Shown: piece by piece, positions 1-64,000 of the stretch
Numbering within the stretch: the stretch's first letter is position 1
Layout: every line of letters begins with the position of its first letter
DNA from: a virus
Virus record (IMG/VR): IMGVR_UViG_3300046049_000005
Location: 1-64,000 of that record
Length of the DNA stretch: 64,000 bases
Reading direction: 5' to 3' (one strand)
The notes under the pieces: model-generated
What the model was told of the DNA's origin: nothing
The model's database searches: none
What the model saw: the letters and a program-made list of their open reading frames with translations, nothing else
Translations under genes and position numbers: made by a program

Positions 1-693
1 GGCCGAAAATCAGACTGAGATGGCTCTGTTATGTGGTCGGGGTTACTAAATATCCCACCCACCCCCCACCCTCTGATGTTCTAACCCTCCGATGTATCCC
101 CCATACCCTCCATACTGAAGGAATACTTCACCTGAAGACCCGTCCACGCTTCGCCTCCGCGGTCTATACGTGTAACCCCCACCTGAAGGGGTACCTCCAG
201 GTTCGGGCAACGCCGACACACCCGGAGTGAAGCGCAGTGAAACCCACATAGGGGGCGCGGTTGTGTATGCAGGATGCACACCCACAGTCATTGCACCCCC
301 TGGGGACAGCTTCAAGCCTACTGAATTTTGGAGATTGGGGTACCCTCTGGAATTGGAGGGTTGAAGTCGCTTAGCTCCGGAATTTCTCGCCCGACATTTA
401 CCCCAATCCTTCGGTGTTGGTGGTTCTCCATCGTATTTTCGGAGAATAGAGGATTTAGACTGACTCAACCCCGGAGAACACCGTAGAAATCCCCAATACG
501 GTCGTTTTCAGAAGATAGAACATCCTAAGACCCTCATTTTCGGTGTCTTCTTTCAATGGGGGTTTGACTGAATATTAGGGGGGTGTGTGAACCGTTCAGA
601 ATCGCAAGACTTGTGCGCACAATGATGTGCATCGACCCCCCCTTAATCTCGACCGAAGGGTTTATGTAGTACCGGGTTGAACAGTGAACTGCG
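1..693. other. ORF-poor left-end non-coding region
   Basis: The only six-frame ORFs are Pro/Arg/Gly-rich, unlike the acidic proteome elsewhere. Contains C-runs and small hairpins. The first convincing gene starts at 694. It may include a genome terminus or terminal repeat, but no second copy is visible in the window. Confidence 0.5.
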
Positions 694-1404
694 ATGTCGG
701 AAAGCAACCGGCGGTCGAAGGTCGCAGCGAAGCTGAATGAACTGGCGAAAGCCCTTGAAGTGGACATCGAAGATGTCCAAGTCACCATCGAAGATGGTGG
801 GTTTAGCAACACCGTCATAGACGGTGTTGAGGTGGCCGAGTACCTCACCGAAGGTGAGGAGGAACAGACTCCTACGGAGTCTGAAAACGCCACCGAAGGT
901 GGCGACGAGGCGGAAATCCATTTCGAAGAAATGGATTACAAGCACCTTCAGAAGCTTGCTTCTGAAGAACTGGCGGAGTACCCCGAAGACTCCAGTCGAG
1001 ATGGCCTCATAGAGGCCATGAAGGGCAATGTCGGAATCGAAGATTCCGAGTTCCACCAGACTCCTACGGAGTCTGACAACACTACCGAAGGTAGTGACAC
1101 CGAAGCCGAAGTCAGCGAAGCTGACTTGCTGGAAGCCGGAGTGAAGCCGAAGAACATCGAAGATGTTCTGGAGTACCGTTCGAAGAACGGTGTTTGCTCC
1201 GTCGAAGACTGCCCCTACGGGGCAAGCTCCGAAGAGTCGGACCACTGTGCTTCCCATCGGGGAAGCAGTTCGAACTCGGAGAGTTCGGAGTCTCCGAAGG
1301 AGAACCGGGAACTGTCGGAACTCAGCGAAGCTGAGAAGAGCCTCGTTTCGACTCTCATCGAAGATGAGGGTAAGGGCCTCGAAGAGGCCATCAGCATGGT
1401 CTAA
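694..1404 (+). CDS. hypothetical acidic early protein with a Cys/His metal-binding-like patch
   Basis: 236-aa D/E/S/T-rich ORF. Internal duplication QTPTES(E/D)N(A/T)TEG. Patch CSVEDC...HCASH. C-terminal motif LSEAEKSLVSTLIEDEG resembles the C-terminus of 4503..5549. Contains five of the ATCGAAGAT palindromes. Confidence 0.75.
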   Translation: MSESNRRSKVAAKLNELAKALEVDIEDVQVTIEDGGFSNTVIDGVEVAEYLTEGEEEQTPTESENATEGGDEAEIHFEEMDYKHLQKLASEELAEYPEDSSRDGLIEAMKGNVGIEDSEFHQTPTESDNTTEGSDTEAEVSEADLLEAGVKPKNIEDVLEYRSKNGVCSVEDCPYGASSEESDHCASHRGSSSNSESSESPKENRELSELSEAEKSLVSTLIEDEGKGLEEAISMV

Positions 1405-1558
1405 CTCCCTTTGGGAGTTAAGGACTCAAAGCCTTTGGCTTTGAATCATCGTAGATGACTACCGGTGCCGATGACCACCTTCGGTGGTGACGGTCAGGCT
1501 CCAATTTCTTAGAAATCGTGAAACCCAATGACGACAGAATCCAACATCGAAGATGTTG
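761..1558. repeat. cluster of six perfect palindromes centred on ATCGAAGAT
   Basis: 761-779 TGGACATCGAAGATGTCCA; 783-799 CACCATCGAAGATGGTG; 1031-1049 TCGGAATCGAAGATTCCGA; 1151-1169 AGAACATCGAAGATGTTCT; 1354-1368 CTCATCGAAGATGAG; 1542-1558 CAACATCGAAGATGTTG. All are in frame as x-I-E-D-x. Confidence 0.9.
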
Positions 1559-1722
1559 CATCGACTTCAAACAATTCCGAAGAAGTCTGGTTCACCACTT
1601 ATAGTGGTGACGAAGAGACTCACGAAGAGTGGAAGTCGTCGCAAACCCTCGAAGGGACCATTAGCGAGTCTAACTCGCTAAGAGCTTCGAGGACCACCCC
1701 GACAGAAGGGGGGGAACGATGA
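1528..1722 (+). CDS. hypothetical acidic protein
   Basis: 64-aa acidic ORF. Its stop overlaps the next start (ATGA at 1719). Contains one ATCGAAGAT palindrome. Confidence 0.6.
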   Translation: MTTESNIEDVASTSNNSEEVWFTTYSGDEETHEEWKSSQTLEGTISESNSLRASRTTPTEGGER

Positions 1723-1949
1723 ATCCGAAGACCGCTTCGGACTTCCTCGTAGCCTCTCCAAAAGTCTTCGAGGGATGGAGTGAGGAAGAAGAAGACCGAT
1801 GGGAACGAATTGGAGAGGCATCCCATAAAGGATGGGTCTGGATGACCCCCGCCGGAGCTATTCCCATTCAACCGATGGAAGGCGACGAAGTCCTTCAGTT
1901 CCTTGAAGAGCTGACGAAGTCTCGGCCCAAAGAGGCGAGCAATGAATAA
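1719..1949 (+). CDS. hypothetical protein
   Basis: 76-aa ORF translationally coupled to both neighbours. Acidic, Trp-rich. Confidence 0.6.
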   Translation: MNPKTASDFLVASPKVFEGWSEEEEDRWERIGEASHKGWVWMTPAGAIPIQPMEGDEVLQFLEELTKSRPKEASNE

Positions 1950-2217
1950 ACTCCAAAGGAGTTTCGACCTAAGCCGTGACCCTTCCGAGTATGAGGCTTC
2001 GACTCACCTCCTTCAAATGATTCGAGAGAGAAACATCCTTGAAAAGGATGTCGTGACGGAAGTAATTGAAGAGGGGGAAGTGGTCAAAGTCGATAGTAAC
2101 AACGGGGGTTCTGACCAATGCGTAACCCTTCGGGGCGAATGGCTCTTTAGCACTTTCGAGGTGAAAGTCTGTCCGAGGGATAAGGTGGTTCAGACCGCTT
2201 ACGAAGTCAAAGCGTAA
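1942..2217 (+). CDS. hypothetical protein
   Basis: 91-aa acidic ORF overlapping the previous stop. Followed by a T-tract. Confidence 0.65.
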   Translation: MNKLQRSFDLSRDPSEYEASTHLLQMIRERNILEKDVVTEVIEEGEVVKVDSNNGGSDQCVTLRGEWLFSTFEVKVCPRDKVVQTAYEVKA

Positions 2218-2237
2218 GGGACTTTTCGGATTCCGTC

Positions 2238-2247
2238 TTTTTTATTT
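2238..2247 (+). terminator. oligo-T tract, candidate archaeal terminator of the first gene cluster
   Basis: CTTTTTTATTT starts 20 nt after the stop at 2217. Archaeal termination commonly uses T-runs. Confidence 0.45.
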
Positions 2248-2272
2248 AGCGATATTGTGAGTAGCCAAGCCG

Positions 2273-2528
2273 TTCTAAGAGCCATGAGTAGGTCGTGAAG
2301 GAATTTTGTGCCAAAGGCGGTGGTACCCCTCGTAGCTTCTTAGAATAGTTTCTAACCCCCGTCACGACTCCAGAAATAGGTACTAAGACTCAACTTTCCA
2401 TTCTTAGAGCCATGAATAGGGTCAAGAGCTATTTCTAACCAAAGCTAAGGCGTACCCCTCGGTAGCTATTTGATACGCTCTAAGCCCTACTCATGCCTCC
2501 AGAAATCCCTCTCAAGACTCAAGCCTCG
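2273..2528. repeat. two imperfect ~128-nt tandem repeats
   Basis: The units start TTCT(A/T)AGAGCCATGA(G/A)TAGG at 2273 and 2401. They share GTACCCCTCG(G)TAGCT, CCAGAAAT and AAGACTCAA (2385, 2514). An inverted CATGAGTAGG copy lies at 2484-2497. Confidence 0.7.
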
Positions 2529-2598
2529 GAAACAAATCTCTTTGTGGAAACTCTCAATGTCCTACTTCGGAAGTAACACCCCCATTGTACCAGTTCTA

Positions 2599-2690
2599 AA
2601 GGTGATACTCGGGAAAGGGAGTGATACCCTCAATGTACTACCCTCAAAGTGGATACTCGGGAAAGGAGTTACTACCCTCAAAGTGGATTG
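2599..2690. repeat. two ~38-nt direct repeats, period 48 nt
   Basis: AAGGTGATACTCGGGAAAGGGAGTGATACCCTCAATGT versus AAGTGGATACTCGGGAAAGGAGTTACTACCCTCAAAGT. The sub-repeat TACCCTCAA(A/T)GT occurs three times. Confidence 0.75.
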
Positions 2691-2733
2691 TTAGAGAGTA
2701 GACCTAAACGGTGTGTACCTTTGCGGGTTTAGT

Positions 2734-2788
2734 CTCGATAAGGGGGGCGGACCCTTACCGTGTTAACGTTCAGTGATATACTTATCCC
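2734..2788 (+). repeat. shared intergenic module (copy 1 of 3)
   Basis: CTCGATAAGGGGGGCGGACCCTTACCGTGTTAACGTTCAGTGATATACTTATCCC. About 80% identical to 22672-22726 and to the reverse complement of 22787-22842. The last 18 nt are identical to the latter. Confidence 0.85.
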
Positions 2789-2830
2789 TCCTATACTAAC
2801 CGTTCAGGTCCAACTTTTGGTCCTAACTAT

Positions 2831-2948
2831 ACGGTACGTACAGTTAACGGTACGTACCATTAATGGTATGTACAAAGAGTCACCACCCTTAGAGGGTACC
2901 ACAAAGGGAGTACCACCGTAGAGTGTTATACTATTATAATAATATTAC
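2831..2948. promoter_or_regulatory. iteron-like 16-nt repeats plus an AT-rich stretch (candidate origin or regulatory hub)
   Basis: Three tandem 16-mers (ACGGTACGTACAGTTA, ACGGTACGTACCATTA, ATGGTATGTACAAAGA) at 2831-2878, including the 10-nt palindrome GGTACGTACC. GTACCAC(C) repeats at 2881-2915. AT-rich GTTATACTATTATAATAATATTACA at 2924-2948. Confidence 0.4.
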
Positions 2949-3289
2949 AGCAGCAGGGAGTAAGCACACACGCGCGAGGCTCGCTTCGCTCCGCGACTCG
3001 CTTCGCTCGTCGCTTACCGCGACCGCTCCGCGAAGGGACCACCACCTTATCGAGATGGAACACAGGGGGGAACCCTTTGAAGGAATAAACACAGAGGGGG
3101 TTTCCCGAGGAGAATTTTTCCACCAGACTTACCCCGGAATCTATCCCAGTTAGCGGCAAATATTGTCGGAGCCGAAACCCAATTTTCAGTCTGTGAGAGT
3201 CGAAAAATCTATGTCTCTCAGTAATCCCTATTCTCCGATTTTGCCGATACAGACTCTCTATCGGCAGAAATCAGCAGCGCAGCGGGAAG

Positions 3290-4396
3290 CGATAGATATA
3301 AGTACAACCGGGTTGAATTGTATGATAGGTCGGCGCAGGTACGCGGGACATCTCCGGGCACACACGCGGTGTGTTGTGCCTCGGAGGTTCCCCCTCACCC
3401 CCGCTCGCGTAATTAAGTGGGGTCGAGGCGGCCTTTAAGGGCCTTCGGCCCTTGCACGATACCCCTCGAAGAGTTCCTTCGGGAAATGGTAGCCCTTGAC
3501 AGGGCTTGAAATAAGTGGGGCGGTTACAATGCACTCCCCGTTACGGGGAGACGTGTCAGTAGCCGTTGAATATCTAAAAGCGACGTTGGGGGCGTTCCCC
3601 CCTGAAGCCACGTTCGCTAAGTTCATCCCAAAACCCTTCGTGTTTAGTAAGCTTGGTCGCGGTCTTCGGAACAACGCGAACCGAAGCCTTCGGGCTTTGG
3701 GGATGTGGCGTTCCCCGGACACCAATCTTGGCCCTTTGGGTGAAGGACGTTATGACGGAAGTTCTCCCGAACGAACCCTCGGAAGGTGCGAAAGCAGAAG
3801 CGAGGCCGGGAAATAAACCATGTTTGAACGTCTAAGGCCATTGCGGGAGATGCACTTCGGCAGAAGTGAGTACCCCATTAGGGACCCCCCACTTCGGTAC
3901 CTGAAACCTCACGGTGAATGGGACGAAGTGGTCAGGGAACCGCCAGCTTTGGCTTCACGCCGAAGCGGTAGGAAACTCCAGCGTTGGAGTGGACCCGAAG
4001 CGGCGTTTCAGGGAGTTCGGACCCTTTGGCTCCTTGATAGCCCACGAAGGCCGACCGACCCAAGAGGGTCACGATGATACCGTTACGGAGCCAAAATTGC
4101 CACGGAAAACCGGACGTTGAAGCTTTCGGGTAAGGCATCGAGAGATGTTCCGTCGAAGGTGGAGTTACGGGTAATGTCCGAGGGACCGTTGGAGTCCTCC
4201 TTAAACGGAGTAAGCCAACTTACATTTAATCGGACTAAGACAACTGGCGCAACGCAACCTATGAATTGACGAGAGTTCCTCGTCAGTTCAATCCGCGCTT
4301 CAAAGCGAACGGGAGCAACGAAGAGGCCTTCGGCCTCGGTTGTTACGGCGATGATGTAACGGAACTGACAAAGCCAGGAGATAGCGGCGTCGGTTA
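3290..4396 (+). ncRNA. candidate large structured non-coding RNA (class unknown)
   Basis: About 1.1 kb with no acidic ORF; the six-frame ORFs are Arg/Pro/Gly-rich. Dense stable hairpins, many capped by CTTCGG or GAAA: 3437-3453, 3474-3485, 3491-3506, 3534-3550, 3588-3601, 3684-3697, 3777-3805, 3853-3868, 3975-3990, 4268-4284, 4323-4337. Long-range pairings 3889-3895/3925-3931 and 4025-4033/4087-4095. Strand and ends are inferred. Confidence 0.5.
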
Positions 4397-4430
4397 GGAC
4401 CGCAGAGAAATTTATAAAAATCTGCGGTCC
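4397..4430 (+). promoter_or_regulatory. 10-bp inverted repeat enclosing a TATA-like box
   Basis: GGACCGCAGA-gaaatttataaaaa-TCTGCGGTCC. The TTTATA lies in the loop, about 90 nt upstream of the ATG at 4503. This looks like a promoter with an operator-like symmetry. Confidence 0.45.
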
Positions 4431-4502
4431 CCGACCCCGACCCCTTCGGGAGCGGTAAGGGGAGTGACGTTGCTCTACTTAGTGAGCAACACCCCAACTG
4501 CA

Positions 4503-5549
4503 ATGGCTATCGACTTCGCAACTCCGACCGCCGAACGTAGTAACGACAGCAACAGCAACGACGACGGTAGCGAGGCGTCTTTCGACGCGAATGAGTTGGC
4601 GGAGCTTTACATCGAAGCTTCGGAGTACGCCGCAACGCTCGCTGAAATGCGAGAGGCCAACGACATCGGGTGGCCTTCGATGGAGAGTGACCCTTCGATG
4701 GAGCAGTATTCGGACCTTCGGAGTCGTCACGAAGACAGCCACATCGCAAAGCGCCTCACCGTTTTCGCGGTTTGCGCGAAGGGCGAGCTTGGTGAGGAGC
4801 AGAACCACGTTAACGACCATTCCATCTCCGATTACGAAGAGTCGTATCCGGAGCTTCCCAGAACCACCTGGAGTGGTCTAAACGACGACGAGAAGGAGAT
4901 GCTTCGTGACGAAGGCATCGACCTCGAAGAGCTTGGCTTCGATGACGACTTCGATGGGCCGAAGCTTCTCGAAGTCGATGGCGAGCGACTGCCCCTCGGT
5001 CTTGAAGAGGGCGATGTGGAAAAGGCGGAGCGCATCTTCGGTAAGCTTCCCACCGAGCCTTCCGCCGCTACCGAAGATGGCTTCCGCGAGTCTTCCGACC
5101 CCGCCGTTTTCGGTGACGCCGATTCCAGCGAGGAAAGCACCGATAAGGTGGTGGATGATGACAGCGAAGACGACGCCGAGGCTGTCGAAGACAGCGAGGC
5201 GGAGGATGAGCCGGAGCTGGACCTTGCCGAGAATCCCGCCGCCGTTACCGAGGCCAACGCTCTGTACGTTCGAAGCGCCGTGACTGACATCACTTCGAAG
5301 CGTACCCTTCAGCGGATGAAGCGGGTCGAAGAGACGAACGACAACCGGAGCAGCGTTATCGGTCGCATCGAAGAGCGGCTTAACGCTTCGGATGTTGGCA
5401 ACGCCGCAGATACCGTTGACGGTGACAGCGACAGCGACAACAGCGACGACCGCAGCCTTAACGAGACTGAGATGAATCTCGCCACCACCCTTATCGAGAA
5501 CGACATCGTTGATAACCTCGATGAGGCCAAGGCGGAAATTCTCGGCTAA
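4503..5549 (+). CDS. hypothetical highly acidic protein
   Basis: Long D/E-rich ORF. The ORF track starts at a GTG at 4464; the first ATG (MAIDFATP) is at 4503. C-terminal LNETEMNLATTLIENDIV parallels the C-terminus of 694..1404. Confidence 0.75.
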   Translation: MAIDFATPTAERSNDSNSNDDGSEASFDANELAELYIEASEYAATLAEMREANDIGWPSMESDPSMEQYSDLRSRHEDSHIAKRLTVFAVCAKGELGEEQNHVNDHSISDYEESYPELPRTTWSGLNDDEKEMLRDEGIDLEELGFDDDFDGPKLLEVDGERLPLGLEEGDVEKAERIFGKLPTEPSAATEDGFRESSDPAVFGDADSSEESTDKVVDDDSEDDAEAVEDSEAEDEPELDLAENPAAVTEANALYVRSAVTDITSKRTLQRMKRVEETNDNRSSVIGRIEERLNASDVGNAADTVDGDSDSDNSDDRSLNETEMNLATTLIENDIVDNLDEAKAEILG

Positions 5550-5667
5550 TTCGATTCTCCCCTAAGACTTAAGCCGCTGGTTGTTTACTCTTAACCCGTT
5601 GGGTTAGTGACCCCTTCGGTTCGTGACCGACCGGGTTACTTGCGGTGCAGAGCAGAGGTGATGAGAA

Positions 5668-5814
5668 ATGTCAAATCACAAAGACTACGAAAGTGGAATG
5701 GGCCATGTCGAACCGTTCGATGACCGTGCCGAAGCCGAAGACGACCCCCATGTCGTTGACCCCGAAGTAATCGAACCTGACGAGCGATTCAGTGACGAAG
5801 CTCCGTTCTACTGA
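5668..5814 (+). CDS. small acidic protein (48 aa)
   Basis: ATG preceded by GAGGTGA. MSNHKDYESGMGHVEPFDDRAEAEDDPHVVDPEVIEPDERFSDEAPFY. Ends 2 nt before the next start. Below the ORF-track size cut-off. Confidence 0.5.
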   Translation: MSNHKDYESGMGHVEPFDDRAEAEDDPHVVDPEVIEPDERFSDEAPFY

Positions 5815-5816
5815 AA

Positions 5817-6026
5817 ATGAGTGACAACACCATCGAAGATGAGCTGGATGAGGAGAAGCTGGAAGAGATAGAAGACGCGAAGCGAGAGGCGAGGCGAAGC
5901 AAGACGAAGTGGGGCAGTCAGATAACTGACGATGACGACACCGTTGCTGGGGCAACAATCGAGGAGATAATGGCTAACTATGGAGTGACCCCTGAAGAAG
6001 CGAAGGAAATGTATCGAAATCGATGA
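5817..6026 (+). CDS. hypothetical acidic protein
   Basis: 69-aa ORF with an ATGA overlap to the next gene. Confidence 0.6.
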   Translation: MSDNTIEDELDEEKLEEIEDAKREARRSKTKWGSQITDDDDTVAGATIEEIMANYGVTPEEAKEMYRNR

Positions 6027-6220
6027 GTCACGAATACAACGACCCCGACTGGGAGTTCGAGGTCGATACGGTGCAGCGAGGCGGGATTACGAAGCGAACC
6101 AAAGTGAGGCGTCACGGTAGGGTTCACTACCCCGACGTTAGCGACGAGGTTGACGAGAGCGAAAAGCGCGAGCGAAAGGACCGAGGCTTCGACGGTCACG
6201 GAATCCCAACTGGTATCTAA
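6023..6220 (+). CDS. hypothetical protein
   Basis: 65-aa ORF, coupled to neighbours. Confidence 0.55.
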   Translation: MSHEYNDPDWEFEVDTVQRGGITKRTKVRRHGRVHYPDVSDEVDESEKRERKDRGFDGHGIPTGI

Positions 6221-6222
6221 TC

Positions 6223-6375
6223 ATGGATAACAGACAAAGGTTCTTAGACGGCTTAGGCAACGCCCTCGTGAATGCTAAGATGTTCCGAGAGATGGATTCA
6301 CCAGAATCGAGGGCCGCCTTTGGCACAACGTTCCGAGCGGCAGAGAGGGCGTACTACGGAGATGTTTCTCGATGA
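6223..6375 (+). CDS. small hypothetical protein (50 aa)
   Basis: ATG 2 nt after the previous stop. Its stop overlaps the ATG at 6372. MDNRQRFLDGLGNALVNAKMFREMDSPESRAAFGTTFRAAERAYYGDVSR. Confidence 0.45.
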   Translation: MDNRQRFLDGLGNALVNAKMFREMDSPESRAAFGTTFRAAERAYYGDVSR

Positions 6376-6635
6376 AAGAGACACCCAACATCGCGGCGGC
6401 AGAGGGACCGGACGAAGAAGTGCGACTGAAGAGCCTTCTTGCCTCAATGTTTCACGGTCGCATCGACAGCTTCGAGTTCAAAGATGTGACTGTGAGGCGG
6501 TGCGTCGATTCAATTGAGGTGGTTGTTGATTACGAAGGAACGGTCGGGGGTAGGCTCTATATCCCCTCTACAACCGTTCAGTTCGCCTATGAGTGGCTCG
6601 AAGAGAAGAACGAAATCTATGGCGACTGGCAATGA
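6372..6635 (+). CDS. hypothetical protein
   Basis: 87-aa acidic ORF. Confidence 0.6.
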   Translation: MKETPNIAAAEGPDEEVRLKSLLASMFHGRIDSFEFKDVTVRRCVDSIEVVVDYEGTVGGRLYIPSTTVQFAYEWLEEKNEIYGDWQ

Positions 6636-6742
6636 GTTATCGACGCTATCGACGGCGACTTCGCCGCAAGGGGTTGCGGTGCGGAGGGAGTCGAGAGGGA
6701 ACCACCACCTTATCGGTTCGGAACATCGGAGGTAGATAATCC

Positions 6743-7006
6743 ATGAAGCTAACAATAGGTGAGAAGTGGCATAAGGTGACAGAGAGTTACGTCGAAGAGC
6801 TGACCGTCGAAGGCATCGCCGTTCTCGATGGTCGAATTGAAAGGGGTGAAGTAGTCCATTCAAACAATGACGAGTTGAAAATCGAAGTGAGAATCATCAA
6901 TAACAACAATGCGCGATTCTTCACGACCGGAATCAGACTGAAGCATCTGGTTCAAGACTGGGAGCGAGGCGAGGCTCCAGTTGAAATGCCGGGGATGCTC
7001 GTTTGA
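6743..7006 (+). CDS. hypothetical protein
   Basis: 87-aa ORF. The 14-mer CCACCACCTTATCG (6702-6715) lies ~30 nt upstream of the ATG. Confidence 0.6.
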   Translation: MKLTIGEKWHKVTESYVEELTVEGIAVLDGRIERGEVVHSNNDELKIEVRIINNNNARFFTTGIRLKHLVQDWERGEAPVEMPGMLV

Positions 7007-7080
7007 TGTTCCTAATCGAAGAAAAGACTTAACTCGCTTCGCGTTAATTGTTAAATAGGGGCGAAACCCCGAAAGGGGTC

Positions 7081-7114
7081 GAGGGGGTGCTGGCCGCTCC
7101 CCTCCTGATGAGCC
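7081..7114 (+). promoter_or_regulatory. leader hairpin plus CCTGATGAGCC box (copy 1)
   Basis: GAGGGG-gtgctggccgct-CCCCTC followed by CCTGATGAGCC. The same box and a covarying hairpin recur at 14066-14095. It lies ~40 nt upstream of the ATG at 7153. Confidence 0.45.
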
Positions 7115-7152
7115 TACGGCTTCATCGGACACAACCTTCCGAGGAAAGACCA

Positions 7153-7647
7153 ATGACACGAAACGACGACGGATTCAACGTAGTCGAAGAGATGCCCCCT
7201 TCGGAGTGGGCGAACTATCGCTTCGATGCCTTCGGTGAGTACATCCACCTCGTTCCCGACCCCGAAGCAGGCGAGCTTCGGTGCTACCGTTCGATAAGCG
7301 AGCCGGCAAAGGAGAGCGAGCGAATCAAGACGACCATCGAGAGGGTGAAGTTCACCTTCAACTGGGAGAGAGAAGAAGATAAGCTGAATTACTTCTATCT
7401 CACCGCCCAGAAGGCCGAGTCGTTCCTGACCTTTGTTGACCTCCTTAGCAGGGGTCGAGAGAGTTCGGTCGGCTTCTCGTGGTGGGAAGAAAGTGGGATG
7501 AAAATGATGGAAAGCGAGCGAAGCGGAGTCGAAACGTTGAACCTTCGCTTCACGAAGCCGAACGGAGTCGAGCGACGGATGCAAATTACCTCGGCTTGGC
7601 AGTGTCCGGTTCACAAGATGGCTGGCATCGAAGGTGAGGGATTTTAA
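7153..7647 (+). CDS. hypothetical protein
   Basis: The first ATG (MTRNDDGF...) is chosen over the upstream alternative start at 7048, whose N-terminus covers the structured leader. The 19 nt around the ATG are identical to those at 8093. Confidence 0.65.
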   Translation: MTRNDDGFNVVEEMPPSEWANYRFDAFGEYIHLVPDPEAGELRCYRSISEPAKESERIKTTIERVKFTFNWEREEDKLNYFYLTAQKAESFLTFVDLLSRGRESSVGFSWWEESGMKMMESERSGVETLNLRFTKPNGVERRMQITSAWQCPVHKMAGIEGEGF

Positions 7648-8087
7648 TGGAAGACTCAATTCCCGAAGAGCGAATCATTGAGGCGTACAGGGCGGCCCTT
7701 CGGTACGGCCCGGAGCCGTTTGATAATGAACCGAGGGCGAAGCACGTGACGACTTCGAAGATGTTCGATTTCTTGATGATGATGAAAGATTCGGACGTAT
7801 TCACCAGTAGTGCTTACCACAAAGCAGGACAGGTCGGTGTAGATGTTTGCTGTGTGGATTGGATGCAGGAGATAGCCGAAGAAACTGGCGACCTTCAAGA
7901 GTTCATCGAATCCCTGCTCGATGGGTATGGTGAAGGCCGCGAAGTCTGGTACGTCTATGAGACAAATGCGGGCGACGAAAAGGCCGGACCCTTCTCGAAT
8001 AAGGAAAACGCAGTTCGGAGTTCTGGAATGTTTCAGGCCGATAAGGGGGAGAAGCATCATATCGTGAAGCGATACGAAGACGAGTGA
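7647..8087 (+). CDS. hypothetical acidic protein
   Basis: 146-aa ORF whose start overlaps the previous stop. Confidence 0.7.
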   Translation: MEDSIPEERIIEAYRAALRYGPEPFDNEPRAKHVTTSKMFDFLMMMKDSDVFTSSAYHKAGQVGVDVCCVDWMQEIAEETGDLQEFIESLLDGYGEGREVWYVYETNAGDEKAGPFSNKENAVRSSGMFQADKGEKHHIVKRYEDE

Positions 8088-8092
8088 TTACA

Positions 8093-8365
8093 ATGACACG
8101 AAACGACGAAGCGGAACGTCCGATAGAGGTAACGTACAACGCAACCATCAGGTTCGATTCAACGAAGGTGGGGCAGTCGGGGGTGGACGAGGAAGAGGCG
8201 CTGCGTGTTCTGAAACAGCGAATCAGGCGAAACCCAACCGGGGCCGGCGTGTTCTCGGTCCTTCGAGGCTCGACCGAAGCCGATGGCGGCGAAGTCGAAG
8301 ACCCCGGTGAGTTCGAGGCCGGACCGCTAACGAAGTCCGTTGAGGAGAGTAACAGCCATGACTGA
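8093..8365 (+). CDS. hypothetical protein
   Basis: MTRNDEAERP... ATG at 8093. Shares CAATGACACGAAACGACGA with 7151-7169. Confidence 0.6.
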   Translation: MTRNDEAERPIEVTYNATIRFDSTKVGQSGVDEEEALRVLKQRIRRNPTGAGVFSVLRGSTEADGGEVEDPGEFEAGPLTKSVEESNSHD

Positions 8366-8618
8366 AACGCAAACCATCGAACGATACGCGCCAGACCGCG
8401 ACGACCTCCCCGAAGCTCTTCAGGAGCTTGATGACGAGCAGTTCGTGAAGGCCATTCTCGATTATCAGTCCGGAGGGGTTGACTACTCCGTTCTGCTTCG
8501 AGAAGGGTTTCGGGTTCAGCAGATGCGAGTCTTCTGGCTCCGCGAGCTTCGGGATGAATGGCGCTGGGTAGATGACAGCAGCGGCGAAGAGTCGTTCGTC
8601 CTGCTGAAGCACCGCTAA
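8358..8618 (+). CDS. hypothetical protein
   Basis: ATG at 8358 (MTETQTIERY) overlaps the previous stop. Acidic. Confidence 0.6.
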   Translation: MTETQTIERYAPDRDDLPEALQELDDEQFVKAILDYQSGGVDYSVLLREGFRVQQMRVFWLRELRDEWRWVDDSSGEESFVLLKHR

Positions 8619-8627
8619 GTAGCTACA

Positions 8628-8795
8628 ATGAGCGAAGAAAGCAACAGCGACGACGGCGGCGAGGCATCTCCACCCCTTATCGAGGCAGAACCTCGCGGAG
8701 CTACCGATGAAGAAGTCCAAAAATCGGTGGAGAACGCCGAGGAGATGGAGTCCAAGAACACCTTTCGGACTTGGCTTCAGTGGTTAAGGAATTAA
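8628..8795 (+). CDS. small acidic protein (55 aa)
   Basis: MSEESNSDDGGEASPPLIEAEPRG... Fills the gap in the gene array. Below the ORF-track cut-off. Confidence 0.45.
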   Translation: MSEESNSDDGGEASPPLIEAEPRGATDEEVQKSVENAEEMESKNTFRTWLQWLRN

Positions 8796-8813
8796 GGACA
8801 GAAGAATAGAGTC

Positions 8814-8930
8814 ATGAACGAACCCGTAGACTACCTCACATTCGAAGAGCGTGTGGAAATGAAGCGAGTAACGGCCACCATCGAGGCGATGGTCGAACCG
8901 ACCGTTGAAGACGCGACTGACCTACTATGA
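8814..8930 (+). CDS. small hypothetical protein (38 aa)
   Basis: MNEPVDYLTFEERVEMKRVTATIEAMVEPTVEDATDLL. ATGA overlap with the next ORF. Confidence 0.35.
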   Translation: MNEPVDYLTFEERVEMKRVTATIEAMVEPTVEDATDLL

Positions 8931-9106
8931 GTGAACAAAAAGTTGTGGCCTATGCCTTCACGGTAACACCAGTATTGGACGACAGAAACATCGAAGCTGC
9001 TGACCCGTTTGAGAGGGTCATGTTCGAAAATCCTAACGAGAACTACGGCCATTTAGATGGCTTCGAAGTTAGTAACGTTAGGGAACTGACGGAAATTCAA
9101 CAGTAA
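8927..9106 (+). CDS. small hypothetical protein (59 aa)
   Basis: MSEQKVVAYAFTVTPVLDDRNIEAADPFERVMFENPNENYGHLDGFEVSNVRELTEIQQ. Ends 5 nt before the 9112 start. Confidence 0.45.
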   Translation: MSEQKVVAYAFTVTPVLDDRNIEAADPFERVMFENPNENYGHLDGFEVSNVRELTEIQQ

Positions 9107-9111
9107 TTACA

Positions 9112-11934
9112 ATGGCTTCGCAAGAACTTCCGACAATCGAGGATAGTACCGATAACGGCGCTGATGTGAAAAGCGCCGAAGAGAAGTGGCGTGACGTTAG
9201 CGTCATCGACAATACGGGCAACGCTACGGTTCGAGAGTTCGATGCCGCGAGTGACGACCACCCCCTCGTTCAGTACATGGGGTCGAAGCATCTGAAGACG
9301 GACATTCAGGGTGGCGGCGAGTTCGTCAGCGAAGAGATTTACGAGGGCGATTATGCCTTCGTTCGGGAGTGGCTTCAGAACCAGGAGACGGCTTGCATAC
9401 GGCGATGCAAGATGATAGTCGAACTTAGCGACGAGCATCCCGATGGTTGGCTCACAATGACGATGTGGGTCGATTCCAATACCGGAGATACCGTTCTCGG
9501 TCCCGACGAGAACCAAGCGGTTCTTGCCGAATACGACGACGTTTCCGCTGCTGACATTCGGAAAACAGAGATTCCGAGGCCCATCGATGACGTGATGGAG
9601 GCCGCAAAGTCCCTCGGATACGACCCCACTATTGAGTGGGACGTGTATCTTGACGAGCGTAAGATAGTCACCGAAGATAACGGCATCGGCATGACTCCCG
9701 AGGAGTTCGTGGAGGGCTTCAAGTCCCCTTTTAGTTCAGGTTCGGGTGTTGACGGTGAAACCGGAGGTAACTTCGGTATCGGCAGCAACTCGGTCGAGAA
9801 GGTCCACGGTGCCGAAGGCTCGGTCTGTGTGACGACTCTTTCTGCCCGTCCCGGTGACTGGGAAGGCTTCACGGGGTACTCTTACAGGGGTGGTGTCACC
9901 GCTGTCGATGGCGAGAAGCGCGAGGAACCCGGCACCTTTTTCGAGATTCCCGTTTGCGATGACTTCGACCTCGATAATCTCCAAGAGCAAATCGAGACGT
10001 ATACCGAGATGCTTCGGGTCCCCGTCAAATACGCTGAACACAACGCTGGGGTTCAGCCCGTTGACGAGGAATATGAATCTACACGATTCATCGATGAACA
10101 CGACAACCCACCGATAGTCATCGACCGACCCGGCGAGTTCACCCTTGTTGCCGGTCCCGACGTTTACGATGACAGTTTCAGGTCCGACGATGATAATACG
10201 TATCTGGTTTCGATGCCGATTGACCGCAACACGTCGGCCCGAATCAGCACCTTCTGGAATATTGTGATTCAGATTCACGACGAGCAGGGCCGAATTGTCA
10301 GCGGTCCGAATCGTGGCCGATACCACAACAACGGTTCGGTCTACCTCACCGGTGAGAACATCGAGAAGGTGGACGACTTCCAGCCCGACGACGTTGCTTT
10401 GCCTGTCCCAACGGGGGACCGTGACCGTCTCGCAAGCAACTCCGAATCCAAGGAGTTCTTCTATTACATTCAGGATGTAGTCAAGGAGCGAGAGATTTCT
10501 AAGGCCGCTAAGATAGCCAAGCGTATGAAGCACGCCGACCACGCCGCAGATGTCATAAAGGGCAATAGCGGCAAGTGGCGGCTCTTCACGAAGATGATTG
10601 ACTATCACGGTTCACGCCGTGTTACTGATTGCAAACAAAATTTCCGCGATTTCATCAAGGACCAGGACACCTTCCCTGACTTCAGCAGGGAAAAGATAGA
10701 CGAGATGTACGAGCTGTTTCGGTCGATTGAGGTATGTCACAAAGGCCCCCGCCGTTCCAATAAGAAGAGCGAACGACGACAGGCCACTCTTGGCGACCTC
10801 TTCGCTAAGGCGGACCCAGATACGGTCTACATGGCGGCCTCGACCGGCGGTAAGTTCACTGAACGCTTCCGTGTTGCCGACAAAACACACGAAGAATATG
10901 CCGTTGTAGTCGTTGATGGTGCAAGGCGCTATGACGAATACGGTGAAGCGTTCGGATTCGAGGTTCTGAAGGACGTTCCCCTCACCCGAGATGAAGACCA
11001 CGACTACGATATTCCGAATCAAATTCACAAGAGAAATAGCCAGAAGCGTCAGAGTAGCACCAGTAACGAGAAGCTGAAGCTGCGTACCGGTTACGATAGC
11101 TCCGCAATCGACCTTCGGTTGAGCATTGACAGAGTTCAGGACCTCTTAGAGAGTGGCGGAGGTTTCGACGGCCATTCAAAGTTGGTGCTGTTCCCTCGGG
11201 GCGGTGACAGAGAGAACATCAGCGACCACTACGACGTAGCAGACCACGCCGCGATTGCTTCGGTGTCGGTTAGCGAGTACGAACAGTTGGCCGACTACGA
11301 TAACGTGATGACCTTTGATGAGTTCGAAGAGTGGTCCCGCACCGCCCTTATCGCTACCGAAGATGGAGCGATGACCCCCGAAGAACTCGTCAATGATGAC
11401 CGAATGGTCGTTCTCGCCTACCGCACATGCCCCGAAGGTGGGACGGTAGTGAAGCTTTTATCTGACAGACACGAGAGGCTTCGGGAGTTCTACGCTGAAG
11501 ATGTCCGCGACCAGTTGGACTGGGCCGCCCGTCTCGATGGCTACGACGGCGGCTACGGCGGCGACGACGTGGGTAACGTTCCCGACGACGAGAAGGATGA
11601 CACCCTCTTTGCCGTTGCCTGTGAAACCGTCCTAAATCGAGCAGAGTGGGCGTTCTCGGAGCTTCGCTTCAACAGTAGGGATGTCCTCGGACTCAAACTT
11701 GAGGGCGGTACATACGGCTACAAGACGCCGTGTGAATGGATTTCGCTTGACGGGGATAAGGAAACCTATCAACTGAAGGTAGACACCCCGAAGTGGGATA
11801 ACGACAGCGAAGTCTACGACATCTTCCCTCGTAGTCGTCAAAGCACTACTGGACAGGTCTATCTCGGCCTTCATGACCGAGGAATAGACCCAACTGAGGT
11901 CGATGATGTTCGTGACGAAATAGCACAGGATTAA
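9112..11934 (+). CDS. Hsp90/HtpG-like GHKL-family ATPase domain protein (940 aa)
   Basis: N-box-like FVREWLQNQETACIRR, G1 box EDNGIGMTPEEF and G2 box GGNFGIGSNS appear in the order and spacing typical of the Bergerat ATP-binding fold. The remaining ~700 aa have no motif I recognise. Confidence 0.7.
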   Translation: MASQELPTIEDSTDNGADVKSAEEKWRDVSVIDNTGNATVREFDAASDDHPLVQYMGSKHLKTDIQGGGEFVSEEIYEGDYAFVREWLQNQETACIRRCKMIVELSDEHPDGWLTMTMWVDSNTGDTVLGPDENQAVLAEYDDVSAADIRKTEIPRPIDDVMEAAKSLGYDPTIEWDVYLDERKIVTEDNGIGMTPEEFVEGFKSPFSSGSGVDGETGGNFGIGSNSVEKVHGAEGSVCVTTLSARPGDWEGFTGYSYRGGVTAVDGEKREEPGTFFEIPVCDDFDLDNLQEQIETYTEMLRVPVKYAEHNAGVQPVDEEYESTRFIDEHDNPPIVIDRPGEFTLVAGPDVYDDSFRSDDDNTYLVSMPIDRNTSARISTFWNIVIQIHDEQGRIVSGPNRGRYHNNGSVYLTGENIEKVDDFQPDDVALPVPTGDRDRLASNSESKEFFYYIQDVVKEREISKAAKIAKRMKHADHAADVIKGNSGKWRLFTKMIDYHGSRRVTDCKQNFRDFIKDQDTFPDFSREKIDEMYELFRSIEVCHKGPRRSNKKSERRQATLGDLFAKADPDTVYMAASTGGKFTERFRVADKTHEEYAVVVVDGARRYDEYGEAFGFEVLKDVPLTRDEDHDYDIPNQIHKRNSQKRQSSTSNEKLKLRTGYDSSAIDLRLSIDRVQDLLESGGGFDGHSKLVLFPRGGDRENISDHYDVADHAAIASVSVSEYEQLADYDNVMTFDEFEEWSRTALIATEDGAMTPEELVNDDRMVVLAYRTCPEGGTVVKLLSDRHERLREFYAEDVRDQLDWAARLDGYDGGYGGDDVGNVPDDEKDDTLFAVACETVLNRAEWAFSELRFNSRDVLGLKLEGGTYGYKTPCEWISLDGDKETYQLKVDTPKWDNDSEVYDIFPRSRQSTTGQVYLGLHDRGIDPTEVDDVRDEIAQD

Positions 11935-11936
11935 CC

Positions 11937-12053
11937 ATGAGTATCGACTTTCCCGACCCCGAGACGTTTGGTGAATCGGAGCCGCGACCGAGCGAGCGTA
12001 TCGATGAAGACAATTACCATTCCTTAGAGGAGTGGGAGGATAAAAATGAGTAA
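11937..12053 (+). CDS. small acidic protein (38 aa)
   Basis: MSIDFPDPETFGESEPRPSERIDEDNYHSLEEWEDKNE. Starts 2 nt after the previous stop and overlaps the next start. Confidence 0.4.
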   Translation: MSIDFPDPETFGESEPRPSERIDEDNYHSLEEWEDKNE

Positions 12054-12270
12054 CAAAGAAAGACCAATTGTGATAGGCGACGAAGTGGTGTACTCTAAGT
12101 GTAGTTGTGGAAAAGTAAACAAGTATCGACTAACGGGGGTAGCAACAGTTGCAGTGAAAAAGGAGAAAGTTGCTCTACTGTGCATGAATAAGGAATGTGA
12201 CAGATGTATAGAATTGCCAGAAGAGTTGAGTTCGTCACTTGAGGATGCCGCTAAAGAGGTTATGGAATAG
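12046..12270 (+). CDS. small zinc-ribbon-like protein
   Basis: 74 aa with CSCG...CMNKECDRC. Noticeably lower GC than its neighbours. Confidence 0.55.
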   Translation: MSNKERPIVIGDEVVYSKCSCGKVNKYRLTGVATVAVKKEKVALLCMNKECDRCIELPEELSSSLEDAAKEVME

Positions 12271-12272
12271 CA

Positions 12273-12965
12273 ATGAGGGTACTTGAGTCAAACGCAACGA
12301 ACTTTCTGGTTCGTAACGAAGACGGAAGTATCACCACCAAAACCCGCGACTCAGACCTGAATAAGTTGTTGTTCGGTCACAATCTCTACGGCCTTATCGA
12401 GGAAGGCTCTTCGGTGTGGACCAATTCGGGTTCCGAATCTGAACCGAAGGTTACGCTCATTCCTGATGATGAAGCCAAATCCTATACGTTACGTCTCGAT
12501 AATGCCCCGGACCTGACCCTCGGCCCGCACTACAAGACCGACCTTATCGAGGCTCTGGCCGCGGTCTACGAACAGCACAACGCCGAAAGTGTCGCTCCGC
12601 TCCTTTCGCTTTACGACGATGTTCGGGAGAACATGATTCGCAAAGAGGTACTGGAACCATTCTCCAGGGTCTTCAGCGATAAGGTGGAGGTGAGGGACGA
12701 CGGGTGGTTCATCAACGGTCATCTTCTCCTTACCTTCGAAGGCGATTTTTTCCATCCCAACACTACAAGCCGAGAGCGAAGCGGTGGAAATGTCACTTCG
12801 TATCAGAGTCAGATGCAAGCGTATTCGGTGGACATCTCGGAAGGCGCCGCAGATATGAGCCGCGACGTAACGCTCAACGGTGAGAGCTTTCGCCTTACTG
12901 ACACGGAGATGGAGTTCCTGGGGAAGCTGGTGTGGTCTATCGAGAATACCCCCGACCGTAGATGA
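12273..12965 (+). CDS. hypothetical protein
   Basis: 230-aa ORF with acidic composition. Confidence 0.7.
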   Translation: MRVLESNATNFLVRNEDGSITTKTRDSDLNKLLFGHNLYGLIEEGSSVWTNSGSESEPKVTLIPDDEAKSYTLRLDNAPDLTLGPHYKTDLIEALAAVYEQHNAESVAPLLSLYDDVRENMIRKEVLEPFSRVFSDKVEVRDDGWFINGHLLLTFEGDFFHPNTTSRERSGGNVTSYQSQMQAYSVDISEGAADMSRDVTLNGESFRLTDTEMEFLGKLVWSIENTPDRR

Positions 12966-13000
12966 ATCGTAAGAGTTAACTCCTCGGAGTTCGATTCTTA

Positions 13001-13040
13001 GGATGAATGGGCCGCGGCGAGGTTCGATTCCTCCCCATCC
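13001..13040 (+). ncRNA. tRNA-like minihelix element (subfamily A, copy 1)
   Basis: GGATG-aatgggccgcggc-GAGG-TTCGATT-CCTC-cc-CATCC: a closing 5-bp stem plus a T-arm-like hairpin with a TTCGAnT loop. No D or anticodon arm. Starts 36 nt after a stop. Confidence 0.55.
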
Positions 13041-13093
13041 TACTTCAGCGCTATCCCCGGCGTGATGATAGAAATAAGGGACACAACCAAACC

Positions 13094-13987
13094 ATGACGG
13101 ATTACGTAATCCAAGACGAAGACGGCACTGTGGTAGAGCGGGGCTTCAATAGTGGCGAAGACGCCACCATCAGAGCCTACCAGATGTCGAATAGTTGCAA
13201 CTATAGTGGAGCGTACTCTGCTGTGGAGGTTGAACAGAACGACGAAACAACCGACGATTCCAACAACACCATGAGCTACGATTTCATCCAGACCGGCGAC
13301 GACAGCACCGATAACGAACAGCAGTTCAACGAGGTCGGCTCGATGTGGGCCCTCGGGGACCACACCACGGCCGACGAAAGCGACCGCTCCGCGCTCAGTC
13401 AGGCCATCAACGACACCCTTCGGGAGCTTGATGATGACGTTGACGATGAGATGGCCGCGGTCCTTCAGGACGCCTCGGAGATGGTTCAGGATACCCATGT
13501 TAGTCGCTTCGAGTGTCCCGTCGAAGCCTGTGGCCTCGGCCACTCCCATTCGGACCACAAGCATGACATTCGCTCCGGGTTCGGCGTTACCGATGCCTTC
13601 GCGGAGCAGATGGAGGGGTGTCCCTACTGCCATTGTGGGGTCAACGAACTGTCGATGCTGATGGAGTTCTATCCCTACATCAACGAGCGCGTTTTCACGG
13701 ACTACGACTACAGCGGCGTTACAGCGGTAGAGCCTTCGGCTCTCGAAGACATCTACCGACGCTACACGCAGGATTCGGAGGGCTTCAGAGTGGCCGTGGC
13801 GAAGGTTGCCGAGGAGCGCGGCCTCTCTTCGTCTCTCGTCGTTCCCGCCGAATATCGGGACAGTATTGAAGAGTTCTTCGACCTTCGTCAGCGTATCGAT
13901 AACGCCGCTGATTCGGCTCCCATCGCCACCGAGATGCGGAACCTGATTTCGGAGCGCCGCGACGAGCTTATCGAGGCTACCTCCTAA
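13094..13987 (+). CDS. hypothetical acidic protein with a Cys/His cluster
   Basis: ATG at 13094 (MTDYVIQDEDG) is preferred to the alternative start at 13007, which would cover the tRNA-like element. Motifs FECPVEACGLGHSHSDHKHD and GCPYCHCG. Confidence 0.7.
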   Translation: MTDYVIQDEDGTVVERGFNSGEDATIRAYQMSNSCNYSGAYSAVEVEQNDETTDDSNNTMSYDFIQTGDDSTDNEQQFNEVGSMWALGDHTTADESDRSALSQAINDTLRELDDDVDDEMAAVLQDASEMVQDTHVSRFECPVEACGLGHSHSDHKHDIRSGFGVTDAFAEQMEGCPYCHCGVNELSMLMEFYPYINERVFTDYDYSGVTAVEPSALEDIYRRYTQDSEGFRVAVAKVAEERGLSSSLVVPAEYRDSIEEFFDLRQRIDNAADSAPIATEMRNLISERRDELIEATS

Positions 13988-14065
13988 GCGCCACGACTCA
14001 AAGAGTCTTTTCACGGAAGGTTGAATCCTTGAAGCCGAAGGGCGAAAAGGGGGGCGCCCTCTTCG

Positions 14066-14095
14066 GGAAGGGTTGGTCGCCTTCCCCTGATGAGC
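14066..14095 (+). promoter_or_regulatory. leader hairpin plus CCTGATGAGCC box (copy 2)
   Basis: GGGAAGG-ttggtcg-CCTTCCC followed by CCTGATGAGCC, ~25 nt upstream of the ATG at 14117. The stem covaries with 7081-7104 and 24492-24511. Confidence 0.45.
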
Positions 14096-14116
14096 CAAGA
14101 CCGCTCAAAATTAACA

Positions 14117-14257
14117 ATGTCTGCTAACGATGCCAACAGTGCGGGGGGTACCGCCAAGAAATCGTATTCAGAGCGCGTTCGAGGTCGGATGGAAACTGAA
14201 GACCTTGGAGCGATAATGTCAAGATTCTATGATGCTGTCAGTTGGAGGTCTGACTAA
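14117..14257 (+). CDS. small hypothetical protein (46 aa)
   Basis: MSANDANSAGGTAKKSYSERVRGRMETEDLGAIMSRFYDAVSWRSD. Its stop overlaps the next ATG by 1 nt. Confidence 0.4.
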   Translation: MSANDANSAGGTAKKSYSERVRGRMETEDLGAIMSRFYDAVSWRSD

Positions 14258-14514
14258 TGAGCGAAATATCTCATGTCGGTATGTTCTATGAAACTCGTCG
14301 CGCCGTCCATGTAAGGGACTCTGACCCCACCAAGAGTCCCCATACGGAATTAAACTCGGTGCCAACAAAAGCCGAGATTCGGTATGCAGACCAGGAGAAT
14401 AGAGTGATAGATTGTGAAGAGTTCGAAGCTCCCAATGGTAAGGGGTATGAAACTGCCAAATTCTTAATCAGCAGAGCGATGCTGGATAGCGATGCCGTTG
14501 TCGTGGAGCTATGA
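14257..14514 (+). CDS. hypothetical protein
   Basis: 85-aa ORF with an ATGA overlap to the next gene. Confidence 0.6.
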   Translation: MSEISHVGMFYETRRAVHVRDSDPTKSPHTELNSVPTKAEIRYADQENRVIDCEEFEAPNGKGYETAKFLISRAMLDSDAVVVEL

Positions 14515-14939
14515 AGACACTCCCGATAGACAGAAGTAGGGTCTTTCGGCCGTCCGACTATCCGAAGGACCCGAACGAGTATGTCCCTTCAGTCCACTTC
14601 GGACAGCGATTCAAGGAGCAGCAGCGGTTTCTGAACGGCGACGTTATCGAGACGACCCTCGAAGAGGGTGACATCCGCAGCAACGGCGATGGCTGCGCCT
14701 GTTTCCGGAAGGAATGGGGTGAAGGAGTCGCATACTACATCATTGCGGGCTACCACGAGAAGGGGTACAGGGTGCTGGTAACGGGGTGGCCGCACCTTCA
14801 CCATCGTCGGTCTGCCCTCAAATCGGGACAATGGCTCCCGTCCGAACTGGACCAGATTCAAGAATTGAACGACCGCTATAAGGAGCGGTTCGAAGACAAA
14901 TATCCCGTGTATAGTACGTGGTTGAAGCCTCGAAGTTAG
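14511..14939 (+). CDS. hypothetical protein
   Basis: 142-aa ORF. Confidence 0.65.
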   Translation: MKTLPIDRSRVFRPSDYPKDPNEYVPSVHFGQRFKEQQRFLNGDVIETTLEEGDIRSNGDGCACFRKEWGEGVAYYIIAGYHEKGYRVLVTGWPHLHHRRSALKSGQWLPSELDQIQELNDRYKERFEDKYPVYSTWLKPRS

Positions 14940-14977
14940 AGTGAATGGACGGCAGGAGGTTCGATTCCTCCTCACTC
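14939..14977 (+). ncRNA. tRNA-like minihelix element (subfamily A, copy 2)
   Basis: GAGTG-aatggacggc-AGGAGG-TTCGATT-CCTCCT-CACTC. The closing stem differs from copy 1 but stays complementary. It starts at the last base of the stop codon at 14937-14939. Confidence 0.55.
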
Positions 14978-14994
14978 CATGAGGTAACGATGAA

Positions 14995-15003
14995 AAGACT
15001 TAA
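14995..15003 (+). promoter_or_regulatory. AAGACTTAA promoter-like box
   Basis: AAAAGACTTAACT. The TTAA lies ~27 nt upstream of the ATG at 15028, the spacing expected for a leaderless haloarchaeal mRNA. The same box recurs at 5564, 7024, 22927 and 44266, with related boxes at 23096, 23111, 2385 and 2514. Confidence 0.45.
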
Positions 15004-15027
15004 CTTGCCGGAGGTTAATTGTTTGGT

Positions 15028-15996
15028 ATGACCTATTCTCGAAAAGAGTGTACGGAAGCACTACAAGAAGCAACAGAATTGCTTGGCAAATCGCCAACCC
15101 AAGATGAATATATCAATCTTGATATTTCCCCATCTCACACTACGATTAGTCGTATCTTTGGCTCTTGGAACAAAGCCAAGGAAGCCGCTGACCTTGAAAC
15201 AATCAACCGAAGAGAATACAGTAAACAAGAATGTATTGATTCGCTCCGCCGTGCGGCAGAACTGCTTGGAAAGTCACCGAGCCATGACCGATTCAATGAG
15301 TTAGACTTGAAGCCGTCTGCTAATCATATCAATGATGTTTTTGATTCGTGGGCCAATGCCAAAGAAGAGGCGGGCCTTCAACGAGGAGATATAAAGCCAG
15401 TAAATACTGAATTTTTCCGCAAACCTCTCACCAATGAGGCCGCTTACTGGCTTGGAATGCTATGGGGAGATGGTGGTATCACTAAAAGGGGGGAAGAGAA
15501 GTATGAAATGTCTTTCGGCCTTTCTGAAAAGGACGCTGGTCACGTTCGAGCTTTTAAAAATGCTATCGAAAGTGAACACTCTCTTGTGAATAGCGGTGGA
15601 AACGAATGTGTAAGAATTTATATCTCTCGGGGCGATTTCCTTCAACCTCTCCTTGATTATGGCTTCAAGCCGGGAAAGACTACTTCAAGTTCCTTGCCCC
15701 CACTCAGCGAACCGAGCAAACGGCGTGATTTCATCCGCGGTCTAAACGATGCTGATGGGTATGTCGAGAAGACTGGAGTTCAAATTGCTGGTGTATCTAA
15801 AAAGCGGTTTGAAAAGCTCGAAAATTGGATACCATACAAAACATCAATCTACAAATACTGCCGAGAAGACCGACAAAACATCTTCACTCTCGTTACAATG
15901 AGCAGTGACTACGAAGAAGTGATAAACTGGATGTACCCCAACGGCCACGATACAAGCCCCGCCCTTGCTCGAAAACTCCAAGCGGCGCTCGACTAA
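15028..15996 (+). CDS. free-standing LAGLIDADG homing endonuclease with two N-terminal homing-endonuclease-associated repeats
   Basis: Tandem repeats ...KECTEALQEATELLGKSPTQDEY...IFGSWNKAKEAA and ...KQECIDSLRRAAELLGKSPSHDRF...VFDSWANAKEEA. LAGLIDADG motifs YWLGMLWGDGG and FIRGLNDADGYV. Clearly lower GC than the flanks. Confidence 0.8.
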   Translation: MTYSRKECTEALQEATELLGKSPTQDEYINLDISPSHTTISRIFGSWNKAKEAADLETINRREYSKQECIDSLRRAAELLGKSPSHDRFNELDLKPSANHINDVFDSWANAKEEAGLQRGDIKPVNTEFFRKPLTNEAAYWLGMLWGDGGITKRGEEKYEMSFGLSEKDAGHVRAFKNAIESEHSLVNSGGNECVRIYISRGDFLQPLLDYGFKPGKTTSSSLPPLSEPSKRRDFIRGLNDADGYVEKTGVQIAGVSKKRFEKLENWIPYKTSIYKYCREDRQNIFTLVTMSSDYEEVINWMYPNGHDTSPALARKLQAALD

Positions 15997-16015
15997 CTAA
16001 TTTTCAAAATCTCAA

Positions 16016-16054
16016 CCCGCTCCGGTAGTACAACGGTTCGACTCCGTTGGCGGG
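16016..16054 (+). ncRNA. tRNA-like minihelix element (subfamily B, copy 1)
   Basis: CCCGC-tccggtagtac-AACGG-TTCGACT-CCGTT-g-GCGGG. The 20 nt ACAACGGTTCGACTCCGTTG are identical to 37551-37570, while the closing stem is different but complementary. Confidence 0.55.
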
Positions 16055-16121
16055 CATTGAGCGCGACAGTCCCGACGCGCAATGACACAGTAAAATTCGG
16101 GACACAACTTTCCGATTAACC

Positions 16122-17426
16122 ATGACACGACGTAGTTCGACTTCCCCGACAGCAGTACAGACTTTCGCCGGACTGACCAATCACAACAACACCGAGATGG
16201 GAGACGCGGCGGCTTCCATCGCCGGACTCGATGCCGACGACCCCCCCGAAACCTCGCTGGCAACCGCTATTCGGAACCTCGAACAGGCCGAACAGGGCGG
16301 GCTGGCGTGGAAGCTTCCCGACAACATCGGTGACAGACTGAACATCGGAGAAATTAATGATGTTCTCCCCGATGGGGCTGAAGCCACCCGCGCTGGAATT
16401 GGGTCCGTCTACGTCGAGACTGACCGCTTCCAGTCCGTGTATTCCCCCGATAAGCTCCGCAGGTGGCTCAACGCCGATGATGACACCGATAAGGTGGAAG
16501 ATGCCTTGTGGAATGTCCCAACTTCCACCTATTCTATCATTAACCCTCTGACGGCATACGAGCCGTTAGAGGAGGCCATTCGTGACGAGGGCTACGGTGA
16601 CACCATCTTCGGTGAGATTCGAGAATACAAGGGCGGCGGAGAGGTCCACATGGACGTTCTCTTCGACGCTTTCCAGATAGACTACAACGATGACAGCAAC
16701 GGTAGCGAACCCATCGTTCTCGGTATCAGGACTGGATACGACTTTCTTTCGAGTCAGGCATTGTATTACGAAGGGTTTGCCCAGGACCGAGCGTGCAGTA
16801 ACAGCATCCGCTCGATTACCGAGAAGAAAACGATACGTCACGTCGGAGATGTTGACCTCGAAGATGAGGTCGAAGACGTGCTGGAGGAGATGGAGCTGAT
16901 GACGAATCGGCTGGCCGAGCTTATCGAGTTGGCCGAAGACATCGAAGTCGATATGCTCGACACCGAGTTCTCCGAGCCGTTCGACCACAACGACAACATT
17001 CAGGCCTTCTATGAGCTGTCGGGCTTCCCGAGCTATATGGCTTCGGCGGCGGCGAGCCATGCACGACAGCGGGCCGACAACCAGTTCATGCCTGATATGA
17101 CCGCCCTTTGGGATGGGGCAACCTACGCTCTCACCCACACTTATTCGGGTGGCGAGAACACCACGACTGCCGAGGGCTACATCGAAGCCGCGAACGATAT
17201 GGTCATGAACCCTTCGAGGGTCCTCGGAGAGGTGAACCGCGAACACCAGCGCCGCGTTATCGGTGCGAACCCCGATGATGAAGACGCTCTTAGCAGTTCC
17301 TCTGCCCACGCTGAGATTGAGGAGTTAGAATCTACGGTAAAGGAGAAGGCTGACGAGTTCGAGTCACGCAACGAGGAACTTCGGCAGAGCCTCCTTGCCA
17401 GCGCCGAAGGTGACGGCGATGATTGA
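16122..17426 (+). CDS. hypothetical protein, possibly DUF932-like
   Basis: 434-aa acidic ORF. The segment GIRTGYDFLSSQALYYEGFAQDRACSNSI resembles, from memory, the conserved core of the phage/plasmid DUF932 family. Weak assignment. Confidence 0.6.
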   Translation: MTRRSSTSPTAVQTFAGLTNHNNTEMGDAAASIAGLDADDPPETSLATAIRNLEQAEQGGLAWKLPDNIGDRLNIGEINDVLPDGAEATRAGIGSVYVETDRFQSVYSPDKLRRWLNADDDTDKVEDALWNVPTSTYSIINPLTAYEPLEEAIRDEGYGDTIFGEIREYKGGGEVHMDVLFDAFQIDYNDDSNGSEPIVLGIRTGYDFLSSQALYYEGFAQDRACSNSIRSITEKKTIRHVGDVDLEDEVEDVLEEMELMTNRLAELIELAEDIEVDMLDTEFSEPFDHNDNIQAFYELSGFPSYMASAAASHARQRADNQFMPDMTALWDGATYALTHTYSGGENTTTAEGYIEAANDMVMNPSRVLGEVNREHQRRVIGANPDDEDALSSSSAHAEIEELESTVKEKADEFESRNEELRQSLLASAEGDGDD

Positions 17427-17640
17427 AGAGCTTAGCGATGGTAAGCGGTTGGCGATAGCGGCTCGTCTGATTAACCAATCCAGAAACCAGTTGCAGCAAT
17501 GTTCTGGTGACATTCCAGAAGAATTAGCAGACGTTCTCGCCACGGCTGAGAATGTCACCCGAGAGTACAGTGCTATCAAGGGGATACGTAATTACTACGG
17601 AGACGACCTCGAAGGTGTCACTGAATTAGACGAAGAATGA
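17419..17640 (+). CDS. hypothetical protein
   Basis: ATG at 17419 (MIEELSDGKR) overlaps the previous stop (ATGATTGA). Confidence 0.55.
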   Translation: MIEELSDGKRLAIAARLINQSRNQLQQCSGDIPEELADVLATAENVTREYSAIKGIRNYYGDDLEGVTELDEE

Positions 17641-17897
17641 TGGATAGAGTCAAAATTACAGAACCGACAGAAAGTACAGCTATTATACGATGGAGAGACG
17701 AAGGTGGATGCTTTCGGAAGTACGAAGTACACCAAGACCCCGTTACGGGCGACTGGTCAGTGTTTTCAGAATCCGATTTGCGGATTCAAGGCCAATGGCT
17801 TCTATCCAAGTCGGGGGCGATAAACTTTGTTCTGGAGCGCATTGGCGTCTCTCCAAATGGAGAATATGAAAGGGCTCCAGACAGAACATCAGCCTAA
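17637..17897 (+). CDS. hypothetical protein
   Basis: 86-aa ORF with an ATGA overlap. Confidence 0.6.
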   Translation: MMDRVKITEPTESTAIIRWRDEGGCFRKYEVHQDPVTGDWSVFSESDLRIQGQWLLSKSGAINFVLERIGVSPNGEYERAPDRTSA

Positions 17898-18205
17898 TGT
17901 ACGAAACCGAGTTTCAGACCGACGTATCGACAGAAATCATAAACCAAAAGGCAGGCTCCATGACCGTTGGCGTGACCGAGAACGAGAACGCGGTGGTCGT
18001 GAAGGTCAAGGGCATGGATGCGGCCTACACCGCTGACGAAGCGCGAGAACTGGCAAACGCCATTCAATGCACCTCAGACCAGCGTTGGGATGAAAGTGCC
18101 GACGCCGCGGTCGAATATCTCTATGACCTTGCTGACCTCGTTGATGGAGACGGTTCAGCAGAAGAGATAGAGCAGCGGTGGGAGCGAAAAGAATTAAATC
18201 CATGA
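17897..18205 (+). CDS. hypothetical acidic protein
   Basis: 102-aa ORF. Confidence 0.6.
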   Translation: MYETEFQTDVSTEIINQKAGSMTVGVTENENAVVVKVKGMDAAYTADEARELANAIQCTSDQRWDESADAAVEYLYDLADLVDGDGSAEEIEQRWERKELNP

Positions 18206-18624
18206 TAGACCTTACCGATAAGGCGGAGCCAGACCCAGAAGCCGCACAGATTTACGAAGACCAGCGCACCGATGTAACTCTTCAGGTCCTCTACGTTGAC
18301 GAACAGATAGTGCTGTTGCGCTCCGAAGAGACGAAGAACAAAAGCGAGGACCATTCGCATCGGATGCTTCCCCGAACGGCGTTCGACTCACAGGTATCGT
18401 CAGAGCGCCTGAAACTCAAGCCCGATTCCAGTGTAGACCTGCTGGAACTCGGAAGCTCGGACTGGGAAGAGGTGGACCACATCGGTGAGAAAACGTCAAA
18501 GAATCTCAAAGACGAAGGATACGAAACCGTAGTCGATGTGCGACAGGCAAACGATGCGGAACTCCTGACGGTTGACGGCCTCGGTGTGGCTGGCCTCGAT
18601 AACCTCCGGAGTTTTGCGGAATAG
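18202..18624 (+). CDS. helix-hairpin-helix motif protein
   Basis: ATG at 18202 overlaps the previous stop. C-terminal GEKTSKNLKDEGYETVVDVRQANDAELLTVDGLGVAGLDNL looks like tandem HhH DNA-binding motifs. Confidence 0.55.
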   Translation: MIDLTDKAEPDPEAAQIYEDQRTDVTLQVLYVDEQIVLLRSEETKNKSEDHSHRMLPRTAFDSQVSSERLKLKPDSSVDLLELGSSDWEEVDHIGEKTSKNLKDEGYETVVDVRQANDAELLTVDGLGVAGLDNLRSFAE

Positions 18625-18650
18625 AGACTTCAATCACGTAAAGATAAATC

Positions 18651-18821
18651 ATGAAGACACCACAAATCACGGGTTGTACAACGCTCGAACTCGAATCGGA
18701 GGGGTTGACTAACGGCACCCTTTCTCGGTTCTGTGAGTTCGGCTACGACGTGAAGTACGACGAAGAGAACGATGTGTATCGAGTCGGCAATTACAGCGAA
18801 GAAGAAGACGAGTGGGTGTAG
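18651..18821 (+). CDS. small acidic protein (56 aa)
   Basis: MKTPQITGCTTLELESEGLTNGTLSRFCEFGYDVKYDEENDVYRVGNYSEEEDEWV. Below the ORF-track cut-off. Confidence 0.45.
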   Translation: MKTPQITGCTTLELESEGLTNGTLSRFCEFGYDVKYDEENDVYRVGNYSEEEDEWV

Positions 18822-18823
18822 TG

Positions 18824-19051
18824 ATGTCCAACTTACCAACTCGAACGGTGGTCATAGAGCGACTCCAGAACGGCGACCGCGACCCAATCGGTGATGCTGA
18901 TGGTGTCCGAGATGACGAAAACATGGACATCAAAGCAATCCACAATGCGAGAAGCGGAGCAGTTGTTATTCAATGGAACTACGACAAGGCATTAGAGTGT
19001 ACGGCAGGCGGTGGGGTCTACTCTTTTCGCCTTCTCGGGGAGGAAGAATGA
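18824..19051 (+). CDS. hypothetical protein
   Basis: ATG at 18824 (MSNLPTRTVV). Confidence 0.55.
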   Translation: MSNLPTRTVVIERLQNGDRDPIGDADGVRDDENMDIKAIHNARSGAVVIQWNYDKALECTAGGGVYSFRLLGEEE

Positions 19052-19485
19052 CACCATATCCACCGGGAACCTCGGCTGGAGACCCAAGAGCGCCGTGGAA
19101 TGAACCCCATCACCATGAGTGTACGTTTACCCCGAGAGTGTCCGACCCGGTTATCGAAGATGGCGCCGCGATATTCATCCAAGAGTGCAATTACGCCGAA
19201 GGTGAGTACGGCCAGGGATGGTCATGTGACGAAACGCGAACTTATCGGTTCGAGTACAGCACTCTCGAATCACCAGACGGCAAAACAGTAGAACTCCCCA
19301 CTATCGCAGAGTGGCCGAGCGATATGCCAGATGGGAGAGACGGCAAAGTTGTCGAGATAGAAGAGGCGTTCCACTCCTACGGTCCCGGTGACAAGGTATC
19401 CTTTGACGTGGACCCCGACCCCGACTGTGGACAAGTTACTATCTCCTACGAAGGCTGGAAATTACGCTTTGAACCACAACAATGA
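19048..19485 (+). CDS. hypothetical protein
   Basis: ATG at 19048 (MTPYPPGTSAGD) overlaps the previous stop. Confidence 0.6.
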   Translation: MTPYPPGTSAGDPRAPWNEPHHHECTFTPRVSDPVIEDGAAIFIQECNYAEGEYGQGWSCDETRTYRFEYSTLESPDGKTVELPTIAEWPSDMPDGRDGKVVEIEEAFHSYGPGDKVSFDVDPDPDCGQVTISYEGWKLRFEPQQ

Positions 19486-19832
19486 CTCGAAACCATTTCG
19501 GATGGGATACTGCCAATGGCAGACCCATACTGAGGGTCGATGATGGGCGTGCCGTCCACGGAGTTGAGATGGTGGCCTACGGTGCTGACGACCCTGAAGC
19601 AGACACAATGTTTTGCATCAAAGTGTCTAACAGAGGGGGAGAAAAAGAGAGGATAGTCACGATGCGTCCAGAGCCGATGCAGATGGGATTCCTTCGAGAT
19701 ATATTGAGGGCCGGCTCTTTTACGCTGGAGGTTGATAGCGTACAAGAAGGAATCAACGTCGATGAAAAGCGTGCTGAACGACTCAAACAGGTGAAGTACG
19801 AATTAGAAACATCACAAAGTCCAATGCTATGA
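19482..19832 (+). CDS. hypothetical protein
   Basis: 116-aa ORF with an ATGA overlap. Confidence 0.6.
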   Translation: MTRNHFGWDTANGRPILRVDDGRAVHGVEMVAYGADDPEADTMFCIKVSNRGGEKERIVTMRPEPMQMGFLRDILRAGSFTLEVDSVQEGINVDEKRAERLKQVKYELETSQSPML

Positions 19833-19999
19833 CAGAAAAAATACCTGAAGCAAGCGATATAGAGATGATACAGCTATTCGCGGCGCAAGAAGTGCTGAGA
19901 GACAACCCTCAGCTTCAAGAAGAGTATTTCCAGAAAATAAAAGAAAAATGTGAGAGGTACGGCGTCGAAGTTCCGAATCAGGTGGAGCGAGAGTTATGA
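19829..19999 (+). CDS. small hypothetical protein (56 aa)
   Basis: MTEKIPEASDIEMIQLFAAQEVLRDNPQLQEEYFQKIKEKCERYGVEVPNQVEREL. Overlaps both neighbours by 4 nt. Confidence 0.45.
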   Translation: MTEKIPEASDIEMIQLFAAQEVLRDNPQLQEEYFQKIKEKCERYGVEVPNQVEREL

Positions 20000-20238
20000 G
20001 TGACGACCCCTCCGACGACAGCCAACAGTCCCGTGACTTCGAGAAAGGGGACCGCGTTCGACACCCAGAGTTCGGACACGGGACCGTTACTGAAGCTCGA
20101 CCGGGTAAGCTGGTTGTTAGTTTCGACACTGGTGGAGAAGGGTCAGAAATGGCCTCTACACGTCGGCTTGAGAAGGTCGAGCAAGGAGAAGAGGGCTACG
20201 TTCCTTGGTACGACAAATCAGATAAAGAAGAACTCTGA
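19996..20238 (+). CDS. small SH3/Tudor-like domain protein
   Basis: KGDRVRHPEFGHGTVTEARPGKLVVSFD resembles the small beta-barrel motif seen at UvrD/PcrA C-termini (DUF3553-like). This is from memory only. Confidence 0.5.
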   Translation: MSDDPSDDSQQSRDFEKGDRVRHPEFGHGTVTEARPGKLVVSFDTGGEGSEMASTRRLEKVEQGEEGYVPWYDKSDKEEL

Positions 20239-20245
20239 CGGTAGC

Positions 20246-20256
20246 TTTTTGTTGTT
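20246..20256 (+). terminator. oligo-T terminator candidate
   Basis: GCTTTTTGTTGTT lies 8 nt after the stop at 20238, at the end of a long co-oriented gene array. Confidence 0.45.
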
Positions 20257-20393
20257 GGCGTCCTTCGGCCAGTAAGAACCGCAGGACAGCGACACCCACC
20301 CAAGGTCATCTGTTCAACTCCAATTTCGGTCCGGAGTTCCCCTTATAAGCGCACCGACGCCCTATGGGAAATCAAAATGAACAGCAAGGGGAG

Positions 20394-20440
20394 TGGGCCA
20401 ACTCGGATTTGAACCGAGGACCTCCCGCGAGAGGCCTTCA
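20394..20440 (-). other. tRNA 3'-half-like fragment, candidate attP core
   Basis: The minus strand reads ...CCTCTCGCGGGAGG-T-CCTCGG-TTCAAAT-CCGAG-TTGGCCC-A: variable-arm-like hairpin, T-arm, 3' acceptor strand and discriminator. No matching 5' acceptor, D arm or anticodon arm. It lies immediately upstream of the integrase. Confidence 0.5.
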
Positions 20441-20514
20441 GGCGTCCGAAATCAGCCGGAACGCTCACATCGAAGGGATTGGGACTGAGGTGGCGCATCC
20501 TCGGTTCGCGCACC

Positions 20515-21537
20515 ATGCAACCCAACAACAATCTCGAACCCATCGGACCCGAAGAAGCATTAGAAAAATACCTCCAGCATCGGGAGAACGAAGGCGTCTC
20601 AGAGAAAACACTACAATCCCACCGCTACCGACTTCAGCATTTCGTGAAGTGGTGCCTCGATAACGGGCTGGACTCTCTCCACCACTTATCGAGACGAGAT
20701 TTTCAGGACTTCCGGCATTGGCGAAAACAAGATGGGGGGTTGAACAACGTGACATGGCATACGCAGATGACAACGCTTCGAGTCTTCGTGAAGTGGGCCG
20801 AAAGCTACGAAGCAATCGAACACGGCCTTCACGAAAAGATACGGATTCCGAAGCTCGACCCCAACGAAGACGCTCGGGACACCAAGTTCAGTCAAGAACG
20901 AGCAAGCGCCATTCTCGAACATCTCTCAGAGTTCGAATACGCGAGTCAGCAACACACGCTGTTCGCTCTACTATGGCATACAGGGATGCGAATAGGGTCG
21001 GCGCGAGCAATCGACCTTAGAGACATCCATATGGACGAGCAGTACGTCGAGATTCATCACCGACCCCAATCGGACACACCGTTGAAGAACAAGTCTAACG
21101 GCGAACGTCCCATCTCTCTCGCCCTTCCCGAGGTGGAGCTTCTGAGGGACTACATCGATAAGCGCCGGCCTTCGGTGACAGACGAATACGGTCGGAAACC
21201 GCTGTTCGCAACAGAGAACGGACGGGCGCACCGGAATACGATGCGAAGCTGGGTCTACAAGCTGGCCCGCCCCTGTGAATACAGCGGAGACTGTCCCCAC
21301 GGAAGGAACATAGAAGAGTGCGAAGCGGCGAGGCTCAGCGACAAAGCAAGCAAATGCCCCTCGTCGTTCTCGCCGCACACCATCAGGCGTTCCTCGATTA
21401 CGCAATGGCTTTCCGAAGACGTGCCGAGCGAAGCCGTGAGTGACAGGATGAACGCCAACGAAGAGGCTATCGACAAGCACTACGACAAACGCACCGAGAA
21501 GGGCAAGATGGAGCAACGCAAAGACTACTTCTTGTAA
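20515..21537 (+). CDS. int: tyrosine recombinase/integrase
   Basis: N-terminal core-binding-like region (TLQSHRYRLQHFVKW). Catalytic-domain signatures TGMRIGSARAI (Arg), SPHTIRRSS (H-x-x-R) and IDKHYDKR (Tyr). ATG at 20515. Confidence 0.85.
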   Translation: MQPNNNLEPIGPEEALEKYLQHRENEGVSEKTLQSHRYRLQHFVKWCLDNGLDSLHHLSRRDFQDFRHWRKQDGGLNNVTWHTQMTTLRVFVKWAESYEAIEHGLHEKIRIPKLDPNEDARDTKFSQERASAILEHLSEFEYASQQHTLFALLWHTGMRIGSARAIDLRDIHMDEQYVEIHHRPQSDTPLKNKSNGERPISLALPEVELLRDYIDKRRPSVTDEYGRKPLFATENGRAHRNTMRSWVYKLARPCEYSGDCPHGRNIEECEAARLSDKASKCPSSFSPHTIRRSSITQWLSEDVPSEAVSDRMNANEEAIDKHYDKRTEKGKMEQRKDYFL

Positions 21538-21553
21538 TAGCTTCGGAGGAAAA

Positions 21554-22039
21554 TCACCCCTCCGAAGTTAACATCGCTCGCAACCAGGAAGAAAGAGCAT
21601 CGAAGGCGATTTGCTGACAACGTTCTCTGCTTCCAGCGTAGCGGAAGTTCACGTTGTAGTACCTCTCCCACTTCTCGACAGTGGAGGAAATGACATTCCA
21701 TGATACGTCTCGGTACTGCATGAACCCCTCCCGACGTTTGAACGTCCGTCGAGGCGCCTCTATGAGAACTAATAGTTCGGAGTCCCAGGATTGGGCGCGT
21801 TTGACTTCGCGCTTGAATCGCTCTCGACTCCGAGTAATGCTGTCGATGAAGTCGTCACCACCTTTCCTCTCTACGGCATATCGAGGGTGATAGGTGTCGT
21901 TCTCTCCATCGTGGTCGCAGAACTCGACAAGGGTATAGTCGCCCGTATTGATGGTTACATCCCGAATCTCAACGTCGAAGTCATCGAACGCCCAGGGCCG
22001 CTGTTCCCGAGTATCGCGAAGGATGTTGAGTCGAACCAT
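21554..22039 (-). CDS. ERCC4 (XPF/Mus81/Hef)-type nuclease domain protein
   Basis: ILRDTREQRPW ... TGDYTL ... YAVERKGGDDFIDSI...R matches the ERCC4 signature D-x-R-E ... GDY ... ERK-x(3)-D. Confidence 0.7.
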   Translation of the reverse strand: MVRLNILRDTREQRPWAFDDFDVEIRDVTINTGDYTLVEFCDHDGENDTYHPRYAVERKGGDDFIDSITRSRERFKREVKRAQSWDSELLVLIEAPRRTFKRREGFMQYRDVSWNVISSTVEKWERYYNVNFRYAGSRERCQQIAFDALSSWLRAMLTSEG

Positions 22040-22599
22040 CAGCCGAAGAACTCCCCGACGAGGTGGGGCTTCACAACGGTCATCAAATCTTCCAAGTCTA
22101 TTCTCTTCGTGTCATCAGTATCAAGAATTGCCCGAACTTTCTCGATGGCAGAAATTTGGTCAGCTCGGTCGAGTTCAAGAGACTCACCGACGCTAACAAA
22201 CATTTCGTCACCGGCAGCTTCCGGGTGAGGATAATATCGACTCCCTTCAGAAACATCATCATTAGCCACTAATACACAGATGGCAAAAATAATAGAGTCA
22301 ACGTTAATCCCAACATCTTTTACCTTGATTTCATCTAAGAGGCTTCTCCCCCGAGACTTCTGGTAATCGGTTAACTCGACCGAAGAAGCAATTGAATCGT
22401 AGCGATGAAGATTATCCTGACGCCTGACCTTTTCTTTATTCTCTTCTTCTGGCCCATACCACATCCCAGTATTGTAAGCACGAAACCTCTGAAACTGCTG
22501 ATACTTATGGCTCGGAGCGTCAGAAGGATGAATCTTAGTTGCGTTATCGGTATCGCTGGTAATTACTTCAGGCGGTTCTTTTTCTTGAATGTGTTCCAT
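22039..22599 (-). CDS. hypothetical protein
   Basis: 186-aa ORF co-oriented and overlapping with the nuclease gene. Lower GC. Confidence 0.6.
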   Translation of the reverse strand: MEHIQEKEPPEVITSDTDNATKIHPSDAPSHKYQQFQRFRAYNTGMWYGPEEENKEKVRRQDNLHRYDSIASSVELTDYQKSRGRSLLDEIKVKDVGINVDSIIFAICVLVANDDVSEGSRYYPHPEAAGDEMFVSVGESLELDRADQISAIEKVRAILDTDDTKRIDLEDLMTVVKPHLVGEFFG

Positions 22600-22671
22600 T
22601 GATACATTAGAGTTACAGACAAGTCTCCTCTCTACTGTTATACTATATACTACTAACTCTGCGGAGTTAAC

Positions 22672-22842
22672 CTCGATAAGGTGGCGGGACTTTCACTGTG
22701 TTAACGTTCAGTAATCAACTGATACCTCAGGTACTAACAGCATGGTACCGACTATGTAGAGTGGACCTTAGCGGTTAACACCGTGAGGGATAAGTATATC
22801 ACTGAGGGTTAACGCGGTGAGGGTCCACACCACCTTATCGAG
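22672..22842. repeat. inverted pair of the shared intergenic module (copies 2 and 3)
   Basis: 22672-22726 (direct) and 22787-22842 (inverted) are both homologous to 2734-2788. Each arm ends in CTCGATAAGGTGG or its reverse complement. They sit in the divergent region between 22599(-) and 23130(+). Confidence 0.85.
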
Positions 22843-22961
22843 GTAGACCCTGTAGAGTACGTACCGTTCTTAGTATAAACTATAGTAGAGAAAGGTACTT
22901 GCCTTCATTTAACATATGAACCGCCAAAGACTTAAAACTTTCGGTTTTAAGTCTATAGACT

Positions 22962-23071
22962 CGTCCATTAGGCGGCAACCTCCGCGGTTCCTTCGTAGCG
23001 ACCCACGACCTGTCGCCACAGCCGGCACGCCGATGCCCGTAGACATCGGCTCCCGTTAACGGAGCGTACTT
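22962..23071 (-). ncRNA. structured small RNA, paralog 1
   Basis: The reverse complement aligns over ~109 nt with 44299-44410. Shared parts: AAGTACGC start, GCGTGCC, loop AGGTCGTGG, AATGGACG end. Stems 23029-23050 and 22996-23018 covary with the other copy. A CTTAAG box lies ~25 nt upstream on the minus strand. Confidence 0.55.
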
Positions 23072-23129
23072 ATTGGAGTAAAGAGCGTGAAGCACTTAAG
23101 ACTTTCGGAGTTAAGACTTTAGAATAGCA

Positions 23130-23681
23130 ATGCAACCAAAAAACCTACAAACTCAAGGCGAAAAGGCACCTGATGTGGACGACACAGACATCGCCCACCT
23201 CGCAGGTGTCATTGACGCGATAGGAACGGTTACGGTTCGCGTCACAAAGAACGAGCGGTACAGTATCGGGTATCAATACTCAGCAGTAGTGCAAATCAGC
23301 AGACCAGCGAACGCTGACGACCCCCTTCTCGGGAAGTTGTTGGCGTATTGTGATGAATACGGAGCAAAGTACAAGCTTACAGAGGAATCTGACGACGACG
23401 GTAAGGGGGAAAGCTACCGATGGGCCTGTAACAGTCCAGATAGCATCGAGCGTTTCCTCGAACCAATGCTTCCGTATCTTGTCACTGAGTACGAAAGTTC
23501 GGTGATTATGATAGAGCAAATTCTTCCGAGAATAGAGGACGGCCTTCACACCGAAAAGCAGGGGTTGTACGAACTAATGGAGTTTGCAGATATGGTTCGG
23601 GAGACGAACCCCCGACGAAGGAGTCCAGAACTGAAATACGACCAGGACTACTTTGCCGAAGCGTGGTCAGTTGCCGAGTAG
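23130..23681 (+). CDS. LAGLIDADG-like protein with a degenerate motif
   Basis: DIAHLAGVIDAIGTVTV resembles a LAGLIDADG motif, but the second acidic residue is Ile. 183 aa. Confidence 0.55.
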   Translation: MQPKNLQTQGEKAPDVDDTDIAHLAGVIDAIGTVTVRVTKNERYSIGYQYSAVVQISRPANADDPLLGKLLAYCDEYGAKYKLTEESDDDGKGESYRWACNSPDSIERFLEPMLPYLVTEYESSVIMIEQILPRIEDGLHTEKQGLYELMEFADMVRETNPRRRSPELKYDQDYFAEAWSVAE

Positions 23682-24251
23682 CATCTGCTCGAATTTGTCG
23701 GCCATTTCGTCAAGTCCCTGCTCACGCAGGTCCTCGATTTGTTCTCGAACCTCGTCGTGGTCGGGCGGTTCCTCGCGCTCTTGACGCCGCTCTGTGGACG
23801 GCATCGACGTTCCTTCTTCCACGAACTCTACGACATTTTTGTCGTCGTCAACTTGGACAATCGGAAGGTCTTCGGGGTCATGTCGTTCCTTCGGATTTTC
23901 GGGATGATTCTTTCGCCCTGCCGTCTGGCCGAGGTGAATCATGGCATTGTGCTTTCCACGAAACGGTTGCCGACAGTAGGGGCAAAGGCGGAATACCTCT
24001 TCTACGTCTCTTTCTTCGGGATACTCCATTTCAACCTCTTTCTCCCCCGCTGGTTCCGCCTTATCGAGGTCAACGTCGCTCGGAATCTCCCCCTGCGGTC
24101 CGTGGTCCCCACTCGTGCTTTGCCTCACGTGGAGATGTAGCCCCCTCGAAAGCACTTCTTGGTCGCAACCCTCGACGGGACAAATAACCGTCTTCTCTCG
24201 GTTTCTGTGTTTGTTAGTGTCGTTGCTTGTCATGTGGCATCTCTCACTCAA
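23667..24251 (-). CDS. C2H2-type zinc-finger protein
   Basis: CPVEGCDQEVLSRGLHLHVRQ and CPYCRQPFRGKHNAMIHLGQ. The rest is acidic. Converges on and overlaps 23130..23681 by 15 nt. The start could be the second Met. Confidence 0.65.
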   Translation of the reverse strand: MSERCHMTSNDTNKHRNREKTVICPVEGCDQEVLSRGLHLHVRQSTSGDHGPQGEIPSDVDLDKAEPAGEKEVEMEYPEERDVEEVFRLCPYCRQPFRGKHNAMIHLGQTAGRKNHPENPKERHDPEDLPIVQVDDDKNVVEFVEEGTSMPSTERRQEREEPPDHDEVREQIEDLREQGLDEMADKFEQMLLGN

Positions 24252-24514
24252 AGAAATGAGCCGAACATACTTAATTCCCTGCTATTCTCCGTCCCAGTCC
24301 AAGGGGGGTAGGGGCCATCTAAACAATTAAAACCGACAGCTTTAAGTCCTTGGCTCCCCATTAGTTAGGTGGGGGGAGACGGGCTACCGCCGCCCCCTTG
24401 GGGGTCCGGGTCTTATGGAAGTAAACTCCATAGTGTTAGGTCCGGGGGGTTCCCCGGAAGGTTGTGTCCCGTTGTCACTTCGGGATTCATCGGGAGGTTT
24501 GGTCGCCTCCCTTT

Positions 24515-24588
24515 GCCGAGGTAGCTCAAATGGTAGCAGCGACTGTCTGTTACACAGTAGGTTCGAGGTTCGAGTCCTCGCCTCGGCG
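24515..24588 (+). tRNA. tRNA-Asn (anticodon GTT)
   Basis: Manual fold. Acceptor GCCGAGG/CCTCGGC. D arm GCT-/-AGC with one mismatch. Anticodon stem ACTGT/ACAGT with loop CTGTTAC. 5-nt variable loop. T arm CGAGG-TTCGAGT-CCTCG. Discriminator G. 74 nt. Confidence 0.85.
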
Positions 24589-24743
24589 CTTACCGAGAAC
24601 ACGACTCAGAGACGTGAATCTCCTTAACGGGAGAGATACAATGTGGCCTGCAACGGTCGCTCTCGGCTTCCACGGTTCGGCGTCACAACCGACCGTGGCC
24701 TTTCGGTCAGGAAGTTCGGTACTATGCTGTCTCAAATTTAGAA

Positions 24744-25130
24744 ATGGGAACTAATCGTAACGGCGAAATAGCAGAACAAATAGTAGCATCAACTCTCCTT
24801 AAACTTGGCTTCAATGCCTCGGAACCAGTTCTTGAGGACCGCTACGACCTAATAGCCGACATTGGGGGCGACCTCGTGAAGGTTCAGGTAAAGAAGGGGT
24901 ACAAGGACGGGTCAAGAGAAAACACGTTTAGAGCAAATCTTGAGAACCAAATTCAATCCGAAGATGGATTTACTAAGTATTCCGACGAAAATGTTGATGC
25001 TTTTGCTCTATACGACAGCTCGTGCGAATCAGTTTACTGGTTGTGGAAAGACGAAGCTCCAGAAACGGAATTGCGGAGAAAGTATAGTAAGATGAAAAAG
25101 TTCCAAGCGAAGAAACGGCTGACAAGTTAG
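24744..25130 (+). CDS. PD-(D/E)xK-fold nuclease-like protein
   Basis: GEIAEQIVASTLLKLGF ... RYDLIAD ... LVKVQVKKG fits the E ... D ... (E/Q)-x-K pattern of small phage and group I intron-associated endonucleases. Low GC. Sits between two tRNA genes. Confidence 0.55.
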   Translation: MGTNRNGEIAEQIVASTLLKLGFNASEPVLEDRYDLIADIGGDLVKVQVKKGYKDGSRENTFRANLENQIQSEDGFTKYSDENVDAFALYDSSCESVYWLWKDEAPETELRRKYSKMKKFQAKKRLTS

Positions 25131-25204
25131 TCTCGTAGCAAAGCGGCCAAAAGCGCCGGGCTTTGAACCCGGAGATACCGTGAGTTCGAATCTCACCGGG
25201 ACTA
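25129..25204 (+). tRNA. tRNA-Gln-like (anticodon TTG), atypical
   Basis: Acceptor AGTCTCG/CGGGACT. Anticodon stem CCGGG/CCCGG with loop CTTTGAA. T arm GTGAG-TTCGAAT-CTCAC. Discriminator A. The D stem has only ~2 bp and the variable loop is 7 nt. Its 5' end overlaps the TAG stop of 24744..25130. Confidence 0.6.
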
Positions 25205-25274
25205 TTGGCCGCGCAAGTTGGCGTTGAGCGCGGAGCCTCGCCCAAATGACGCCACCTCCGTTTATGTTCGACCA

Positions 25275-25442
25275 ATGAAAGGAATCAGAGCCTTCTGGCG
25301 TTGGTTGTGCTACGGGTCCGAAGACCAGTCAGGCGACTCTGACACCGATAAGGTCGATGGACCCACATCCGACGCAGAAACAGAAATCAAAATAGAAACC
25401 ATGACAATCACAGTCGGACGCTCAGACCAAGACGATGCCTGA
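25275..25442 (+). CDS. small hypothetical protein
   Basis: ATG at 25275 (MKGIRAFWRWLCYGSEDQSGDSDTDKVDG...). The longer ORF-track start would begin only 14 nt after the tRNA. Confidence 0.4.
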   Translation: MKGIRAFWRWLCYGSEDQSGDSDTDKVDGPTSDAETEIKIETMTITVGRSDQDDA

Positions 25443-25498
25443 TTGCATCTGTGAGCCGTGCGGCGACTTCTGTCAGTGTAGCTGCCACGACAGAGAGA

Positions 25499-25789
25499 AT
25501 GAACAGTTCACAATTACAGTCAAAAACAAAAGCTACAATGGAAGATAAACGAACTCTGTTCATCAGCTTCGACCGCTCGGAGTGGGATAGTGAAGACATA
25601 CAACACACGCTCGAAGTGCTTGACAGCGCCACTCCAAATGCTGTCAGCATCGTTGCGGTGCCGGACGATATTGAGTACCTGGATGAAAATGAAGTCAGAG
25701 AATTGGCAAATGAATTGCTGGAGGCGCTTACTGTCACTCCACCCCGCCTTATCGAGGAAGACCCTCAGGGGTCGAAAAGCGAAACGTGA
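25499..25789 (+). CDS. hypothetical acidic protein
   Basis: ATG at 25499 (or 25538). Acidic C-terminal two-thirds. Confidence 0.5.
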   Translation: MNSSQLQSKTKATMEDKRTLFISFDRSEWDSEDIQHTLEVLDSATPNAVSIVAVPDDIEYLDENEVRELANELLEALTVTPPRLIEEDPQGSKSET

Positions 25790-25872
25790 CCTTCGATTCT
25801 GGATTTCGGCGTCTTCCAGTAGTAATACGCCTTCCACGACTACCCGCCGAACGTGTTTCGGTGGTAGCTTCG

Positions 25873-25918
25873 CCAGAAGGGTAATCAGGCCCTTTCGGGG
25901 TTCGACTCCCCACTCTGG
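25873..25918 (+). ncRNA. D-armless tRNA-like element
   Basis: CCAGA-AGGG-taatcagg-CCCT-ttc-GGGG-TTCGACT-CCCC-ac-TCTGG: closing stem, anticodon-arm-like hairpin and T-arm-like hairpin. Followed by hairpins at 25922-25938 and 25946-25964. Confidence 0.45.
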
Positions 25919-26006
25919 TCTTGAGGCATCCTGCCTCAGTTCTTTGGGTGCAGGGTTGGCACCCGAAGTGACGCGGTGCGGTTGACCGACCCATCACAAC
26001 CTTACA

Positions 26007-27143
26007 ATGTCACGCTACAATGGCGGTAACGGCGGTAGCAACGATAGTAACAACAACGACGACTACGACCAGACCACGCTGAAGCTTCAGGAGTACGCGG
26101 CGCTCCGCGTCGAGCCTGACAACATCAACGTCTCGTCGCACGAGCAGTACGGGGCGAGCTTCATCGCTAACTTCGGGGGCGCCGAGGTGCTGGACGGCAT
26201 CGTCTTCCAGCGCGACGACAAGCCCGACACCTGGAAGGTGTTCTCGGCGGGCAAGTTCTTCAACCTCAACCCCGAGGACGGGCTGGTCTACGAGAACTTC
26301 GATGAGGATGAGGGGTACAGCGGCGAGATGTCGGCGCAGGACGTTCTGGACCACCCCCGCGTTGCCGGGTTCTCCGAGACGTTCGGCGGGCGGGATTACT
26401 TCTACACTCCTGTCGGCGCCGTTATCGAGGAGGCCGGCGATGTTGCGACCAACGATAGTGTGGAGGTGTCCACGACGAGTGAGCCTGCCATAGAGGTGGG
26501 CGGGGCCGCGATGCTCCTTGGCAACAAGACGTGGGTTCGGACGTTCGCCAAGAAGATGGCCGTCTCCGGTAACGAGGTCATCAACGACAACGGCGACGAC
26601 CCCACTCCGCGTGGCGAACCCCACACGAACCCCAAGTACGATGATAGTGAGTGGCTGGCGACCAACGACGTGCAGCTTCGTCCGGAGTTAGAGGGACGAA
26701 CCCTCGAACTGTGGATTACCGAGGAAGAGATGAACGTCGAGAACGGCACGGTGTCGTACCGGACGCCGAACCTGATGGATGCCAAGACCAGCAACTTCGT
26801 CACCATCGATAACGGCATCCAGAGCGACGACGACTCCGAGGCCAACAGCGATAAGGCGACCGCCACCGATGGCGGCACCGCTACGGAGTCTGGCGACTCG
26901 TCCGCTACGGAGTCTACGAAGGAACCGCAGACGACGCAGGAGCCGGCAGAGCCGACCGATACTGACTCCGCTGGCCTTCCCGAGGATGTCCCCGAGGTTC
27001 TGGACGACCTTATCGACTACATGGCTCGCAACGGCGAGACTGACGCCGACGAGATTCGGGAGTTCGCCGCCGACGAGGTGGACAATCCTGACGAGATTGA
27101 CTGGGAGGCCGCTGCCGAAGAGGCGAACCGTCGCTCGGACTAA
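26007..27143 (+). CDS. hypothetical protein with an acidic low-complexity C-terminus
   Basis: 378-aa ORF with high GC. First gene of the replication-gene block. No motif recognised. Confidence 0.7.
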   Translation: MSRYNGGNGGSNDSNNNDDYDQTTLKLQEYAALRVEPDNINVSSHEQYGASFIANFGGAEVLDGIVFQRDDKPDTWKVFSAGKFFNLNPEDGLVYENFDEDEGYSGEMSAQDVLDHPRVAGFSETFGGRDYFYTPVGAVIEEAGDVATNDSVEVSTTSEPAIEVGGAAMLLGNKTWVRTFAKKMAVSGNEVINDNGDDPTPRGEPHTNPKYDDSEWLATNDVQLRPELEGRTLELWITEEEMNVENGTVSYRTPNLMDAKTSNFVTIDNGIQSDDDSEANSDKATATDGGTATESGDSSATESTKEPQTTQEPAEPTDTDSAGLPEDVPEVLDDLIDYMARNGETDADEIREFAADEVDNPDEIDWEAAAEEANRRSD

Positions 27144-27146
27144 CAC

Positions 27147-27320
27147 ATGAGCAGTAGGAACTTACTGAAAGGTGGCCTGACCGCTGCCTTCGGAGGCGTG
27201 GCCCTGCTGGTAATACTGATTGAAATCGCGCTCTACGTGGCGCTGGCAATCGTCCTCTTTGGGGGCGCGTACTACATTCTCCAGCACTTCGGTGTGCTGA
27301 TGCTTGGGATGGTAGCATGA
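27147..27320 (+). CDS. small membrane protein (57 aa, two predicted TM helices)
   Basis: MSSRNLLKGGLTAAFGGVALLVILIEIALYVALAIVLFGGAYYILQHFGVLMLGMVA. Overlaps the next ATG. Confidence 0.5.
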   Translation: MSSRNLLKGGLTAAFGGVALLVILIEIALYVALAIVLFGGAYYILQHFGVLMLGMVA

Positions 27321-27553
27321 CCGACCGCTCCGAGTCTGTCGTTCAGGTCGAAGTTTCGGCTTCACGTAAAATTCAACTCAGTCAATACGAACCCATCGAG
27401 GCGTTCGTAAAAGAAGTCCATAGCGTTCCCGAAGACGTGGAGTACGAACCGTGGCTGGTCGAACGGCAGGACGATGTGATGGAAGCCGCTGAACGCGCGG
27501 CGATGCGTAAGCATGAGGAACATCTTCGTGAAGAAGACTTCAGCGACGAGTAG
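27317..27553 (+). CDS. hypothetical acidic protein
   Basis: 78-aa ORF. Confidence 0.6.
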   Translation: MTDRSESVVQVEVSASRKIQLSQYEPIEAFVKEVHSVPEDVEYEPWLVERQDDVMEAAERAAMRKHEEHLREEDFSDE

Positions 27554-27662
27554 CGCGTTACGGTAACGAAGTGACCACGGCCCTCACGGGCCGTCTTTGG
27601 GGGTATCTCCGGAAGAGATGTTCCCGACGTTAGCCCGTGAGGGTACTCCTTAGACACAACCA

Positions 27663-29099
27663 ATGAACATCGAAGAGATTGACAATCCAAGCCTGTACGA
27701 GGTATCGCTTTTGAGAGAAGATTGGGGACTGGTTGGCGAAGCTGACTCACATCTTGTTGTATTCTTGAGTTTTCTCGGTGGCGGGTTCGTCGTCATGACT
27801 GGCCTTTCATCGGGTGGCAAAGATGCCGTCGTCAATGCCGCCGAGTTCTGCGTTCCCGATAACTGGGTCTACCAGATTCCCACCTCAATGAGCGAGACGG
27901 CGCTCTATGAGGATGCTCGGGAAATTAACTCTTGCCCCGTCCACCGTCACAAGGACATCAGCAATATTCAGGGAAAAGACTGGTTGGAAGACATCTGGAA
28001 GCGGCACGGTGACGGCAACCCCATCAGCCACACCTACAACGATGTGACCGGCGGTGAGCGGCAGACAGTGACGCAAACGCTGATGCCGCCGAACTGTATG
28101 ATTTTGTTCCTTGCTTCGGACAACGAACAGGTGGACATCAATGACTATGCCGAGATTCGAAATCGCGCCCTCGTCCTCGGCATCGATGATTCCGCCGACC
28201 TTACCGAGAAGGTCAATACGCGGCAGGCAAAGCAAGAGGCCGGGATTATCGAGTATAACATCGAGGAAGAACGCGCTGAGGAGATTCGAGAGTACGTCTC
28301 GACCATCCCCATGCACGCCTACGGTGACGGCGACCCCGGTGGTTTCCTGAACCCTGTAATGCCTGCGCTGGACGAACAGAATCCGCTGCCGCAGCACTTC
28401 ACCGAAGCTCGCCGCGACTTCCCGCGCCTTTCGGACTTCATGAAGTCGGTGACGCTGTTCCACTACGATGACCGCATCGAAGTGCCGCAGAAGATGTGGA
28501 ATGGCGAGAACCGCATCGATAACGACGTGACGCTCCTCGTCACCCCCGCCGACGCTTGGCTTGGGATGCGCGTGTTCGGTGAGAAGATGGTGCTGTCGGC
28601 GCTGAACCTTCAGGATAAGGACTTCCATCTGCTCGACCTGCTCCGTAGCAACTACGGTCAGCAGTTCGACGTGGGAACGCTCCAGAGTAAGATGCGTCAG
28701 CGCGGCTGGAACATCACCAACAGCGACGTTCGCTCGGCGCTGAAGAACATGAAGACGAAGGGCTACGTCCGGCCCGACAAGAGCGTCACGCCCCACGAGT
28801 GGTCGGCCTCGGAGTTTGCAAAACAGGTGAGCCGTGGCGTCAATCTCGACTGGCCCACCGTTATCGAGGATACCCGTGAGGTAGTGCATGAACATTACCC
28901 GAAGCCGGTTGCAATGGATTATGAACAACAATTCCTCGAAGGTGATGGGCTGCTCGTCACCCATCCGTTCGAGGGTCACACCGTAAATCTGTCAGAAGAA
29001 GAAGCAAACGAACTCGAAGAAACGGTCGAACAGCAAGAAGAAAAAGAAGAAGCGGCGTTCTCCAGCGGATTAGAAGACAGTCAAGGTACATTGACTTAA
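27663..29099 (+). CDS. P-loop NTPase, putative replication protein
   Basis: Walker A-like TGLSSGGKD. Walker B-like CMILFLASDNE. C-terminal winged-helix-like segment (DVRSALKNMKTKGYVRPD). Lies upstream of the primase-polymerase. The function is positional inference. Confidence 0.55.
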   Translation: MNIEEIDNPSLYEVSLLREDWGLVGEADSHLVVFLSFLGGGFVVMTGLSSGGKDAVVNAAEFCVPDNWVYQIPTSMSETALYEDAREINSCPVHRHKDISNIQGKDWLEDIWKRHGDGNPISHTYNDVTGGERQTVTQTLMPPNCMILFLASDNEQVDINDYAEIRNRALVLGIDDSADLTEKVNTRQAKQEAGIIEYNIEEERAEEIREYVSTIPMHAYGDGDPGGFLNPVMPALDEQNPLPQHFTEARRDFPRLSDFMKSVTLFHYDDRIEVPQKMWNGENRIDNDVTLLVTPADAWLGMRVFGEKMVLSALNLQDKDFHLLDLLRSNYGQQFDVGTLQSKMRQRGWNITNSDVRSALKNMKTKGYVRPDKSVTPHEWSASEFAKQVSRGVNLDWPTVIEDTREVVHEHYPKPVAMDYEQQFLEGDGLLVTHPFEGHTVNLSEEEANELEETVEQQEEKEEAAFSSGLEDSQGTLT

Positions 29100-29105
29100 G
29101 TATTA

Positions 29106-29996
29106 ATGGCAAGCGACATAGCAAAATACGTATTTGGACTACTCGCACGGCTCTTTGGCTTTAGTCAGGAGCCTGAACCACAGAACGACAGTACCGATAA
29201 GGGCAAAAAGGAATCTGAGGAAGAGACAGAGGAACAGCCCGACTCCGAACCTGAGCCTACTCCTGAAGACGAAGGCCACGACCACAACCACGATAAGGAG
29301 TCCGAAGAGAAATCGTCTGAACCTCAGGACGAGAGCGGCGAAGAAGAGTCAGAAGATGAAGATATGGACTTCGAGGTTACTTGGCCGCCGACGAAGCGGG
29401 TCGAGGCCCCCCATCAAGGTGAGGGAGAAGAGACAATCGAAATTAGTCTCTACCATCGTGAAGGAGACGAGCTTGGTCTTCAGGCCTGCCGTCAGTCTGC
29501 TCCCTACGTGAATTACGTCTTCGAAGAGGCGTGGGGAGACAAATACACGGTTGATGTGACCGTCGTAGAGGAACCAGTTCCCGCAGAAATCCAGAATATG
29601 TCAGACTGGAATGACTACTTCTGGAATGGAGTTCCACCTTCGACTCGTTCCAAGGACGCCAACTGCCTCGTTATCGATGACGAGGGAGTCGCGGGAGCTG
29701 GTGGTGGCTTCACTGCTATCATCAACGGACCGAGCTACTTCGAAGGGTTCGACTACGACCCCGACGAGAAGCCGTTCCTCTTTGGGCAGGGCAAAAACCA
29801 CCAAGGAATTAACCGAGTCGTTCACGAAATCGGCCATTGCCTCGGCCTGGGCCACGACGGCGATAAGGTGGAGAAGTATGGCCAGTGGTACATCCCCGTG
29901 ATGCGAACCAGTTACGAAAAAGGGAGCCACTTCCTGCACGAACTTCACAAGGTCAATCGGAGCCAGGAGCCGCAAGTCGAGAGTACGGACATTTAG
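29106..29996 (+). CDS. metzincin-type zinc metalloprotease
   Basis: HEIGHCLGLGHD (HExxHxxGxxH/D) followed by a candidate Met-turn (YIPVMRT). Hydrophobic N-terminus followed by an acidic linker. Confidence 0.7.
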   Translation: MASDIAKYVFGLLARLFGFSQEPEPQNDSTDKGKKESEEETEEQPDSEPEPTPEDEGHDHNHDKESEEKSSEPQDESGEEESEDEDMDFEVTWPPTKRVEAPHQGEGEETIEISLYHREGDELGLQACRQSAPYVNYVFEEAWGDKYTVDVTVVEEPVPAEIQNMSDWNDYFWNGVPPSTRSKDANCLVIDDEGVAGAGGGFTAIINGPSYFEGFDYDPDEKPFLFGQGKNHQGINRVVHEIGHCLGLGHDGDKVEKYGQWYIPVMRTSYEKGSHFLHELHKVNRSQEPQVESTDI

Positions 29997-30002
29997 GGTC
30001 CG

Positions 30003-30203
30003 ATGACCCTCCAAGACTTCTTTCTCCTCATTTCGTTCGTACTCATGATGGCTGGGTTCTCCGTCCTGTCGTGGCGATTTCTTTCTATTTCGTATCGCTA
30101 CGGGGGATGGCTCGGCGTCGGTCTTTGCCTTATCGGTCTGTCCGTTCTGCTGGCTTCTCTGGCGACAGAACCGAACCGGAGGTATCCAGAGTACGAACCG
30201 TGA
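30003..30203 (+). CDS. small membrane protein
   Basis: 66 aa with two hydrophobic helices (FFLLISFVLMMAGFSVL; WLGVGLCLIGLSVLLASL). Confidence 0.55.
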   Translation: MTLQDFFLLISFVLMMAGFSVLSWRFLSISYRYGGWLGVGLCLIGLSVLLASLATEPNRRYPEYEP

Positions 30204-31408
30204 GACAAGATAAAGCACTATGGAAAGCAAGTAGCGTCTTCGCTCCGAGCTATCCACGTCAGGTATCTACTCCAGATTCGATTCAGGTCCGTTGCGATAG
30301 ACGGCAACAGTTCTGTGAGTTTCTGGAGGATGCCGGTCGTGCGGGGATGCCGGGCTACTATTCGGTGTATTCGTTCCCGCGAGGCCACAGCCGGGACGGA
30401 AACATTCCGAAGGTAGACTGCATCTTCATCGACCTCGACGTGGAGGGCGGCGACTACGACCCCAACGACGGCGATACGTCGTTTGAGGCGTGGAAGCGAG
30501 ACATTAGCGCACTTCTCGCGCGTGCAAGGATGATTGCGAGAGCCATTATCGAGGCGGGAGAAGAGCGCCACTTCAGAGCCGTTCTGTCCGGTCATAAGGG
30601 ACTCCACATCTACCTGGACTTCCCGACGTTGGCCGCCAACAACGGTGACTTTCAGCAGTTCAAGAACGGACTCAAAGAGTACGGTGAACAGGTAATGTCG
30701 TGGCTCAATTCCACGGCTGGCGGGGTCAACATCGATAAGTGGGTGGATGTTGACGCCTCAGACCTCGGGCGATTGGCCCGGCATCCCAATACCATCCACC
30801 ACGGCGCGGAGTACGACGACGAGACTCGGTGGTGTGTTCCGGTAACGATGAACGAGTTGGCCGACCTTCGCGTTGAAGACTATCTAAGCCTGACGAGAGC
30901 GCCGCGCTGGCCGTCCGGGTACGAACGTGTTCCATCACACTCGGCAGGCGACAAAGTGGCTCAGTACATCCGTAACGCCACTCAGGGGGCTACCAGAAGT
31001 GTCTCCGAGAGTTCTTCAACGTTCGATTCGGCAGCGGTTAAAGAGTACGACCGTAAAGCAAATGACGACATCGAGCTTGAAGACCTCGCGTTCCTCACCG
31101 CGAACCGACCGTGCATCGAGGCATTTGGTGAGCGCGACGATGCGTTCGACCACGGCAACGCCTCGCACGTGATGGAGCTATCCATCATCAGTCGCTTCGT
31201 GGAGATGGGCGTCCCGCGAGAGGTGATACATCAATTCTTTAAACAAATTCCAGGCTACCGAGAAGAATACACGGACGAACAGATTAACAACATCGTCGGA
31301 CGCAGATACAGAGAGTTCAACTGTGCGAACATAGCAGACGAGGCCCCGCAGTTTTGCCTTGGAAGCTCCTGCTCTGTGTACCGACGTAACGACGACATCC
31401 AGAAATAG
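30200..31408 (+). CDS. archaeo-eukaryotic primase-like primase-polymerase
   Basis: CIFIDLDVEG (DxD), SGHKGLHIYLDF (sGxGhH) and the downstream RHPNTIHH pattern. The start is set at the GTG overlapping the previous stop; the ORF-track start at 29885 would overlap two other genes. Confidence 0.7.
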   Translation: MRQDKALWKASSVFAPSYPRQVSTPDSIQVRCDRRQQFCEFLEDAGRAGMPGYYSVYSFPRGHSRDGNIPKVDCIFIDLDVEGGDYDPNDGDTSFEAWKRDISALLARARMIARAIIEAGEERHFRAVLSGHKGLHIYLDFPTLAANNGDFQQFKNGLKEYGEQVMSWLNSTAGGVNIDKWVDVDASDLGRLARHPNTIHHGAEYDDETRWCVPVTMNELADLRVEDYLSLTRAPRWPSGYERVPSHSAGDKVAQYIRNATQGATRSVSESSSTFDSAAVKEYDRKANDDIELEDLAFLTANRPCIEAFGERDDAFDHGNASHVMELSIISRFVEMGVPREVIHQFFKQIPGYREEYTDEQINNIVGRRYREFNCANIADEAPQFCLGSSCSVYRRNDDIQK

Positions 31409-31442
31409 CGTCTATCCCCAGCGGCGGGGACCAAACTTTACC

Positions 31443-32753
31443 TTGAAAACGCAAACCAACATCAGCTCACAGAAGCGACAGCAAGTGTTCACCCTCGTTC
31501 TGAACGGCGGTGCCACTTACGAACAGATAGCCGAAAGCCTCGACATCCATCGCTCGACGGCCCGCGACCACATCAATAACCTCCAGAAGGAAGATGGGGT
31601 CCCGCTCGGGGTTCGGAAAGACGGCGAAGAAAAGGAGTTCTACTACAAGCCCCAAGCGAAGGAGCATCCCGTCAATCCGAACTACCCGACCCACGAGCTA
31701 CGGTCGAAGGCTTCGGTCACGAAGGACGCGAAGGAGAAGGTCCACGAGCTAATCCAGTATCTCGACCGGGACCTGAATGGCCGCGCTCCAGCCGACACCA
31801 CCTTATCGGTGAGGGAGTCGCACGAAGACATGGTGTGCCACCGTTCCGACGACCACATCGGGGCGGCATACCACGACGAGTTCGGCAACGAAACCTTCAG
31901 CGCCGAAATCGGTATCGACCGTGTTCGGACCGTCTCAGATAGGGTGTTCGAACTAAAACGTAGGCAGGAAAAGGCCGGGGTCGAGTTCGATACGCTCCAT
32001 ATCCTGATGGGTGGCGACCACCTACATGGTATAGGGGTTCACCCCACCCAACCCTGGGAAACGCAACTCTCGATGCCCGAACAGCTTACCATTGGTTCGG
32101 ACATCTACATGGAGTTCATCGACCGTGCCGCCAAGGAGTTCGAGACGGTCCAAGTGGTGTGTCAGAACGGGAACCACGGTGAACTTCGTGGGGACGGAAT
32201 GGGGCCTGACGATAACATCGACACCGCGTTCTTCATGACTCTTGACCGCCGAGTTCGTGACCGCGGCTACGATAACGTCAGGTTCGTTCGGTCGGCATCG
32301 GGGAACTATACGAACTTCAGGATGCGCGTCGATAAGGAGGAAGAACAACAGGCCGCAGACAGCCTCAGTGTGAAGCTCCACGAACTTCCGCCCGACCTCC
32401 AGACGGGACATCGAGGACATCTGCGTCACGGCCAGAACAGCCTCGAACACATCGGTACTTCTGCCGGAAAGAAGCGTTGGTATGCGTGGAAGGACCAACA
32501 CGAGTTCGACATCGCTTATCGGGGTCACTATCACACGTTCCAGTTGGATAGCATCGCCTCGAACCCCGTCCTTGAGTCCGGCGCCATCGTTCCGCCCTCT
32601 GACTATGAGGAATCGCTGGCCGAGTGGGACGAACCCGCCGCTTCGGTGCATGGCTGCTCAGATGACCAGCCTTTGAGTTGGCTTTATCCAATAAATTTCA
32701 CTTCCCCAGTTACCGAAGAAGAAAAAGAAAAGGCGGTTAATCTGGCTCTATAA
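31443..32753 (+). CDS. HTH domain fused to a calcineurin-like metallophosphoesterase
   Basis: N-terminal YEQIAESLDIHRSTARDHINNL (HTH). Phosphoesterase motifs SDDHIG, GGDHLHG, NGNHGE, GHYH. There is no in-frame ATG near the 5' end; the start is a TTG at 31443 or a GTG at 31485 (uncertain). Confidence 0.65.
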   Translation: MKTQTNISSQKRQQVFTLVLNGGATYEQIAESLDIHRSTARDHINNLQKEDGVPLGVRKDGEEKEFYYKPQAKEHPVNPNYPTHELRSKASVTKDAKEKVHELIQYLDRDLNGRAPADTTLSVRESHEDMVCHRSDDHIGAAYHDEFGNETFSAEIGIDRVRTVSDRVFELKRRQEKAGVEFDTLHILMGGDHLHGIGVHPTQPWETQLSMPEQLTIGSDIYMEFIDRAAKEFETVQVVCQNGNHGELRGDGMGPDDNIDTAFFMTLDRRVRDRGYDNVRFVRSASGNYTNFRMRVDKEEEQQAADSLSVKLHELPPDLQTGHRGHLRHGQNSLEHIGTSAGKKRWYAWKDQHEFDIAYRGHYHTFQLDSIASNPVLESGAIVPPSDYEESLAEWDEPAASVHGCSDDQPLSWLYPINFTSPVTEEEKEKAVNLAL

Positions 32754-32754
32754 T

Positions 32755-33393
32755 ATGTCTTATTCTTGTCCCGATTGTGATAGAGAACTACCAACAGAGC
32801 GGGGAAGAGACTCACACCGCTCTCAGGTCCATGACTGGACTCGGATGGTAGAAGTTACTTGCGAGTGGTGTGGTGATAAATTCGAACGGAAACGCTCTAT
32901 TGAAGAAAATTCAGACCAAACCTTTTGTTCTCAGGAGTGTCACGGAAAGTTCATATCTGAACATAAGAGCGGTGAGAACTCCCCTGCATGGGAAGGAGGA
33001 CCATCAAACTTTGAGTGCGAAGTTTGTGGTTCTACGTTCGAAAAATATGAGTCAAATACAAGCAAAAGTATCTACTGTTCTCGGGACTGCCAAGTAGAGG
33101 CCAGAGACTTCCCTACTGGAGAAGACCATCCAAGCTGGAACCCTGACCGTGAGTGGTGGCCTTACTACGGACCAAACTGGTCTGAACAGCGAGAGAAAGC
33201 CCGAGAGCGCGATGGCCGTTGTCAGGTGTGTGGAATCCCATCCTGGGCTTATCGCTGTCTACATGGACAGGCTCTCGATGTTCACCACGTCACCCCGTTC
33301 GAAGAGTACGATGACCATGAAGAAGCAAACAAACTCTCGAACCTGATGCCGCTTTGCGCTTCGTGTCATAATACGGTTGAAAGGGGATTTTAG
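32755..33393 (+). CDS. HNH endonuclease with N-terminal zinc ribbons
   Basis: CQVCG...HHVTP...NLMPLCASCHN (HNH core). Upstream CPDCD...H...H, CEWCG...CSQEC and CEVCG...CSRDC repeats. AT-richer than neighbours. Confidence 0.8.
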   Translation: MSYSCPDCDRELPTERGRDSHRSQVHDWTRMVEVTCEWCGDKFERKRSIEENSDQTFCSQECHGKFISEHKSGENSPAWEGGPSNFECEVCGSTFEKYESNTSKSIYCSRDCQVEARDFPTGEDHPSWNPDREWWPYYGPNWSEQREKARERDGRCQVCGIPSWAYRCLHGQALDVHHVTPFEEYDDHEEANKLSNLMPLCASCHNTVERGF

Positions 33394-33473
33394 AATGAAC
33401 ACTCAAAGACCTAAAGTCGTTAGAGTTAAGTCCCTATGGGTATTCCATACAGACAGACGTTAATAATTGGGTA

Positions 33474-33803
33474 ATGACGGAGAACACAACGCGCGTCGGG
33501 AAATACGTTGAGTATCTTCATGTGACCGACGACCCCCACGAAAAATATTGTACGTCGCACCCAACCACGGGAGAAGAACTATCGCCCGGAATCCCAATCC
33601 TTAAGACGGTTCCTGGCGGGAGTATAGTCAAGAAGTCTGTAACGTACAAACGAGTGAAATGTCCGGAGTGCGGCATTGAAGCAAAGTACGATGCCGACTC
33701 TGAGCCTACGTGTCCGGCGTGTGGGATAATCTGTGGCGGTACAGGACATCCCACCGACGACGAAATAGTAAGAGACGCGAAAGCCGCAGGGCGGGTCGAG
33801 TAA
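33474..33803 (+). CDS. zinc-ribbon protein
   Basis: CPECG...CPACG. 109 aa. Confidence 0.6.
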   Translation: MTENTTRVGKYVEYLHVTDDPHEKYCTSHPTTGEELSPGIPILKTVPGGSIVKKSVTYKRVKCPECGIEAKYDADSEPTCPACGIICGGTGHPTDDEIVRDAKAAGRVE

Positions 33804-33812
33804 GAATAACAA

Positions 33813-34544
33813 ATGAACGCTAACGGAATCACCGCGACCGACGTAGATACAGAAAACAAACCATGTTCAGTAATTAACGAAAATGGGACGATAGTGTGGG
33901 CCAACAGAGTCGCTGAAGAGGAACTACGCACTACTACCGAGAACCTATTGGGGGCGAAAGTCGGGCAGTTTGTCCCCGAAATGAAAATCGATGACGGGAA
34001 AAAATTGGCGCGAGTTCTTTCCGGGGAGACGCTCAAATTCGAGCGTGAAATGCTTCGAGAGGACGGCTCCACGTTCTTTGCTGAGATTCGCGCGGAACCG
34101 ATAGAAACAGACGGAAACGTTCACTGTCTCAGCAGCTACGAAAAGACCGCTGAGTGGAAGCCTCCCAGGGAATCGTCGTCAAAGATGGAGCATCCTGACC
34201 CGACCGACATCGATGACATCCCAGAGGAAGAAATTCAAGAGATAGCACAGAACATCAGAATCGATGCGCCGAGCGGAGATATGCCGCTCAACATGATAAT
34301 ACTCGACCTACTCACCGGTCACAATGAACTGGAACAGTACAAGAACGGCTCGCTCGCTCTCTACAAGAGCATAGACCAACGACTGCAAGAAGAGAAGCAG
34401 AAGAACTCAGATGAGAAGGTAATCAAGGTTCTGAAGGCAGTCAAGCGGTCTGCGTTCGGCCTGCATCTTCGACTAAAGCGCGGCGACGAAGAGCTATACG
34501 GAAACCGAGACGGCGAATACTCGGGGTACTTCAACCCCACCTGA
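33813..34544 (+). CDS. PAS-domain protein
   Basis: N-terminal ~110 aa (VINENGTIVWANRVAEEELRTTTENLLGAKVGQFVP ... GETLKFEREMLREDGSTFFAEIRAEPI) fits the PAS-fold sequence pattern. The C-terminal half is acidic and of unknown function. Confidence 0.6.
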   Translation: MNANGITATDVDTENKPCSVINENGTIVWANRVAEEELRTTTENLLGAKVGQFVPEMKIDDGKKLARVLSGETLKFEREMLREDGSTFFAEIRAEPIETDGNVHCLSSYEKTAEWKPPRESSSKMEHPDPTDIDDIPEEEIQEIAQNIRIDAPSGDMPLNMIILDLLTGHNELEQYKNGSLALYKSIDQRLQEEKQKNSDEKVIKVLKAVKRSAFGLHLRLKRGDEELYGNRDGEYSGYFNPT

Positions 34545-34557
34545 CGTTAACGTTACA

Positions 34558-34848
34558 ATGCTTAAAGAAGTGACATTAGAGAGTACGGGTAGACACACCT
34601 ACAAAGAACCAGAGGGAGAGTTCCTTGAAGTAATAGAGAAGACGCAAAATAGCATCACGGTCCTGACGAGGGTCAACACCGATAAGGCAGATAGACTCCC
34701 ATTCGACCCTTCTGCACTAACCGTTACTGAACTAAGAGCACGAGTGGCGGGGGCGGAGCTGTCGTCGGAGGAGCGTCTTGCCCTTATCGAGGAGGAACAT
34801 GATGGAAAGGACAGAACGACGGCTATCGATGTTCTGAGAGAATCATGA
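34558..34848 (+). CDS. hypothetical protein
   Basis: 96-aa ORF with an ATGA overlap to the next gene. Confidence 0.6.
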   Translation: MLKEVTLESTGRHTYKEPEGEFLEVIEKTQNSITVLTRVNTDKADRLPFDPSALTVTELRARVAGAELSSEERLALIEEEHDGKDRTTAIDVLRES

Positions 34849-35174
34849 CTTCCGGACTGCTATACGCGGTTGACTTCGACAAGACACTCACAAAACCAAG
34901 CTCCGAGGAGTGGCGCCCTGCCGATAAGCAAGAGCCGAACGAAGAGATGATAGAAGCGGTCCGGGAGCAGTTCACCGAAGGAAAAAAGGTCGTGGTTTGG
35001 ACCGCTCGGGAATGGCGTGAGGCGTCGAAAATCGCGGGGTGGCTTACTATCCATGAGGTACCATACCACGGTCTTCGGTGCGAGAAGGGCGGAGCAGACA
35101 AATACATTGATGACAAAGCGATGACCCCTGACGAGTTCATTGGAGAAGAGGTGGTGATGCGGGTCGAAAGCTGA
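34845..35174 (+). CDS. HAD-superfamily phosphatase-like protein
   Basis: YAVDFDKTLT (DxDxT motif I), VVVWTAR (motif II-like) and a distal KGGADKYIDDKA. Confidence 0.55.
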   Translation: MTSGLLYAVDFDKTLTKPSSEEWRPADKQEPNEEMIEAVREQFTEGKKVVVWTAREWREASKIAGWLTIHEVPYHGLRCEKGGADKYIDDKAMTPDEFIGEEVVMRVES

Positions 35175-35179
35175 TAGCA

Positions 35180-35365
35180 ATGTTCACTCTCTGGATTGAA
35201 TACACAGACGTAGATGGAGATGTATCGATGAACGAATATCAGGGAGTAGAGTCGTTCAATGACCCTCCAATGACGAACAATCTCCACCTCACCTTTGGAG
35301 ATGACCGCGAAGACGAGAAATTAGGTGGCGGTAATATAATCAGAGGCAAACACGAAAATGAGTGA
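35180..35365 (+). CDS. hypothetical protein
   Basis: 61-aa ORF. Confidence 0.5.
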   Translation: MFTLWIEYTDVDGDVSMNEYQGVESFNDPPMTNNLHLTFGDDREDEKLGGGNIIRGKHENE

Positions 35366-35582
35366 CAGCGACGGACACCAACGTCCAGATACATACGTAG
35401 TCGAGATAGAAAAGCGCGTAGAAATAGACTTCCCCGAGAAGGCGGGCGAGGCACTGCGGCAGAAGGAAAGCGTCGGGAGCGTGCGGTCCGGCTTGGCTCG
35501 GATGATAGCTTCGGAAGAACGCAACGCTGTGGAACCTGAAGAAAAGCTACTGAGGCTCGAAGTAGAAGTCCATGAAGACTAA
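35358..35582 (+). CDS. hypothetical protein
   Basis: 74-aa acidic ORF overlapping both neighbours. Confidence 0.55.
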   Translation: MSDSDGHQRPDTYVVEIEKRVEIDFPEKAGEALRQKESVGSVRSGLARMIASEERNAVEPEEKLLRLEVEVHED

Positions 35583-35880
35583 AGCAACTGAGCTTGAGAT
35601 GGAGTATAAGAAAGAAAGACGCGAAACGTTCGTCCTCGATAAGGCGGAGGAAGCTGTCTACGAACGCCCCGAAGCCCACGGCGACCCCGAGGACTCCTTC
35701 GACAGAATCGCCTCGATGTGGTCCGGCTATCTCGACACCCAGATTGAGGCCTCGGATGTGGCGAACCTGATGGTTCTACTAAAGGTCGCTCGCAACGCTG
35801 AAGGGCAATATCTTGAGGACAACTGGGTCGATATAGCGGGCTACGCGGAATGTGGGGCGCGTTTACAGAGCGATGGCTGA
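35572..35880 (+). CDS. phage DUF6378/dGTP-diphosphohydrolase-N-like domain protein
   Basis: ERPEAHGDPEDSFDRIASMWSGYL...DVANLMVLLKVARNAEG...DNWVDIAGYAECGA matches, from memory, a widespread phage domain. Confidence 0.55.
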   Translation: MKTKATELEMEYKKERRETFVLDKAEEAVYERPEAHGDPEDSFDRIASMWSGYLDTQIEASDVANLMVLLKVARNAEGQYLEDNWVDIAGYAECGARLQSDG

Positions 35881-36055
35881 CGACAAGACCGCCTTTCAGC
35901 GCCTCGTCAACGAAGAGTTTGCTGAAGACCTTGCCGAAGACCTTCGGAACCTCCGAGGTGAGATGGAGGGTGGAAGGGAGATAACGATGCAGTTCTTCGA
36001 AGACGACTTGCCGACGATGATAGAAGAACTCGAAGAAATGACCGATGGAGAATAA
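35873..36055 (+). CDS. hypothetical acidic protein
   Basis: ATG at 35873 (MADDKTAFQRL) overlaps the previous stop. Confidence 0.5.
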   Translation: MADDKTAFQRLVNEEFAEDLAEDLRNLRGEMEGGREITMQFFEDDLPTMIEELEEMTDGE

Positions 36056-36233
36056 AGAAAACGCGCAATGGGCCTTTGTTTTCGAAACGTTCGACAAAGA
36101 AACGTTGCGGAAAATGCTCTTCAAGGCCGCGCTTCGGAAAGACGAAGAGGGGCGCGTTGTCATCGAATTTGATGGGGACCGCGCCATGCAAATTACTGAC
36201 CACGTGGAAGAACTCGAAAACGAAATAGAATGA
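36045..36233 (+). CDS. hypothetical protein
   Basis: 62-aa ORF. Confidence 0.5.
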   Translation: MENKENAQWAFVFETFDKETLRKMLFKAALRKDEEGRVVIEFDGDRAMQITDHVEELENEIE

Positions 36234-37225
36234 CACATACAGACACAGAGTTGAGCGGCATTGACCCCGACACCACCTTATCGGTGTCGGACTCGAAGCG
36301 CAACCAAGGGTTGAGATATTGCTCAAAGTCCAGAATTAAGCTATATCGGCAGTGCCCATATAAGTTTTTTAACAAATACTATTGCGAGGAACGCCCTCCG
36401 GGGACGATGGCAACGGAGCGCGGCTCTATTGTCCACCGCGTATTCGAGAAGTTCCATGAGAACCTGAAAGACTTCATCGAGGAATACGACAGAACGCCAA
36501 AGCGGTTCACACCGCTGATGCCGCGCACCGGAAACGAGGCGCAATTCCTTGACTACATTTCTAACTTCTGGAAATTCGAGCTACGACGGCTCGAAGAGGC
36601 GAAGCGTTCGATTAGCTTTGCTGAATCCAGAGTGCCGGGCGGCGTTATCGATGTAGACCGAGTAGTGCTGGAAGCATGGGAACCCCTCGAAGTGGAAGCG
36701 GAGTTCTGGATGGGAGAACCCCCTGAGGGGTATGAGAGAGAGCCTGACTACGTAGACCCCGAGGGACCTCCGGTAGGAGATATACCGTGGATGGGAAAGG
36801 CCGACGTTGTTCTCAACAGCGCCTCCGTTCCGGGTGTGACCGGCTCCGGTGTTACCATCCTCGACTACAAGACGGGGGACTGTCCGACGATAAAGTACGA
36901 AGGCGCGCCGTTCCTTGATGAAGTGATGGAGGAGTTGATGCTCGAAGTAGAGTTCTATGGATGGCTGTCATCCCATGCTTACGATGTAGACGCTGTTGCT
37001 ATTTACTATCCTCGGGATGACGAACTGGTCGTCGGGGAGTTCGGGGTAAAGGAGAGGCGCTTCCAGATTAAGGACGCCGCTCTGGGTATGCAAGAGCTTC
37101 CCGAGGAAATGAATGAAGATGGAGAACCAAAGAACTTCGAGCGCGACGAATCCCCGCTTTGCCATTGGGGCGATGGGAAATGTTGGTACTACGACATCTG
37201 TGAAAGCGAGGTTGGAAAAGAATAA
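36230..37225 (+). CDS. Cas4/RecB-like PD-(D/E)xK exonuclease with a Cys cluster
   Basis: N-terminal SRIKLYRQCPYKFF, core GKADVV ... ILDYKTG, C-terminal CHWGDGKCWYYDIC (four Cys typical of the 4Fe-4S Cas4 family). Confidence 0.7.
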   Translation: MTHTDTELSGIDPDTTLSVSDSKRNQGLRYCSKSRIKLYRQCPYKFFNKYYCEERPPGTMATERGSIVHRVFEKFHENLKDFIEEYDRTPKRFTPLMPRTGNEAQFLDYISNFWKFELRRLEEAKRSISFAESRVPGGVIDVDRVVLEAWEPLEVEAEFWMGEPPEGYEREPDYVDPEGPPVGDIPWMGKADVVLNSASVPGVTGSGVTILDYKTGDCPTIKYEGAPFLDEVMEELMLEVEFYGWLSSHAYDVDAVAIYYPRDDELVVGEFGVKERRFQIKDAALGMQELPEEMNEDGEPKNFERDESPLCHWGDGKCWYYDICESEVGKE

Positions 37226-37365
37226 TGAAGCTATCAGATACAGAAACGGTAGAACTCAGAGAGTATACCATTCGGAAGCTAATCGAAGAGATGCGTGGCG
37301 AGGGCTATATCGATAAGCCGGGGCGAGAGGCAATCGCCGCGAATCTGGAACAGCAACTCAAATGA
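37225..37365 (+). CDS. small hypothetical protein (46 aa)
   Basis: MKLSDTETVELREYTIRKLIEEMRGEGYIDKPGREAIAANLEQQLK. Overlaps both neighbours. Confidence 0.4.
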   Translation: MKLSDTETVELREYTIRKLIEEMRGEGYIDKPGREAIAANLEQQLK

Positions 37366-37523
37366 CGTGGCTCAGCTTCTCCTTCGTTTTTCTTCTTATC
37401 TTCCTTGTGCTGTTCGGGCCGGCCTTGATGTATCTCATCGCCTTATCGGTGATGAAGTTCATGAAGCTTTACGGACGGTGGATTGAGCTGGTGTTCGATA
37501 CGATGCAGAATGTGAAGTCTTAA
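37362..37523 (+). CDS. small membrane protein (53 aa)
   Basis: MTWLSFSFVFLLIFLVLFGPALMYLIALSVMKFMKLYGRWIELVFDTMQNVKS. Confidence 0.45.
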   Translation: MTWLSFSFVFLLIFLVLFGPALMYLIALSVMKFMKLYGRWIELVFDTMQNVKS

Positions 37524-37537
37524 TTCTCTCTAAGTTA

Positions 37538-37575
37538 CCTGTTTGGAGAAACAACGGTTCGACTCCGTTGACAGG
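37538..37575 (+). ncRNA. tRNA-like minihelix element (subfamily B, copy 2)
   Basis: CCTGT-ttggagaaac-AACGG-TTCGACT-CCGTT-g-ACAGG. The T-arm is identical to 16032-16048, while the closing stem is changed compensatorily. Confidence 0.55.
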
Positions 37576-37612
37576 CCTCCGCTCACGGTAGAGCGGGACA
37601 CGACCTATCATC

Positions 37613-37768
37613 ATGAGTGTAACTGAAACGCAAGACCTGACAGACGAAGAGAAAGAAAAACTGATACGGCTGCTGACGCTGTGTATCGAGTCTCACAAAG
37701 AGAACCTGCTGTGGTTCGATGAAGAGGACAGCGAGACGATGCGAACCATCCGCGATAAAATCCAATAA
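37613..37768 (+). CDS. small acidic protein (51 aa)
   Basis: MSVTETQDLTDEEKEKLIRLLTLCIESHKENLLWFDEEDSETMRTIRDKIQ. Its stop overlaps the next ATG. Confidence 0.45.
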   Translation: MSVTETQDLTDEEKEKLIRLLTLCIESHKENLLWFDEEDSETMRTIRDKIQ

Positions 37769-38154
37769 TGTACCCCAACATCACCCCCGAACTGAAGGTA
37801 AAGTCCACTATCAGCCACCCTCTTGAGAAAGAGAAGGTCATCGGCTTCAATGCCCGCAATGCGAAGCTCGGTCGCAAAGCCATTGTAATCAAAGAAGACT
37901 ATATTAAAGACGGTAAGGTACTGGTCCCGACTTCATGGTCCACTCATCTCATTAACGGTGACGGCGAGCTTGTCGTCCTCGATGGAGGTAATGTGCTGAC
38001 AATGACTGCCAAAGACTTCCAACAGGAGTGTAGTCTCCATAGCATCGGTGAAGGGACGCTGAAGCTCACCCTGAATTACGTTCCAGTGAACTCTCCACGG
38101 TTCCGGGCTTTTGACCGCTCCGATGTTGAAATCGGCACCTATGATTCTTTCTGA
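37768..38154 (+). CDS. hypothetical protein
   Basis: 128-aa ORF. Confidence 0.65.
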   Translation: MYPNITPELKVKSTISHPLEKEKVIGFNARNAKLGRKAIVIKEDYIKDGKVLVPTSWSTHLINGDGELVVLDGGNVLTMTAKDFQQECSLHSIGEGTLKLTLNYVPVNSPRFRAFDRSDVEIGTYDSF

Positions 38155-38617
38155 CATGGAAATCATCGATAAGGTGGGGCGAGGCGAAATAGGGTGTGAC
38201 CCCCATCCGAATCAGGAGCAGATACAGCCCGCCTCACTGGACGTTCGGATGGGAGAAGAGCTGTACCATTGCGAGGAGGGAAAAACGGAGACAGCGGGCC
38301 AGCATCCGCTGAAGCCCGGCAAGCGTTACTTGGGGCATACAAAGGAAACAGTTGAGTTGCCGGACAATATCGCCGCGCAACTGACGGGGCGCTCCACTAT
38401 CGGTCGCCTCGGTGTTATTGTCCACAAGACGGCAGGGTGGATAGACCCCGGATTCAAGGGGTCGGTCACGCTGGAATTGTTGAACATGGGTGAGAGTCCC
38501 GTCACCTTATCGGTGGGGGACAGAGTTGCACAACCCGTCTTCTTCAAGCTCGGTACCCCCTCCAGTGGATACGATGGAAAATATCAGGGACAGCAAGGGG
38601 CTACGCGGTCGAGATGA
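38141..38617 (+). CDS. dcd: dCTP deaminase/dUTPase-family protein
   Basis: MILSD start typical of Dcd. QPASLDVRMG, GRSTIGRLGVIVH, AGWIDPGFKGSVTLEL and DRVAQPVF are the conserved Dcd/dUTPase trimer motifs. Confidence 0.85.
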   Translation: MILSDMEIIDKVGRGEIGCDPHPNQEQIQPASLDVRMGEELYHCEEGKTETAGQHPLKPGKRYLGHTKETVELPDNIAAQLTGRSTIGRLGVIVHKTAGWIDPGFKGSVTLELLNMGESPVTLSVGDRVAQPVFFKLGTPSSGYDGKYQGQQGATRSR

Positions 38618-38880
38618 AACGAAGCGGCCTTATCGATGCGTTCGAGGAAACGTGGCCTCCTGAACGAGTCGTTGTTACCTGTGAAGAGTGCGACGAGGTG
38701 CTGTTGAACACCGAAAAGTCGAGGCCAACAAACTGGTCCCCGATTGGACTCACAGAGTTGGTTTGTAATTTCGTCAAAGAACATCGTAGCGTCAGGGGAC
38801 ATTCAAGCTGTGAAGTGGGGATTGTCCCTGAGCCGATTCCGCTACGAGAGATAGATTGCGACATTACGGTCAAGAAATAA
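38614..38880 (+). CDS. hypothetical protein
   Basis: 88-aa ORF with an ATGA overlap. Confidence 0.6.
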   Translation: MKRSGLIDAFEETWPPERVVVTCEECDEVLLNTEKSRPTNWSPIGLTELVCNFVKEHRSVRGHSSCEVGIVPEPIPLREIDCDITVKK

Positions 38881-38882
38881 CA

Positions 38883-39086
38883 ATGCTCAACGCAATGAAA
38901 AAAGATACGGTTAGAATAGAAGCAGAAGTAACCTGTCCCGAGTGTTCGGGTAGCGCCGAAGCAGACTTCTCCGCGAAGGATGGAGTGGTGAGGCTCAACT
39001 GCGAGAACTGCGGAAAGGTCCGAGAAGAGATAATCCAGTACGGCGGCGGAGCCGTTGTAGGTGAGAGCGATAATGGTCATCTATAA
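38883..39086 (+). CDS. zinc-ribbon protein
   Basis: CPECSG ... CENCG. ATG at 38883. Confidence 0.55.
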   Translation: MLNAMKKDTVRIEAEVTCPECSGSAEADFSAKDGVVRLNCENCGKVREEIIQYGGGAVVGESDNGHL

Positions 39087-39216
39087 GTGCGGTAACTGGG
39101 AGTACGGAGAAGAGCCTCGGAAATGCCCGCTCTGTGGTACTGAAGCCCGTGAAGAACAGCCCCGTTACGGTACGACCATCTCGATTACCTGTGATGGCTG
39201 GAGTGATATAGAATAA
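39073..39216 (+). CDS. small rubredoxin-like zinc-ribbon protein (47 aa)
   Basis: MVIYKCGNWEYGEEPRKCPLCGTEAREEQ... The last base of its stop is the first base of the polB ATG. Confidence 0.45.
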   Translation: MVIYKCGNWEYGEEPRKCPLCGTEAREEQPRYGTTISITCDGWSDIE

Positions 39217-42200
39217 TGTCAGAAAAACTATATGTGACGACAGTAGAGTCGCTGTATCCGGGCGAGACAAACTTTGACTCTGTTGTCGTCAGACTGTACG
39301 GACGGAACGCGGAGCGCGAACCACTCAGAGTGACTGTCCGGGGGTTCTCGCCGTACTTCCTCACTACCGAGGACCAAACCGATAAGGTGCAGCCGGCAGA
39401 CCACCAGGACCTTATCGAGTACGAATCCGTGGATACCATTCCGCTCTCCGAACGCTTTGACGACGAACCCTCTGACTTGGTGAAGGTCAACGTCAAATAT
39501 CCACATTCGGTGCCGCGACTCCGCGAAGAGTTCGACAAGACCTGGGGTGCTGACACCCTCTTCACCGAACGTTTTCGGATTGACCACGGCATCAAGAGCG
39601 GTGTAGAGGTTCCCACCGATAATCGGCGGGGGAATCACATCATCGTAGACAAAGACCATATTTCTCCTGTGGAGATTACCGATGTGGAACCAAGGGTGAT
39701 GACCCTCGACATCGAGACGGACGACCGTGGTTCAGGGTTCCCCGACCCCGGCGAGGCTCGGATTCTGAGCATTGCCGTCCACGACAGCTACGACGATGAA
39801 TACACGGTCTTTCTCGACCGCGACCGCGAGGATTTCGAGTCGTTCTTCGACCTGTCTCCCGTTCAGCGTGCGAAACTCGCCAACGACGACGAAGAGTTCG
39901 GGCTTGCCGACCTCGGCATCGACCAACCCGACGCGCTGAAGCACTCCCCAACCGAAAAGACCATGCTCGACCTTTTCGGGCTGTTCGTTCGGGAGAAAAA
40001 TCCAGATTTACTGACAGGATGGAATTGCGGTGACAGCAGCAATGATGGCTTCGACCTGCCCCACATCATCAAACGTATGAAGCGTGTCGGAGCCAAAGCC
40101 TCGCGCCTTTCACGAGAGTCTGAGGTAGAGATTGACGACTACAACGACCAATTCAAACCCAACATCGCGGGTCGCGCTCTCTACGACCTTATGGATGGCT
40201 GGGGCGATACGAAGTTCACTGAACCGCGCTCCTACGCTCTTGACGATGTTGCTGAAGATGCGCTCGATGATACCAAAATCGAGCATCAGGAGCAGGGGTA
40301 CTATGAGATGTACCGCGACAATCCTGTCAAATTTATTAATTACAACGTCAAAGACACCCGCCTCACCGTGGAAATCAACGAGGAAGAAGGCGTTCTGAAG
40401 TTCAAGCGTAGACTAAAGGACATCGTTGGCGTGGACTGGAGACGGACGCACGAGAACAACGAGTTCATCGAGATGGCCGTGCGTCGGAAGTGCCGAGAAA
40501 ATGGTCTTGCGATGATTACAGCCTACGACAACCCCCACGTCGGGGGCGATACCGATGAAGTAAACTACGAAGGGGCCTACGTTTTTCCTTCTTTCTCGGG
40601 ACGTAAGGAGAACGTCGTCGGCATCGATTTGGAGTCTCTATATCCTCGGACTCAGCAGATGCTCAATGTCAGTCCCGATGCCCGTATCGAAAAAGAGCGT
40701 GCAGAGCGAGAAGGGATACCGCACGTAGTTGCCGAAAACGGACAGACGTTCCGTACTGACCACGACGGAATTGTCCGTGAATTGGTTGACGACTATATGG
40801 TCCTGAAGCAGGAGTTCAAGGAAGAGCGCAATCAGGCAGAACCGGGTAGTGATAGGAGAGAGAAGTTGGCCGAATCCTATAATGTCACTAAAACGATAGT
40901 TAACTCGATATACGGTTATTCGGGGTGGAACCGTTCTCCGCTCTACAATCCACACGACGCCGCCGCTGTCACCCTTACCGGTCAGGCCGTTATCAAGAGA
41001 ACCGCGGAGTATGTCGATGAAGAAACCGAAGGAAGTGTGGCATATGGCGATTCTGTCCCTGACTTCGAGCCGGTGTACGTCCGAGTCGATGGTGACGTAG
41101 ATATACGACCTATCGAGTCTGTGCACGATAGTCTCGAACCGGGAGAGTTTGAGGTGTGGGCTGACGGTGGTTGGACTACCTGTAACGATGTGATTCGAAA
41201 GCCCAACAGGAAACAAATGTACCGTGTCAGAACAGATAACGGACTCGTCCATGTTACTGAAGACCACGGGTTAGTCCGAGATGATGGAACTGAAGTACCC
41301 CCTACGGATGTTGAACCCGGCGACCATCTATTACATACATCGCTTCAATCTGCTACCGGGGACACCAGCAACATCTCTCTCGATAAGGCGTGGCTCTATG
41401 GACTGCTCGTGGCAGACGGAACTGCAATAGGGTCACAGTTTAAAATCTGCAAAAATGATGTCGGGCTTTTGGAGAGAGCCGCGACAGCGTTAGACATCTG
41501 CTTCGGGTTCGATACAGAAATTTGTGACTACCGCGAATCGAGCGGCACCAAGCAACTTCGTGGCGGAGATAATGAATACGGTGCCGTCTCAGAGCTGGTG
41601 AGCGAACTCGAACCGAAGCTATACACTCCTGACGGGAAGAAAAGAGTTCCAAAGTCCGTGTTGAATGGGTCGTCGTGGGTGATGAAGGCGTTCCTCGATG
41701 GCTACCAAGCCGGCGACGGTGACGGAGATGAGAGATACGAAAAGAGGTTCCACCGCTCCTACACAAACAGCCACACTCTTGGTGCTGGCCTTACATACAT
41801 TCTCGACCGTCTTGGACAGGATGCCGGCGTCAATGTTCGAGATAATCACGGGAAGGAATATCCCCGGATTCATTCTCGGGAAGATGCTGGCTGTCGAACA
41901 GAAGTGCTTGAGGTTGAACCGATAGACTACGAAGGAGAGTACGTCTACGACCTCTCAACTGATTCGGAACACTTCAATGCAGGAATTGGACGAATCACAG
42001 TCCACAACACAGATAGCGTCTACTGTAAGTGGCCTGACGATTGGGGACAGATAAAGACTCTCGAAACCGTAGAGGAACATTGCGAACATCTAAACAATTC
42101 TATCTATCCTCAATTGTGTGAAAAGTACGGAATCGACCCCGAGGACAATAAGTGGCGCATGGAGCTTGAGAAGTTAGGAATGATGTTTATGGCCGGGGGG

Positions 42201-42269
42201 AAGAAGCGATACGCAAGCTCGGTTAGGTGGTCCGAGGGGATGCCCTTCAATGAGGTGTTGGTAGAATGA
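39216..42269 (+). CDS. polB: family-B DNA polymerase, N-terminal ORF (exonuclease and palm/fingers, includes an intein)
   Basis: Exo I MTLDIETD, Exo II GWNCGDSSNDGFDLPH, Exo III YNVKDTRL. Motif A GIDLESLYP, motif B KTIVNSIYGYSG. Motif C YGD|TDS is interrupted by the intein. KKRYA follows the intein. Confidence 0.9.
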   Translation: MSEKLYVTTVESLYPGETNFDSVVVRLYGRNAEREPLRVTVRGFSPYFLTTEDQTDKVQPADHQDLIEYESVDTIPLSERFDDEPSDLVKVNVKYPHSVPRLREEFDKTWGADTLFTERFRIDHGIKSGVEVPTDNRRGNHIIVDKDHISPVEITDVEPRVMTLDIETDDRGSGFPDPGEARILSIAVHDSYDDEYTVFLDRDREDFESFFDLSPVQRAKLANDDEEFGLADLGIDQPDALKHSPTEKTMLDLFGLFVREKNPDLLTGWNCGDSSNDGFDLPHIIKRMKRVGAKASRLSRESEVEIDDYNDQFKPNIAGRALYDLMDGWGDTKFTEPRSYALDDVAEDALDDTKIEHQEQGYYEMYRDNPVKFINYNVKDTRLTVEINEEEGVLKFKRRLKDIVGVDWRRTHENNEFIEMAVRRKCRENGLAMITAYDNPHVGGDTDEVNYEGAYVFPSFSGRKENVVGIDLESLYPRTQQMLNVSPDARIEKERAEREGIPHVVAENGQTFRTDHDGIVRELVDDYMVLKQEFKEERNQAEPGSDRREKLAESYNVTKTIVNSIYGYSGWNRSPLYNPHDAAAVTLTGQAVIKRTAEYVDEETEGSVAYGDSVPDFEPVYVRVDGDVDIRPIESVHDSLEPGEFEVWADGGWTTCNDVIRKPNRKQMYRVRTDNGLVHVTEDHGLVRDDGTEVPPTDVEPGDHLLHTSLQSATGDTSNISLDKAWLYGLLVADGTAIGSQFKICKNDVGLLERAATALDICFGFDTEICDYRESSGTKQLRGGDNEYGAVSELVSELEPKLYTPDGKKRVPKSVLNGSSWVMKAFLDGYQAGDGDGDERYEKRFHRSYTNSHTLGAGLTYILDRLGQDAGVNVRDNHGKEYPRIHSREDAGCRTEVLEVEPIDYEGEYVYDLSTDSEHFNAGIGRITVHNTDSVYCKWPDDWGQIKTLETVEEHCEHLNNSIYPQLCEKYGIDPEDNKWRMELEKLGMMFMAGGKKRYASSVRWSEGMPFNEVLVE
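41052..42008 (+). mobile_element. intein (319 aa) with a LAGLIDADG homing endonuclease, inserted in polymerase motif C
   Basis: The host sequence reads ...VAYGD / SVPDF...ITVHN / TDSVY... It starts with Ser and ends with His-Asn, with +1 Thr restoring YGDTDS. Internal LAGLIDADG blocks LYGLLVADGT and FLDGYQAGDG. Confidence 0.85.
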
Positions 42270-42898
42270 GCCAAACAATGAAGGTGACAGAAGCGGAGCG
42301 CCGCGACGACGTAGACATCGGCCACGTCGATATAGTGGGATTCGACTGTGTGAAGTCTAACTTCAGTATTTTGACAAAAGAGACGCAAGAGAAGGTCTTA
42401 GAGCAAATTGTTCGTGGAGCCGACAAAGAGGACATCGTTGAGACTGTTCACGATGCAGCGTCCTCTATTGACCCTAAGAATCCAGACTGGGACCGCCTCG
42501 GCATCCCGCAGGGTCTTGGGCAGAAAATTGACCCCGATAAGGCGCATATGGATGGCTACTACTCCTGGTCTTCGAGCGGGAACCATCCGAGGGGTGAAGC
42601 GCCGAGAGCAGCGTGGTTTGCCAACCACCTTCTCGATGTAGAATTTTCAAAAGGAGACAAACCCAAACGTGTCAAGGTCTGTGGCGGAAAGAGGGTGAAG
42701 GGAGAGGCGGTTGATGTAATCGCCTTCAATGATGCCACCGACCTTATCGATGTAGACCTCGACATTGACCCCTCCGAGACGCAGCGCAAGTGCCTCAGGA
42801 ATCCTTTGGATGACATCCTCGAAGCGTTCAACATCGAAACCGAGAGCGCCTTGAGGGGAGAATGTCAGAGTCAGAGCGATTTAGAGCAGTTCCTATGA
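42266..42898 (+). CDS. polB: family-B DNA polymerase, C-terminal (thumb) ORF
   Basis: IVGFDCVKSNFSILTKETQEKVLEQIV corresponds to the conserved RGLE-VRRDWS-IAKETQ-VLE block that follows KxY in archaeal PolB. Its ATG overlaps the stop of 39216..42269 (ATGA). Confidence 0.75.
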   Translation: MSQTMKVTEAERRDDVDIGHVDIVGFDCVKSNFSILTKETQEKVLEQIVRGADKEDIVETVHDAASSIDPKNPDWDRLGIPQGLGQKIDPDKAHMDGYYSWSSSGNHPRGEAPRAAWFANHLLDVEFSKGDKPKRVKVCGGKRVKGEAVDVIAFNDATDLIDVDLDIDPSETQRKCLRNPLDDILEAFNIETESALRGECQSQSDLEQFL

Positions 42899-43863
42899 TA
42901 ATGAATTTCAAAAAGTATCCAAAAATACGTCGTATCGGTCACGAAGACAATAGCGGTATTCTCGAAGACGGTCATGTCGTCGTGAAAGAAAAATTAGATG
43001 GGGGAAATTTCAGACTGTTGAGAGAAGGACACCTCGAACCTGAATACCATGAAAAAGGAAGAAAAATAGTCTTCGGCTCACGAAACGTGGAATACAAGAA
43101 CGAAAAAGATATAGACAAAAACTTCGCCCATGCTGTTGAGTACGTCCGAGAGAAGATAGACTTCAACGGCCTTCTCAAAGCAGAGACTAAATGGGGGCCA
43201 CTTATCGTCTTTGGTGAGGCGATGCATCCCCATACTCTTGAGTACAACTGGGAGGATACTCCTTCCTTCATCTCCTTCGACGTGTATGCTGCCGAACCGG
43301 GAATGTTTTTGGACTGGGACAAAGCGCGGAATATTATCGAACAAATGTCCTTACCGATAACGCCGGTCGTGTATGAAGGCCCCGCCGCCGGTTTCAAAGA
43401 AGAATATGGCCTCGATAAGTGGTCGGAGAATGTTTCGTCAGCGTACCGCGACGGCTTGCCGGAGGGAGTCGTCATCAGGAACGAAGACACGGGACAGACC
43501 GCGAAGCTCCGCACACAGCAGTTCAAGGAAGCTCACGGAACGCAATCCGTTACTGACCCCGACGACTACGAACCAAGCGACTCCGTGGTTCTCGCTCGGA
43601 AGTTCACGACCGAAGCTCGGGTACTGAAGATGATTCACAAATACGAAAACCGAGGGCGAAATATCGAGATGTCCGTCATGGAAGACTTGTGGGGAGATGT
43701 CTTCGAGGACATTATCGAAGAAGAGTTCTCGACAATTTTCTTTGGAAACTATGAGATAGACACCAAGGAGTTCCGTTCCGAAGTAGCGAGCATCACTGCC
43801 GACGTTCTTCAGTCGTACCTCCAACGACCCAAAGGGTCGGTTCTGAACGAAGCTCAAAGATGA
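42895..43863 (+). CDS. ATP-dependent RNA ligase-family nucleotidyltransferase
   Basis: N-terminal FKKYPKI and motif I VKEKLDGGNF (KxDG), as in the Rnl2/PF09414-type RNA ligases. ATG at 42895 overlaps the previous stop. Confidence 0.65.
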   Translation: MIMNFKKYPKIRRIGHEDNSGILEDGHVVVKEKLDGGNFRLLREGHLEPEYHEKGRKIVFGSRNVEYKNEKDIDKNFAHAVEYVREKIDFNGLLKAETKWGPLIVFGEAMHPHTLEYNWEDTPSFISFDVYAAEPGMFLDWDKARNIIEQMSLPITPVVYEGPAAGFKEEYGLDKWSENVSSAYRDGLPEGVVIRNEDTGQTAKLRTQQFKEAHGTQSVTDPDDYEPSDSVVLARKFTTEARVLKMIHKYENRGRNIEMSVMEDLWGDVFEDIIEEEFSTIFFGNYEIDTKEFRSEVASITADVLQSYLQRPKGSVLNEAQR

Positions 43864-44138
43864 CTGACCACATCCACGGTGAAGACAGCTACGTAGAGTG
43901 CGACCGTTTCCACGTCGTCACTGTCACCGCCTACGAAGACCACAACGTCGCCCTTCCCGAGAAACATCATCTCGACTACGACTGCTATTGCGGGGCTGAT
44001 GCCACTCACTACGCCTTAGTCGGATTCACGACCTATAAGAATCCTCCAGAAGAGCGCGACGTGTGGCCGAAACAAATGACGCAGAGAGTCAACGCACATC
44101 GTTGCGACAAGCACAGCTTTGAAGAAGACAATGCGTAG
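43860..44138 (+). CDS. hypothetical Cys/His-rich protein
   Basis: 92-aa ORF with an ATGA overlap. Confidence 0.6.
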   Translation: MTDHIHGEDSYVECDRFHVVTVTAYEDHNVALPEKHHLDYDCYCGADATHYALVGFTTYKNPPEERDVWPKQMTQRVNAHRCDKHSFEEDNA

Positions 44139-44262
44139 TATCATCCTCCCCCTTATCGGTGTGGTCGTTCCACTCATTGCTCTCTTCGCCCTACCTCGAC
44201 TCTACCTCTACTACATTCAAGATGACATTCAATTCAAGGACTGGAGAGGTCCGAACCAATAA
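44131..44262 (+). CDS. small membrane protein (43 aa)
   Basis: MRSIILPLIGVVVPLIALFALPRLYLYYIQDDIQFKDWRGPNQ. Overlaps the previous stop. Last gene of the + strand array. Confidence 0.4.
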   Translation: MRSIILPLIGVVVPLIALFALPRLYLYYIQDDIQFKDWRGPNQ

Positions 44263-44265
44263 CGT

Positions 44266-44274
44266 AAGACTTAA
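44266..44274 (+). promoter_or_regulatory. AAGACTTAA promoter-like box upstream of small-RNA paralog 2
   Basis: TAAGACTTAAC. The conserved AAGTACGC begins 24 nt after CTTAAC, the same spacing as in paralog 1. Confidence 0.45.
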
Positions 44275-44298
44275 CTTGTCGGGACTCTTTCTTTGTAG

Positions 44299-44410
44299 TA
44301 AGTACGCCCCGCTAACGGAAGCGACTGTCCATAGGTGGCAGTTGCGTGCCGAACCCCTCTTAGGTCGTGGAAGAGGGGATAGGAGCCGGGGGTTCTCCAC
44401 AATGGACGTT
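44299..44410 (+). ncRNA. structured small RNA, paralog 2
   Basis: AAGTACGCCCCGCTAACGGAAGC... Hairpins at 44321-44345 (GCGACTG/CAGTTGC) and 44354-44378 (CCCCTCTT-AGGTCGTGG-AAGAGGGG). Ends in AATGGACG. Homologous to 22962-23071(-). Confidence 0.55.
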
Positions 44411-44545
44411 AGTATAACTTTATAATTATAGTTATACTGTTTACTCTGTACTGTTTACTCTACAACGTTAACTCTGCTATGTTAACACCGATAAGGTGGT
44501 GGGACAATGAACTACTGTTAGGTCTGTTGACCATGTTGTAGAGTT

Positions 44546-44602
44546 AAAAAAAAGACCCCGATAGGGTAGAGGTATAGTACCTCTCCCTACCGGGGCGATT
44601 TT
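44546..44602. terminator. bidirectional terminator-like hairpin between the convergent gene arms
   Basis: A8 run (44546-44553), an imperfect ~15-bp hairpin at 44556-44595 (CCCCGATAGGGTAGAGG-tatagta-CCTCTCCCTACCGGGG), then TTTT (44599-44602). This gives a T-run after the stem on either strand. Confidence 0.5.
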
Positions 44603-44659
44603 GTCGTATATTAAAGACTCAAAGCGTAGTTTAATATGATAGAAGGCCAAGAATAGTGT

Positions 44660-44797
44660 ATGGACATCGGCCCACGACAAGCGGCCTTCATCAAGTCAGA
44701 GATGAAGAAGATAGAAGAAAAAGAGTCGCGTCAGCCAACCGCGAAGGTTGAAGCTGAACGCATCCGAGAACAAGCAGAGAGATTTCTCACCGAGTAA
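44660..44797 (+). CDS. possible small protein (45 aa)
   Basis: MDIGPRQAAFIKSEMKKIEEKESRQPTAKVEAERIREQAERFLTE. Isolated ORF with weak support. Confidence 0.3.
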   Translation: MDIGPRQAAFIKSEMKKIEEKESRQPTAKVEAERIREQAERFLTE

Positions 44798-44992
44798 CCA
44801 TTGCTAAAAGCCAAACTCCCGCCCCTAACCCACCCGGTGTTCTCTGGTAACTAACGTTCGTCGTCTCTATCCAGTCTTTTCTTCAACAGGGACCGCGCCT
44901 TCTTCGACCATAGCGCGGGCCGAGTAAATGCGGCTATCAGGAACCATATAAGCGGGACTTTTTGAGTGAAAAGCCATTCAAGAGAAAACGCA

Positions 44993-45220
44993 TCAATCAT
45001 TGTCTGTGATGTATCTGTGAACCGCAAGCAGCCCTATGTACCGAGAGGCGGTTCCAAGGAGTTCTCCACCGCGATAATAAGCCTCTTCTCCTCGCTTATC
45101 GAGGTTGCCCCTACCCCACGTCGCTCCTGCGTGGAATCCGTTGACAAAGGCGTGCCATTCTGCGTAGCTCAAGTCTCTCAGAATGGCGACTTCAACCATT
45201 GTGTCTTCTTCATCAGCCAT
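44993..45220 (-). CDS. hypothetical protein (last gene of the late operon)
   Basis: 75-aa ORF starting 2 nt after the stop of 45223..45912. Confidence 0.55.
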   Translation of the reverse strand: MADEEDTMVEVAILRDLSYAEWHAFVNGFHAGATWGRGNLDKRGEEAYYRGGELLGTASRYIGLLAVHRYITDND

Positions 45221-45222
45221 TA

Positions 45223-45912
45223 CTAACCCTGCTTGAACCGAATCTGGTCGTGGTACGACTGCGTATAGGTTTCTGAATCCCCATCGGCGTCGTGGAATAT
45301 TGCAAAATTCTCGATTCCATCAGCGCCGTTTTCAAGAGCGAATTGACTTTTCTCAGATATAACGGTCCCGTCTGCCGCTTTCAGCATGACGTGAGCATAA
45401 TTAGTGTAGTCGATATTTTTGATGACTACTTGATGCCAGCCTTTGCCCAAGGGGTCGTATCCGGTGTTGTGGGTGTCTGTATAATTACTGAAGACGAGGT
45501 TGTTGTTACTATCTCTGTAAGTAACATCCATTAAAGAGTCCTGCTTTTGGTCGTATAACAACTTGACTCCGTAGTCAAAGTACCAGTCGTCTTTGGTCTT
45601 GAACCACCACGACACCTTTACCGGGGTTTGTTTGTGGTCCTGTAAATCGTAGACGTATCTGGACGAGTATTTGTCTTTGTTCTTCGTGAAGAGCGCGTTT
45701 TGCCCTTCGTATCCTCCCCCAAGCTCAGCTTCGAGGTCAGTATTTCCGTCTTGGTACCAGTCCTGAAGTGGATTGTCTTCTTCGAAACCAATGTAGGGGT
45801 GCCATTCCCAAACAAGCTCTCCGTCGATAGTGACCTTCTGTATTTCGTTCCCATCGACAGAGATGTTTCTAGGAACTTCTCCATCAACTGTGAGGTCGTG
45901 GCTGTGGACCAT
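45223..45912 (-). CDS. hypothetical tail-fibre-associated protein
   Basis: 229 aa, Asn/Tyr/Trp-rich, low GC, immediately downstream of the fibre gene. Function is positional only. Confidence 0.6.
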   Translation of the reverse strand: MVHSHDLTVDGEVPRNISVDGNEIQKVTIDGELVWEWHPYIGFEEDNPLQDWYQDGNTDLEAELGGGYEGQNALFTKNKDKYSSRYVYDLQDHKQTPVKVSWWFKTKDDWYFDYGVKLLYDQKQDSLMDVTYRDSNNNLVFSNYTDTHNTGYDPLGKGWHQVVIKNIDYTNYAHVMLKAADGTVISEKSQFALENGADGIENFAIFHDADGDSETYTQSYHDQIRFKQG

Positions 45913-46727
45913 TACGAAGTCTTGAAGTTGATGATACCGCTGCCATCAGTTCCATCAACCTGAATTTCATAGCCACCCCACTTCGTCGCGTTTGCAGCCT
46001 TCCCGTTGATGTCTACGTTGGAACCGTCAACAGCAGAGCGAGCGCCGCCCTCATTAATCGCATTTGAGAGCCAGCCAATGCCGGCACCGACGTAGAGGTC
46101 TGCCGCTTTGAGTTTCCCCGAAGTGCCGTTCTGGTATTCGACCTCGATGTAGTCCGAGTTACCATCGAAGCTAATACGATGGTTCCCATTGACGCCATCT
46201 ACATCGGAGACACCAACGGCGGCGTTCCCATCGAAGTCGAGAGTTCCGGAAAGAGTGTCGCCGCTCTCCTCTATGTAGCGACCGTCGTGGACGTGGCCCG
46301 CTGAGGCGAACGCAGAGGCGTCTTTCCCATCAACTGTATCGGCGTCTCCAGCAATGTCAACGTCAGCTCCGTCAACAGCGGAGCGGGCGTCGGAGTCGGT
46401 ATATCCCACCGCACTTATCGAGACTGTCCCCCCACCATCGTCGTTGACATTGATGTCTCCGCTGAAGTTAACCTCAGTTGGATTCTCGACAACGGGCGTT
46501 CCGTCGCTTGAATACGTAGATGCACCATCAGCGGCATCGACCACGCCGTCGTCGTCGCTATCGAGGCGGTCGAACTCTTCTGCATGGCCTCGTATGGACT
46601 CGATGACGTTGTACCAGAACCAGTCAAAATTCCCGGCCTGGGGACGTTGGTCCTTCTGAAAGTCCAACGAGTTTCCGGGTTTTGTACCGCTGTCTCCGTG
46701 AACGTAATCAAACTTATCTCGTGACAT
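45912..46727 (-). CDS. tail fibre protein
   Basis: ARSAVDG-DVDI repeats and DTVDGKDASAFASAGHVHDGRY resemble the (L/V)DGKxAS-F...H-H motif common in phage fibres. Also DSDDDGVVDAADG, a Ca-binding-like run. Confidence 0.65.
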   Translation of the reverse strand: MSRDKFDYVHGDSGTKPGNSLDFQKDQRPQAGNFDWFWYNVIESIRGHAEEFDRLDSDDDGVVDAADGASTYSSDGTPVVENPTEVNFSGDINVNDDGGGTVSISAVGYTDSDARSAVDGADVDIAGDADTVDGKDASAFASAGHVHDGRYIEESGDTLSGTLDFDGNAAVGVSDVDGVNGNHRISFDGNSDYIEVEYQNGTSGKLKAADLYVGAGIGWLSNAINEGGARSAVDGSNVDINGKAANATKWGGYEIQVDGTDGSGIINFKTS

Positions 46728-46729
46728 TA

Positions 46730-47314
46730 TTATCTAACGTAGACAGACCACGTACCCTCGTTGAAGCCCTTTAGAGAGTCGTCATCTCCTTCAAAGGCGA
46801 AGGTACCACTCTGTCCAATCTGAACCCGAGCATCGACGCTGATGGCTCCGTTCAGAAGTATAATTATTTCTTCTTCGGTAAGGGGCGTATTATCGAAGAC
46901 GGAACTGTCTATCTCCACCTCGATAACCTTCGGATTGGTGGCCGGGGGAGTCTTGAAGGTGATAGTCTCGGCGGAGGCATCGAGAATGGAAATGGCGGCA
47001 GATGCGAATGAATCGTAGGTGCTGTCGCTCGCACTTGCGGCGAAGCCTGCCCGAATCCGAGTGCGAAGCTTGCGGTCGCCTTCCCCAGTCTTCCGAATGA
47101 CACCGACGAGTTGCCCTATCTTTTCAAGCTCCCTCCCGGTTGCCGTCTCAAGAAATCGGTTCTTGTATAGTTCGTCAATCTCTATGTCAAGTCGCTTGTT
47201 CTGAGAGGCGAGAACCTTCAGTAGCTTATAGAGATTGTCTTCATCGTGGATATTGATGGGGTACTCCCAGTTATCCACAATCTCCTCGCTATTGTCGATG
47301 TCGTATGTATTCAT
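46730..47314 (-). CDS. baseplate/tail-fibre attachment protein (P2 gpI position)
   Basis: 194 aa. Positional call only, within the baseplate/fibre gene block. Confidence 0.45.
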   Translation of the reverse strand: MNTYDIDNSEEIVDNWEYPINIHDEDNLYKLLKVLASQNKRLDIEIDELYKNRFLETATGRELEKIGQLVGVIRKTGEGDRKLRTRIRAGFAASASDSTYDSFASAAISILDASAETITFKTPPATNPKVIEVEIDSSVFDNTPLTEEEIIILLNGAISVDARVQIGQSGTFAFEGDDDSLKGFNEGTWSVYVR

Positions 47315-48360
47315 TAGTGGGTTACGGCGAGATTCAGCCCGTAAATCGAGTAGTAGCCGCTGTACTCTGTTATTTTTATTCGATAGAAGCCGTCTTCGTC
47401 AACTGGTATTCCTTGGACTTCTTTGACTTTCTGTTTGCTCCCAAGCTCGACCAGTTCGCTCACTTTGTCGGCCTTTCCGTTTCCATCTGCGTCGTACTCT
47501 ACCTGAACGGCTATTTCGGTCTGCTCGACGTAATCGCTGACCAACGAACGAACGCTTAACGTATCCTCGGAATCAACGATTCTGGGCTGCTGGAACCATT
47601 CAGTGTACCATTCGGCGTTGTCGGAATCCCATGTAAGAATCTGATTCTGAACATCCAGCGTCGTTCCGTCTCTAACCGACGACGACCGTATCGGAGAGGC
47701 ATACGACGAAACAGTCGCAACGAGCGAAAGCGTCCTGCTGTTCTTGCTTACGAACGGCGAGGTCGCGTAGGAAGTAACTCCACGGTCGGGGTACGTTTGC
47801 CCCTCCTTTTGAGCGGAGCTTGTCATAGAGGCGGAGTAAGATTCTACACTAACGTCGTAGCTTGCGGTCCGGCTCGCCGTTGCTGGAAGAACCATCGAGA
47901 TACTGCCCGCCTTATCGAGGTCAAAGTTTACTGTCGAGATTTCCGCCGAAACAGAGGTCAGTTTGGTTTCCCAAACGTAACCGTCCGAAGTAGCACCAGC
48001 GGTAACATGATAGTGACCGTCTGGAACAGAAACTTCGTAATAACCATCTTCGTCAACAATGGCGCTGGAGATGGTCTGCCCGTTATAGGCGTCAACAATC
48101 TCTACCTCAATTTGGATTCTTTGGCCCTTGGGATACCTCGGTCGCTGGTATTGTCTGTACCTATCCCAAACTCGACGGCTTTCAATTCCACCTCCTGAAA
48201 TGCCTCCAGGGACGCTAACGGTACCCTGAATGGTACTATCCCCGTTTTTGTGTTCGTTTATGGACGTGCTGGAAGTCCGTTCGTCAGCGCCCCATGAGCG
48301 GGTCTGGCGAACACCGAAGCTTATTGGTTGCTTTTTTGGGGAAGCCGAATAAGTTGTCAT
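47314..48360 (-). CDS. tail protein with a carboxypeptidase-regulatory-like beta-sandwich domain
   Basis: IQIEVEIVDAYNGQTISSAIVDEDGYYEVSVPDGHYHVTAGATSDGYV fits the CarboxypepD_reg-like pattern. Confidence 0.55.
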   Translation of the reverse strand: MTTYSASPKKQPISFGVRQTRSWGADERTSSTSINEHKNGDSTIQGTVSVPGGISGGGIESRRVWDRYRQYQRPRYPKGQRIQIEVEIVDAYNGQTISSAIVDEDGYYEVSVPDGHYHVTAGATSDGYVWETKLTSVSAEISTVNFDLDKAGSISMVLPATASRTASYDVSVESYSASMTSSAQKEGQTYPDRGVTSYATSPFVSKNSRTLSLVATVSSYASPIRSSSVRDGTTLDVQNQILTWDSDNAEWYTEWFQQPRIVDSEDTLSVRSLVSDYVEQTEIAVQVEYDADGNGKADKVSELVELGSKQKVKEVQGIPVDEDGFYRIKITEYSGYYSIYGLNLAVTH

Positions 48361-48363
48361 AAC

Positions 48364-49341
48364 TTACTCGAACCTGATGCAGGCGTTGATGGGGGTGCTT
48401 CTATTGCCGCCGCTTTGCTTCATGATTTTGTAGACGTTTCCATCATAGCTTATTTCGTCGCCGTGAGCGCCGCCATTGGCGTTGCTATTATTGAGAATGT
48501 CGGTTGTATAGACAGAGGGAGTATTTTTAGCCGTTTCGCTGAATAGAATGCCGTACTGAACAAAATAGGTGTCATCGGTAGAGTCTGAGTTAATGAATCC
48601 CCATCTCGACTCTTCTAATCCGCTGGCGTCGGTGGGATGTCCGTTATAATCATTACTAACGTTTCCAGATGTATATTGGAACCCATAGGATGTTGCCCCG
48701 TTAGAACCGTTGCTCTTATTGAACCTATTCATTACGGTAAAGTCTTTTATCCCATCAGACCAGAACTTGCCAGAAGTGTTTTCATAACTAAAATAACAAC
48801 TTCCTCCAAAACTACTGTTGCTGCTCCAACAACCGAGACTTACGCCATCATTCCTTGCAGAGATGAAATAATTAGTTTGGTAATTGGTGGCAAGGTCGGT
48901 TCGGGAACTTCCGGGTCTGTATTCAAACATCCACGCTCCCATTCCTCCACTTGACCACAAGTTTTTATTATAACTATTATCCCGATATTCACCATCAAAA
49001 CTGCTATCATTTGTGAATGGGTCGTGGTCGGTCGCGTTTTTCGCCCCTTGTGGGTGGCTATTTGTGGAATCCCATCCGTCAGAATAAACAATCCTAACTC
49101 CGGCTACATCCTCGCTGTAATCAAAGTCTTTAAATCCGTCACTATGGCTCACGTAGAAGAGCAAATAGCGACCGCTCGGAACGTGGGTAAAGACCCGACC
49201 ATTATCGCGCCAACCGTTGGTAGACTGGTCGTTGGTAATATTGGTGTCCCCATCTTCCCAGTCGGAAAGACCAGCAATGGAGCTTGCAAGGTCGTCTACG
49301 AAGGTCGCAATAGATGCTTGTTTTTCTGCAACAACTGTCAT
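48364..49341 (-). CDS. putative receptor-binding/tail protein
   Basis: 325 aa, Asn/Ser/Gly/Tyr-rich, low GC. Located in the fibre block. Confidence 0.5.
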   Translation of the reverse strand: MTVVAEKQASIATFVDDLASSIAGLSDWEDGDTNITNDQSTNGWRDNGRVFTHVPSGRYLLFYVSHSDGFKDFDYSEDVAGVRIVYSDGWDSTNSHPQGAKNATDHDPFTNDSSFDGEYRDNSYNKNLWSSGGMGAWMFEYRPGSSRTDLATNYQTNYFISARNDGVSLGCWSSNSSFGGSCYFSYENTSGKFWSDGIKDFTVMNRFNKSNGSNGATSYGFQYTSGNVSNDYNGHPTDASGLEESRWGFINSDSTDDTYFVQYGILFSETAKNTPSVYTTDILNNSNANGGAHGDEISYDGNVYKIMKQSGGNRSTPINACIRFE

Positions 49342-49348
49342 TGGTAAT

Positions 49349-49720
49349 TTATTGGGGAAGTTTGATGGTGTGCGTAATATTCACGGTGTCGCCGTCTTCG
49401 CTAAGGGTAGCTTCCGCAAAGCTCTCCTTCTGCGTCACCATAATTCCACCCGAAGATTGCGTCCAGATGGCCGATTCACTTACTGTAACCGGAGTGGTGA
49501 TGTCGCTGTCGCCGCCCGAGAGAGTCAGCTCGATTTTCAGAACGTTGTCACCGTCGATGTCCGACCACCCACAGCGGTCGTTGGAGACGATATTGATTCG
49601 CGTTATCGCGCTCGAAGTGTCGTCGTAAAGTTCGATATAGCCCCACGAGTTCGGCGTTGAGGCGCTGCTAACCACATAATCGCGGATGGCCTGATAGCCT
49701 TCTTGATTTAATTCTGCCAT
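49349..49720 (-). CDS. hypothetical tail protein
   Basis: 123-aa ORF, coupled to neighbours. Confidence 0.55.
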   Translation of the reverse strand: MAELNQEGYQAIRDYVVSSASTPNSWGYIELYDDTSSAITRINIVSNDRCGWSDIDGDNVLKIELTLSGGDSDITTPVTVSESAIWTQSSGGIMVTQKESFAEATLSEDGDTVNITHTIKLPQ

Positions 49721-49723
49721 TAT

Positions 49724-51544
49724 TTACTTATCATTTGTCGTGATGTTAATTGAACCGTCCCGAGCGTTGGTGATTGCAACTTCGTTGTTATCGACAACGA
49801 GAACGTCAGCGCCGCTCGCGGTGGTTTCGGTATCGTCCGTTCCATCTCCGTTGGCGTCTATCTTCAGTGTGTCAACTTCCCAAACTCCCGTCTCTTCGGG
49901 GTTAACGAGTTTACGCTTCAGAACGGCTTCGTAGATGTCGTCACCGGGGTCAAGGCCCTCTACAAATTGGCCTCTGATAGCCGTTCCACCGATGTAGTCA
50001 ACGACAATAGATTTGATTTCGTTCTCGCCAACGTAGTTGTCATCGACTATGAGGTCAAGCTCGATGTCGAGATTGAGACGAACCGGGCGAGTCCAGCTAA
50101 TCGTTTCCGTATCGTTGGTAACGTCGGACTGAATATCGTACTCGGCCAGATTACCATTGATGCCGCCTACGTCGTGGGAATCAATAGAGGCCGTATTGAA
50201 TATCGCCTCTGCTATTTCTTCGTCTGCCCCGCCGTAAACAATTGCTTCAAAAGAATGGGGCGGAAGTCCATTGTCGCTCGTTGACTCTTCGCGGTTGCGA
50301 TTCAGCGTAAGTGCCTTTACGCCCTTTACCTCTCGAATCTGTGACTCAAGGGCGTTGGCGGTCGCCGCGCCTCCGATGGAATTACTATTAAAGGCACGCT
50401 CCCTCAATTCCTCGTCCGTTTCCCGGTTTTCACCAACCAAGAGAGGCGAAAAGTTAGTATCCTGAATCGTAGGCTTCCCAACGGCCACGGGATTCGTCAC
50501 CGATTGGATACCGGTAATGGGGTCGCCAATCGTGTTCACCGTGTATGGGCCGAGATTGCCCTCTGTACCGGGTTTGATAGAGCGTATGTTCAGTAGGACA
50601 GACCGAGTGGTTATCTCGTCTAAGAGTGCCGTAGCGTTCCCATCATACGACGCTATGCCGAACGCCCCCTCAGGCCATTCACGGTCAGCGCCGAGAGTAA
50701 TACTCGATAACTCGGTGTCGCGGCTGTTGCTTTCGTAGAGCGTTAGCTGATGGTCGTCATAATGGCCCCACCGAACTTCAGCATAGATGTTCTGATTGTT
50801 GGGAATATCGGCGCTGTTATTGATATTGGACCGAACCACAGAGTCTTCCTCGATAAGGCGGATGGATAGGTCGCCGCCGTTGCTGTTGATGACGGCTTCT
50901 AAGTAATTGGACTGGTCCTGAATCCCGAACCGCAGAGCGGTCTTTGACCCATCCTCGACTTTGAGGTCGGTGGTGAAGACGGTGCCAATACCGTACAGCT
51001 CTTCTGTAAATATATCGACACCATCCGTCGCGGGAACTTGGAGCGCCCGCTCTTCAGTCATCTCGTCTGTCTCTACGATGTCGTATTCAGCAACGTCGCC
51101 GTCCCAGTTGTTGAAGTTTCCACTTTCCCATCCGTCGATGTAGGCGAGCTTACTGCTCTGCGTAAGCTCATATTCAATAGGGTCCGACCCCCCCGTTTGG
51201 ACTCTGCTACCCCGAGGAATGATGTAATCAGAAGTAGGAGGCGACTCACGCCACATCCGAACGACCCCGGTGGAACTGCTGGCTTCGAGGCGGTTGAGGT
51301 CGATAATATCCACCACCTTATCGAGGTCTTCCCCGGTTGCGTCTTCCAGATACGCGGCCTGATAGATGCGCTGAAGGGCTTCTTCTTGATTCTGCACAAG
51401 TGTCTCGGCCTCTGCCGCAAGCTGTGCGCTAACGAGGTCGCCGGGCTGTGCAGTCGTGTCCAGTTCCTTGTTGAGATTTCGTTCGAGACTGCGCTGAATC
51501 TCTTCCTTAGTGAGTTTTTCGTACTCTCCGTCTTTGAGTGGCAT
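49724..51544 (-). CDS. baseplate J-like (T4 gp6 / P2 gpJ family) protein
   Basis: 606 aa. The N-terminal region (LDKVVDIIDLNRLEASSSTGVVRMWRESPP...IPRGSRVQT) fits the Baseplate_J pattern. It follows a gp25-like gene. Confidence 0.65.
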   Translation of the reverse strand: MPLKDGEYEKLTKEEIQRSLERNLNKELDTTAQPGDLVSAQLAAEAETLVQNQEEALQRIYQAAYLEDATGEDLDKVVDIIDLNRLEASSSTGVVRMWRESPPTSDYIIPRGSRVQTGGSDPIEYELTQSSKLAYIDGWESGNFNNWDGDVAEYDIVETDEMTEERALQVPATDGVDIFTEELYGIGTVFTTDLKVEDGSKTALRFGIQDQSNYLEAVINSNGGDLSIRLIEEDSVVRSNINNSADIPNNQNIYAEVRWGHYDDHQLTLYESNSRDTELSSITLGADREWPEGAFGIASYDGNATALLDEITTRSVLLNIRSIKPGTEGNLGPYTVNTIGDPITGIQSVTNPVAVGKPTIQDTNFSPLLVGENRETDEELRERAFNSNSIGGAATANALESQIREVKGVKALTLNRNREESTSDNGLPPHSFEAIVYGGADEEIAEAIFNTASIDSHDVGGINGNLAEYDIQSDVTNDTETISWTRPVRLNLDIELDLIVDDNYVGENEIKSIVVDYIGGTAIRGQFVEGLDPGDDIYEAVLKRKLVNPEETGVWEVDTLKIDANGDGTDDTETTASGADVLVVDNNEVAITNARDGSINITTNDK

Positions 51545-51864
51545 TATAGAAGTTCTCGGTATTTTTCACCAGACTTGTAGTTTATCACTACTTCAAGGTC
51601 GTTCGTTGCGTCCAGCGGTTTGTTTACTTCGACATTCTTGATTCTGTCAACAATGTCGAACTGTTTCGCAATCCGCACCGCACGTAGTGTAATCTTTTCT
51701 TCAATCGTAGAAACAGACTTGTACGTGCCGAGCAGGTCTTGTAGCTCGTCGTTTAGATAGATGATAAGGTCCTGCTCGAACTCTTCTCGACCGCTGACCG
51801 TAGCGAAGTCTTGAAAGTCGTTGAAATGAAGGTCGAAATCTCCATCGACTGAATAGTCAACCAT
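51544..51864 (-). CDS. baseplate wedge protein, gp25/gpW-like
   Basis: 106 aa. Size and position (between the spike and the J-like gene) are typical. Confidence 0.5.
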   Translation of the reverse strand: MVDYSVDGDFDLHFNDFQDFATVSGREEFEQDLIIYLNDELQDLLGTYKSVSTIEEKITLRAVRIAKQFDIVDRIKNVEVNKPLDATNDLEVVINYKSGEKYRELL

Positions 51865-51867
51865 TGC

Positions 51868-52308
51868 TTAGTTTGGTTTGCTCGTTTCGCTACCGTCCGA
51901 TTCTGTGTGAGTGTGGCTATTGAAGTCTGTTCCGTTTATCGAAACGCTCTCAGCGTTGATATTCACGCTACCAGAAGCCGAGACAGTCACATCATAGCCG
52001 CCATCACTACTTTGCCTTATCGAGACTTCCGTTTCTGAATCAAACCGAAGCGAAAGTTCGCCCTCGTTGAGATTTTCCATATCGGAGGGCTGGCCGTCTT
52101 TGGTGCCGAGAATGTGAGAGATAAAGCGGCGGTCCCCTTCGAGTTTGTGCATCGCCACCTTCTCCCCCTGTTCGGGAACCTGGATAAATCCAGAATGGGG
52201 CTTCATGACGGGGACGTTTTTGTACTCTGTATTTGTACGAATAGGTTCAACGTTGCAGTACGTGACCCCATCTCTGAACTTGACAGTCGTGACAGTCCCG
52301 TGTTCCAT
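51868..52308 (-). CDS. baseplate spike, gpV/Mu gp45-like
   Basis: 146 aa. N-terminal OB-like MEHGTVTTVKF...VPVMKPHSGFIQVPEQGEKVAMHKLEGD and C-terminal FNSHTHTESDGSETSKPN resemble the phage base_V family. Confidence 0.6.
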   Translation of the reverse strand: MEHGTVTTVKFRDGVTYCNVEPIRTNTEYKNVPVMKPHSGFIQVPEQGEKVAMHKLEGDRRFISHILGTKDGQPSDMENLNEGELSLRFDSETEVSIRQSSDGGYDVTVSASGSVNINAESVSINGTDFNSHTHTESDGSETSKPN

Positions 52309-52309
52309 A

Positions 52310-53788
52310 CTAGTTTATGTTGTAGATGCCCGGCAGATGTTCTATCTCTGTATCCAACTCTTGCCGAAGCCCATCTTCACCGGGATAGGCATACCCGAAG
52401 CCAAGTTCAATCTCGTCTGGCTCAAAGAGTTCGTCCATAGCGAGATTCGCGTTAATCGTCCAATCTCCGCCTTTGGTGAGATTGTGTGACACCGAGGTCA
52501 CGAGATAGCGTTCGTTGTAGACGAATTGGTTACAGTGGTCGTCTAACTCGGGTATTTCTTGGGTGTATTCGCCCGAGGTTGCATCCGGATTATCGAAGTG
52601 AACGTCTTCGGGAACCATCCTGATGCGGTGGCCCGGATAGAGGTTCTGAACAGAGCTAAACTTTGAACCCGAAAGGTTGGGGTCTATCCCCGTGCTTCCG
52701 CTGTTCTGTTTCTTGATTTCGTCTCTCAGTATGAGATATGCGACTTCTCTGATGTTGTCCTTTTTTGCATTAGAGGACCGTACAAGAATCTGTTTCCCAT
52801 TAGGAATATCGGTACGCTCGGCTATCCCTATCGCCCGAGCTTCCGCGGCTCCTCCGGTGTCGCTCTTGTCAAACCAAGATGCAACTTCTTGTATGAAGTC
52901 TCCCTCACCGCCAGGGCCGGGTTCGTCTACCCACGCTCCTTCGACCACGACCTTCTTGATAGGTTCTCGGGAGTGGCTGATGTTGGGGTCTTTGTAGCGC
53001 CATGCTCGGTCATCGTCAGGCGCAGCGTAGTGAACGATTGGCTTTGCCTCGGGAATCCCAACGACAAGCGTGGAGTCACCGTCAATCCACGACTTCACTC
53101 CGAACTTCTCATTGAGGTCCTGAACGGCTTCGAGCGGTGTAACGTTCTGATAATCAACAGCGTGAGCGCCGCTCAAGACTCGTCCCCATATCTCTTCGGC
53201 GCTGTCAGGATTATTGAAAATCGCCTTCAGTATTTCAGAGTCGTCAAATGGATTCAGTCGGTCCGTGATATTGTCCCCCTGAAGGTCTTCGGGCTTAATC
53301 TGCGTTGGCTTCTCTCGAATAAAATCGCCAAAGCTGAAAAGGTTCCTCACTTTGCTTTCGGGGACCGTGAAACGGACCGTATCGATAAGGCGGTTGTTGG
53401 CCTGATTGATTACGTCTTCGTAGATATTCCGAAGCTGAATGTTGTCTCTCTGTATGTTGACCGTGCCATCACTCAGCGCCTTATGGAGGTCGAGGAGTTT
53501 GATGTACGTCTCGTCGTTCGTGTAGTCAACGCCGTCCGGCGTGAACATCAGACGCTTCACTCGCTCTCCATCTACGAAAACATCAGCGGGAAGTAGGTCG
53601 TGAAGAGCGCCATCAACAAACCGAGTGTGAGGCTGCATCTCTTTCCCCACCTTCTTCGGAAACTGCATACGACAGTAGTCGTATTTGTTCCGATTAAGCT
53701 CCAGATTCATCGTGGTCGGACGTATATGTAGAATCTCTGCGCCCGACTTGTCACGAATCTTTAAGGTCCAGTCTCCTTCACAAGCCAT
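52310..53788 (-). CDS. baseplate hub/late-control gpD-like protein
   Basis: 492 aa, lying between the tape-measure block and the spike, as in Mu gp44 and P2 gpD. Positional call. Confidence 0.5.
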   Translation of the reverse strand: MACEGDWTLKIRDKSGAEILHIRPTTMNLELNRNKYDYCRMQFPKKVGKEMQPHTRFVDGALHDLLPADVFVDGERVKRLMFTPDGVDYTNDETYIKLLDLHKALSDGTVNIQRDNIQLRNIYEDVINQANNRLIDTVRFTVPESKVRNLFSFGDFIREKPTQIKPEDLQGDNITDRLNPFDDSEILKAIFNNPDSAEEIWGRVLSGAHAVDYQNVTPLEAVQDLNEKFGVKSWIDGDSTLVVGIPEAKPIVHYAAPDDDRAWRYKDPNISHSREPIKKVVVEGAWVDEPGPGGEGDFIQEVASWFDKSDTGGAAEARAIGIAERTDIPNGKQILVRSSNAKKDNIREVAYLILRDEIKKQNSGSTGIDPNLSGSKFSSVQNLYPGHRIRMVPEDVHFDNPDATSGEYTQEIPELDDHCNQFVYNERYLVTSVSHNLTKGGDWTINANLAMDELFEPDEIELGFGYAYPGEDGLRQELDTEIEHLPGIYNIN

Positions 53789-54321
53789 TATTGCGGTGTA
53801 GGGTTGGTCTGCGTAATCTTAGAGATGATAACATTGCGTTCGTTGCTCTCGGACTCGTCGCGCCCCGTCGAAACCAAATCAAGGGTGTATTCGAACATCC
53901 ATTGCTGGTTCTCGGGGTCCCAACCCGCCTGTTGACCAAGCTCCCCCTTCTTGAGGTAACACTCCATACCGCCGAAGGGAGTGAGAGGAGAAAGAAGGTC
54001 TACACTTCCGGGGTAGTCCAGCAACGCCTGAAAGATGTTGATTTCGCCCTGGAGAATAACGCCAGTGGCGTGGAACTCTCTATTCTTAATAGACTTTATC
54101 GAAACTGACTCCGACTCGCATTTTCCGCCATACCGCTTCAGTTCTTTTTCCTTCATCTGAGTGAAGCGGTCGGGGTAGAACTTTGGACTAAAGGACCACG
54201 CCTTATCGGTGGGGGATATTTCGAATCCAAGCTCCTTGACGGGACTCGCGTAAGTCTGCTCTATTTCGGATTGGGGTCCATCTGACGATGAAAACCCACC
54301 AGCAAAGTCAGCAGTAACCAT
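53788..54321 (-). CDS. tail/baseplate assembly protein
   Basis: 177 aa, directly downstream of the tape-measure gene. Positional call. Confidence 0.45.
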   Translation of the reverse strand: MVTADFAGGFSSSDGPQSEIEQTYASPVKELGFEISPTDKAWSFSPKFYPDRFTQMKEKELKRYGGKCESESVSIKSIKNREFHATGVILQGEINIFQALLDYPGSVDLLSPLTPFGGMECYLKKGELGQQAGWDPENQQWMFEYTLDLVSTGRDESESNERNVIISKITQTNPTPQ

Positions 54322-56408
54322 TAGTTCTCTGTGTCAACGCCAGGGAGGTCGGTTGCCTTTCGTTTCTCCATCTGTCTTTGGTTGATGTCTTCAACTTGCT
54401 TTCTCGTCGCGTAGTCGTCACCCGAACCAGCGTCGTAGTTGAACTGCCGATTGTCGTTGTAGACCATACCCCCTGAACCGCCGGGGCGACCTGGGCCTCT
54501 GCCGTCGCTCACGTCGGGTCCTTTTTGACCAACATCCATCGCGTTGAACGCCGCCAAACCAGTTCCAACAACTGCCAAGCCAATTCCCGTAGCGGAAAGC
54601 AAACCAACAACAGTCATAAGGACTTTTTGAAGGGTTGTCAAGCTGGCTATGGATGTCCACACGTGGCTGTTGAGCAACGTGAAGGCCATCTTGATGCCGT
54701 TTATCACCGAACCGCTACCAATCAGTAGGAGCCGTCCGATGACAAAGTTTAGCATTTTCCCCATCGCCATCAGCGAGAGCGTGAGACGTGTCGCCATCGA
54801 CCCTAACAGAGCGCCGACAACGAGGACCGATAACACGGACCCAACGAGACGGTTGCTGAAGAGGTTGCTAAGATAGGCGACTACACCGATAAGGGGTTCG
54901 GCTGCTGCGACTATCCGCGACAGCAGAAGCGAGAAGTTGAACAGAATCTTCAGCAGGTCCTTTACTGCCTTTCCGAGATTAATCAGTAGCTCCTGGTTCT
55001 CGAACGTGACTCTGAAGAGGAACGAGAAGAAATCAAGGATATTCGTTGAAGCGATTTCGGTAAACCGAACCGCCAACTGACCTATCTCTTTCTCCTTCCC
55101 GACAATCCTGTCGATGGCAGTTTCAATGTCGTTCGATAGAATCGCGCCAACTGCCATCAGGGTATCTTCGAACCTCGTGAACCCCTTCATCGAGTCAGCA
55201 ATCCCGCTGAGGCCGCTCGGAATCTTATCGAAGATTCTGGACTGAACGGGTGCGAAGTCCTGAGCGGTTCCTTGGAAAACCTCAAAGAGTTCTTCCTTGA
55301 GGTCGCTTACCTCTTCTTTGGCTCGCTCCATCGAAGAGGCCATGTCTTCGCCGTGGCCGACGAGTCCAAGGCCGATAATGGCGGCTCCGGCCCCGGCGAC
55401 AGCACCCATTGCGGATGCAACACCCAGCAGTTGCGCTCCAAGAACGACTAATAGCGGAATAAAGGCCGAAACGATAGCGCGAATCTGAGTGTAGCTTGGC
55501 TTGAGCCGACCCAAGCTCTTCACGACCTTTCGCTGAGAAACGTCCAGCTCCTCGAACGCATCGGTGGCAGACTCGATATTGTTTATACGCTTGTAGAGGT
55601 CTGTATCAGCGAGCGTTTTCCGCTTTGAGTGTATCGGTTCGCTCGGTCCGGAACGGGCATTTCGCTCTATATCAAGCTGTTCTGGAGTCGAAAGTTGCCT
55701 CCTCGCTTCTTGGTTTAGGTCCCTAAAGGACCCATCTTCCATCATCGAGAAGTCGGGATTGATTTTATCCATCGAGAGAAGAAGATTCTTCTTTCGCTGG
55801 AATTGCTCAAAGCTCCCGAACTCAGGGGGTGTAGCCTTCTCTTTCAGACGTTCGCCGCGGGCGTTGGCGTGCAGACCGACGCCGAACTCTTCACTAAAAA
55901 TGCGCTCTCGAAGCGGAGTGTTCTTTTCTTCTTCCGTAAGGTGAATGTCCTGCCCTTTGGCGAAGTCGGCAAAGTCGTGCTTGAGAAGATTTAAATCCTC
56001 GTTCGATAGAACATCATCAAAAATATCGCCAAACCGACTCCTTGCAATAGCCTTCTTACTGCGGGTGTCTCTGTCACCATCCCTCCCCTTATCGGGAGGG
56101 TCGTCGCCAGTGCTGTCCCCGTCGCCAGTTTCTCCGTCAGGCGTATCGTGGACGACGTTTAGCTCTGCATCATCGATGGCCTCAGCGGCGTTTTCCATCC
56201 GACGAGCCGCATTGAGAGAATCTATATCGAGGTCGTCAAGAGCCTCACCAAGCTCGTCAATGATACCAGTAAGCTCACCAATGTCTTCGTCAATGTCTAT
56301 CTCTATATCGTCGGCAACTCGCTCCAGACCTTTGAGCGAAGCGGCAATGGCTCCGATTTTGCCTTGCGCTTCAGCCGCGTCAAGGTCAATCTCAATATCA
56401 ACAGACAT
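54321..56408 (-). CDS. tail tape-measure protein
   Basis: 695 aa. Acidic coiled N-terminus, central hydrophobic Gly/Ala-rich helices (AMGAVAGAGAAIIGLGLVG; LLSATGIGLAVVGTGLAAF). Position after the chaperone genes. Confidence 0.75.
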   Translation of the reverse strand: MSVDIEIDLDAAEAQGKIGAIAASLKGLERVADDIEIDIDEDIGELTGIIDELGEALDDLDIDSLNAARRMENAAEAIDDAELNVVHDTPDGETGDGDSTGDDPPDKGRDGDRDTRSKKAIARSRFGDIFDDVLSNEDLNLLKHDFADFAKGQDIHLTEEEKNTPLRERIFSEEFGVGLHANARGERLKEKATPPEFGSFEQFQRKKNLLLSMDKINPDFSMMEDGSFRDLNQEARRQLSTPEQLDIERNARSGPSEPIHSKRKTLADTDLYKRINNIESATDAFEELDVSQRKVVKSLGRLKPSYTQIRAIVSAFIPLLVVLGAQLLGVASAMGAVAGAGAAIIGLGLVGHGEDMASSMERAKEEVSDLKEELFEVFQGTAQDFAPVQSRIFDKIPSGLSGIADSMKGFTRFEDTLMAVGAILSNDIETAIDRIVGKEKEIGQLAVRFTEIASTNILDFFSFLFRVTFENQELLINLGKAVKDLLKILFNFSLLLSRIVAAAEPLIGVVAYLSNLFSNRLVGSVLSVLVVGALLGSMATRLTLSLMAMGKMLNFVIGRLLLIGSGSVINGIKMAFTLLNSHVWTSIASLTTLQKVLMTVVGLLSATGIGLAVVGTGLAAFNAMDVGQKGPDVSDGRGPGRPGGSGGMVYNDNRQFNYDAGSGDDYATRKQVEDINQRQMEKRKATDLPGVDTEN

Positions 56409-56416
56409 CGATTAGA

Positions 56417-56696
56417 TTAGTGAACTTTGTGGTCGGGGTTTTCGCTCTTGTTAATGTAGCGAACCGTCTCTTCCTGTCTCATATCAGAGCTACCAACAGA
56501 GCCGCTATTGCGGGCATTATGCTGACGGCCCCCGCCCTGATTCTGCATTTCTTCTCGCTTTTCTTCTTCTTTCTCGGCTTCCCACTTCTCGGCATAGTCG
56601 AGGACTTGATTTTGGAACGGGGTAAGTTGTGCCAGATGGTCTACACCGGGAAGGTCCGTTACCCCTGCCGAGTGGTTCTCAATGCGGTTTTTGAAC
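56417..56696 (-). CDS. start-codon-less ORF in the +1 frame of the tail chaperone (candidate frameshift extension)
   Basis: This frame is open from ~56789 to the TAA at 56417-56419. Its first ATG is ~65 codons in. The sequence reads ...NRIENHSAGVTDLPGVDHLAQLTPFQNQVLDYAEKWEAEKEEEKREEMQNQGGGRQHN... It overlaps the end of 56697..57179 by ~30 codons. Confidence 0.4.
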
Positions 56697-57179
56697 CTAC
56701 TCCCCGCCCCCGTCTCTGCGAAAGGTTTCTGCCTTATCAGCGTCCGAAGAAATCTCCAGAACGCGCTCTGCGATAACGAGGGACTTTCCGCCCTGAAGCA
56801 TCGAAACTATTTCTTTTACCCCCTCTTCGTCTTCGCCTTCAGCGATGCCCTGCGCAGCGTCGATACCCAACGCCGCTGCTTCGTGCATTATCTCTACGAA
56901 GTCTTCGTCAAACTGTTCGGGGTCGATGTTCCCCTCGTCGTCCTTGCCCTCTTCCAGCGCCTCCTGCGCTTCTTCGGCGTCCATGTCGAGACGACTTTCG
57001 AGGAAGGCCGCAATCGGAAGGAACTCTTCGTCAACGAGTGGTCGAACATAGAGTTCGCCTTCCATGTCGTAGTACGTAAAGTCGATAACGTCGCGGAACT
57101 CGTCGCCTCGAAGGGCCATCTCACGCAGACGGCTAATGTTAGTGTCGCTACTCTCGTCGGTGTTCTTGTTCTCGGTCAT
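56697..57179 (-). CDS. tail assembly chaperone
   Basis: 160 aa, very acidic, lying between the tube and tape-measure genes. Confidence 0.6.
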   Translation of the reverse strand: MTENKNTDESSDTNISRLREMALRGDEFRDVIDFTYYDMEGELYVRPLVDEEFLPIAAFLESRLDMDAEEAQEALEEGKDDEGNIDPEQFDEDFVEIMHEAAALGIDAAQGIAEGEDEEGVKEIVSMLQGGKSLVIAERVLEISSDADKAETFRRDGGGE

Positions 57180-57238
57180 GATTAGTTTGTTTCGGTGATA
57201 TTAAGATAGAAGGGAAATCCTCGATAAGGCGGGGAGAC

Positions 57239-57748
57239 TTACTGGGGCTGGTCGCTACCGCGGTCCATCGCAACCCAGTCGAAGGCCGTCTCGGTTTCGG
57301 AACCGGAACGGACTTCGTAGCTCTCGGAGTTCGCCAGAACGTGCTTGTATCGCTCAGGCTCGTCGTTAAGCTCGTGGTTGATGTTGATGGTCATCGGGAT
57401 GGGGACCCCGTGGTCATCGTACATGAAGTCGGTCAGCGGGGCGCTCTCTTCGCTTCCACTTCCCGAAACCTGCTTCGTGAAGCGCGACCCCTTGAACATC
57501 ATCGTCCCCGAATAGGAGATGCTGGTGATGGAGTATCCGCTTGCCTTCAGGGAAGACTCACGAATCTCAGAAATCTCGACCTCCTTCGTCGTATCGAGTC
57601 GGGAAATTGGGATTTCGTAGTAGTCAGCTTCAGTCTCTCCATTGAAGCTTCCGTCTTCGTAGTTGACTCCGCTGTCAGTCCCACGAGAGACAATGAGCGT
57701 AATGTTTCCAGCCGATTCAACGCGGTCAACAGTACCGTTTCGTGCCAT
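57239..57748 (-). CDS. tail tube protein
   Basis: 169 aa, immediately downstream of the sheath-sized gene (P2 FI/FII order). Confidence 0.55.
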   Translation of the reverse strand: MARNGTVDRVESAGNITLIVSRGTDSGVNYEDGSFNGETEADYYEIPISRLDTTKEVEISEIRESSLKASGYSITSISYSGTMMFKGSRFTKQVSGSGSEESAPLTDFMYDDHGVPIPMTININHELNDEPERYKHVLANSESYEVRSGSETETAFDWVAMDRGSDQPQ

Positions 57749-57784
57749 ATTGAATTAAAGTTAGGTGAATAGAGTCTTTCGCGT

Positions 57785-59071
57785 CTATTCGATAGTGACG
57801 GTGTTCCTGATGAACCGAAGCGGCTCAACAAGGTCCACAGACATTTCCAGCCCGGCAGTCACGGCGTTTTCCTTCAGAACGTTGACCTCATAGTTGAGAA
57901 CGACATCGGACTCCTGAAGCTGAACCAGACTGTCATCGACCATACCTTCCAGCGTGTTCCGAACGGTCTGGCTATTCAGCTTGCCGATGAACGGCTTCTG
58001 GTTGTCGCGGGTCGTCTCGATAATGTAGTCGGCAACGAGGCGATTGAAGCCGTAGCCGAGGTTGGCCTCGTCGGTGTTCGACTCCGAAACCGTCGTGGGG
58101 TCGTCGGTAACGCGAACGCCGCGAGACTCGTCAGCCAGAGCCACAACATCTTCGTCACCGAGCGAACTGCGCTCGGCGCGAGTCAGCGTTTCAGCAAGAC
58201 GCTTGTTCGTGCTGAGGCGCTTGTTGATGGGCGTGGTCGCCAGACCCAGTTGGGCCTTGAACCCGACGTAGGCGGCGAGCGCCGAACTGCCATCCTCGAA
58301 GCGCGTCGGATACACAACCTGCGTCCGGCTGTCGTCGTAGTTCTGCGTAAACGCAGTCGGGTCGAGCGCAATGTCGGCCCCACCCACGGCAAGCGCGAGG
58401 TTGTAGCTATCCTCCATATTGCCGACATGAGTGTTGGCGGCATCAACGACAGACGCCCGCTCCGAAAGCGGAAGGAGGAAATCGATAACGTCAGCGACCT
58501 CGTTGACCATCACGTCAAGGCCCGTCGCGTAGTCGAAGTGTTCGTAGTCAACCGTAAGCGAACTGGACGGGACGCTCGAAATCTCCACGTTCGCCCTGAC
58601 GGGGTTGACGTAGGCCTCGCCCTCTGCGGGAGAGTAGGAATCCACGTCGTCGCGGACGAGGGTAACATCCTGGTTACTACCGTCGAGCGTAACCTCGATG
58701 CTGTCAGCGTCCTCCCGAATCGGCCCGTTATCGAGACTGACCGTGGTGGAACCAACGCCGCTCTGGTCTTCATTGCTAACTGCGGTGCTTTGGGTCGCAA
58801 CAGCGTAGACCGGGTAGGCTCCCTCGTTGAGAGCATCGATAACGGCCTCGGTGAGCATCGAAGAGTCGCGGGGGCCGAACCACTCGACCGCCTTCGAAGC
58901 GCGGGTTACTTGATAGACGTTGCCTGTGTCAGCCGGACTGTTCGCGTTAGCGAGGTCTGCCTGACCAACGATACCAACATCACTCGGAGCCTCACCCGAA
59001 GTCGGCACAGCCGCCGAAGAGGTAAGGTCCGTAATGATGCCGGGTTCTGAATTGTCTCCGTATTGAGTCAT
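57785..59071 (-). CDS. contractile tail sheath protein
   Basis: 428 aa. The size and the sheath-tube-chaperone-tape measure order are typical of myoviruses. No motif was checked. Confidence 0.55.
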   Translation of the reverse strand: MTQYGDNSEPGIITDLTSSAAVPTSGEAPSDVGIVGQADLANANSPADTGNVYQVTRASKAVEWFGPRDSSMLTEAVIDALNEGAYPVYAVATQSTAVSNEDQSGVGSTTVSLDNGPIREDADSIEVTLDGSNQDVTLVRDDVDSYSPAEGEAYVNPVRANVEISSVPSSSLTVDYEHFDYATGLDVMVNEVADVIDFLLPLSERASVVDAANTHVGNMEDSYNLALAVGGADIALDPTAFTQNYDDSRTQVVYPTRFEDGSSALAAYVGFKAQLGLATTPINKRLSTNKRLAETLTRAERSSLGDEDVVALADESRGVRVTDDPTTVSESNTDEANLGYGFNRLVADYIIETTRDNQKPFIGKLNSQTVRNTLEGMVDDSLVQLQESDVVLNYEVNVLKENAVTAGLEMSVDLVEPLRFIRNTVTIE

Positions 59072-59087
59072 ATTGTATTGGTGATAA

Positions 59088-59618
59088 CTATGGGTTGAAC
59101 GCGAAGCTGTTCTTCACGTCTTCGAGTAAATCTTCGTTCATGTCGTCCAAAGTACGGACAATTGTGTGGTCGCCGTGGAACCTCGCTGAAACCATCAGTT
59201 CGCTCTCTTTGGGTTCCGTGAACCGATTCGTGGGGTTTCCGTCAGCCGACAGTTCGCACTCTTTCAGTTCGTCGTGAAAGAGAATCGGGTTCTCACGAAT
59301 GAGCCGAAGCTCCTGCTTGACGGATTCCTTGAGTCTGCTTACCTCAACCTCATCACTATGTCGAACCAAAAATTCGACTCTGGTGCTAAAGTCGAAGTTG
59401 AGGTATCGTTCGTACTCCAGTTCCCCGTCGCCATCGAAGTCTCCGATTGCATCCCCCGCGAACGCGGAGTTATGGAAATTAAAGTCTCGGGTGTCCCAAT
59501 CATCGATAACAATAACCGGGACGGGACGTTCATCGTCCATTGCAGAGGTGCGCACCGGAGCAGAAAGGCGCGACGACAGATGTGACTGTATTGACTTTAT
59601 TAGTTCAGTTTCATCCAT
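59088..59618 (-). CDS. neck/tail-completion protein
   Basis: 176 aa, positional call. Confidence 0.45.
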   Translation of the reverse strand: MDETELIKSIQSHLSSRLSAPVRTSAMDDERPVPVIVIDDWDTRDFNFHNSAFAGDAIGDFDGDGELEYERYLNFDFSTRVEFLVRHSDEVEVSRLKESVKQELRLIRENPILFHDELKECELSADGNPTNRFTEPKESELMVSARFHGDHTIVRTLDDMNEDLLEDVKNSFAFNP

Positions 59619-59620
59619 AT

Positions 59621-60220
59621 CTATGCCAGCCCAGCTTTCCGAAGCTCCCTCTGCATATGTTTCTCAACTTTACGTTTCACAACCGCCGGCCCGACCTTCT
59701 CTAAGTAGGCTTCGGACGTTTCCATAAACCCTATTCCGGGGTATCCTTTTTCTTCCAGCCCGTCCTTCACGGCGAAGCTTGTGATTACCTTGCCCGGACT
59801 GTACTGAGCCGCGAGTTCTTGCAGAGCGGGGTCCCAGTTCTCGACGTTGTAGCTGGTGGTCGTAACACGGGGCAGCCCCCTACCGAGCTTGTCGTCAACC
59901 CACGGAATTATTTTCTGAACAGATGGAGACGAACCGGGCTTCAGGCCATCCTCGTTAATTTCTGCGTGGGGGGCGTTGTTCCGAATGTGGCCCTGCCAAT
60001 GATAGCTGCGGCTAAGCTGATTTTTCTCCGAACTGAAGCCACGCTTCAGAGTCTTTCGCCAAACTCTGTCAGCAGACAGAACAGCGTCTCTCGCTTTGTC
60101 TTCGCCTTCGTCCAACATCCACTCCCCGCTGTCATCAAGACCTTCTTTCAGGCCTTTCTTCAGAGCGGGTGGAATCTCGAAGGCTTCGCTAACGTCTATT
60201 TTAAGGTCGATGTCTCCCAT
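59621..60220 (-). CDS. head-tail joining protein
   Basis: 199 aa, positional call. Confidence 0.45.
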   Translation of the reverse strand: MGDIDLKIDVSEAFEIPPALKKGLKEGLDDSGEWMLDEGEDKARDAVLSADRVWRKTLKRGFSSEKNQLSRSYHWQGHIRNNAPHAEINEDGLKPGSSPSVQKIIPWVDDKLGRGLPRVTTTSYNVENWDPALQELAAQYSPGKVITSFAVKDGLEEKGYPGIGFMETSEAYLEKVGPAVVKRKVEKHMQRELRKAGLA

Positions 60221-60597
60221 CAGTCAGATTGGTGGAGGACAGGCTCTCCGAAGAACTCGACGTGGGTGTCGTAGTTGGTGTGAGCCTTTACCTCATACAC
60301 TTCGCCATCGTATTCGAGGTGGTCGTGAATCTGCGGCGGCTCGGGAAGGTCAGGAGAAACAGGAACGAGAAAAACCGGACGGTCCTGTTCCATATCGCCG
60401 GCTCTTGACTGGAGTTCCGTGTTTCGGTTCGGATAGGTCCGTAACGCAAAGACCGTTCTGTCCGGGTCGCCCTTATCGGGGTGGGACTCGGTTTGATTCC
60501 CGAACTCGTTCTGCTCCGATTCTTCTCGTTCGAGAACGCCCGCTTCCCTACCAAGCCGATAGATTTGCGCCCGAACTTGGCTTTGTGAATAGGTCAT
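60220..60597 (-). CDS. head-tail adaptor/closure protein
   Basis: 125 aa, overlapping its neighbours. Positional call. Confidence 0.45.
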   Translation of the reverse strand: MTYSQSQVRAQIYRLGREAGVLEREESEQNEFGNQTESHPDKGDPDRTVFALRTYPNRNTELQSRAGDMEQDRPVFLVPVSPDLPEPPQIHDHLEYDGEVYEVKAHTNYDTHVEFFGEPVLHQSD

Positions 60598-61052
60598 AGC
60601 TCGGCGTCTCCGCTGGAGCTACCGCCGATGGTGAAGTCGTCTTCTTCGTATTCCCGTGCGGGACGACGCGGCGCGGCCGAAGAGAACAATCCACTTTCCC
60701 CAATAGACCGAACAGCACGCTCCGCGTTCCGATACCAGATAGTAACAGAATCATTGTCTTTCGACAATAGCGTGTTCTGGTCTATCGCTCCCATCTGGAT
60801 AGCCTGGGAATCAAATTCCCCGGTCTGAACCTTGGTAAAAAGACACGTCCACCAGAACAGCGCCTCTTCTCTATCCGGCTTATCGGTGTCAAACCAATCG
60901 TAATCGACTTCAGGAGGAAGCGACTTTCGAACTCGAATGTGACGCTTCGCGTTTCGATAAGCTGCATCGAGGCCGTCAGGAGAAAGAGCTTGCTCGTGCG
61001 TATAGCCAGTCATCTGGCGCACGTCTTTCTTCAGTTGAGTTTCAGTTGACAT
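60594..61052 (-). CDS. head-tail connector protein
   Basis: 152 aa, directly downstream of the capsid gene. Positional call. Confidence 0.45.
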   Translation of the reverse strand: MSTETQLKKDVRQMTGYTHEQALSPDGLDAAYRNAKRHIRVRKSLPPEVDYDWFDTDKPDREEALFWWTCLFTKVQTGEFDSQAIQMGAIDQNTLLSKDNDSVTIWYRNAERAVRSIGESGLFSSAAPRRPAREYEEDDFTIGGSSSGDAEL

Positions 61053-61080
61053 AGTTAATTAGACGGCCTCTGAAAGCCGA

Positions 61081-62034
61081 TTACTTGAGGTTGTCAGCCG
61101 TGACCTTGGTGGCCGCGAGGGGGTCAACCATGCGGCAGCCGTAGTCGGCGGTCGCGTTCGCACCGAGAAGGTCGCCCGGCGAGCGCACGACAGCCCCGTT
61201 GGGCCGCGTGACCTGAACCGGACGGTCTTCGAGGAACTTGATGGGCGAGTCGTTCTGGACCTGCGAGAGGTAGAACTTGTCGCCGGCCATGTACGGAGAC
61301 TCGATAAGAGCCACACCGTCGATAACGATGTCGAGGTCCTGAACGTCGCTCGACCGCATACCGTTCGCCATCGGGATGTCGTACTGCGCGTCCCACGAAA
61401 TCTCGTCGCGCATCGCCCGCTTGAACGAGTTCGAGACGAGTGCCGCGAACGGCCCTTCCATCCCGTGATGAGTCAGTTGGCGCTTCGCCTCCTCGATGTG
61501 TTCGTGCGGATAGTGCGCCTCGCTGTCATCGAAGAGGTCCGAAGTCGAACCAAAGACGTGGGAGTGGTTGTTCGTAAACTCATACTCCCCGAAGTCGCGG
61601 ATGTCGTACCACGCGCCAGAGCCGTCGATGATGCCGTTCTCCAGCGTCCGGTAGACCAGTTGCTCTTCGGTGTTCTTCGCGCCCGTCAGGAGACGCTGAA
61701 GCTTGTCTACGATGCGGCTGGAGTCGGTCCGGCGAACGTACTTCTGCGTCATCCCGAGGGACTTCGAGAAGGTGTCCGACCGAATCGTGACCCAGCGGTC
61801 ATCGTAGTCTTCCTCGCGCATCGTCCGGGGCTGCTCACCCTCAGCGAGCTTGTCCCAGTAGATGTCGTCAGTCCGAGGCTCCTGGTAGAACGTCTGCTCG
61901 TTAACCGTCTCAGCAAACATCTCCGTGAAGGGACGCTCCGCCTCGTTGTAGCGGTCGAAGAGGGTACGCGCCATCTCCAGCAGGTCCTCGATGCTCTTGC
62001 CGTCAGCCGTGTGAAGCTCGTGTCGTCGTGCCAT
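61081..62034 (-). CDS. major capsid protein (presumed HK97 fold)
   Basis: 317 aa with high codon bias and GC. Preceded by scaffold-like and decoration-like genes (lambda Nu3-D-E order). No direct motif evidence. Confidence 0.6.
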   Translation of the reverse strand: MARRHELHTADGKSIEDLLEMARTLFDRYNEAERPFTEMFAETVNEQTFYQEPRTDDIYWDKLAEGEQPRTMREEDYDDRWVTIRSDTFSKSLGMTQKYVRRTDSSRIVDKLQRLLTGAKNTEEQLVYRTLENGIIDGSGAWYDIRDFGEYEFTNNHSHVFGSTSDLFDDSEAHYPHEHIEEAKRQLTHHGMEGPFAALVSNSFKRAMRDEISWDAQYDIPMANGMRSSDVQDLDIVIDGVALIESPYMAGDKFYLSQVQNDSPIKFLEDRPVQVTRPNGAVVRSPGDLLGANATADYGCRMVDPLAATKVTADNLK

Positions 62035-62072
62035 TGTAAATTAAAGAGTTAAAGTAAGTAGCTACGAGTCTT

Positions 62073-62633
62073 TTAGGCCAGAACCTCGTAGTCAGCGTCC
62101 ACCTCAAGGAAGAGGCGGTCCTTCTCGGAGTTGTTCGGGTCCAGCGCGTTCGCAATCTCGCTGGTAGCCAGACCGAGAACCTGAACCGCCTCGCCGGACC
62201 CCGAAGGTGGGGTCTGAGTGAAGCCGCCACCAACGTCAAGATAGACAGGCTCGCCAGCCTCGAAGTCCGTGTCGCCGTCGTCGTTCACAAGCTCGATGCC
62301 GGAACGGATGACGGTACAGCGGTCGCCAGCCTTGGTGCGGTTCTCCTCGTAAATCTGTGCCTCCACGTCGTCCCACGGATGGGGCGTGTTGACGCCGCCA
62401 TACTGACCGTCAGGCAGAACCTCACGGTTGAACATGACGCCGACCGCGTGAACCGGACCATCGCCAGCCTCGTTCGCGTCAGCGGCGGCGTCGGCCTTCA
62501 CCAGCTTCGGCTCGCTACCGGAGGTGTCAACGCCGACAGGAACGCCCTGATGCTCGCCGGTGAGCTGAACGTTCTCGAAGCCGGTACGGTTGAGCGGCAT
62601 CTCCTCGCCAGTCGCAATGTTGAAATCAGTCAT
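62073..62633 (-). CDS. head decoration-like protein (DUF2190-like)
   Basis: 186 aa, Gly/Val/Asp-rich. Occupies the position of lambda gpD. Confidence 0.4.
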   Translation of the reverse strand: MTDFNIATGEEMPLNRTGFENVQLTGEHQGVPVGVDTSGSEPKLVKADAAADANEAGDGPVHAVGVMFNREVLPDGQYGGVNTPHPWDDVEAQIYEENRTKAGDRCTVIRSGIELVNDDGDTDFEAGEPVYLDVGGGFTQTPPSGSGEAVQVLGLATSEIANALDPNNSEKDRLFLEVDADYEVLA

Positions 62634-62647
62634 TTTTGTTTAAAAGT

Positions 62648-63106
62648 TTAGAGGTTGAGGCCCTGCACGTCACCGAGCGCATCCTCAACGAAGTCCTCGG
62701 TCTCGTCGCCGTTATCCTTGGGCGAACGCTTACCGAAGTCGTCAAAGGTACCCTCACCCTCCTCGTCGGCCTCGGAGCCGTCCTCGGCCTCCTCGGAGTC
62801 CTCGGAAACGAAGTCGCGCCACTCCTGAAGCTCCGAGAACTTCGCGTCCTCCAGAGCATCCTCGCTCAGGGGAACCTCATCGAAGGTTTCAGCCTCAGTA
62901 ATCTCACCGATAAGGGCGGTGCGGGCATCCTCGAAGTCTTCGATGACAGTCTCGTCAACGTCATCGTATTCCTCAGCCAGCCGTTCGAACTCGGCAACGT
63001 TGGACTCTTGTGCTTCTTGGAACTCGTCAACGAGCTTCCGAAGCTGTTCCTCGGAAAGGTCGCTGACGCTTCCATCGATAGTAACCTTGGTAATGTCAAA
63101 ATCCAT
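62648..63106 (-). CDS. scaffolding protein
   Basis: 152 aa, extremely acidic, predicted helical (EEQLRKLVDEFQEAQESNVAEFERLAEEYDD). Lies upstream of the capsid gene. Confidence 0.55.
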   Translation of the reverse strand: MDFDITKVTIDGSVSDLSEEQLRKLVDEFQEAQESNVAEFERLAEEYDDVDETVIEDFEDARTALIGEITEAETFDEVPLSEDALEDAKFSELQEWRDFVSEDSEEAEDGSEADEEGEGTFDDFGKRSPKDNGDETEDFVEDALGDVQGLNL

Positions 63107-63108
63107 TG

Positions 63109-63993
63109 TTAAAAGTTGAAAGTTGTCTTCTCTACCGAAAATTCCGCCGCCGAGTTCTCGCCGGACTTATCGGTGTCGTCCGCCGGGTCATCGAACTCGG
63201 GACTAAACTCGATAACCGAAACGTGTGCTGCGCTCTCCTCGGGGTTCGGGTCGCCATCCGGTAAACTGCTAAAGGGATTCCTCGCCCAGTTTAGTAGGCT
63301 AATAGCCCACTTCGAAGGACACGTCCCCTTTCCGCCTTCCTTCGGAGACTCGGGCTTGTTTTTGTCACTGTTCATCCGCTCGATGAAGCTGATAGTGCGC
63401 TTTGCGTCTTCGATTTCATCCGAACCCCACTCAGACTTGCTCGTCTGAAGCAGGTCCAGATTGCGCTTCCGAACATCGCTCGGATTTTGTGACGCTTCGT
63501 TCGCACACGGATGGTCGCCCCATCGCTTCAGCTCCGAAGCAGTCATATTGACTGAGTTCTCCCAGTCAGAATACACCTCGTCAAGCTCGTCATCGTCACT
63601 CTCAAAGGTCATTTCGAGGTGGGCGTCGGACTCGCTCATGTTGTCCTGCGGTCCGTTCCACGAACTCAGACTGGACTGCGAGGCGGCAATCATTTGGCCC
63701 GTGAAGCCGTCATCAAATTCCTCAAGCTTATAGACCGGCTCACCGTCAGAACCGCTGATAGTGTTCCCGTCAACGGTGATGGAGTCCTTGGTGCGGCTCC
63801 GCACCTTTCCGTAGACGTTTCCGCCGGACCAGCTACGCTGAACCCAATCTCCAGTAGAGAACTTGTAACTCTGGCTCTCGAAGTCGGAGCCGACTTCTTC
63901 GAGGGCTTGAGCGAAGGCGGTGTTGACGCCGCCGTCATCGTATCCACCGGGGAAGTTCACCGTAGAGAACTCGCGGAACTTGCCGTCGCGCAT
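63109..63993 (-). CDS. head morphogenesis protein (function unknown), possibly 5'-incomplete
   Basis: ORF of at least 294 aa reaching within 7 nt of the window edge. Contains a small GDWVQRSWSGGNVYGKV beta-barrel-like motif. Confidence 0.5.
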   Translation of the reverse strand: MRDGKFREFSTVNFPGGYDDGGVNTAFAQALEEVGSDFESQSYKFSTGDWVQRSWSGGNVYGKVRSRTKDSITVDGNTISGSDGEPVYKLEEFDDGFTGQMIAASQSSLSSWNGPQDNMSESDAHLEMTFESDDDELDEVYSDWENSVNMTASELKRWGDHPCANEASQNPSDVRKRNLDLLQTSKSEWGSDEIEDAKRTISFIERMNSDKNKPESPKEGGKGTCPSKWAISLLNWARNPFSSLPDGDPNPEESAAHVSVIEFSPEFDDPADDTDKSGENSAAEFSVEKTTFNF

Positions 63994-64000
63994 CTCAGGC

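Follow-up and report, generated by a model that had tools for sequence, protein, structure and literature searches.

Very few natural classes of RNA longer than 500 nt with conserved and intricate folds are known, and each such class that has been studied has yielded new biochemistry (the ribosome, RNase P, group I/II introns, HEARO/omega RNA, and GOLLD/ROOL/OLE). The GOLLD and ROOL RNAs, which are 0.6-0.8 kb long or larger and are encoded in bacteriophages and prophages, work as RNA assemblies according to a cryo-EM report (PMC12286853). OLE RNA is a cellular RNA of ~600 nt from extremophilic Bacillota, and the K-turn of this RNA is reported to be needed for its recognition by the protein partner (PMC9723947). 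The pRNA of phi29 is a structured RNA of ~170 nt that is encoded beside one end of a linear tailed-virus genome, is expressed from an early promoter, and acts in trans within a viral machine, a protein-primed packaging motor without terminase. As far as the searchable literature shows, no RNA of such a kind has been described for an archaeal virus.

The DNA analyzed here, a stretch of 64,000 nucleotides of a viral genome (hereafter the window), contains a locus at which such an RNA is almost certainly encoded. The features of this locus are as follows.

3290-3302, + strand: archaeal-type promoter, with BRE-like AGCGAT and TATA-like GATATAAGTA (3293-3302)
3322-4400, + strand: body of the large structured non-coding RNA (~1.08 kb), with 290 consensus pairs and no coding signal
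4397-4406/4421-4430, + strand: terminal hairpin GGACCGCAGA/UCUGCGGUCC, a stable hairpin being present here in every lineage with differing sequences
4411-4419, + strand: TATA box TTTATAAAA in the loop of the terminal hairpin, which likely serves the next gene
4435-4502, + strand: conserved leader preceding the downstream gene, whose ATG is at 4503; it contains the hairpin GUUGCUC-UACUUAGU-GAGCAAC (4469-4490)

The first-pass annotation, which was made from the letters of the window, proposed a large structured RNA of unknown class at 3290-4396. This proposal is borne out by covariation, by conservation, by phase-neutral evolution, by the presence of its own promoter, and by the negative result of the Rfam search. 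When the window is searched against Rfam 15 with cmscan, either at the gathering thresholds or at E <= 10, no family is found, and the sole match is a chance DUF805b fragment of 15.6 bits at 2220-2237; the copy of HSTV-2 and HF2 also match nothing in Rfam 15. No covariance model of GOLLD, ROOL, OLE, HEARO or raiA is matched, nor any of group I/II introns, RNase P RNA, SRP RNA or rRNA, and the flanks of the element are complete genes or intergenic repeats. The searchable literature contains no description of this RNA. The distance from the element to the genome terminus is no more than a few kb. The region upstream of it (2218-3290) is AT-rich and repeat-rich, with direct repeats, tandem units of 16-48 nt, and an AT-rich palindrome at 2924-2949, and a repeat-rich stretch is located at the equivalent place upstream of the RNA of HSTV-2. 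These repeats are poorly conserved between lineages, whereas the RNA is well conserved.

The region ~3322-4400 of the + strand is non-coding. The codon-usage log-odds, for which 27 genes of the window served as the training set, do not exceed 0.05 in any of the six frames over ~2160-4300, and this is the longest run of low coding score within the first 6 kb of the window. The six-frame translations are interrupted by stops and are basic and rich in Arg, Pro and Gly, whereas the proteome of the virus is acidic. These results confirm the earlier remark that 2218-4463 contains no ORF of the acidic type, but only Arg/Pro/Gly-rich ones. The variable columns of the RNA alignment are evenly distributed over the codon phases (188/187/197, p = 0.85), whereas those of the adjacent gene are concentrated in one of them (105/103/221, p = 1e-14). 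The gap runs in the RNA alignment are mostly not multiples of 3 (202 of 225) and thus shift the frame. Coding readings of ~3322-4400 are discarded because of the coding score, the broken translations, the phase-neutral substitutions and the frame-shifting indels. The element therefore lacks the conserved frame, third-position excess and indels in threes of a protein-coding gene, and has the properties of a generic large structured non-coding RNA, being longer than 500 nt without conserved ORF or codon periodicity, and with compensated helices.

The alignment of 8 sequences gives a consensus structure of 290 base pairs in 54 helices, which are arranged in four helix-closed domains and several of which are long-range. 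In this alignment, 96.7% of the cells of the consensus pairs are paired, as compared with 38-51% in slid controls. The number of pairs with compensatory double changes is 96, as compared with 15-33 in slid controls. The observed values of pairing and compensation are reached by none of 500 shuffles. The alignment represents ~5 independent lineages and shared ancestry inflates its covariation counts, but the slid controls, which preserve this relatedness, are still 3-6 fold short of the observed covariation. In HSTV-2, the core helices are retained through double changes. The consensus pairs include 261 G-U and only 19 A-C combinations, and the alifold energy is -329 kcal/mol for the + strand and -281 kcal/mol for the minus strand. 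These results indicate that the + strand is the folded strand. The minimum free energy of 3325-4400 is -439.8 kcal/mol (z = -4.8 with 25 dinucleotide shuffles), as compared with z = -3.5 for the minus strand, and the z values of local 200-nt windows are modest (-0.2 to -3.8). CTTCGG occurs seven times in 1.08 kb, as compared with 0.9 times per kb across the rest of the window. The case for a structured RNA is decided by the comparative evidence, not by the folding energy. The parts of the consensus structure are as follows.

3329-3432, + strand: domain 1, closed by 3329-3332/3429-3432 (helices 2-7)
3345-3354, 3356-3381 and 3393-3428, + strand: inner hairpins of domain 1, with several pairs double-changed between clades
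3437-3453, + strand: hairpin AAGGGCC-UUC-GGCCCUU (helix 8), with 4 of 7 pairs compensatory (GGGGGUC/GACCCCU, GGGGCC/GGCCUC)
3454-3643, + strand: domain 2, closed by the long-range helix 3454-3459/3638-3643 (helices 9-16)
3466-3482, 3491-3506 and 3512-3634, + strand: variable hairpin, hairpin and conserved three-way core of domain 2
3660-4053, + strand: domain 3, closed by the long-range helices 3660-3668/4045-4053 and 3674-3679/4003-4008 (helices 17-34)
3685-3698, 3846-3875, 3882-3941, 3942-3969, 3971-3995 and 4009-4036, + strand: hairpins of domain 3
3777-3800, + strand: invariant purine-rich block of domain 3, CCCUCGGAAGG..GAAAGCAGA
4057-4070, + strand: hairpin GACCC-AAGA-GGGUC (helix 35), with only G-C to G-U changes, within a long invariant block
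4081-4092, + strand: K-turn, non-bulged strand 5'-CGUUAC G GA GCC, pairing with 4347-4361 (helices 36 and 37)
4096-4252, + strand: conserved core of domain 4, with helix 4099-4102/4245-4248 around six hairpins and the invariant block GGUGGAGUUACGGGUAAUG
4254-4343, + strand: sub-domain closed by 4254-4259/4338-4343, with hairpins 4262-4290, 4297-4316 and 4323-4337 (helices 46-50)
4347-4361, + strand: K-turn, bulged strand 5'-GGC GAU GA U GUAACG (C stem, 3-nt bulge, tandem G.A, NC stem)
4363-4398, + strand: 3' hairpin 4363-4369/4389-4395 (helix 51)
4391-4398, + strand: conserved 3' block CGGUUAGG

Domain 1 is the most variable of these domains in sequence. The three-way core of domain 2 is matched in every relative by a covariance model of 3512-3634 (R1), with E values of ~1e-10 for HSTV-2, HCTV-6 and HRTV-7 and 1e-21 for the lineage L032; in alignment A7, which consists of 12 sequences from four lineages, 99.3% of the cells are paired and 14 of the 34 pairs are compensatory. 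Helix 17 of domain 3 is kept in HSTV-2 with one compensatory change, and the peripheral hairpins of this domain are shorter or missing in the Mincapvirus isolates. The covariance model of the domain 4 core (R2) also matches all relatives, with E values of 1e-49 to 1e-56 for the close ones, 1e-17 for L032, and 1e-13 for HSTV-2, HCTV-6 and HRTV-7. In helix 47, 8 of the 12 pairs are compensatory. GGUUAGGG is invariant across the metagenomic set, and HSTV-2 reads GUAAGGG at this position. All of the hairpin sequences listed in the first-pass annotation exist where it placed them, and 10 of its 13 helices match the comparative consensus. These are the local helices 3437-3453, 3491-3506, 3534-3550, 3588-3601, 3684-3697, 3853-3868, 3975-3990, 4268-4284 and 4323-4337, and the long-range pairing of 3889-3895 with 3925-3931, which coincides with a consensus helix. 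The other long-range pairing that it proposed (4025-4033 with 4087-4095) is contradicted: GGAGCCAAA does not vary at all, but the partner proposed for it changes with no compensation, and in the consensus structure 4009-4017 forms a helix with 4028-4036, and 4090-4092 is paired with 4347-4349. The remaining two helices are unproven: at 3474-3485, the window carries a deletion within a longer, variable hairpin, and at 3777-3805, the CUCG/CGAG stem is nearly invariant.

The RNA contains a single K-turn, which is located at the junction closing the 3' domain. It consists of a C stem, a bulge, tandem sheared G.A/A.G pairs and an NC stem, and comparison across 11 sequences indicates that both stems covary. 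The NC stem is GUAACG/CGUUAC, GUCACG/CGUGAC or GGCUCG/CGAGCC, and the C stem is GGC/GCC, or GAC/GUC in HSTV-2. No variation is seen in the GAUGA and GA elements apart from position 2n, where the Mincapvirus isolates have A, not G. Archaeal K-turn motifs bind L7Ae, and the K-turn of this RNA, by analogy, predicts L7Ae binding. The GCGAUGA of the bulged strand resembles box C. Box C/D sRNAs are 50-70 nt long and combine C, D', C' and D boxes with guides of ~12 nt. A reading as a box C/D guide is rejected, because the D'-like CUGA that follows the C-like box varies between relatives (CCAG in L017 and L018); the RNA has no conserved D'/C' boxes, no guide spacing and no match to a C/D family of Rfam.

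In every lineage, and also before the HF2-type RNA described below, the promoter retains the form (A)ATCG..G(A/G)TTTAT(A/G)T. The TATA-like box that had been noted at ~3293 is thus present and conserved, but it is only weakly similar to the start of the paralogous units located upstream, to which it had been likened. In haloarchaea, the TATA box usually lies 22-27 nt from the start site, and transcription would start at ~3320-3326 with this spacing. The inverted repeat with the TATA box of the next gene, at which the segment had been proposed to end, exists in the window, but the TATA box in the loop is not universal: it is found only in the window, L013 and L017, and no TATA box is located between the RNA and the next gene in L002, L004, L005, L018 and HSTV-2. 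A scan for intrinsic terminators after the element detects none, and no U-tract (the sigma-70 promoter model is inapplicable to archaea). The lack of a terminator and the relatives without a TATA box suggest that the RNA may be the 5' part of an early mRNA. Both transcript ends given here are putative, and the leader 4435-4502 is probably outside the RNA. In L004, this leader is duplicated before an inserted ORF of 150 aa, which splits the RNA from the gene of 348 aa.

Homologous copies are located at the syntenic site in 8 distinct metagenomic relatives, in the further lineage L032, and in the cultured Mincapvirus isolates HSTV-2, HRTV-7 and HCTV-6. The copy of HSTV-2 (~1.05 kb) is at ~65,200-66,250 of NC_020159, on the minus strand of that record. 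There is one copy per genome, always syntenic, and the R1 and R2 models detect no second copy in the window. The nucleotide identity of the RNA among relatives is 68-80%, while their flanking proteins are 39-79% identical; in L005, the RNA is 79% identical and the upstream protein 41%. Invariant columns make up 68% of the RNA alignment and, across the same five genomes, 60% of that of the downstream gene. Thus, the RNA is more conserved than the neighboring genes in at least five virus lineages including the cultured Mincapvirus. The cultured homologues are found only by nhmmer (E values of 1e-17 to 1e-20) and by covariance models (1e-10 to 1e-13), once synteny had indicated them; blastn of 2200-4500 against 50,697 phage records gives zero matches. 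Exact 20-29-mers match nothing, or only by chance (L010, and L011 in Neolewinella), in IMG/VR, in JGI metagenome contigs and in GTDB genomes, and nothing is returned when IMG/VR is scanned with the downstream protein or the HSP90-like protein as the query. The cultured carriers (HSTV-2, HRTV-7, HCTV-6 and others, with Halorubrum or Haloarcula as hosts) make expression, structure, partners and phenotype directly testable. The GenBank annotation is also corrected, in that several 'hypothetical proteins' sit on the RNA.

The sister genus Haloferacalesvirus (HF1/HF2) has a CDS-free RNA of ~1.4 kb at the equivalent position with a homologous promoter. In HF2, which has Hrr. coriense as a host, this RNA occupies ~540-1,965; HF1 infects Haloferax volcanii, for which genetic tools are available. 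This HF2-type RNA has 352 pairs, of which 94.6% of the cells are paired and 123 are compensatory, as compared with 21-30 in slid controls. Like the RNA of the window, it follows the genome terminus or terminal repeat, precedes the first early gene and points inward, and both types are preceded by a common promoter block, ATCG..GGTTTATAT..AACCGGG. The RNA gene of HF2 adjoins the terminal repeat and an annotated 'putative nick site in genome replication'. No similarity of the RNA bodies is detected by nhmmer, and neither R1 nor R2 finds a match in the loci of the HF1/HF2 group. These searches thus give no support for homology of the two bodies, and the promoter block alone is common. The gene after the HF2-type RNA has no detectable similarity to the downstream gene of the window. 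The two types may be homologues that have diverged very far, or one may have replaced the other at this locus. The left arm of HF2 is transcribed first, and the promoters described in its intergenic repeats do not account for the major transcripts of its left end (PMC8707807). By analogy with this arm, the RNA of the window may be expressed early.

The element is probably a functional structured non-coding RNA, which acts as RNA or as a ribonucleoprotein. An unlikely alternative is a giant 5' leader that acts in cis on the early operon, being co-transcribed with the downstream genes and controlling or processing their mRNA by attenuation, stability or translation. The RNA is always located directly upstream of, and on the same strand as, a homologous gene for an acidic protein, and both the lack of a terminator before this gene and the relatives without a TATA box in the terminal hairpin, HSTV-2 among them, agree with a leader. 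However, the window, L013 and L017 provide a TATA box in the loop for the next gene, and the HF2-type counterpart precedes a gene of no detectable similarity. In addition, the extra gene of L004 intervenes with its own copy of the leader and a TATA hairpin while the RNA is unchanged, which argues against tight coupling of the RNA to the downstream gene, and a size of 1.1 kb with ~54 conserved helices far exceeds that of known leaders. It is still less probable that 2218-3290 is an origin and the RNA its primer or activator, like ColE1 RNA II and the T7/T4 origin transcripts. The repeats, tandem units and palindrome just upstream, their counterparts in HSTV-2, and the terminal repeat and nick site beside the HF2 gene are compatible with such a role, but the promoter is directed away from the repeats, which are poorly conserved as compared with the RNA. 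A primer could function without a conserved four-domain fold, without a K-turn and without long invariant single-stranded blocks, and no origin is known to have been mapped in these viruses.

The hairpins might also act as DNA, as cruciforms or folded single strands for packaging, recombination or replication. Watson-Crick covariation alone fits RNA and DNA equally, the minus strand also has a consensus fold (-281 kcal/mol), and the genome terminus is within a few kb. This explanation is nevertheless highly improbable, because the 261 G-U pairs would be A-C mismatches on the opposite strand, as compared with 19 in the consensus, because RNA-specific motifs (the K-turn and C(UUCG)G loops) and a conserved promoter at the correct place and orientation are present, and because the nested long-range helices span up to 400 nt. 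A degenerate or unconventional coding region (a pseudogene, programmed frameshifting or small ORFs) is the least credible of the explanations. Small ORFs are annotated on the RNA in GenBank or metagenome records (HSTV2_103, gene 105 of HRTV-7, gp102-105 of HCTV-6, and an ORF of 91 aa in L007), but they are not conserved, and the ORF of L007 shifts frame relative to the window. Moreover, no frame has a positive coding score, 3-base periodicity is absent, the indels are not multiples of 3, and the basic translations do not fit the acidic proteome.

If the element acts as a structured RNA, the host RNA polymerase would transcribe it immediately after genome entry, because it is the first element of the early arm that faces inward, the arm from which the earliest transcripts of HF2 come. 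The K-turn may then recruit host L7Ae, so that the RNA would function as a ribonucleoprotein, and the long invariant unpaired blocks may form a tertiary core or surfaces that bind ligands or proteins. It is tentatively proposed that this RNA is a trans-acting early ribonucleoprotein, which scaffolds or sequesters host or viral factors in cell takeover or defence evasion. The genome position of the RNA is that at which other tailed viruses place their first anti-host functions. A catalytic role is doubtful, and so, to the same degree, is a self-assembling cage-like role of the GOLLD/ROOL kind; both are equally compatible with the data. The RNA has 20 antisense matches of at least 12 nt in the 64-kb window, as compared with 8 expected (maximum 23); an antisense role is rejected, since all 20 are located in non-conserved parts of the RNA. 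Searches of the neighboring proteins with Pfam and PHROGs for an RNA-binding partner give no informative domains.

Together with its HF1/HF2-type counterpart, the RNA suggests that a large RNA is a conserved, unrecognized part of the early programme of the whole virus family. It is rather unlikely, but conceivable, that all hafunavirid haloarchaeal myoviruses carry a kilobase RNA as the first early unit, a new viral RNA machine in two unrecognizably diverged forms. If so, these forms would be the window/Mincapvirus RNA of ~1.1 kb and the HF1/HF2 RNA of ~1.4 kb, and the machine would be a ribozyme or a self-assembling, L7Ae-containing ribonucleoprotein or cage that the virus needs in order to seize the archaeal cell or overcome its defences. 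The archaeal domain would then have its first RNA of this kind, one open to study in virus-host pairs that grow in culture.

Among the known systems, phi29 pRNA is similar to the RNA of the window in being structured and encoded beside one end of a linear tailed-virus genome. However, it serves a motor without terminase, whereas the relatives of the window virus encode a large terminase, and the RNA of the window does not match it in Rfam. The archaeal K-turn ribonucleoproteins (box C/D sRNAs, RNase P RNA and rRNA) have the K-turn consensus in common with 4081-4092/4347-4361, but the RNA matches no C/D, H/ACA, RNase P, SRP or rRNA family of Rfam. OLE RNA is likewise large, highly conserved and structured, acts as a ribonucleoprotein with a K-turn, and occurs in extreme environments. 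It is bacterial and has the dedicated partner genes oapA-C adjacent to it, whereas the RNA of the window is viral and archaeal, with no Rfam match and no recognizable partner gene. GOLLD and ROOL often adjoin tRNA genes, whereas the tRNA genes of the window (24515-24589 and 25128-25205) are 20 kb away from the RNA. With its size of ~1.1 kb and roughly 100 covarying base pairs, the RNA of the window resembles GOLLD and ROOL as a virus-encoded, multi-domain non-coding RNA with many covarying helices and invariant junctions, and differs from them in being longer, in being encoded by an archaeal virus and in containing a K-turn.

The element at ~3322-4400 of the window is a conserved, non-coding RNA, which is folded on the + strand, contains a K-turn and is preceded by a promoter of its own. 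The window covers the greater part of a ~72.7-kb metagenomic contig from a haloarchaeal myovirus, with recognisable genes for a tape-measure protein, baseplate J, tail sheath and an intein-containing family-B DNA polymerase. Its genome contains homing elements, because the polymerase intein has a LAGLIDADG domain and a separate 325-aa protein has HNH-associated repeats and a LAGLIDADG domain. The closest cultured relatives according to the 940-aa HSP90-like protein (9112-11934; ~38% amino-acid identity) are HSTV-2, HRTV-7, HRTV-2, HRTV-11, HCTV-6 and HCTV-15, which are Mincapvirus isolates of the family Hafunaviridae. No real match to the large RNA is detected by DNA search of a phage collection, IMG/VR, JGI contigs and GTDB genomes; relatives were reached via the flanking proteins, which have homologues in a large protein collection. 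The gene order is identical in the contigs of all relatives: minus-strand terminase and head genes are followed on the + strand by a 210-250-aa acidic protein, a few small genes, 1.8-2.3 kb without genes, and a homologue of the 348-aa acidic protein (ATG 4503 in the window).

Features of the window (domains 1-4 and the hairpins at 3437-3453 and 4057-4070 are from the consensus structure of A2, an alignment of eight distinct homologues)
2263-2392 and 2391-2522: two paralogous ~130-nt units, ~55% identical, kept in relatives L002, L004 and L005
2569-2664: 48-nt tandem
2831-2862 and 2975-3008: 16-17-nt tandems
2924-2949: AT-rich palindrome
3290-3302, +: promoter
3329-3432, +: domain 1
3437-3453, +: hairpin
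3454-3643, +: domain 2
3660-4053, +: domain 3
4057-4070, +: hairpin
4081-4361, +: domain 4
4363-4395, +: 3' hairpin, then conserved block CGGUUAGG at 4391-4398
4397-4430, +: terminal hairpin, variable in sequence by lineage, constant in presence
4435-4502: conserved leader of the downstream gene, with C-rich block CCCCGACCCCGACCCC, UUCGGGAG and a hairpin at 4469-4490
15019-15996: separate 325-aa protein
24515-24589 and 25128-25205: tRNA Asn-GTT and Gln-TTG, mid-genome, distant from the large RNA
39216-42269: family-B DNA polymerase with intein

The sequence at 3290-4396 is as described in the first-pass annotation, and its statement that an acidic-type ORF is absent holds. Log-odds scores for codon usage, with 27 long acidic genes from the window as the training set, are ≤0.05 in all six frames from ~2160 to 4300 (reaching 0.3-0.5 in the flanking genes), and the six-frame translations of the element are stop-interrupted and Arg/Pro/Gly-rich. 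The region 3138-4463 is 75-80% identical in metagenomic relatives L002, L004, L005 and L007 (blastn), and L013, L017 and L018 share 68-70% identity with the window over 3481-4440, with the flanking proteins of these contigs being just 41-79% identical. Invariant columns account for 68% of the element versus 60% of the downstream gene in the same five genomes. Variable columns are evenly distributed over the codon phases in the element (188/187/197, p = 0.85), whereas those of the adjacent gene are in excess at third positions, as expected (105/103/221, p = 1e-14). A length not divisible by three is found for 202 of the 225 gap runs in the element, as compared with 9 of 38 in the gene. The sole gene-caller ORF on the element (91 aa, in L007) does not stay in one frame when compared with the window. 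As explanations of the element, a coding region and a DNA-level structure can effectively be dismissed.

The whole element has a minimum free energy of -439.8 kcal/mol, with z = -4.8 for the + strand and -3.5 for the minus strand relative to dinucleotide shuffles, and CTTCGG is ~7-fold enriched in it. Thermodynamics alone is weak evidence, because the local 200-nt z-scores are just -0.2 to -3.8. RNAalifold on A2 (1247 columns) gives 290 pairs in 54 helices (-328.7 kcal/mol, covariation term -31). Standard pairs occupy 96.7% of the pair cells, versus 38-51% in slid controls, in which the 3' partners are shifted by 1-3 columns, and none of 500 shuffles matches any of five pairing measures. Two-sided changes are found at 96 pairs versus 15-33 in the slid controls; relatedness of the sequences inflates such raw counts, and the slid controls retain this relatedness and are still 3-6-fold lower. 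Besides hairpins, covariation supports the long-range helices 3454-3459/3638-3643, 3516-3519/3627-3630, 3660-3668/4045-4053, 3674-3679/4003-4008, 4081-4086/4356-4361 and 4254-4259/4338-4343. The predicted pairs include 261 G-U versus 19 A-C combinations, and folding of the reverse-complement alignment is less favourable by 48 kcal/mol, pointing to the + strand. Ten of the 13 helices listed from the sequence alone coincide with consensus helices. The long-range pairing 4025-4033/4087-4095 is contradicted, because GGAGCCAAA is invariant while its partner varies uncompensated, and each segment covaries with another partner. The hairpins at 3474-3485, where the window carries a deletion within a longer, variable hairpin, and at 3777-3805, whose CUCG/CGAG stem scarcely varies, are candidates.

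The junctions of the large RNA hold long invariant blocks, mainly unpaired: GACGUGUCAGUAGCCGUUGAAUAUCUAAA, CCCUCGGAAGG..GAAAGCAGA, CCGACCGACCCAAGAGGGUCACGAUGA and GGUGGAGUUACGGGUAAUG. The strands that close domain 4, 5'-CGUUAC-G-GA-GCC (4081-4092) and 5'-GGC-GAU-GA-U-GUAACG (4347-4361), match the K-turn consensus: a C stem is followed by a 3-nt bulge, by tandem G.A/A.G pairs and then by an NC stem. Covariation is seen in the two stems, as GUCACG/CGUGAC for the L013 clade and as GAC/GUC with GGCUCG/CGAGCC for HSTV-2. This K-turn is predicted to bind L7Ae, because archaeal K-turns generally do so. A TATA-like box and an upstream BRE-like ATCG are kept in every lineage (in HSTV-2, the box is GGTTTATGTAC at L012 2245-2255), and the position of the box would place the transcription start near 3322. 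Neither a U-tract nor an intrinsic terminator is found after the element. In the window, L013 and L017, the terminal hairpin holds the TATA box of the next gene in its loop, which it does not in L002, L004, L005, L018 and HSTV-2. L004 has an additional 150-aa gene, which comes with a duplicated leader of its own and separates the RNA from the gene that usually follows it. We conclude that the conserved RNA ends at ~4400-4430, be it as a transcript of its own or as a product cut from a longer one.

HSTV-2, HRTV-7 and HCTV-6 have the same ~2-kb gap, or a gap filled by small 'hypothetical' ORFs. The A2 nhmmer profile matches all three collinearly (profile positions 42-1173, E 1e-17 to 1e-20), and covariance models R1 (from 3512-3634) and R2 (from 4096-4252) each match them at full length (E 1e-10 to 1e-13). 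The two models also match L032, a further metagenomic lineage, with E 1e-21 and 1e-17; they find nothing in the loci of the HF1/HF2 group, and the window has no further copy.

Structured RNAs in cultured viruses (first three by nhmmer), and GenBank 'hypothetical protein' CDSs on them
L012 2334-3318: large RNA in HSTV-2
L021 2315-3300: large RNA in HCTV-6
L022 2465 to 3302: large RNA in HRTV-7, two matched pieces
L023 (HF2, NC_003345) ~530-1965: HF2-type structured RNA, ~1.4 kb, between terminal repeat and first early gene; homologous stretches in L024-L031
L012 2897-3040: HSTV2_103
L022 2881-3024: HRTV-7 gene 105
L021 2119-3022: HCTV-6 gp102-105
L030 1208-1991: HRTV-24 gp131-133

The reading frames of these annotated CDSs are unconserved, and the CDSs are probably mis-annotations. 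In a 12-sequence alignment of domain 2, which is fitted to the covariance model and therefore leans towards it, 99.3% of cells pair, 14 of 34 pairs show compensatory changes, and one hairpin is flipped from GGGG/CCCC to CCCC/GGGG. The Mincapvirus RNA is ~1.0 kb long, retains the core helices with double changes and misses some peripheral hairpins. A conserved core with a variable periphery is typical of large functional RNAs. Because cultivable viruses carry it, the large RNA is open to experiment.

The neighbouring stretches have features of their own. Over 700-1700, the 236-aa acidic gene (694-1404) and the small genes that follow it are packed with short hairpins that are perfect palindromes and have CGAAG, UACG or UUCG loops, such as AACATCGAAGATGTT and CAGACTCCTACGGAGTCTG (two copies each). 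On both strands, the local minimum-free-energy z-scores range from -4 to -9.4 and are far beyond those of the RNA element; nonetheless, this stretch scores as coding, and the 236-aa protein has 24 homologues. Upstream of the RNA promoter, 2218-3290 is ORF-free and rich in repeats; at the equivalent position, HSTV-2 carries another stretch of repeats, unlike this one. The region may serve as an origin or in regulation, or it may encode small RNAs. Downstream, the leader hairpin GUUGCUC-UACUUAGU-GAGCAAC covaries to GUUACCC/GGGUAAC. The leader looks like a portable 5'-UTR module, because its copy at ~4780-4893 of L004 precedes the inserted 150-aa ORF. The downstream gene likely starts at ATG 4503, not at GTG 4464.

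Tentatively, the large RNA may act in trans as an early RNP, serving as a scaffold for host or viral factors or sequestering them. It would be transcribed immediately by the host polymerase and would bind L7Ae through its K-turn, and its invariant junctions may form a compact tertiary core. The trans-acting role is favoured because the RNA occupies the genome position at which other tailed viruses put their first anti-host functions. Neither antisense targets of the RNA within the window, nor a recognisable partner among the neighbouring proteins, nor adjacent tRNA genes are found. A ribozyme and a self-assembling particle of the GOLLD/ROOL kind are less probable than the trans-acting RNP, but each is a serious alternative. 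A cis-acting leader, for which the position ahead of the 348-aa protein gene might speak, is about as probable as either of these, and an origin or primer transcript is less probable still.

Neither the window nor the HSTV-2 copy matches any of the 4227 families of Rfam 15 at gathering or permissive thresholds. The lack of an Rfam match, the lack of coding and the excess of two-sided changes support the earlier proposal of a large structured RNA of unknown class; it is a new RNA class, outside any described family. A search of 8 million full texts, with a reading of Hafunaviridae genome papers (PMC8651126, PMC7230728, PMC8707807, PMC3950731), yields no account of a large non-coding RNA in these viruses, a passing remark on the gene-free region being possible in Tang et al. 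2002 and Sencilo et al. 2013. The RNA or regulatory features discussed in these four papers for the HF1 group are tRNA-like elements, a hammerhead ribozyme and intergenic-repeat promoters only.

HF2, a member of the sister genus Haloferacalesvirus, is CDS-free from its 306-bp terminal repeat to position 1970. The identity of this stretch is 82-90% within the HF1 group and ~72% in the HRTV-24/HSTV-4 clade. A 9-genome alignment gives 352 consensus pairs, with 94.6% paired versus 37-47% in slid controls, and 123 compensatory pairs versus 21-30. Folding energy (-361 versus -300 kcal/mol) and pair counts (332 G-U versus 35 A-C) favour the + strand, and Rfam gives no match. Similarity between the HF2-type and window-type RNA bodies is undetectable by nhmmer or covariance-model comparison, whereas both types, including the Mincapvirus one, share a promoter block, ATCG..GGTTTATAT, then AACCGGG. 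Its form is ATCG..G(A/G)TTTAT(A/G)T, then AACCGGG/ACCCGG (window 3282-3312, L012 2238-2262, L023 510-540). This common block suggests that the loci are orthologous, with the RNA bodies diverged or replaced. The HF2 left arm is transcribed first according to Northern data, and its major left-end transcripts are not accounted for by the intergenic-repeat promoters described there (PMC8707807). In view of the HF2 counterpart and this early transcription, the whole family appears to have a kilobase-sized structured RNA heading its early arm.

Follow-up and report, generated by a model that had tools for sequence, protein, structure and literature searches.

A fold of about 40 nt that resembles the top half of a tRNA recurs between the genes of a virus of haloarchaea, and we conclude that this minihelix is very probably a selected RNA structure of the sense strand. 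Each copy lies on the sense strand of the flanking genes, between a stop codon and the next start codon. Because the stems vary and still pair, G-U wobbles fit one strand only and the loops are conserved, the pattern is the signature of an RNA and not of a protein-binding site.

The window, by which we mean the whole 64,000-nt stretch analysed here (IMG/VR record IMGVR_UViG_3300046049_000005, positions 1 to 64,000), was assigned to a tailed virus of haloarchaea on protein similarity only. Its HSP90-like protein (940 aa) shares 38% identity with proteins of HSTV-2, HRTV-7 and HCTV-6 (Hafunaviridae, genus Mincapvirus); the phage collection held no near-identical DNA, and an initial protein-based search for relatives gave no match. 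The sequencing runs that contain window DNA are halite metagenomes, and a look for RNA runs containing it returned none; transcriptomes of HRTV-DL1 were set aside as uninformative, that virus being a member of a different family. Genes occupy the + strand up to about 44 kb and the - strand beyond 45 kb, and ARAGORN and Rfam (RF00005) identify two true tRNA genes, Asn at 24515-24589 and Gln at 25128-25205. A family B DNA polymerase gene (39216-42269, +) is split by an intein with a LAGLIDADG domain and is followed, two genes on, by an RNA ligase gene (PF09414; 42862-43863, +). Directly upstream of a tyrosine integrase gene (20479-21537, +), the opposite strand carries a lone T-arm, CTCGG-TTCAAAT-CCGAG (20395-20438, -), probably an attP site made of a partial tRNA, of the kind described for HF2.

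Structure and coordinates of the minihelices

The window contains four minihelices and a longer, fifth element:

13001-13040 (+): minihelix A1; 5-bp closing stem, linker AATGGGCCGC, 6-bp T-like stem, T-loop TTCGATT; 41.4 bits
14939-14977 (+): minihelix A2; GAGTG / AATGGACGGC / AGGAGG-TTCGATT-CCTCCT / CACTC; 39.7 bits
16016-16054 (+): minihelix B1; CCCGC / TCCGGTAGTA / CAACGG-TTCGACT-CCGTTG / GCGGG; 42.1 bits
37538-37575 (+): minihelix B2; CCTGT / TTGGAGAAA / CAACGG-TTCGACT-CCGTTG / ACAGG; 31.7 bits
25873-25917 (+): longer C-type variant; closing stem CCAGA...TCTGG, extra hairpin GGGTAATCAGGCCC, T-arm GGGG-TTCGACT-CCCC

A1 and A2, present where the preliminary description had placed them, share one architecture: a 5-bp closing stem stacked on a 6-bp T-like stem, a canonical T-loop and a linker opening A-N-N-G-G. 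In A1, GGATG (13001-13005) is followed by the linker (13006-13015), the stem strand G13016 G13017 G13019 A13020 G13021 G13022 with C13018 bulged, the loop TTCGATT (13023-13029) and the 3' strands CCTCCC (13030-13035) and CATCC (13036-13040); pairing can be extended to 12999/13042. The fold first drawn for A1 holds except for its 4-bp T stem: two C lie between CCTC and CATCC and bring the stem to 6 bp, with the C13018 bulge assigned by RNAalifold. In the RNAalifold structure of the A-type copies, the sixth T-stem pair joins the last linker base to the base that had looked like a 3' bulge. Positions 12982-13000, originally counted as part of the minihelix, are instead the right arm of a promoter-box palindrome (12970-13000). 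In A2, the successive segments are GAGTG (14939-14943), linker (14944-14953), AGGAGG (14954-14959), TTCGATT (14960-14966), CCTCCT (14967-14972) and CACTC (14973-14977), and the element opens on the final G of the stop codon TAG of the gene upstream. The distances to the flanking genes are as first reported: the gap around A1 runs from a stop codon ending at 12965 to the ATG at 13094, that around A2 from the TAG ending at 14939 to the ATG at 15028. The closing stems of B1 and B2 covary.

How close is this fold to a tRNA? The linker, just 9-12 nt long across the elements, leaves no D or anticodon arm, and the closing stem is mostly 5 bp, sometimes 6-7 bp, where a canonical acceptor has 7 bp, a discriminator and CCA; none of the viral copies encodes CCA. 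The T-arm is canonical in its 7-nt loop and G53-C61 closure, with a stem of 6 bp instead of 5. As in t-elements, an acceptor-like stem is coaxial with a T-arm and the structure is conserved. Mimicry of a tRNA top half, as suggested at the outset, is the natural reading of the canonical T-loop, the coaxial stems and the linker GG. ARAGORN and Rfam made no call at any of the five window elements, and no tRNA match appeared there even at E<=10.

The recurrence exceeds chance. The T-arm word GGTTCGATTCC, with at most one mismatch, has 11 matches against 2.2 expected, and a scan of the window for the whole architecture returned four copies, whereas 200 dinucleotide shuffles averaged 0.125 and never gave more than 1. 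Trained on 18 copies, a covariance model matched the window at full length exactly at A1, A2, B1 and B2, all on the + strand in the early/middle region, and additionally matched two T-arms, those of the fifth element and of tRNA-Asn. Single-sequence folding energies are unexceptional (z-scores -0.24 and -1.35), so the case rests on recurrence of the pattern and on covariation.

Covariation and distribution among viruses

A protein 71-75% identical to the neighbouring 434-aa one is encoded on two IMG/VR contigs. Both carry A-type copies, as do a third IMG/VR contig and one metagenome contig (exact DNA pattern search). Across the A-type copies the T-like stems differ (GAGG/CCTC, AAGGG/CCCTT, AGGGG/CCCCT, GTCGG/CCGAC, AGCAG/CTGCT, CGGGG/CCCCG), as do the closing stems (GGATG/CATCC, GAGTG/CACTC, GGGTG/CACTC, GGGTA/TACCC, GGGTG/CACCC), and the loop TTCGAYT and the linker are constant. 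Selection on structure, argued at first from two copies, is borne out here: the relatives retain both stems through compensatory changes, and pairing is not lost. Given seven A-type copies and no structure, RNAalifold recovered 11 pairs, none of them broken and 8 with compensatory changes. HF2-group orthologues form a compensatory series in the closing stem, from GCTCCG/CGGAGC to GCTCTG/CAGAGC and GCCCCG/CGGGGC. A model-fitted alignment that comprises 24 distinct sequences has a covariation score of 0.554, against 0.157 for shuffled alignments (none of 500 as high) and at most 0.24 for slid partners; the T-like stem is 99% paired, with up to four pair types per position. The closing stem is under-counted in this alignment (72.5% paired) because the register of its 5' strand shifts with linker length.

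Among the 34 parsed copies, for which the scanner had a 5-bp closing stem as its selection criterion, the linker is ANNGG in 30 (bacterial-phage copies included), the T-loop is TTCGAYT or TTCGAGT in 33 and TTCGAGC in one, and the loop-closing G-C pair is present in all 34; the sixth T-stem pair is standard in 29 of 30. The unbiased evidence for pairing is that from the HF2-group orthologue changes, the model-fitted covariation and RNAalifold. G-U wobbles are present only when the copies are read on the sense strand.

Outside the window and its closest relatives, copies were located as follows:

HF2, 2906-2944: minihelix HF2a
HF2, 4375-4414: minihelix HF2b
More than 40 HF1/HF2-group records: copies at the two HF2 sites, unannotated
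HSTV-2, 56117-56159 (-): one copy
SH1, an unrelated icosahedral virus, 27707-27744 (-), equal to L213 1208-1245: one copy, between ORF 54 and ORF 53
HCIV-1 (putative identity), L102 7003-7042 (-): one copy
Streptomyces phage Alsaber (NC_054677), L042 6627-11201 (-), within the matched stretch 36857-48803: eight 40-nt copies

Halovirus genomes carry 1-4 copies each. The minihelices of SH1 and putative HCIV-1 are near-identical (CCCCG / AGCGGCGGCC / CGTGG-TTCGACT-CCACG-G / CGGGG), and since icosahedral sphaerolipoviruses have no kinship with the tailed viruses, the presence of the element in them points to horizontal spread. In Alsaber, the linker is A-N-N-GGCAsACAC, the loop is TTCGAGT and the stems covary fully; each copy lies between a stop codon and the next ribosome-binding site and is followed by a ACTGGGCAAC-like sequence. 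No conserved upstream promoter sequence was found at the Streptomyces phage copies, and phiC31, checked for this version of the element, has none. A sigma54-like reading of the Alsaber linker was rejected by eye, its spacing being unfit. Further copies with AATGG or TTTGG linkers were seen in low-GC contigs (22-46% GC): L204 955-993 (-), which has a bacterial-type ribosome-binding site downstream of the minihelix, L206 1294-1335, L207 1423-1464, L178 2489-2527 and L135 3362-3402 (-). Because the patterns that retrieved the phage and low-GC copies fix parts of the motif, these copies may be homologous to the haloviral family or could have converged with it.

In 185,579 cellular genomes, the A-type pattern had 0 matches and the HF2a/SH1-type pattern gave mostly chance matches in high-GC bacteria. 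Two HF2a/SH1-type matches in a Planctomycetota MAG (L231 3580-3605 and 3764-3789) have a 7-bp stem ending in an encoded ACCA, and a chromosomal match with a closing stem in Halorubellus litoreus (L239 7463-7487) may lie within a provirus.

B2 lies in a non-homologous patch and its orthologue was not found among five relatives; at this locus the closest relative, whose nuclease is 85% identical, has the same AGGACTTAATTC box followed by two plain GC-rich hairpins and no minihelix (L208 2390-2500). The C-type variant has a counterpart in HSTV-2 at 61211-61252 (L008 41212-41253, -); the two have the extra hairpin GGGTAATCAGGCCC in common, and their closing stems are different yet complementary. 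A third HSTV-2 element (L008 ~25480-25560, -) has an anticodon-arm-like hairpin and no D arm.

The promoter and leader module and the HF2 transcripts

In hafunaviruses the minihelix belongs to a module whose order is promoter box (AAGACTTAAC-like), minihelix, second hairpin, G(G/T)GACAC motif and start codon. The A-type consensus reads GTAAGACTTAAC, inverted-repeat arm GAGTCTTAG, minihelix, hairpin GCGCC-N6-GGCGC and AAATGGTGGGACACAACCTATG. The elements, for which punctuation of transcripts had been suggested initially as one possible role, are not free-standing marks; they are embedded in this conserved promoter and leader. Around A1 and A2 the module comprises:

12970-13000 (+): promoter-like palindrome upstream of A1; box AAGAGTTAAC at 12971-12980, right arm ending TCTTA just before A1
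13078-13087 (+): GGGACACAAC motif, 16 nt ahead of ATG 13094
14910-14916 (+): TATA-like box TATAGTA, 23-29 nt before A2, within the 3' end of the upstream gene
14995-15004 (+): AAGACTTAAC promoter box after A2, 24 nt ahead of the homing-endonuclease start at 15028

The palindrome at 12970-13000 can fold as a 13-bp hairpin, aligns with GTAAGACTTAAC...GAGTCTTAG of the relatives and is like the alpha motif of HF2 promoters; the sequence TAAGACTT...AAGTCTTA of the palindrome is kept among relatives. The upstream box matches the HF2 promoter alpha motif CTAAAGACTTAGAA. TATAGTA (14910-14916) aligns with the AAGACTTAAC box of relatives and is a putative promoter. Of the parts of the HF2 class I repeat, an alpha-like box and a gamma-like TTAG(A/G)GTGA can be recognised in the A-type module; a separate beta box is missing. 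Across the + strand of the window, AAGA(C/G)T(T/C)A boxes occur at 2385, 2514, 5564, 7024, 12971, 14995, 22927, 44266 and 44614, mostly between longer ORFs, and, matching the HF2 alpha motif, they are probably the early/middle promoter set of the virus.

Downstream of the minihelices, GGGACACRAC has four exact copies in the window, at 13078, 16099 and 37595 (+) and at 24461 (-). Three of them follow A1, B1 and B2 and lie 16-23 nt before start codons: GGGACACAAC at 16099-16108 precedes ATG 16122 past B1, and GGGACACGAC at 37595-37604 precedes ATG 37613 past B2. In the relatives and in HF2, G(G/T)GACAC stands directly before ATG, the HF2 form being GTGACACC-N-ATG. ORF 13007-13987, whose start falls inside A1, was rejected as coding from that position: the relatives begin at the ATG after the GGGACAC motif and the stems covary.

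Where would transcription start? The spacing from box to minihelix varies between copies. In B1, B2 and HF2a, an AT-rich box starts 18 nt before the closing stem, and from this spacing their start site is predicted about 9 nt inside the element, as at the mapped HF2 5' end described below (T-4384). For A-type copies, the start within the class I repeat, TTA[G]AGTGA, predicts initiation at the first stem base, and direct homology with HF2b would place it in the linker.

Beyond another such box, at 7024, we noticed a candidate type II hammerhead ribozyme (7059-7119, +) that begins 25 nt past that AAGACTTAAC box. It scores 28.1 bits against an Rfam threshold of 37 (E = 5e-4 in a 201-nt search), with the cores CUGAUGAG, GAAAC and GUC all intact. 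The annotated type II hammerhead of HF2 (10292-10359) is likewise on the sense strand, just upstream of a helicase gene.

Published transcript data for HF2 bear on the elements directly. A 5' end was mapped at 4384 by primer extension (PMC8707807); this end, T-4384, is the sole experimental 5' end at any member of the family. Within HF2b it falls on the bracketed G of the linker sequence AGT[G]GCGG, 10 nt past the start of the closing stem and at neither border. Fragments 2880-2937 and 4343-4385 were cloned as promoter candidates (PMC8707807); the one includes most of HF2a, the other no more of HF2b than the 5' strand of its closing stem and the beginning of its linker. Transcript F1 was traced by RT-PCR from ~1855 to a cDNA primer at 2937-2924, and transcript F2, with its primer at 3073-3093, from 3073 to 15629, and PCR005, in the first gene, was negative on F2 cDNA (PMC8707807). 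The F1 primer falls within the T-arm of HF2a; an RNA that includes the upstream gene and this T-arm therefore exists. Given the negative PCR005 and the position of the F2 primer, the F1/F2 boundary spans HF2a. F2 crosses HF2b, so that any cleavage there would at best be partial, and if T-4384 is a true start, the transcripts that begin at it have no 5' strand. Thus, the published HF2 data fit simple punctuation only partly. The long (18-kb) HF2 mRNA after promoter IR3 is headed by two true tRNAs, so tRNA-mRNA co-transcripts exist in the HF2 group. Neither PMC8707807 nor its supplement mentions a minihelix downstream of the class I repeats.

Proposed function and its alternatives

What might the minihelix do? 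We propose, at somewhat less than an even chance, that it is a viral t-element, a handle for RNase P and tRNase Z. The acceptor-like closing stem stacks on the T-like stem-loop, with the short A-N-N-G-G linker standing for the D and anticodon arms; the linker GG may act as G18-G19 do in docking on the T-loop. The element is transcribed on the sense strand within the intergenic promoter/leader modules of early/middle operons. In our proposal, host RNase P would recognise it and cleave where it begins, and tRNase Z would cleave immediately beyond its 3' edge. Between genes, read-through RNA would thereby be cut apart, which would also fix where the flanking messages end.

We favour the t-element because the stacked helix and the T-loop are what tRNA-processing enzymes read, as the GG may be, and because there is a precedent in Haloferax. 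The F1/F2 boundary across HF2a and the tRNA-mRNA co-transcript of HF2 also speak for it. RNase P and tRNase Z of Haloferax volcanii process tRNA-like t-elements in vivo (PMC4326828), and tRNase Z generates the 5' end of Haloferax 5S rRNA via a t-element (PMC4326828, PMC7714728). Several features speak against it: the stacked helix is mostly 11 bp (5+6), where a tRNA has 12 bp (7+5), the copies encode no CCA, F2 runs through HF2b, and T-4384 lies within the linker and not at a border. At A2, since an RNase P cut would fall at the stem border, the upstream stop codon would lose its last base. Hoelzle et al. reportedly found in 2012 that most predicted cellular tRNA-like elements in Haloferax were uncleaved in vitro.

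The main rival, which we consider unlikely while placing it above the other alternatives, is a leader that is not cleaved: transcription would start at or inside the element, the folded 5'-proximal RNA would stabilise the message or tune its translation, and the likeness to tRNA would serve a binding factor, not a nuclease. It agrees with the promoter boxes that precede A1, the relatives' copies, HF2a and HF2b by 22-31 nt, with T-4384 inside the HF2 element, with the A-type start predicted at the first closing-stem base by analogy with the class I motif, and with the hammerhead candidate after another such box; the two ordinary hairpins that take the place of B2 past the same box in L208 suggest that leader structures are interchangeable. 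A start in the linker, however, would preclude the covarying closing stem in those RNAs, the Streptomyces phage copies keep the fold without a conserved upstream promoter sequence, and the invariant T-loop and GG exceed the needs of a plain stabilising hairpin. It is improbable that the element is instead a decoy, a sponge or a substrate for some tRNA-binding protein other than the end-processing nucleases, such as a T-loop modification enzyme, the CCA-adding enzyme, a tRNA-targeting defence toxin of the host or a viral RNA ligase/repair system. The same compact fold does occur in viruses of two realms and a bacterial phage, in several copies per genome, and the window encodes an RNA ligase and HF2 an RtcB, but a decoy would be at odds with the low copy number in haloviruses and would not need the strict intergenic, sense-strand, promoter-linked siting.

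A role at the level of DNA, as part of a promoter or operator or as a hot spot for recombination or insertion at module boundaries, seems quite improbable for the minihelix itself, whose stems alter freely yet stay complementary, whose G-U wobbles fit one strand and whose loops, not stems, are conserved. The upstream palindrome may have such a role, its sequence being kept as expected of a protein-binding site; the variability of the A2/B1 region between relatives, with its homing endonuclease, and the location of B2 in a non-homologous patch would also suit a hot spot. Among known systems, the promoter-stem-loop cassettes of T4-type phages would come closest. Least credible, and disfavoured, is that the elements are functionless remains of tRNA genes, either pseudogenes in decay or attP fragments. 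The window does have true tRNA genes, an integrase with an attP-like T-arm is nearby and the C-type variants look intermediate between tRNA and minihelix. Decay, however, would hardly yield the same exact architecture (5-7 bp plus 6 bp, ANNGG linker) with covariation in distant lineages, nor several copies per genome, none of which adjoins the integrase (they lie 5-17 kb from it and differ in their stems), and the A-type pattern is the one without a match in cellular genomes.

The minihelix family seems to be undescribed so far: Rfam 15 has no family for it, we found no description in the searchable literature, and the GenBank records of viruses that carry it leave it unannotated. In its working it would be of a known kind, that of tRNA-like elements and minihelices, and a distinct, compact, virus-borne variant with a putative function. 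With more reserve than for the t-element itself, we suggest that it may represent a widespread, unrecognised class of ~40-nt tRNA top-half mimics (closing stem, ANNGG linker, 6-bp stem, T-loop) in two unrelated archaeal-virus realms (Hafunaviridae, Sphaerolipoviridae) and in bacterial phages, serving in early operons as excisable punctuation or as a decoy for tRNA enzymes.

Known t-elements, namely the upstream element of Haloferax 5S rRNA and engineered t-element-flanked crRNAs (PMC4326828), are likewise non-tRNA sequences with acceptor-like and T-arm parts; the viral element may also share with them a position beside another RNA whose ends RNase P and tRNase Z could define, in a host group that has the enzymes and a proven example. 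The viral element differs in being smaller (~40 nt, no D or anticodon arm), with a 6-bp T-like stem, a 5-7-bp closing stem and a fixed ANNGG linker, and in being virus-encoded, repeated and tied to promoters; its cleavage is only proposed here. Plant mitochondrial t-elements are further tRNA-like processing signals. Synthetic acceptor/T-arm minihelices, minimal substrates of RNase P, the CCA-adding enzyme and some aminoacyl-tRNA synthetases in vitro, share the coaxial acceptor-T helix and T-loop, whereas the viral ones are natural, have an added linker, no CCA and mostly 11 bp. Partial tRNA mimicry also engages tRNA enzymes in the tmRNA domain, the 3' ends of plant RNA viruses and MALAT1 mascRNA. 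In the tRNA-like domain of tmRNA, which to our knowledge is absent from archaea, a short loop containing GG stands in place of the D arm, as in the viral minihelix. These mimics are terminal domains of large RNAs or full cloverleafs, and none is a 40-nt intergenic element of a DNA virus. PeSL cassettes of T4-type phages are repeated promoter and hairpin modules between early genes, in plastic genome regions; they resemble the viral modules in this repetition, but their hairpin is not tRNA-like. The HF2 class I repeats and T-4384 promoter (PMC8707807), whose alpha and gamma motifs the A-type box AAGACTTA(A/G) and TTAG(A/G)GTGA resemble, were published as DNA promoters, and the fragments 2880-2937 and 4343-4385 overlap the HF2 minihelices.

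If the elements are processed, these viruses would cut their operon transcripts with the tRNA-maturation machinery of the host, a tRNA punctuation like that of mitochondria in DNA viruses of archaea and possibly of bacteria, and intergenic sequence that more than 40 published halovirus genomes conserve without annotation would gain a concrete meaning. Part of the published HF2 promoter map could be re-interpreted, and so minimal a natural fold could be a useful part for RNA engineering in haloarchaea, where t-elements already release guide RNAs.

The gene between A2 and B1 (15028-15996, +) encodes a free-standing LAGLIDADG homing endonuclease with HNH-associated repeats. This slot is variable: in relatives it holds two other small genes and one A-type minihelix.

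Follow-up and report, generated by a model that had tools for sequence, protein, structure and literature searches.

Two loci in the 64,000-nt stretch of viral DNA that we analyzed (the window) appear, from comparative analysis of their sequences, to be genes for an undescribed family of compact, folded non-coding RNA. Copy 1 lies at 22960..23073 on the minus strand (114 nt) and copy 2 at 44298..44410 on the plus strand (113 nt as aligned to the model), both delimited by covariance-model hits and pair counts. An alignment of about 109 nt between the two loci had been noticed in a first-pass annotation of the window, and we could reproduce it: from AAGTACGC to AATGGACG the element spans 110 nt in copy 1 (23071..22962, minus strand) and 109 nt in copy 2 (44300..44408, plus strand), and the four blocks described as common, AAGTACGC, GCGTGCC, AGGTCGTGG and AATGGACG, were all present in both copies in a pairwise alignment. 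To check the similarity without circularity, we used a covariance model, R1, made from copy 2 and its orthologue on another contig (L125), with two hairpins as the only structural input. Although copy 1 had no part in building R1, the model detected it at 67 bits (E = 1e-13) with all pairs of helices P2 and P3 canonical, bearing out, together with the pairwise alignment, the paralogy proposed earlier. R1 also detected orthologues of both the copy-2 and the copy-1 type, and a scan of the 64 kb window with it gave no match beyond the two copies. We therefore treat the two copies, which are approximately 60% identical, as what their alignment indicates, namely paralogues of one RNA element.

The large open reading frames (ORFs) of the window identify its source as a tailed archaeal virus. 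Their products include an intein-containing family B DNA polymerase, the baseplate J and tail sheath proteins, an RNA ligase, and both an ERCC4-type nuclease and HNH endonucleases. The tail sheath protein shares 49-53% identity with its counterparts in the haloarchaeal myoviruses HRTV-7, HSTV-2 and HF1/HF2 (53% to HRTV-7/HSTV-2), and the RNA ligase product showed 100% identity over the aligned region to protein P0001, from a 72,679 bp JGI metagenome contig. Judged by these similarities, the virus is an uncultured relative of the Hafunaviridae, a haloarchaeal myovirus near HSTV-2, HRTV-7 and HF2, and signals in its DNA are therefore to be read as archaeal, with BRE/TATA promoters and leaderless mRNAs. 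The annotation of HSTV-2 includes both terminase subunits, small and large, and the window virus is a relative of such terminase-type myoviruses. The only tRNAs recognized in the window by ARAGORN and Rfam were tRNA-Asn (24515) and tRNA-Gln (25128). Searches by blastn with both loci against a phage collection of 50,697 records, and with copy 1 against the PLSDB plasmids, returned either nothing or chance matches of 24-33 nt.

Eleven further distinct members were found, all in related uncultured virus contigs, giving a family of 13 sequences of 108-118 nt. Most came from a protein search with the RNA ligase, whose gene adjoins copy 2, and with phrog_12649, whose gene adjoins copy 1, followed by examination of the contigs carrying the closest matches; this yielded three members of the copy-2 type (L135, L137 and L139) and five of the copy-1 type (L144, L146, L148, L152 and L153). 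L125 was found in IMG/VR with a single exact 5' pattern, AAGTACGCNCCGNTAACGG, and a motif scan gave two more, L162 (copy-1 type) and L170 (copy-2 type). The 13 sequences form two classes, with 52-65% identity between and 69-98% within classes; the window is the one contig for which both paralogues are shown on the same molecule. Other routes were less productive. A search for related loci with the phrog_12649 protein alone gave no match, a scan with the pattern GCGTGCC..AGGTCGTGG was too unspecific (at least 120 chance loci, none real), and a three-block pattern returned a single chance coding region. A stricter 5' pattern run against metagenome and GTDB genome collections produced chance matches only, in Komagataeibacter and soil contigs. 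These collection scans used exact patterns, and more members than these 13 probably exist. A broader model, R2, found no match in the whole of HSTV-2, in HF2 from 13.5 to 69.8 kb, in the HRTV-7 region examined or in 41 kb of HGTV-1. As far as the sequences at hand indicate, the family is so far restricted to a subgroup of uncultured, Hafunaviridae-like haloarchaeal myoviruses.

Every member sits at one of the same two genomic positions. Members of the copy-1 type have a divergent HNH gene of 180-188 aa on one side (phrog_12980 in the window, and in the relatives an ORF matching it in size and position) and the phrog_12649, ERCC4 nuclease and integrase genes on the other. Members of the copy-2 type come last in the replication module and are followed by a bidirectional terminator and by a small conserved ORF, whose product begins MDIGPRQ... 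in the window and MELGPRQ... in L170. The earlier description had placed copy 2 at an early/late junction; its site is the end of the replication module and is not specific to RNA ligase. In L170 the gene upstream of the RNA is ThyX, which ties the RNA to the position and not to the RNA ligase; we rejected a link to the ligase on this ground and because L155, which encodes RtcB and an RNA ligase, has no RNA there. L124 lacks the RNA together with its promoter, as one block between the same flanking sequences, and in L122 and L141, whose RNA ligase is 78% identical, the element and promoter are likewise absent from this site.

The first-pass annotation had proposed that three helices are maintained by compensatory changes between the two copies. 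Two of them, our P2 (GCCGAUGUC/GGCAUCGGC versus GCGACUGUC/GGCAGUUGC) and P3 (GUGGCGAC/GUCGCUAC versus CCCCUCUU/AAGAGGGG), stood and could be extended, and their compensatory pattern was kept in the added homologues. Pairs were counted on A5, an alignment of the 13 sequences made with a model that contains P2 and P3 and so leans towards those helices. P2 (9 bp) was 96.6% paired, with six pairs changed on both sides, and P3 (8 bp) was 100% paired, with all eight pairs changed on both sides, which makes the comparative support unusually clean for an element of this size. A third helix, P3a (GUGCY/GGARC around a G.A mismatch), was proposed by RNAalifold and is absent from the R1 structure; it encloses P3 and was paired in 100% of cases, with six compatible one-sided changes and no violation. 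For P2, P3 and P3a together, 98.5% of cells were paired compared to 75.7% in column shuffles, and the covariation score was 0.717 compared to 0.277, a value that none of 500 shuffles reached. Both sides had changed in 14 of the 21 pairs, although many of these double changes were inherited and are not independent events, since the 13 sequences fall into two clades. Independent changes within clades were nonetheless present in L153 (GCGGUAAUC/GGUUACUGC), in L170 (GCGACCAUC/GGUGGUUGC, with a UUCG loop) and in L148, where P3 is GUGGCAUC/GGUGUCAC. Sliding the 3' partners by 1-3 columns lowered pairing to 35-60%. We regard P2 and P3 as established, and P3a as probably so.

The remaining helix of the earlier proposal, GCTCCG-ttaa-CGGGAGC versus GCCCCG-ctaa-CGGAAGC, did not survive. 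Its changes are uncompensated, with two C.A mismatches in copy 2, and across the family only CCG/CGG is kept, the neighboring pair being unpaired in 5 of 13 sequences. P3a and a closing helix, CYCC/GGRG, which joins the 5' strand to the strand following P3a, fit the family better. The four core pairs of the closing helix were paired in 13/13 sequences, and one position covaries (C-G in five, U-A in five and U.G in one of 11 distinct rows), a statistically weak signal in that 25 of 500 shuffles reached its covariation score; we consider this helix probable. With it, the element becomes a three-way junction in which P2 and P3a abut without a linker and an 8-10 nt junction strand ends in an invariant ..AACGGRAG.

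In the model alignment, the 5' closing strand of copy 2, CCCC(G), occupies 44307-44311 on the plus strand and is followed by the junction strand J1/2, CUAACGGAAG (44312-44321). P2 is formed by 44321-44329 with 44337-44345; the P3a strand GUGCC (44346-44350) pairs with GGAGC (44382-44386) and encloses P3 (44354-44361 with 44371-44378) and its loop, AGGUCGUGG (44362-44370). The other closing strand, CGGGG, lies at 44387-44391 and the 3' block, AAUGGACG, at 44401-44408. The corresponding parts of copy 1, all on the minus strand, are CUCCG (23060-23064), J1/2 UUAACGGGAG (23050-23059), P2 (23042-23050 with 23029-23037), the P3a strand GUGCC (23024-23028) with GGAAC (22987-22991), P3 (23012-23019 with 22995-23002) and its loop (23003-23011), CGGAG (22980-22984) and the 3' block AAUGGACG (22962-22969).

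The invariant nucleotides are almost all unpaired, at helix ends or outside the covarying helices. They comprise AACGGRAG in the junction, a U.G and a C-G pair at the top of P2, GUGCYG, AGGUCG..GG in the P3 loop, AGGA, and a 3' GG.CG. The loop of P2 varies freely (UACG, CAUAGGU, UCAAA, ACUG, ACCG, UUUG or UUCG). The 9-nt loop of P3 had been described as the same in both copies; family-wide it is not invariant, being AGGUCGNGG in 11/13 sequences and AGGUCGUAUAGG in 2/13. Four other pairings or motifs were considered and dropped: pairing of the 3' AAUGGACG with the P2 loop, where GGAC changes to GGUC or GGCC while GUCC stays constant; a terminal stem between the 5' and 3' ends, CGCY/GG.CG, which RNAalifold proposed and which is broken in 2-4 sequences; a K-turn at the internal loop between P3a and P3, which has no tandem G.A; and a kissing interaction of the P2 and P3 loops, whose changes were uncompensated on inspection.

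We asked whether these loci could be DNA-level repeats (protein-binding or recombination sites) or a pair of small protein genes. They do lie in regulatory DNA near the integrase/nuclease module, and ORFs of 71 and 88 codons overlap them, yet this reading seems barely plausible to us. The structure is strand-specific: the sense strand had the lower minimum free energy in 13/13 sequences, by a mean difference of -10.6 kcal/mol, and on the sense strand P2 keeps one U.G pair in every sequence and several G.U pairs occur elsewhere, all of which would be A.C on the other strand. A promoter also stands at initiation distance, in the orientation that matches the RNA. As for protein genes, the earlier view that RNA fits the loci better than protein was borne out, as no frame is common to the two copies from end to end. 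KYAPLT is common at the 5' end, and the frames differ over the 3' AAUGGACG, which reads N-G-R in one copy and M-D-V in the other. The lengths of the family members differ by non-multiples of three, and neither overlapping ORF had a match in PHROGs. The coding version of this alternative is thus largely refuted; on these comparisons we consider the element not to be protein-coding, and the overlapping six-frame ORFs should not be annotated as genes.

Each copy had been credited with its own promoter, and this held up at the level of sequence in that each has a BRE/TATA element at initiation distance, of a type that recurs before protein genes of the window. Upstream of copy 2 (44263..44276, plus strand), a BRE-like CGTAAG (44263-44268) is followed by the TATA box ACTTAACT (44269-44276), identified by sequence and by recurrence of the motif. 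The predicted copy 1 promoter (23094..23122, minus strand) consists of an alpha-like CTAAAGTCTTAAC (23110-23122), the BRE CCGAAAG (23102-23108) and the TATA box TCTTAAGT (23094-23101). In both copies the TATA box starts 29-30 nt before AAGUACGC. The CTTAA(C/G) box reported 23-24 nt upstream of the element and the shared CTCTTT are both present, and we read the former as the TATA box in the BRE/TATA promoter that is standard for this virus, a (C)G(T/A)AAGA-CTTAACT element that also precedes the protein genes at 7028, 12975 and 14999. CTCTTT, located between the TATA box and the predicted start at 44285..44290 (plus strand) for copy 2 and at 23080-23085 for copy 1, is inferred to be part of the promoter or initiator region.

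Promoters of this kind have been characterized in HF2, where the class I intergenic repeats contain the motifs alpha (CTAAAGACTTAGAA) and beta (TCTTTAAGTC), all were active in reporter assays, and primer extension placed transcription starts 26 nt after the start of the TATA motif, with a BRE at -33..-37 (Russ, Pfeiffer and Dyall-Smith 2021; PMC8707807). The promoters of the RNA loci resemble these repeats in having an alpha-like CTAAAG(A/T)CTTA, a CGAAA-type BRE and a (T)CTT(T)AAGT TATA box approximately 26 nt before the expected start, and differ from them in that a gamma motif is unrecognizable. By analogy, host RNA polymerase would start 2-7 nt upstream of AAGUACGC, at approximately 44295-44300 for copy 2. 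The promoter half of the unit, by its motifs, probably belongs with the HF2-type class I repeats.

A second, tandem class-I-type promoter, TATAGACTTAA-AACCGAAAG-TTTTAAGTC, directly follows copy 1 (22929..22957, minus strand). The same arrangement, TATAGACTTAA-CGAAAG-TTTAAGTC and then ..GTGAGGGCAAGT, came directly after the RNA in all six copy-1-type members examined, those other than L162. Copy 1 shares its intergenic position with HF2 IR1c, flanked by the HNH gene on one side and the phrog_12649/ERCC4 genes on the other, and HRTV-7 and HF2 (IR1c) have the same promoter and a GTGAGG start at this place without the RNA. The second promoter probably corresponds to HF2 IR1c and to the promoter that HRTV-7 has at this position. 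In HF2, HRTV-7 and HSTV-2 the promoter is present and no RNA homologue follows it, whereas the window has an extra promoter-plus-RNA cassette upstream of the IR1c-like promoter; the cassette thus seems to have been inserted in front of a promoter that is older. The paper describing the HF2 promoters makes no mention of such an RNA (PMC8707807).

The position of the second promoter suggests that the copy-1-type RNA is its own unit rather than the leader of the next gene, which bears on the possibility that the element acts in cis. Under that explanation, transcription would read through and the fold would act on the same transcript, as a two-conformation switch responding to a ligand, an ion or temperature, as a stabilizer against 5' decay or as a processing signal. 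A consistent oligo-T terminator is indeed missing after the RNA: conservation ends two bases past AAUGGNCG, and T runs of four or more are absent in most members, so that read-through downstream, or processing, is possible. Strands of the closing helix and of P3a each have an alternative partner (CYCCG/CGGRAG, GUGC with the 5' GYAC, and GGARC/YYCC), as expected of a two-state pattern, and conservation of the nucleotides in the junction and loop would be compatible with a ligand pocket as well. The alternative helices are, however, less well kept. GUGC paired with 5' GYAC (P0) in 88.5% and the local extension of P1 in 80.8% of cases, compared to 100% for P3a; the competing hairpin P4 (GGAR of the GGARC strand with a downstream YYCC) could form in 10/13 sequences by inspection, with A-U, G-C or G.U at one position. 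These competing partners for GGARC and GUGC mean that the molecule may have two alternative folds, or a pseudoknot. The downstream context varies too, which speaks against a cis-acting element. Members of the copy-1 type are followed by the other promoter and, 250-360 nt later, by the phrog_12649/ERCC4 genes, those of the copy-2 type by repeats, a strong bidirectional terminator and a 45-codon ORF, and no expression platform is evident. On balance, we consider a cis-acting 5' element unlikely.

The explanation that we tentatively favor is that of a stable, folded RNA, transcribed by itself, whose invariant unpaired surface would let it act in trans. Four features of the sequences point this way: helices that are free to change around fixed loops and junctions, from which we infer a folded RNA recognized by protein in trans; the RNA's own promoter; the promoter that follows it in copy-1 loci; and paralogues that differ entirely in helix sequence yet keep the same unpaired nucleotides. 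In such a scheme, host RNA polymerase would start each RNA from its own BRE/TATA promoter, just upstream of AAGUACGC, and the transcript would adopt a three-way junction, possibly pseudoknotted, in which CYCC/GGRG joins P2 and P3, the latter extended by GUGCY/GGARC. Most likely, a viral or host protein would then recognize the fold through the invariant loops and junction, the RNA serving as a component of a ribonucleoprotein or as a decoy, so that the helices would drift freely while the recognition surface stayed fixed. With one paralogue in the divergent promoter region (22.6-23.1 kb) and the other where the replication module ends (44.3 kb), the same surface would be provided from two regulatory hubs. 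Pfam searches with approximately 30 ORFs of the window revealed no evident RNA-binding partner besides the RNA ligase.

An RNA acting in trans could instead do so by base pairing, and the conserved loop had been suggested as a determinant for this. The P3 loop, AGGUCGNGG, would then be a seed against viral or host mRNAs; it is the longest conserved single-stranded stretch, and its sense complement, CCACGACCU, occurs at codons 4-7 of the late gene at 45223-45912, also in three relatives. Our search of the window for complements did not sustain this suggestion. The 9-mer or its complement has three further occurrences in the window, and the late-gene site is the only one complementary in the mRNA sense. 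Base 7 of the loop varies (U, C or A), two members have a 3-nt insertion, and the target remains CCACGACCU where the loop of the neighboring copy-2 RNA is AGGUCGCGG, so that loop and target do not covary; the conservation of CCACGACCU is accounted for by its coding for His-Asp-Leu. We thus find a seed-pairing small RNA improbable, and return to recognition of the folded surface by a protein as the preferred reading.

The surroundings of the two copies raise a further possibility, that the promoter, the RNA and the AT-rich palindromes or iteron-like repeats beside them form an origin, with the RNA opening or priming the DNA as it does in the R-loop origins oriF and oriG of T4 and in RNA II of ColE1. 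The copies lie in the locally lowest-GC kilobases, 0.449 for 22-23 kb and 0.474 for 44-45 kb, and palindromes, tandem direct repeats and a GATAAGGTGG element come after both. In L125, L135 and L137, what follows the copy-2 RNA is similar to what follows copy 1 in the window, implying that the duplicated unit is the whole module. Base composition is, however, confounded by the coding strand, as the turn of the GC skew at 44 kb coincides with the coding-strand switch, and HF2 has a repeat-rich bidirectional promoter region of this sort without the RNA. An origin-associated transcript therefore strikes us as highly improbable. We likewise give little credence to a bistable or pseudoknotted element that is either a sensor or the structured primer or R-loop transcript of an origin module duplicated as a unit; a bistable sensor or an origin transcript would, if true, be the first for an archaeal virus.

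Comparison with known RNAs gave no relative of the element. At gathering thresholds, Rfam 15 recognized only the two tRNAs in the whole window, and at E <= 10 the two loci gave chance matches (snoRNA, miRNA and trpB terminator-like), none of them over the element. The element is not a tRNA or tRNA-like RNA, in that ARAGORN and the Rfam tRNA model recognize only the two tRNAs. Nor did it match, at E <= 10, the Rfam models of self-cleaving ribozymes (hammerhead, twister, twister-sister, pistol, hatchet and HDV-like); the hammerhead core CUGANGA/GAAA is absent, and, unlike the double pseudoknot of HDV, the helix order a, P2, P3a-P3-P3a', a' is nested on inspection. An HNH gene next to copy 1 brings to mind HEARO, or omega RNA, which is approximately 200-300 nt long and lies beside the gene for IscB, a protein of 400 or more aa with RuvC and HNH domains. 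The HNH protein here differs in being 183 aa long (phrog_12980) and divergently transcribed, its gene is present in HF2 and HSTV-2 without the RNA, copy 2 has no HNH neighbor, and there was no match to RF02033.

The pRNA of phi29 is a phage-encoded RNA of approximately 120 nt with a three-way junction and conserved loops that works as a folded RNA in a protein complex. The element described here has a similar size, a probable three-way-junction architecture and conserved loops; it differs in that its P2 and P3 loops lack the conserved mutual complementarity needed for a ring, changes in the P2 loop being unmatched in the P3 loop, and in having no Rfam match, two copies at internal regulatory hubs and a relative of terminase-type myoviruses as its source. 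Three-way-junction aptamers of riboswitches share with it covarying helices around invariant junction and loop nucleotides and possible alternative pairings. Here, unlike in riboswitches, the downstream gene is not constant, the RNA has its own promoter and a following one, and no Rfam riboswitch matched. Another parallel is with orphan RNAs from phages or prophages (T4 stable RNAs C and D, GOLLD, ROOL and HEARO), whose structures are conserved and whose functions are unknown or only recently known. Like them, the element is virus-borne, structure-conserved and found by comparative analysis, but those RNAs are bacterial, mostly far larger, whereas the present family is archaeal-viral, approximately 110 nt long and without a match.

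A full-text literature search turned up no earlier description of a structured non-coding RNA from a haloarchaeal virus. The RNA half of the unit, as these comparisons suggest, is without known relative and would constitute a new family among virus-encoded structured small RNAs. Few such RNAs are known from this domain of life, and the element is a candidate for a new RNA-protein or RNA-sensor system; an RNA with a defined promoter and two paralogues in one genome also offers a handle on the organization of regulatory hubs in these viruses.

Immediately 3' of copy 2, at 44411..44438 on the plus strand, the sequence forms a 9-bp inverted repeat, AGTATAACT...AGTTATACT, around TTATAATTAT; orthologues have a different inverted repeat at this spot, around TTTATAA. 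This repeat is possibly the 3' end or a terminator hairpin of the RNA, or else an operator or TATA-like element. Farther downstream we noted a GATAAGGTGGTG element approximately 120 nt after copy 1 (22828..22839, minus strand) and a second one approximately 80 nt after copy 2 (44490-44501, plus strand), both of them within the regulatory region, rich in repeats, that accompanies the RNA.

The stretch beyond the copy of the structured RNA on the minus strand (copy 1), at 22600-22960, is rich in repeats on both strands. It contains repeats of the TAGTTTATACTA type, the sequence ATATACTTATCCCTCA, and a hairpin, GGGTCTACC..GGTGTGGACCC, that encloses the 12-mer GATAAGGTGGTG. The same repeat-rich region was found again downstream of the RNA in three loci of related uncultured viruses in which the RNA occupies the position of copy 2 (L125, L135, and L137), while behind copy 2 of the window itself it has been mostly deleted. 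Its position is that of the "complex bidirectional promoter region" described in HF2 at 17022-17068.

The 12-mer, which usually follows either (A/C)C(C/T)C or CTC, occurs eight times in the window, against an expectation of ~0.01, and the 8-mer GATAAGGT has 22 sites across both strands, against ~2 expected. Examples of the 22 sites lie at 5142, 22675, 39381, and 44490 on the plus strand and at 3051, 6714, 22839, 31807, 36282, 39416, and 51322 on the minus strand. Sites of the GATAAGGT/GATAAGGTGGTG motif are both genic and intergenic, and in several cases form inverted pairs spaced 35-440 nt apart. Contigs of related viruses are also enriched in the 8-mer (10 in 21 kb of L137 and 7 in L139), which was not found in the examined stretches of HSTV-2, HRTV-7, and HF2. 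A viral protein may bind this DNA motif.

A strong hairpin, AAAAAAAAGACCCCGATAGGG...CCCTACCGGGGCGATTTT, with A8 bordering it at one end and T4 at the opposite end, was located at 44546-44602, between the rightward replication module and a small ORF (44660-44797). It is kept in L170, which carries the RNA at the copy 2 position, and in L124 and L122, relatives without an RNA at that site. The hairpin looks like a bidirectional terminator where the two gene blocks converge.

The first-pass annotation had proposed the conserved 9-nt loop of RNA hairpin P3 as a possible base-pairing determinant. An exact complement of this loop, CCACGACCU, is present at 45893-45901 in the minus-strand mRNA of a late gene (45223-45912), where it spans codons 4-7, and it is retained in L135, L137, and L139. 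Since CCACGACCU encodes His-Asp-Leu and stays unchanged where the P3 loop of the adjoining RNA carries C for U, its complementarity to the loop is probably coincidental.

The coding sequence of the family B DNA polymerase is divided between two plus-strand ORFs (39216-42269 and 42266-42898) of ~700 and ~210 aa. In the window, the first of these, 1017 aa in total, also contains an intein that bears a LAGLIDADG domain (residues ~658-931). In L137 and L139, this ORF is 697-704 aa long and has no intein, and in another relative, L141, an HNH gene sits between the two polymerase ORFs. Beyond the intein, the window carries homing-endonuclease-type genes at 15019-15996, 23130-23681, and 32755-33393, all on the plus strand, encoding one HNH_repeat and LAGLIDADG protein and two HNH proteins. 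Together with the intein, these genes suggest heavy selfish-element traffic in this genome. A tyrosine integrase gene adjoins ERCC4 nuclease and phrog_12649 genes (20479-21537, plus strand; 21554-22599, minus strand), an arrangement common to all loci with the RNA at the copy 1 position and to HSTV-2, HRTV-7, and HF2.
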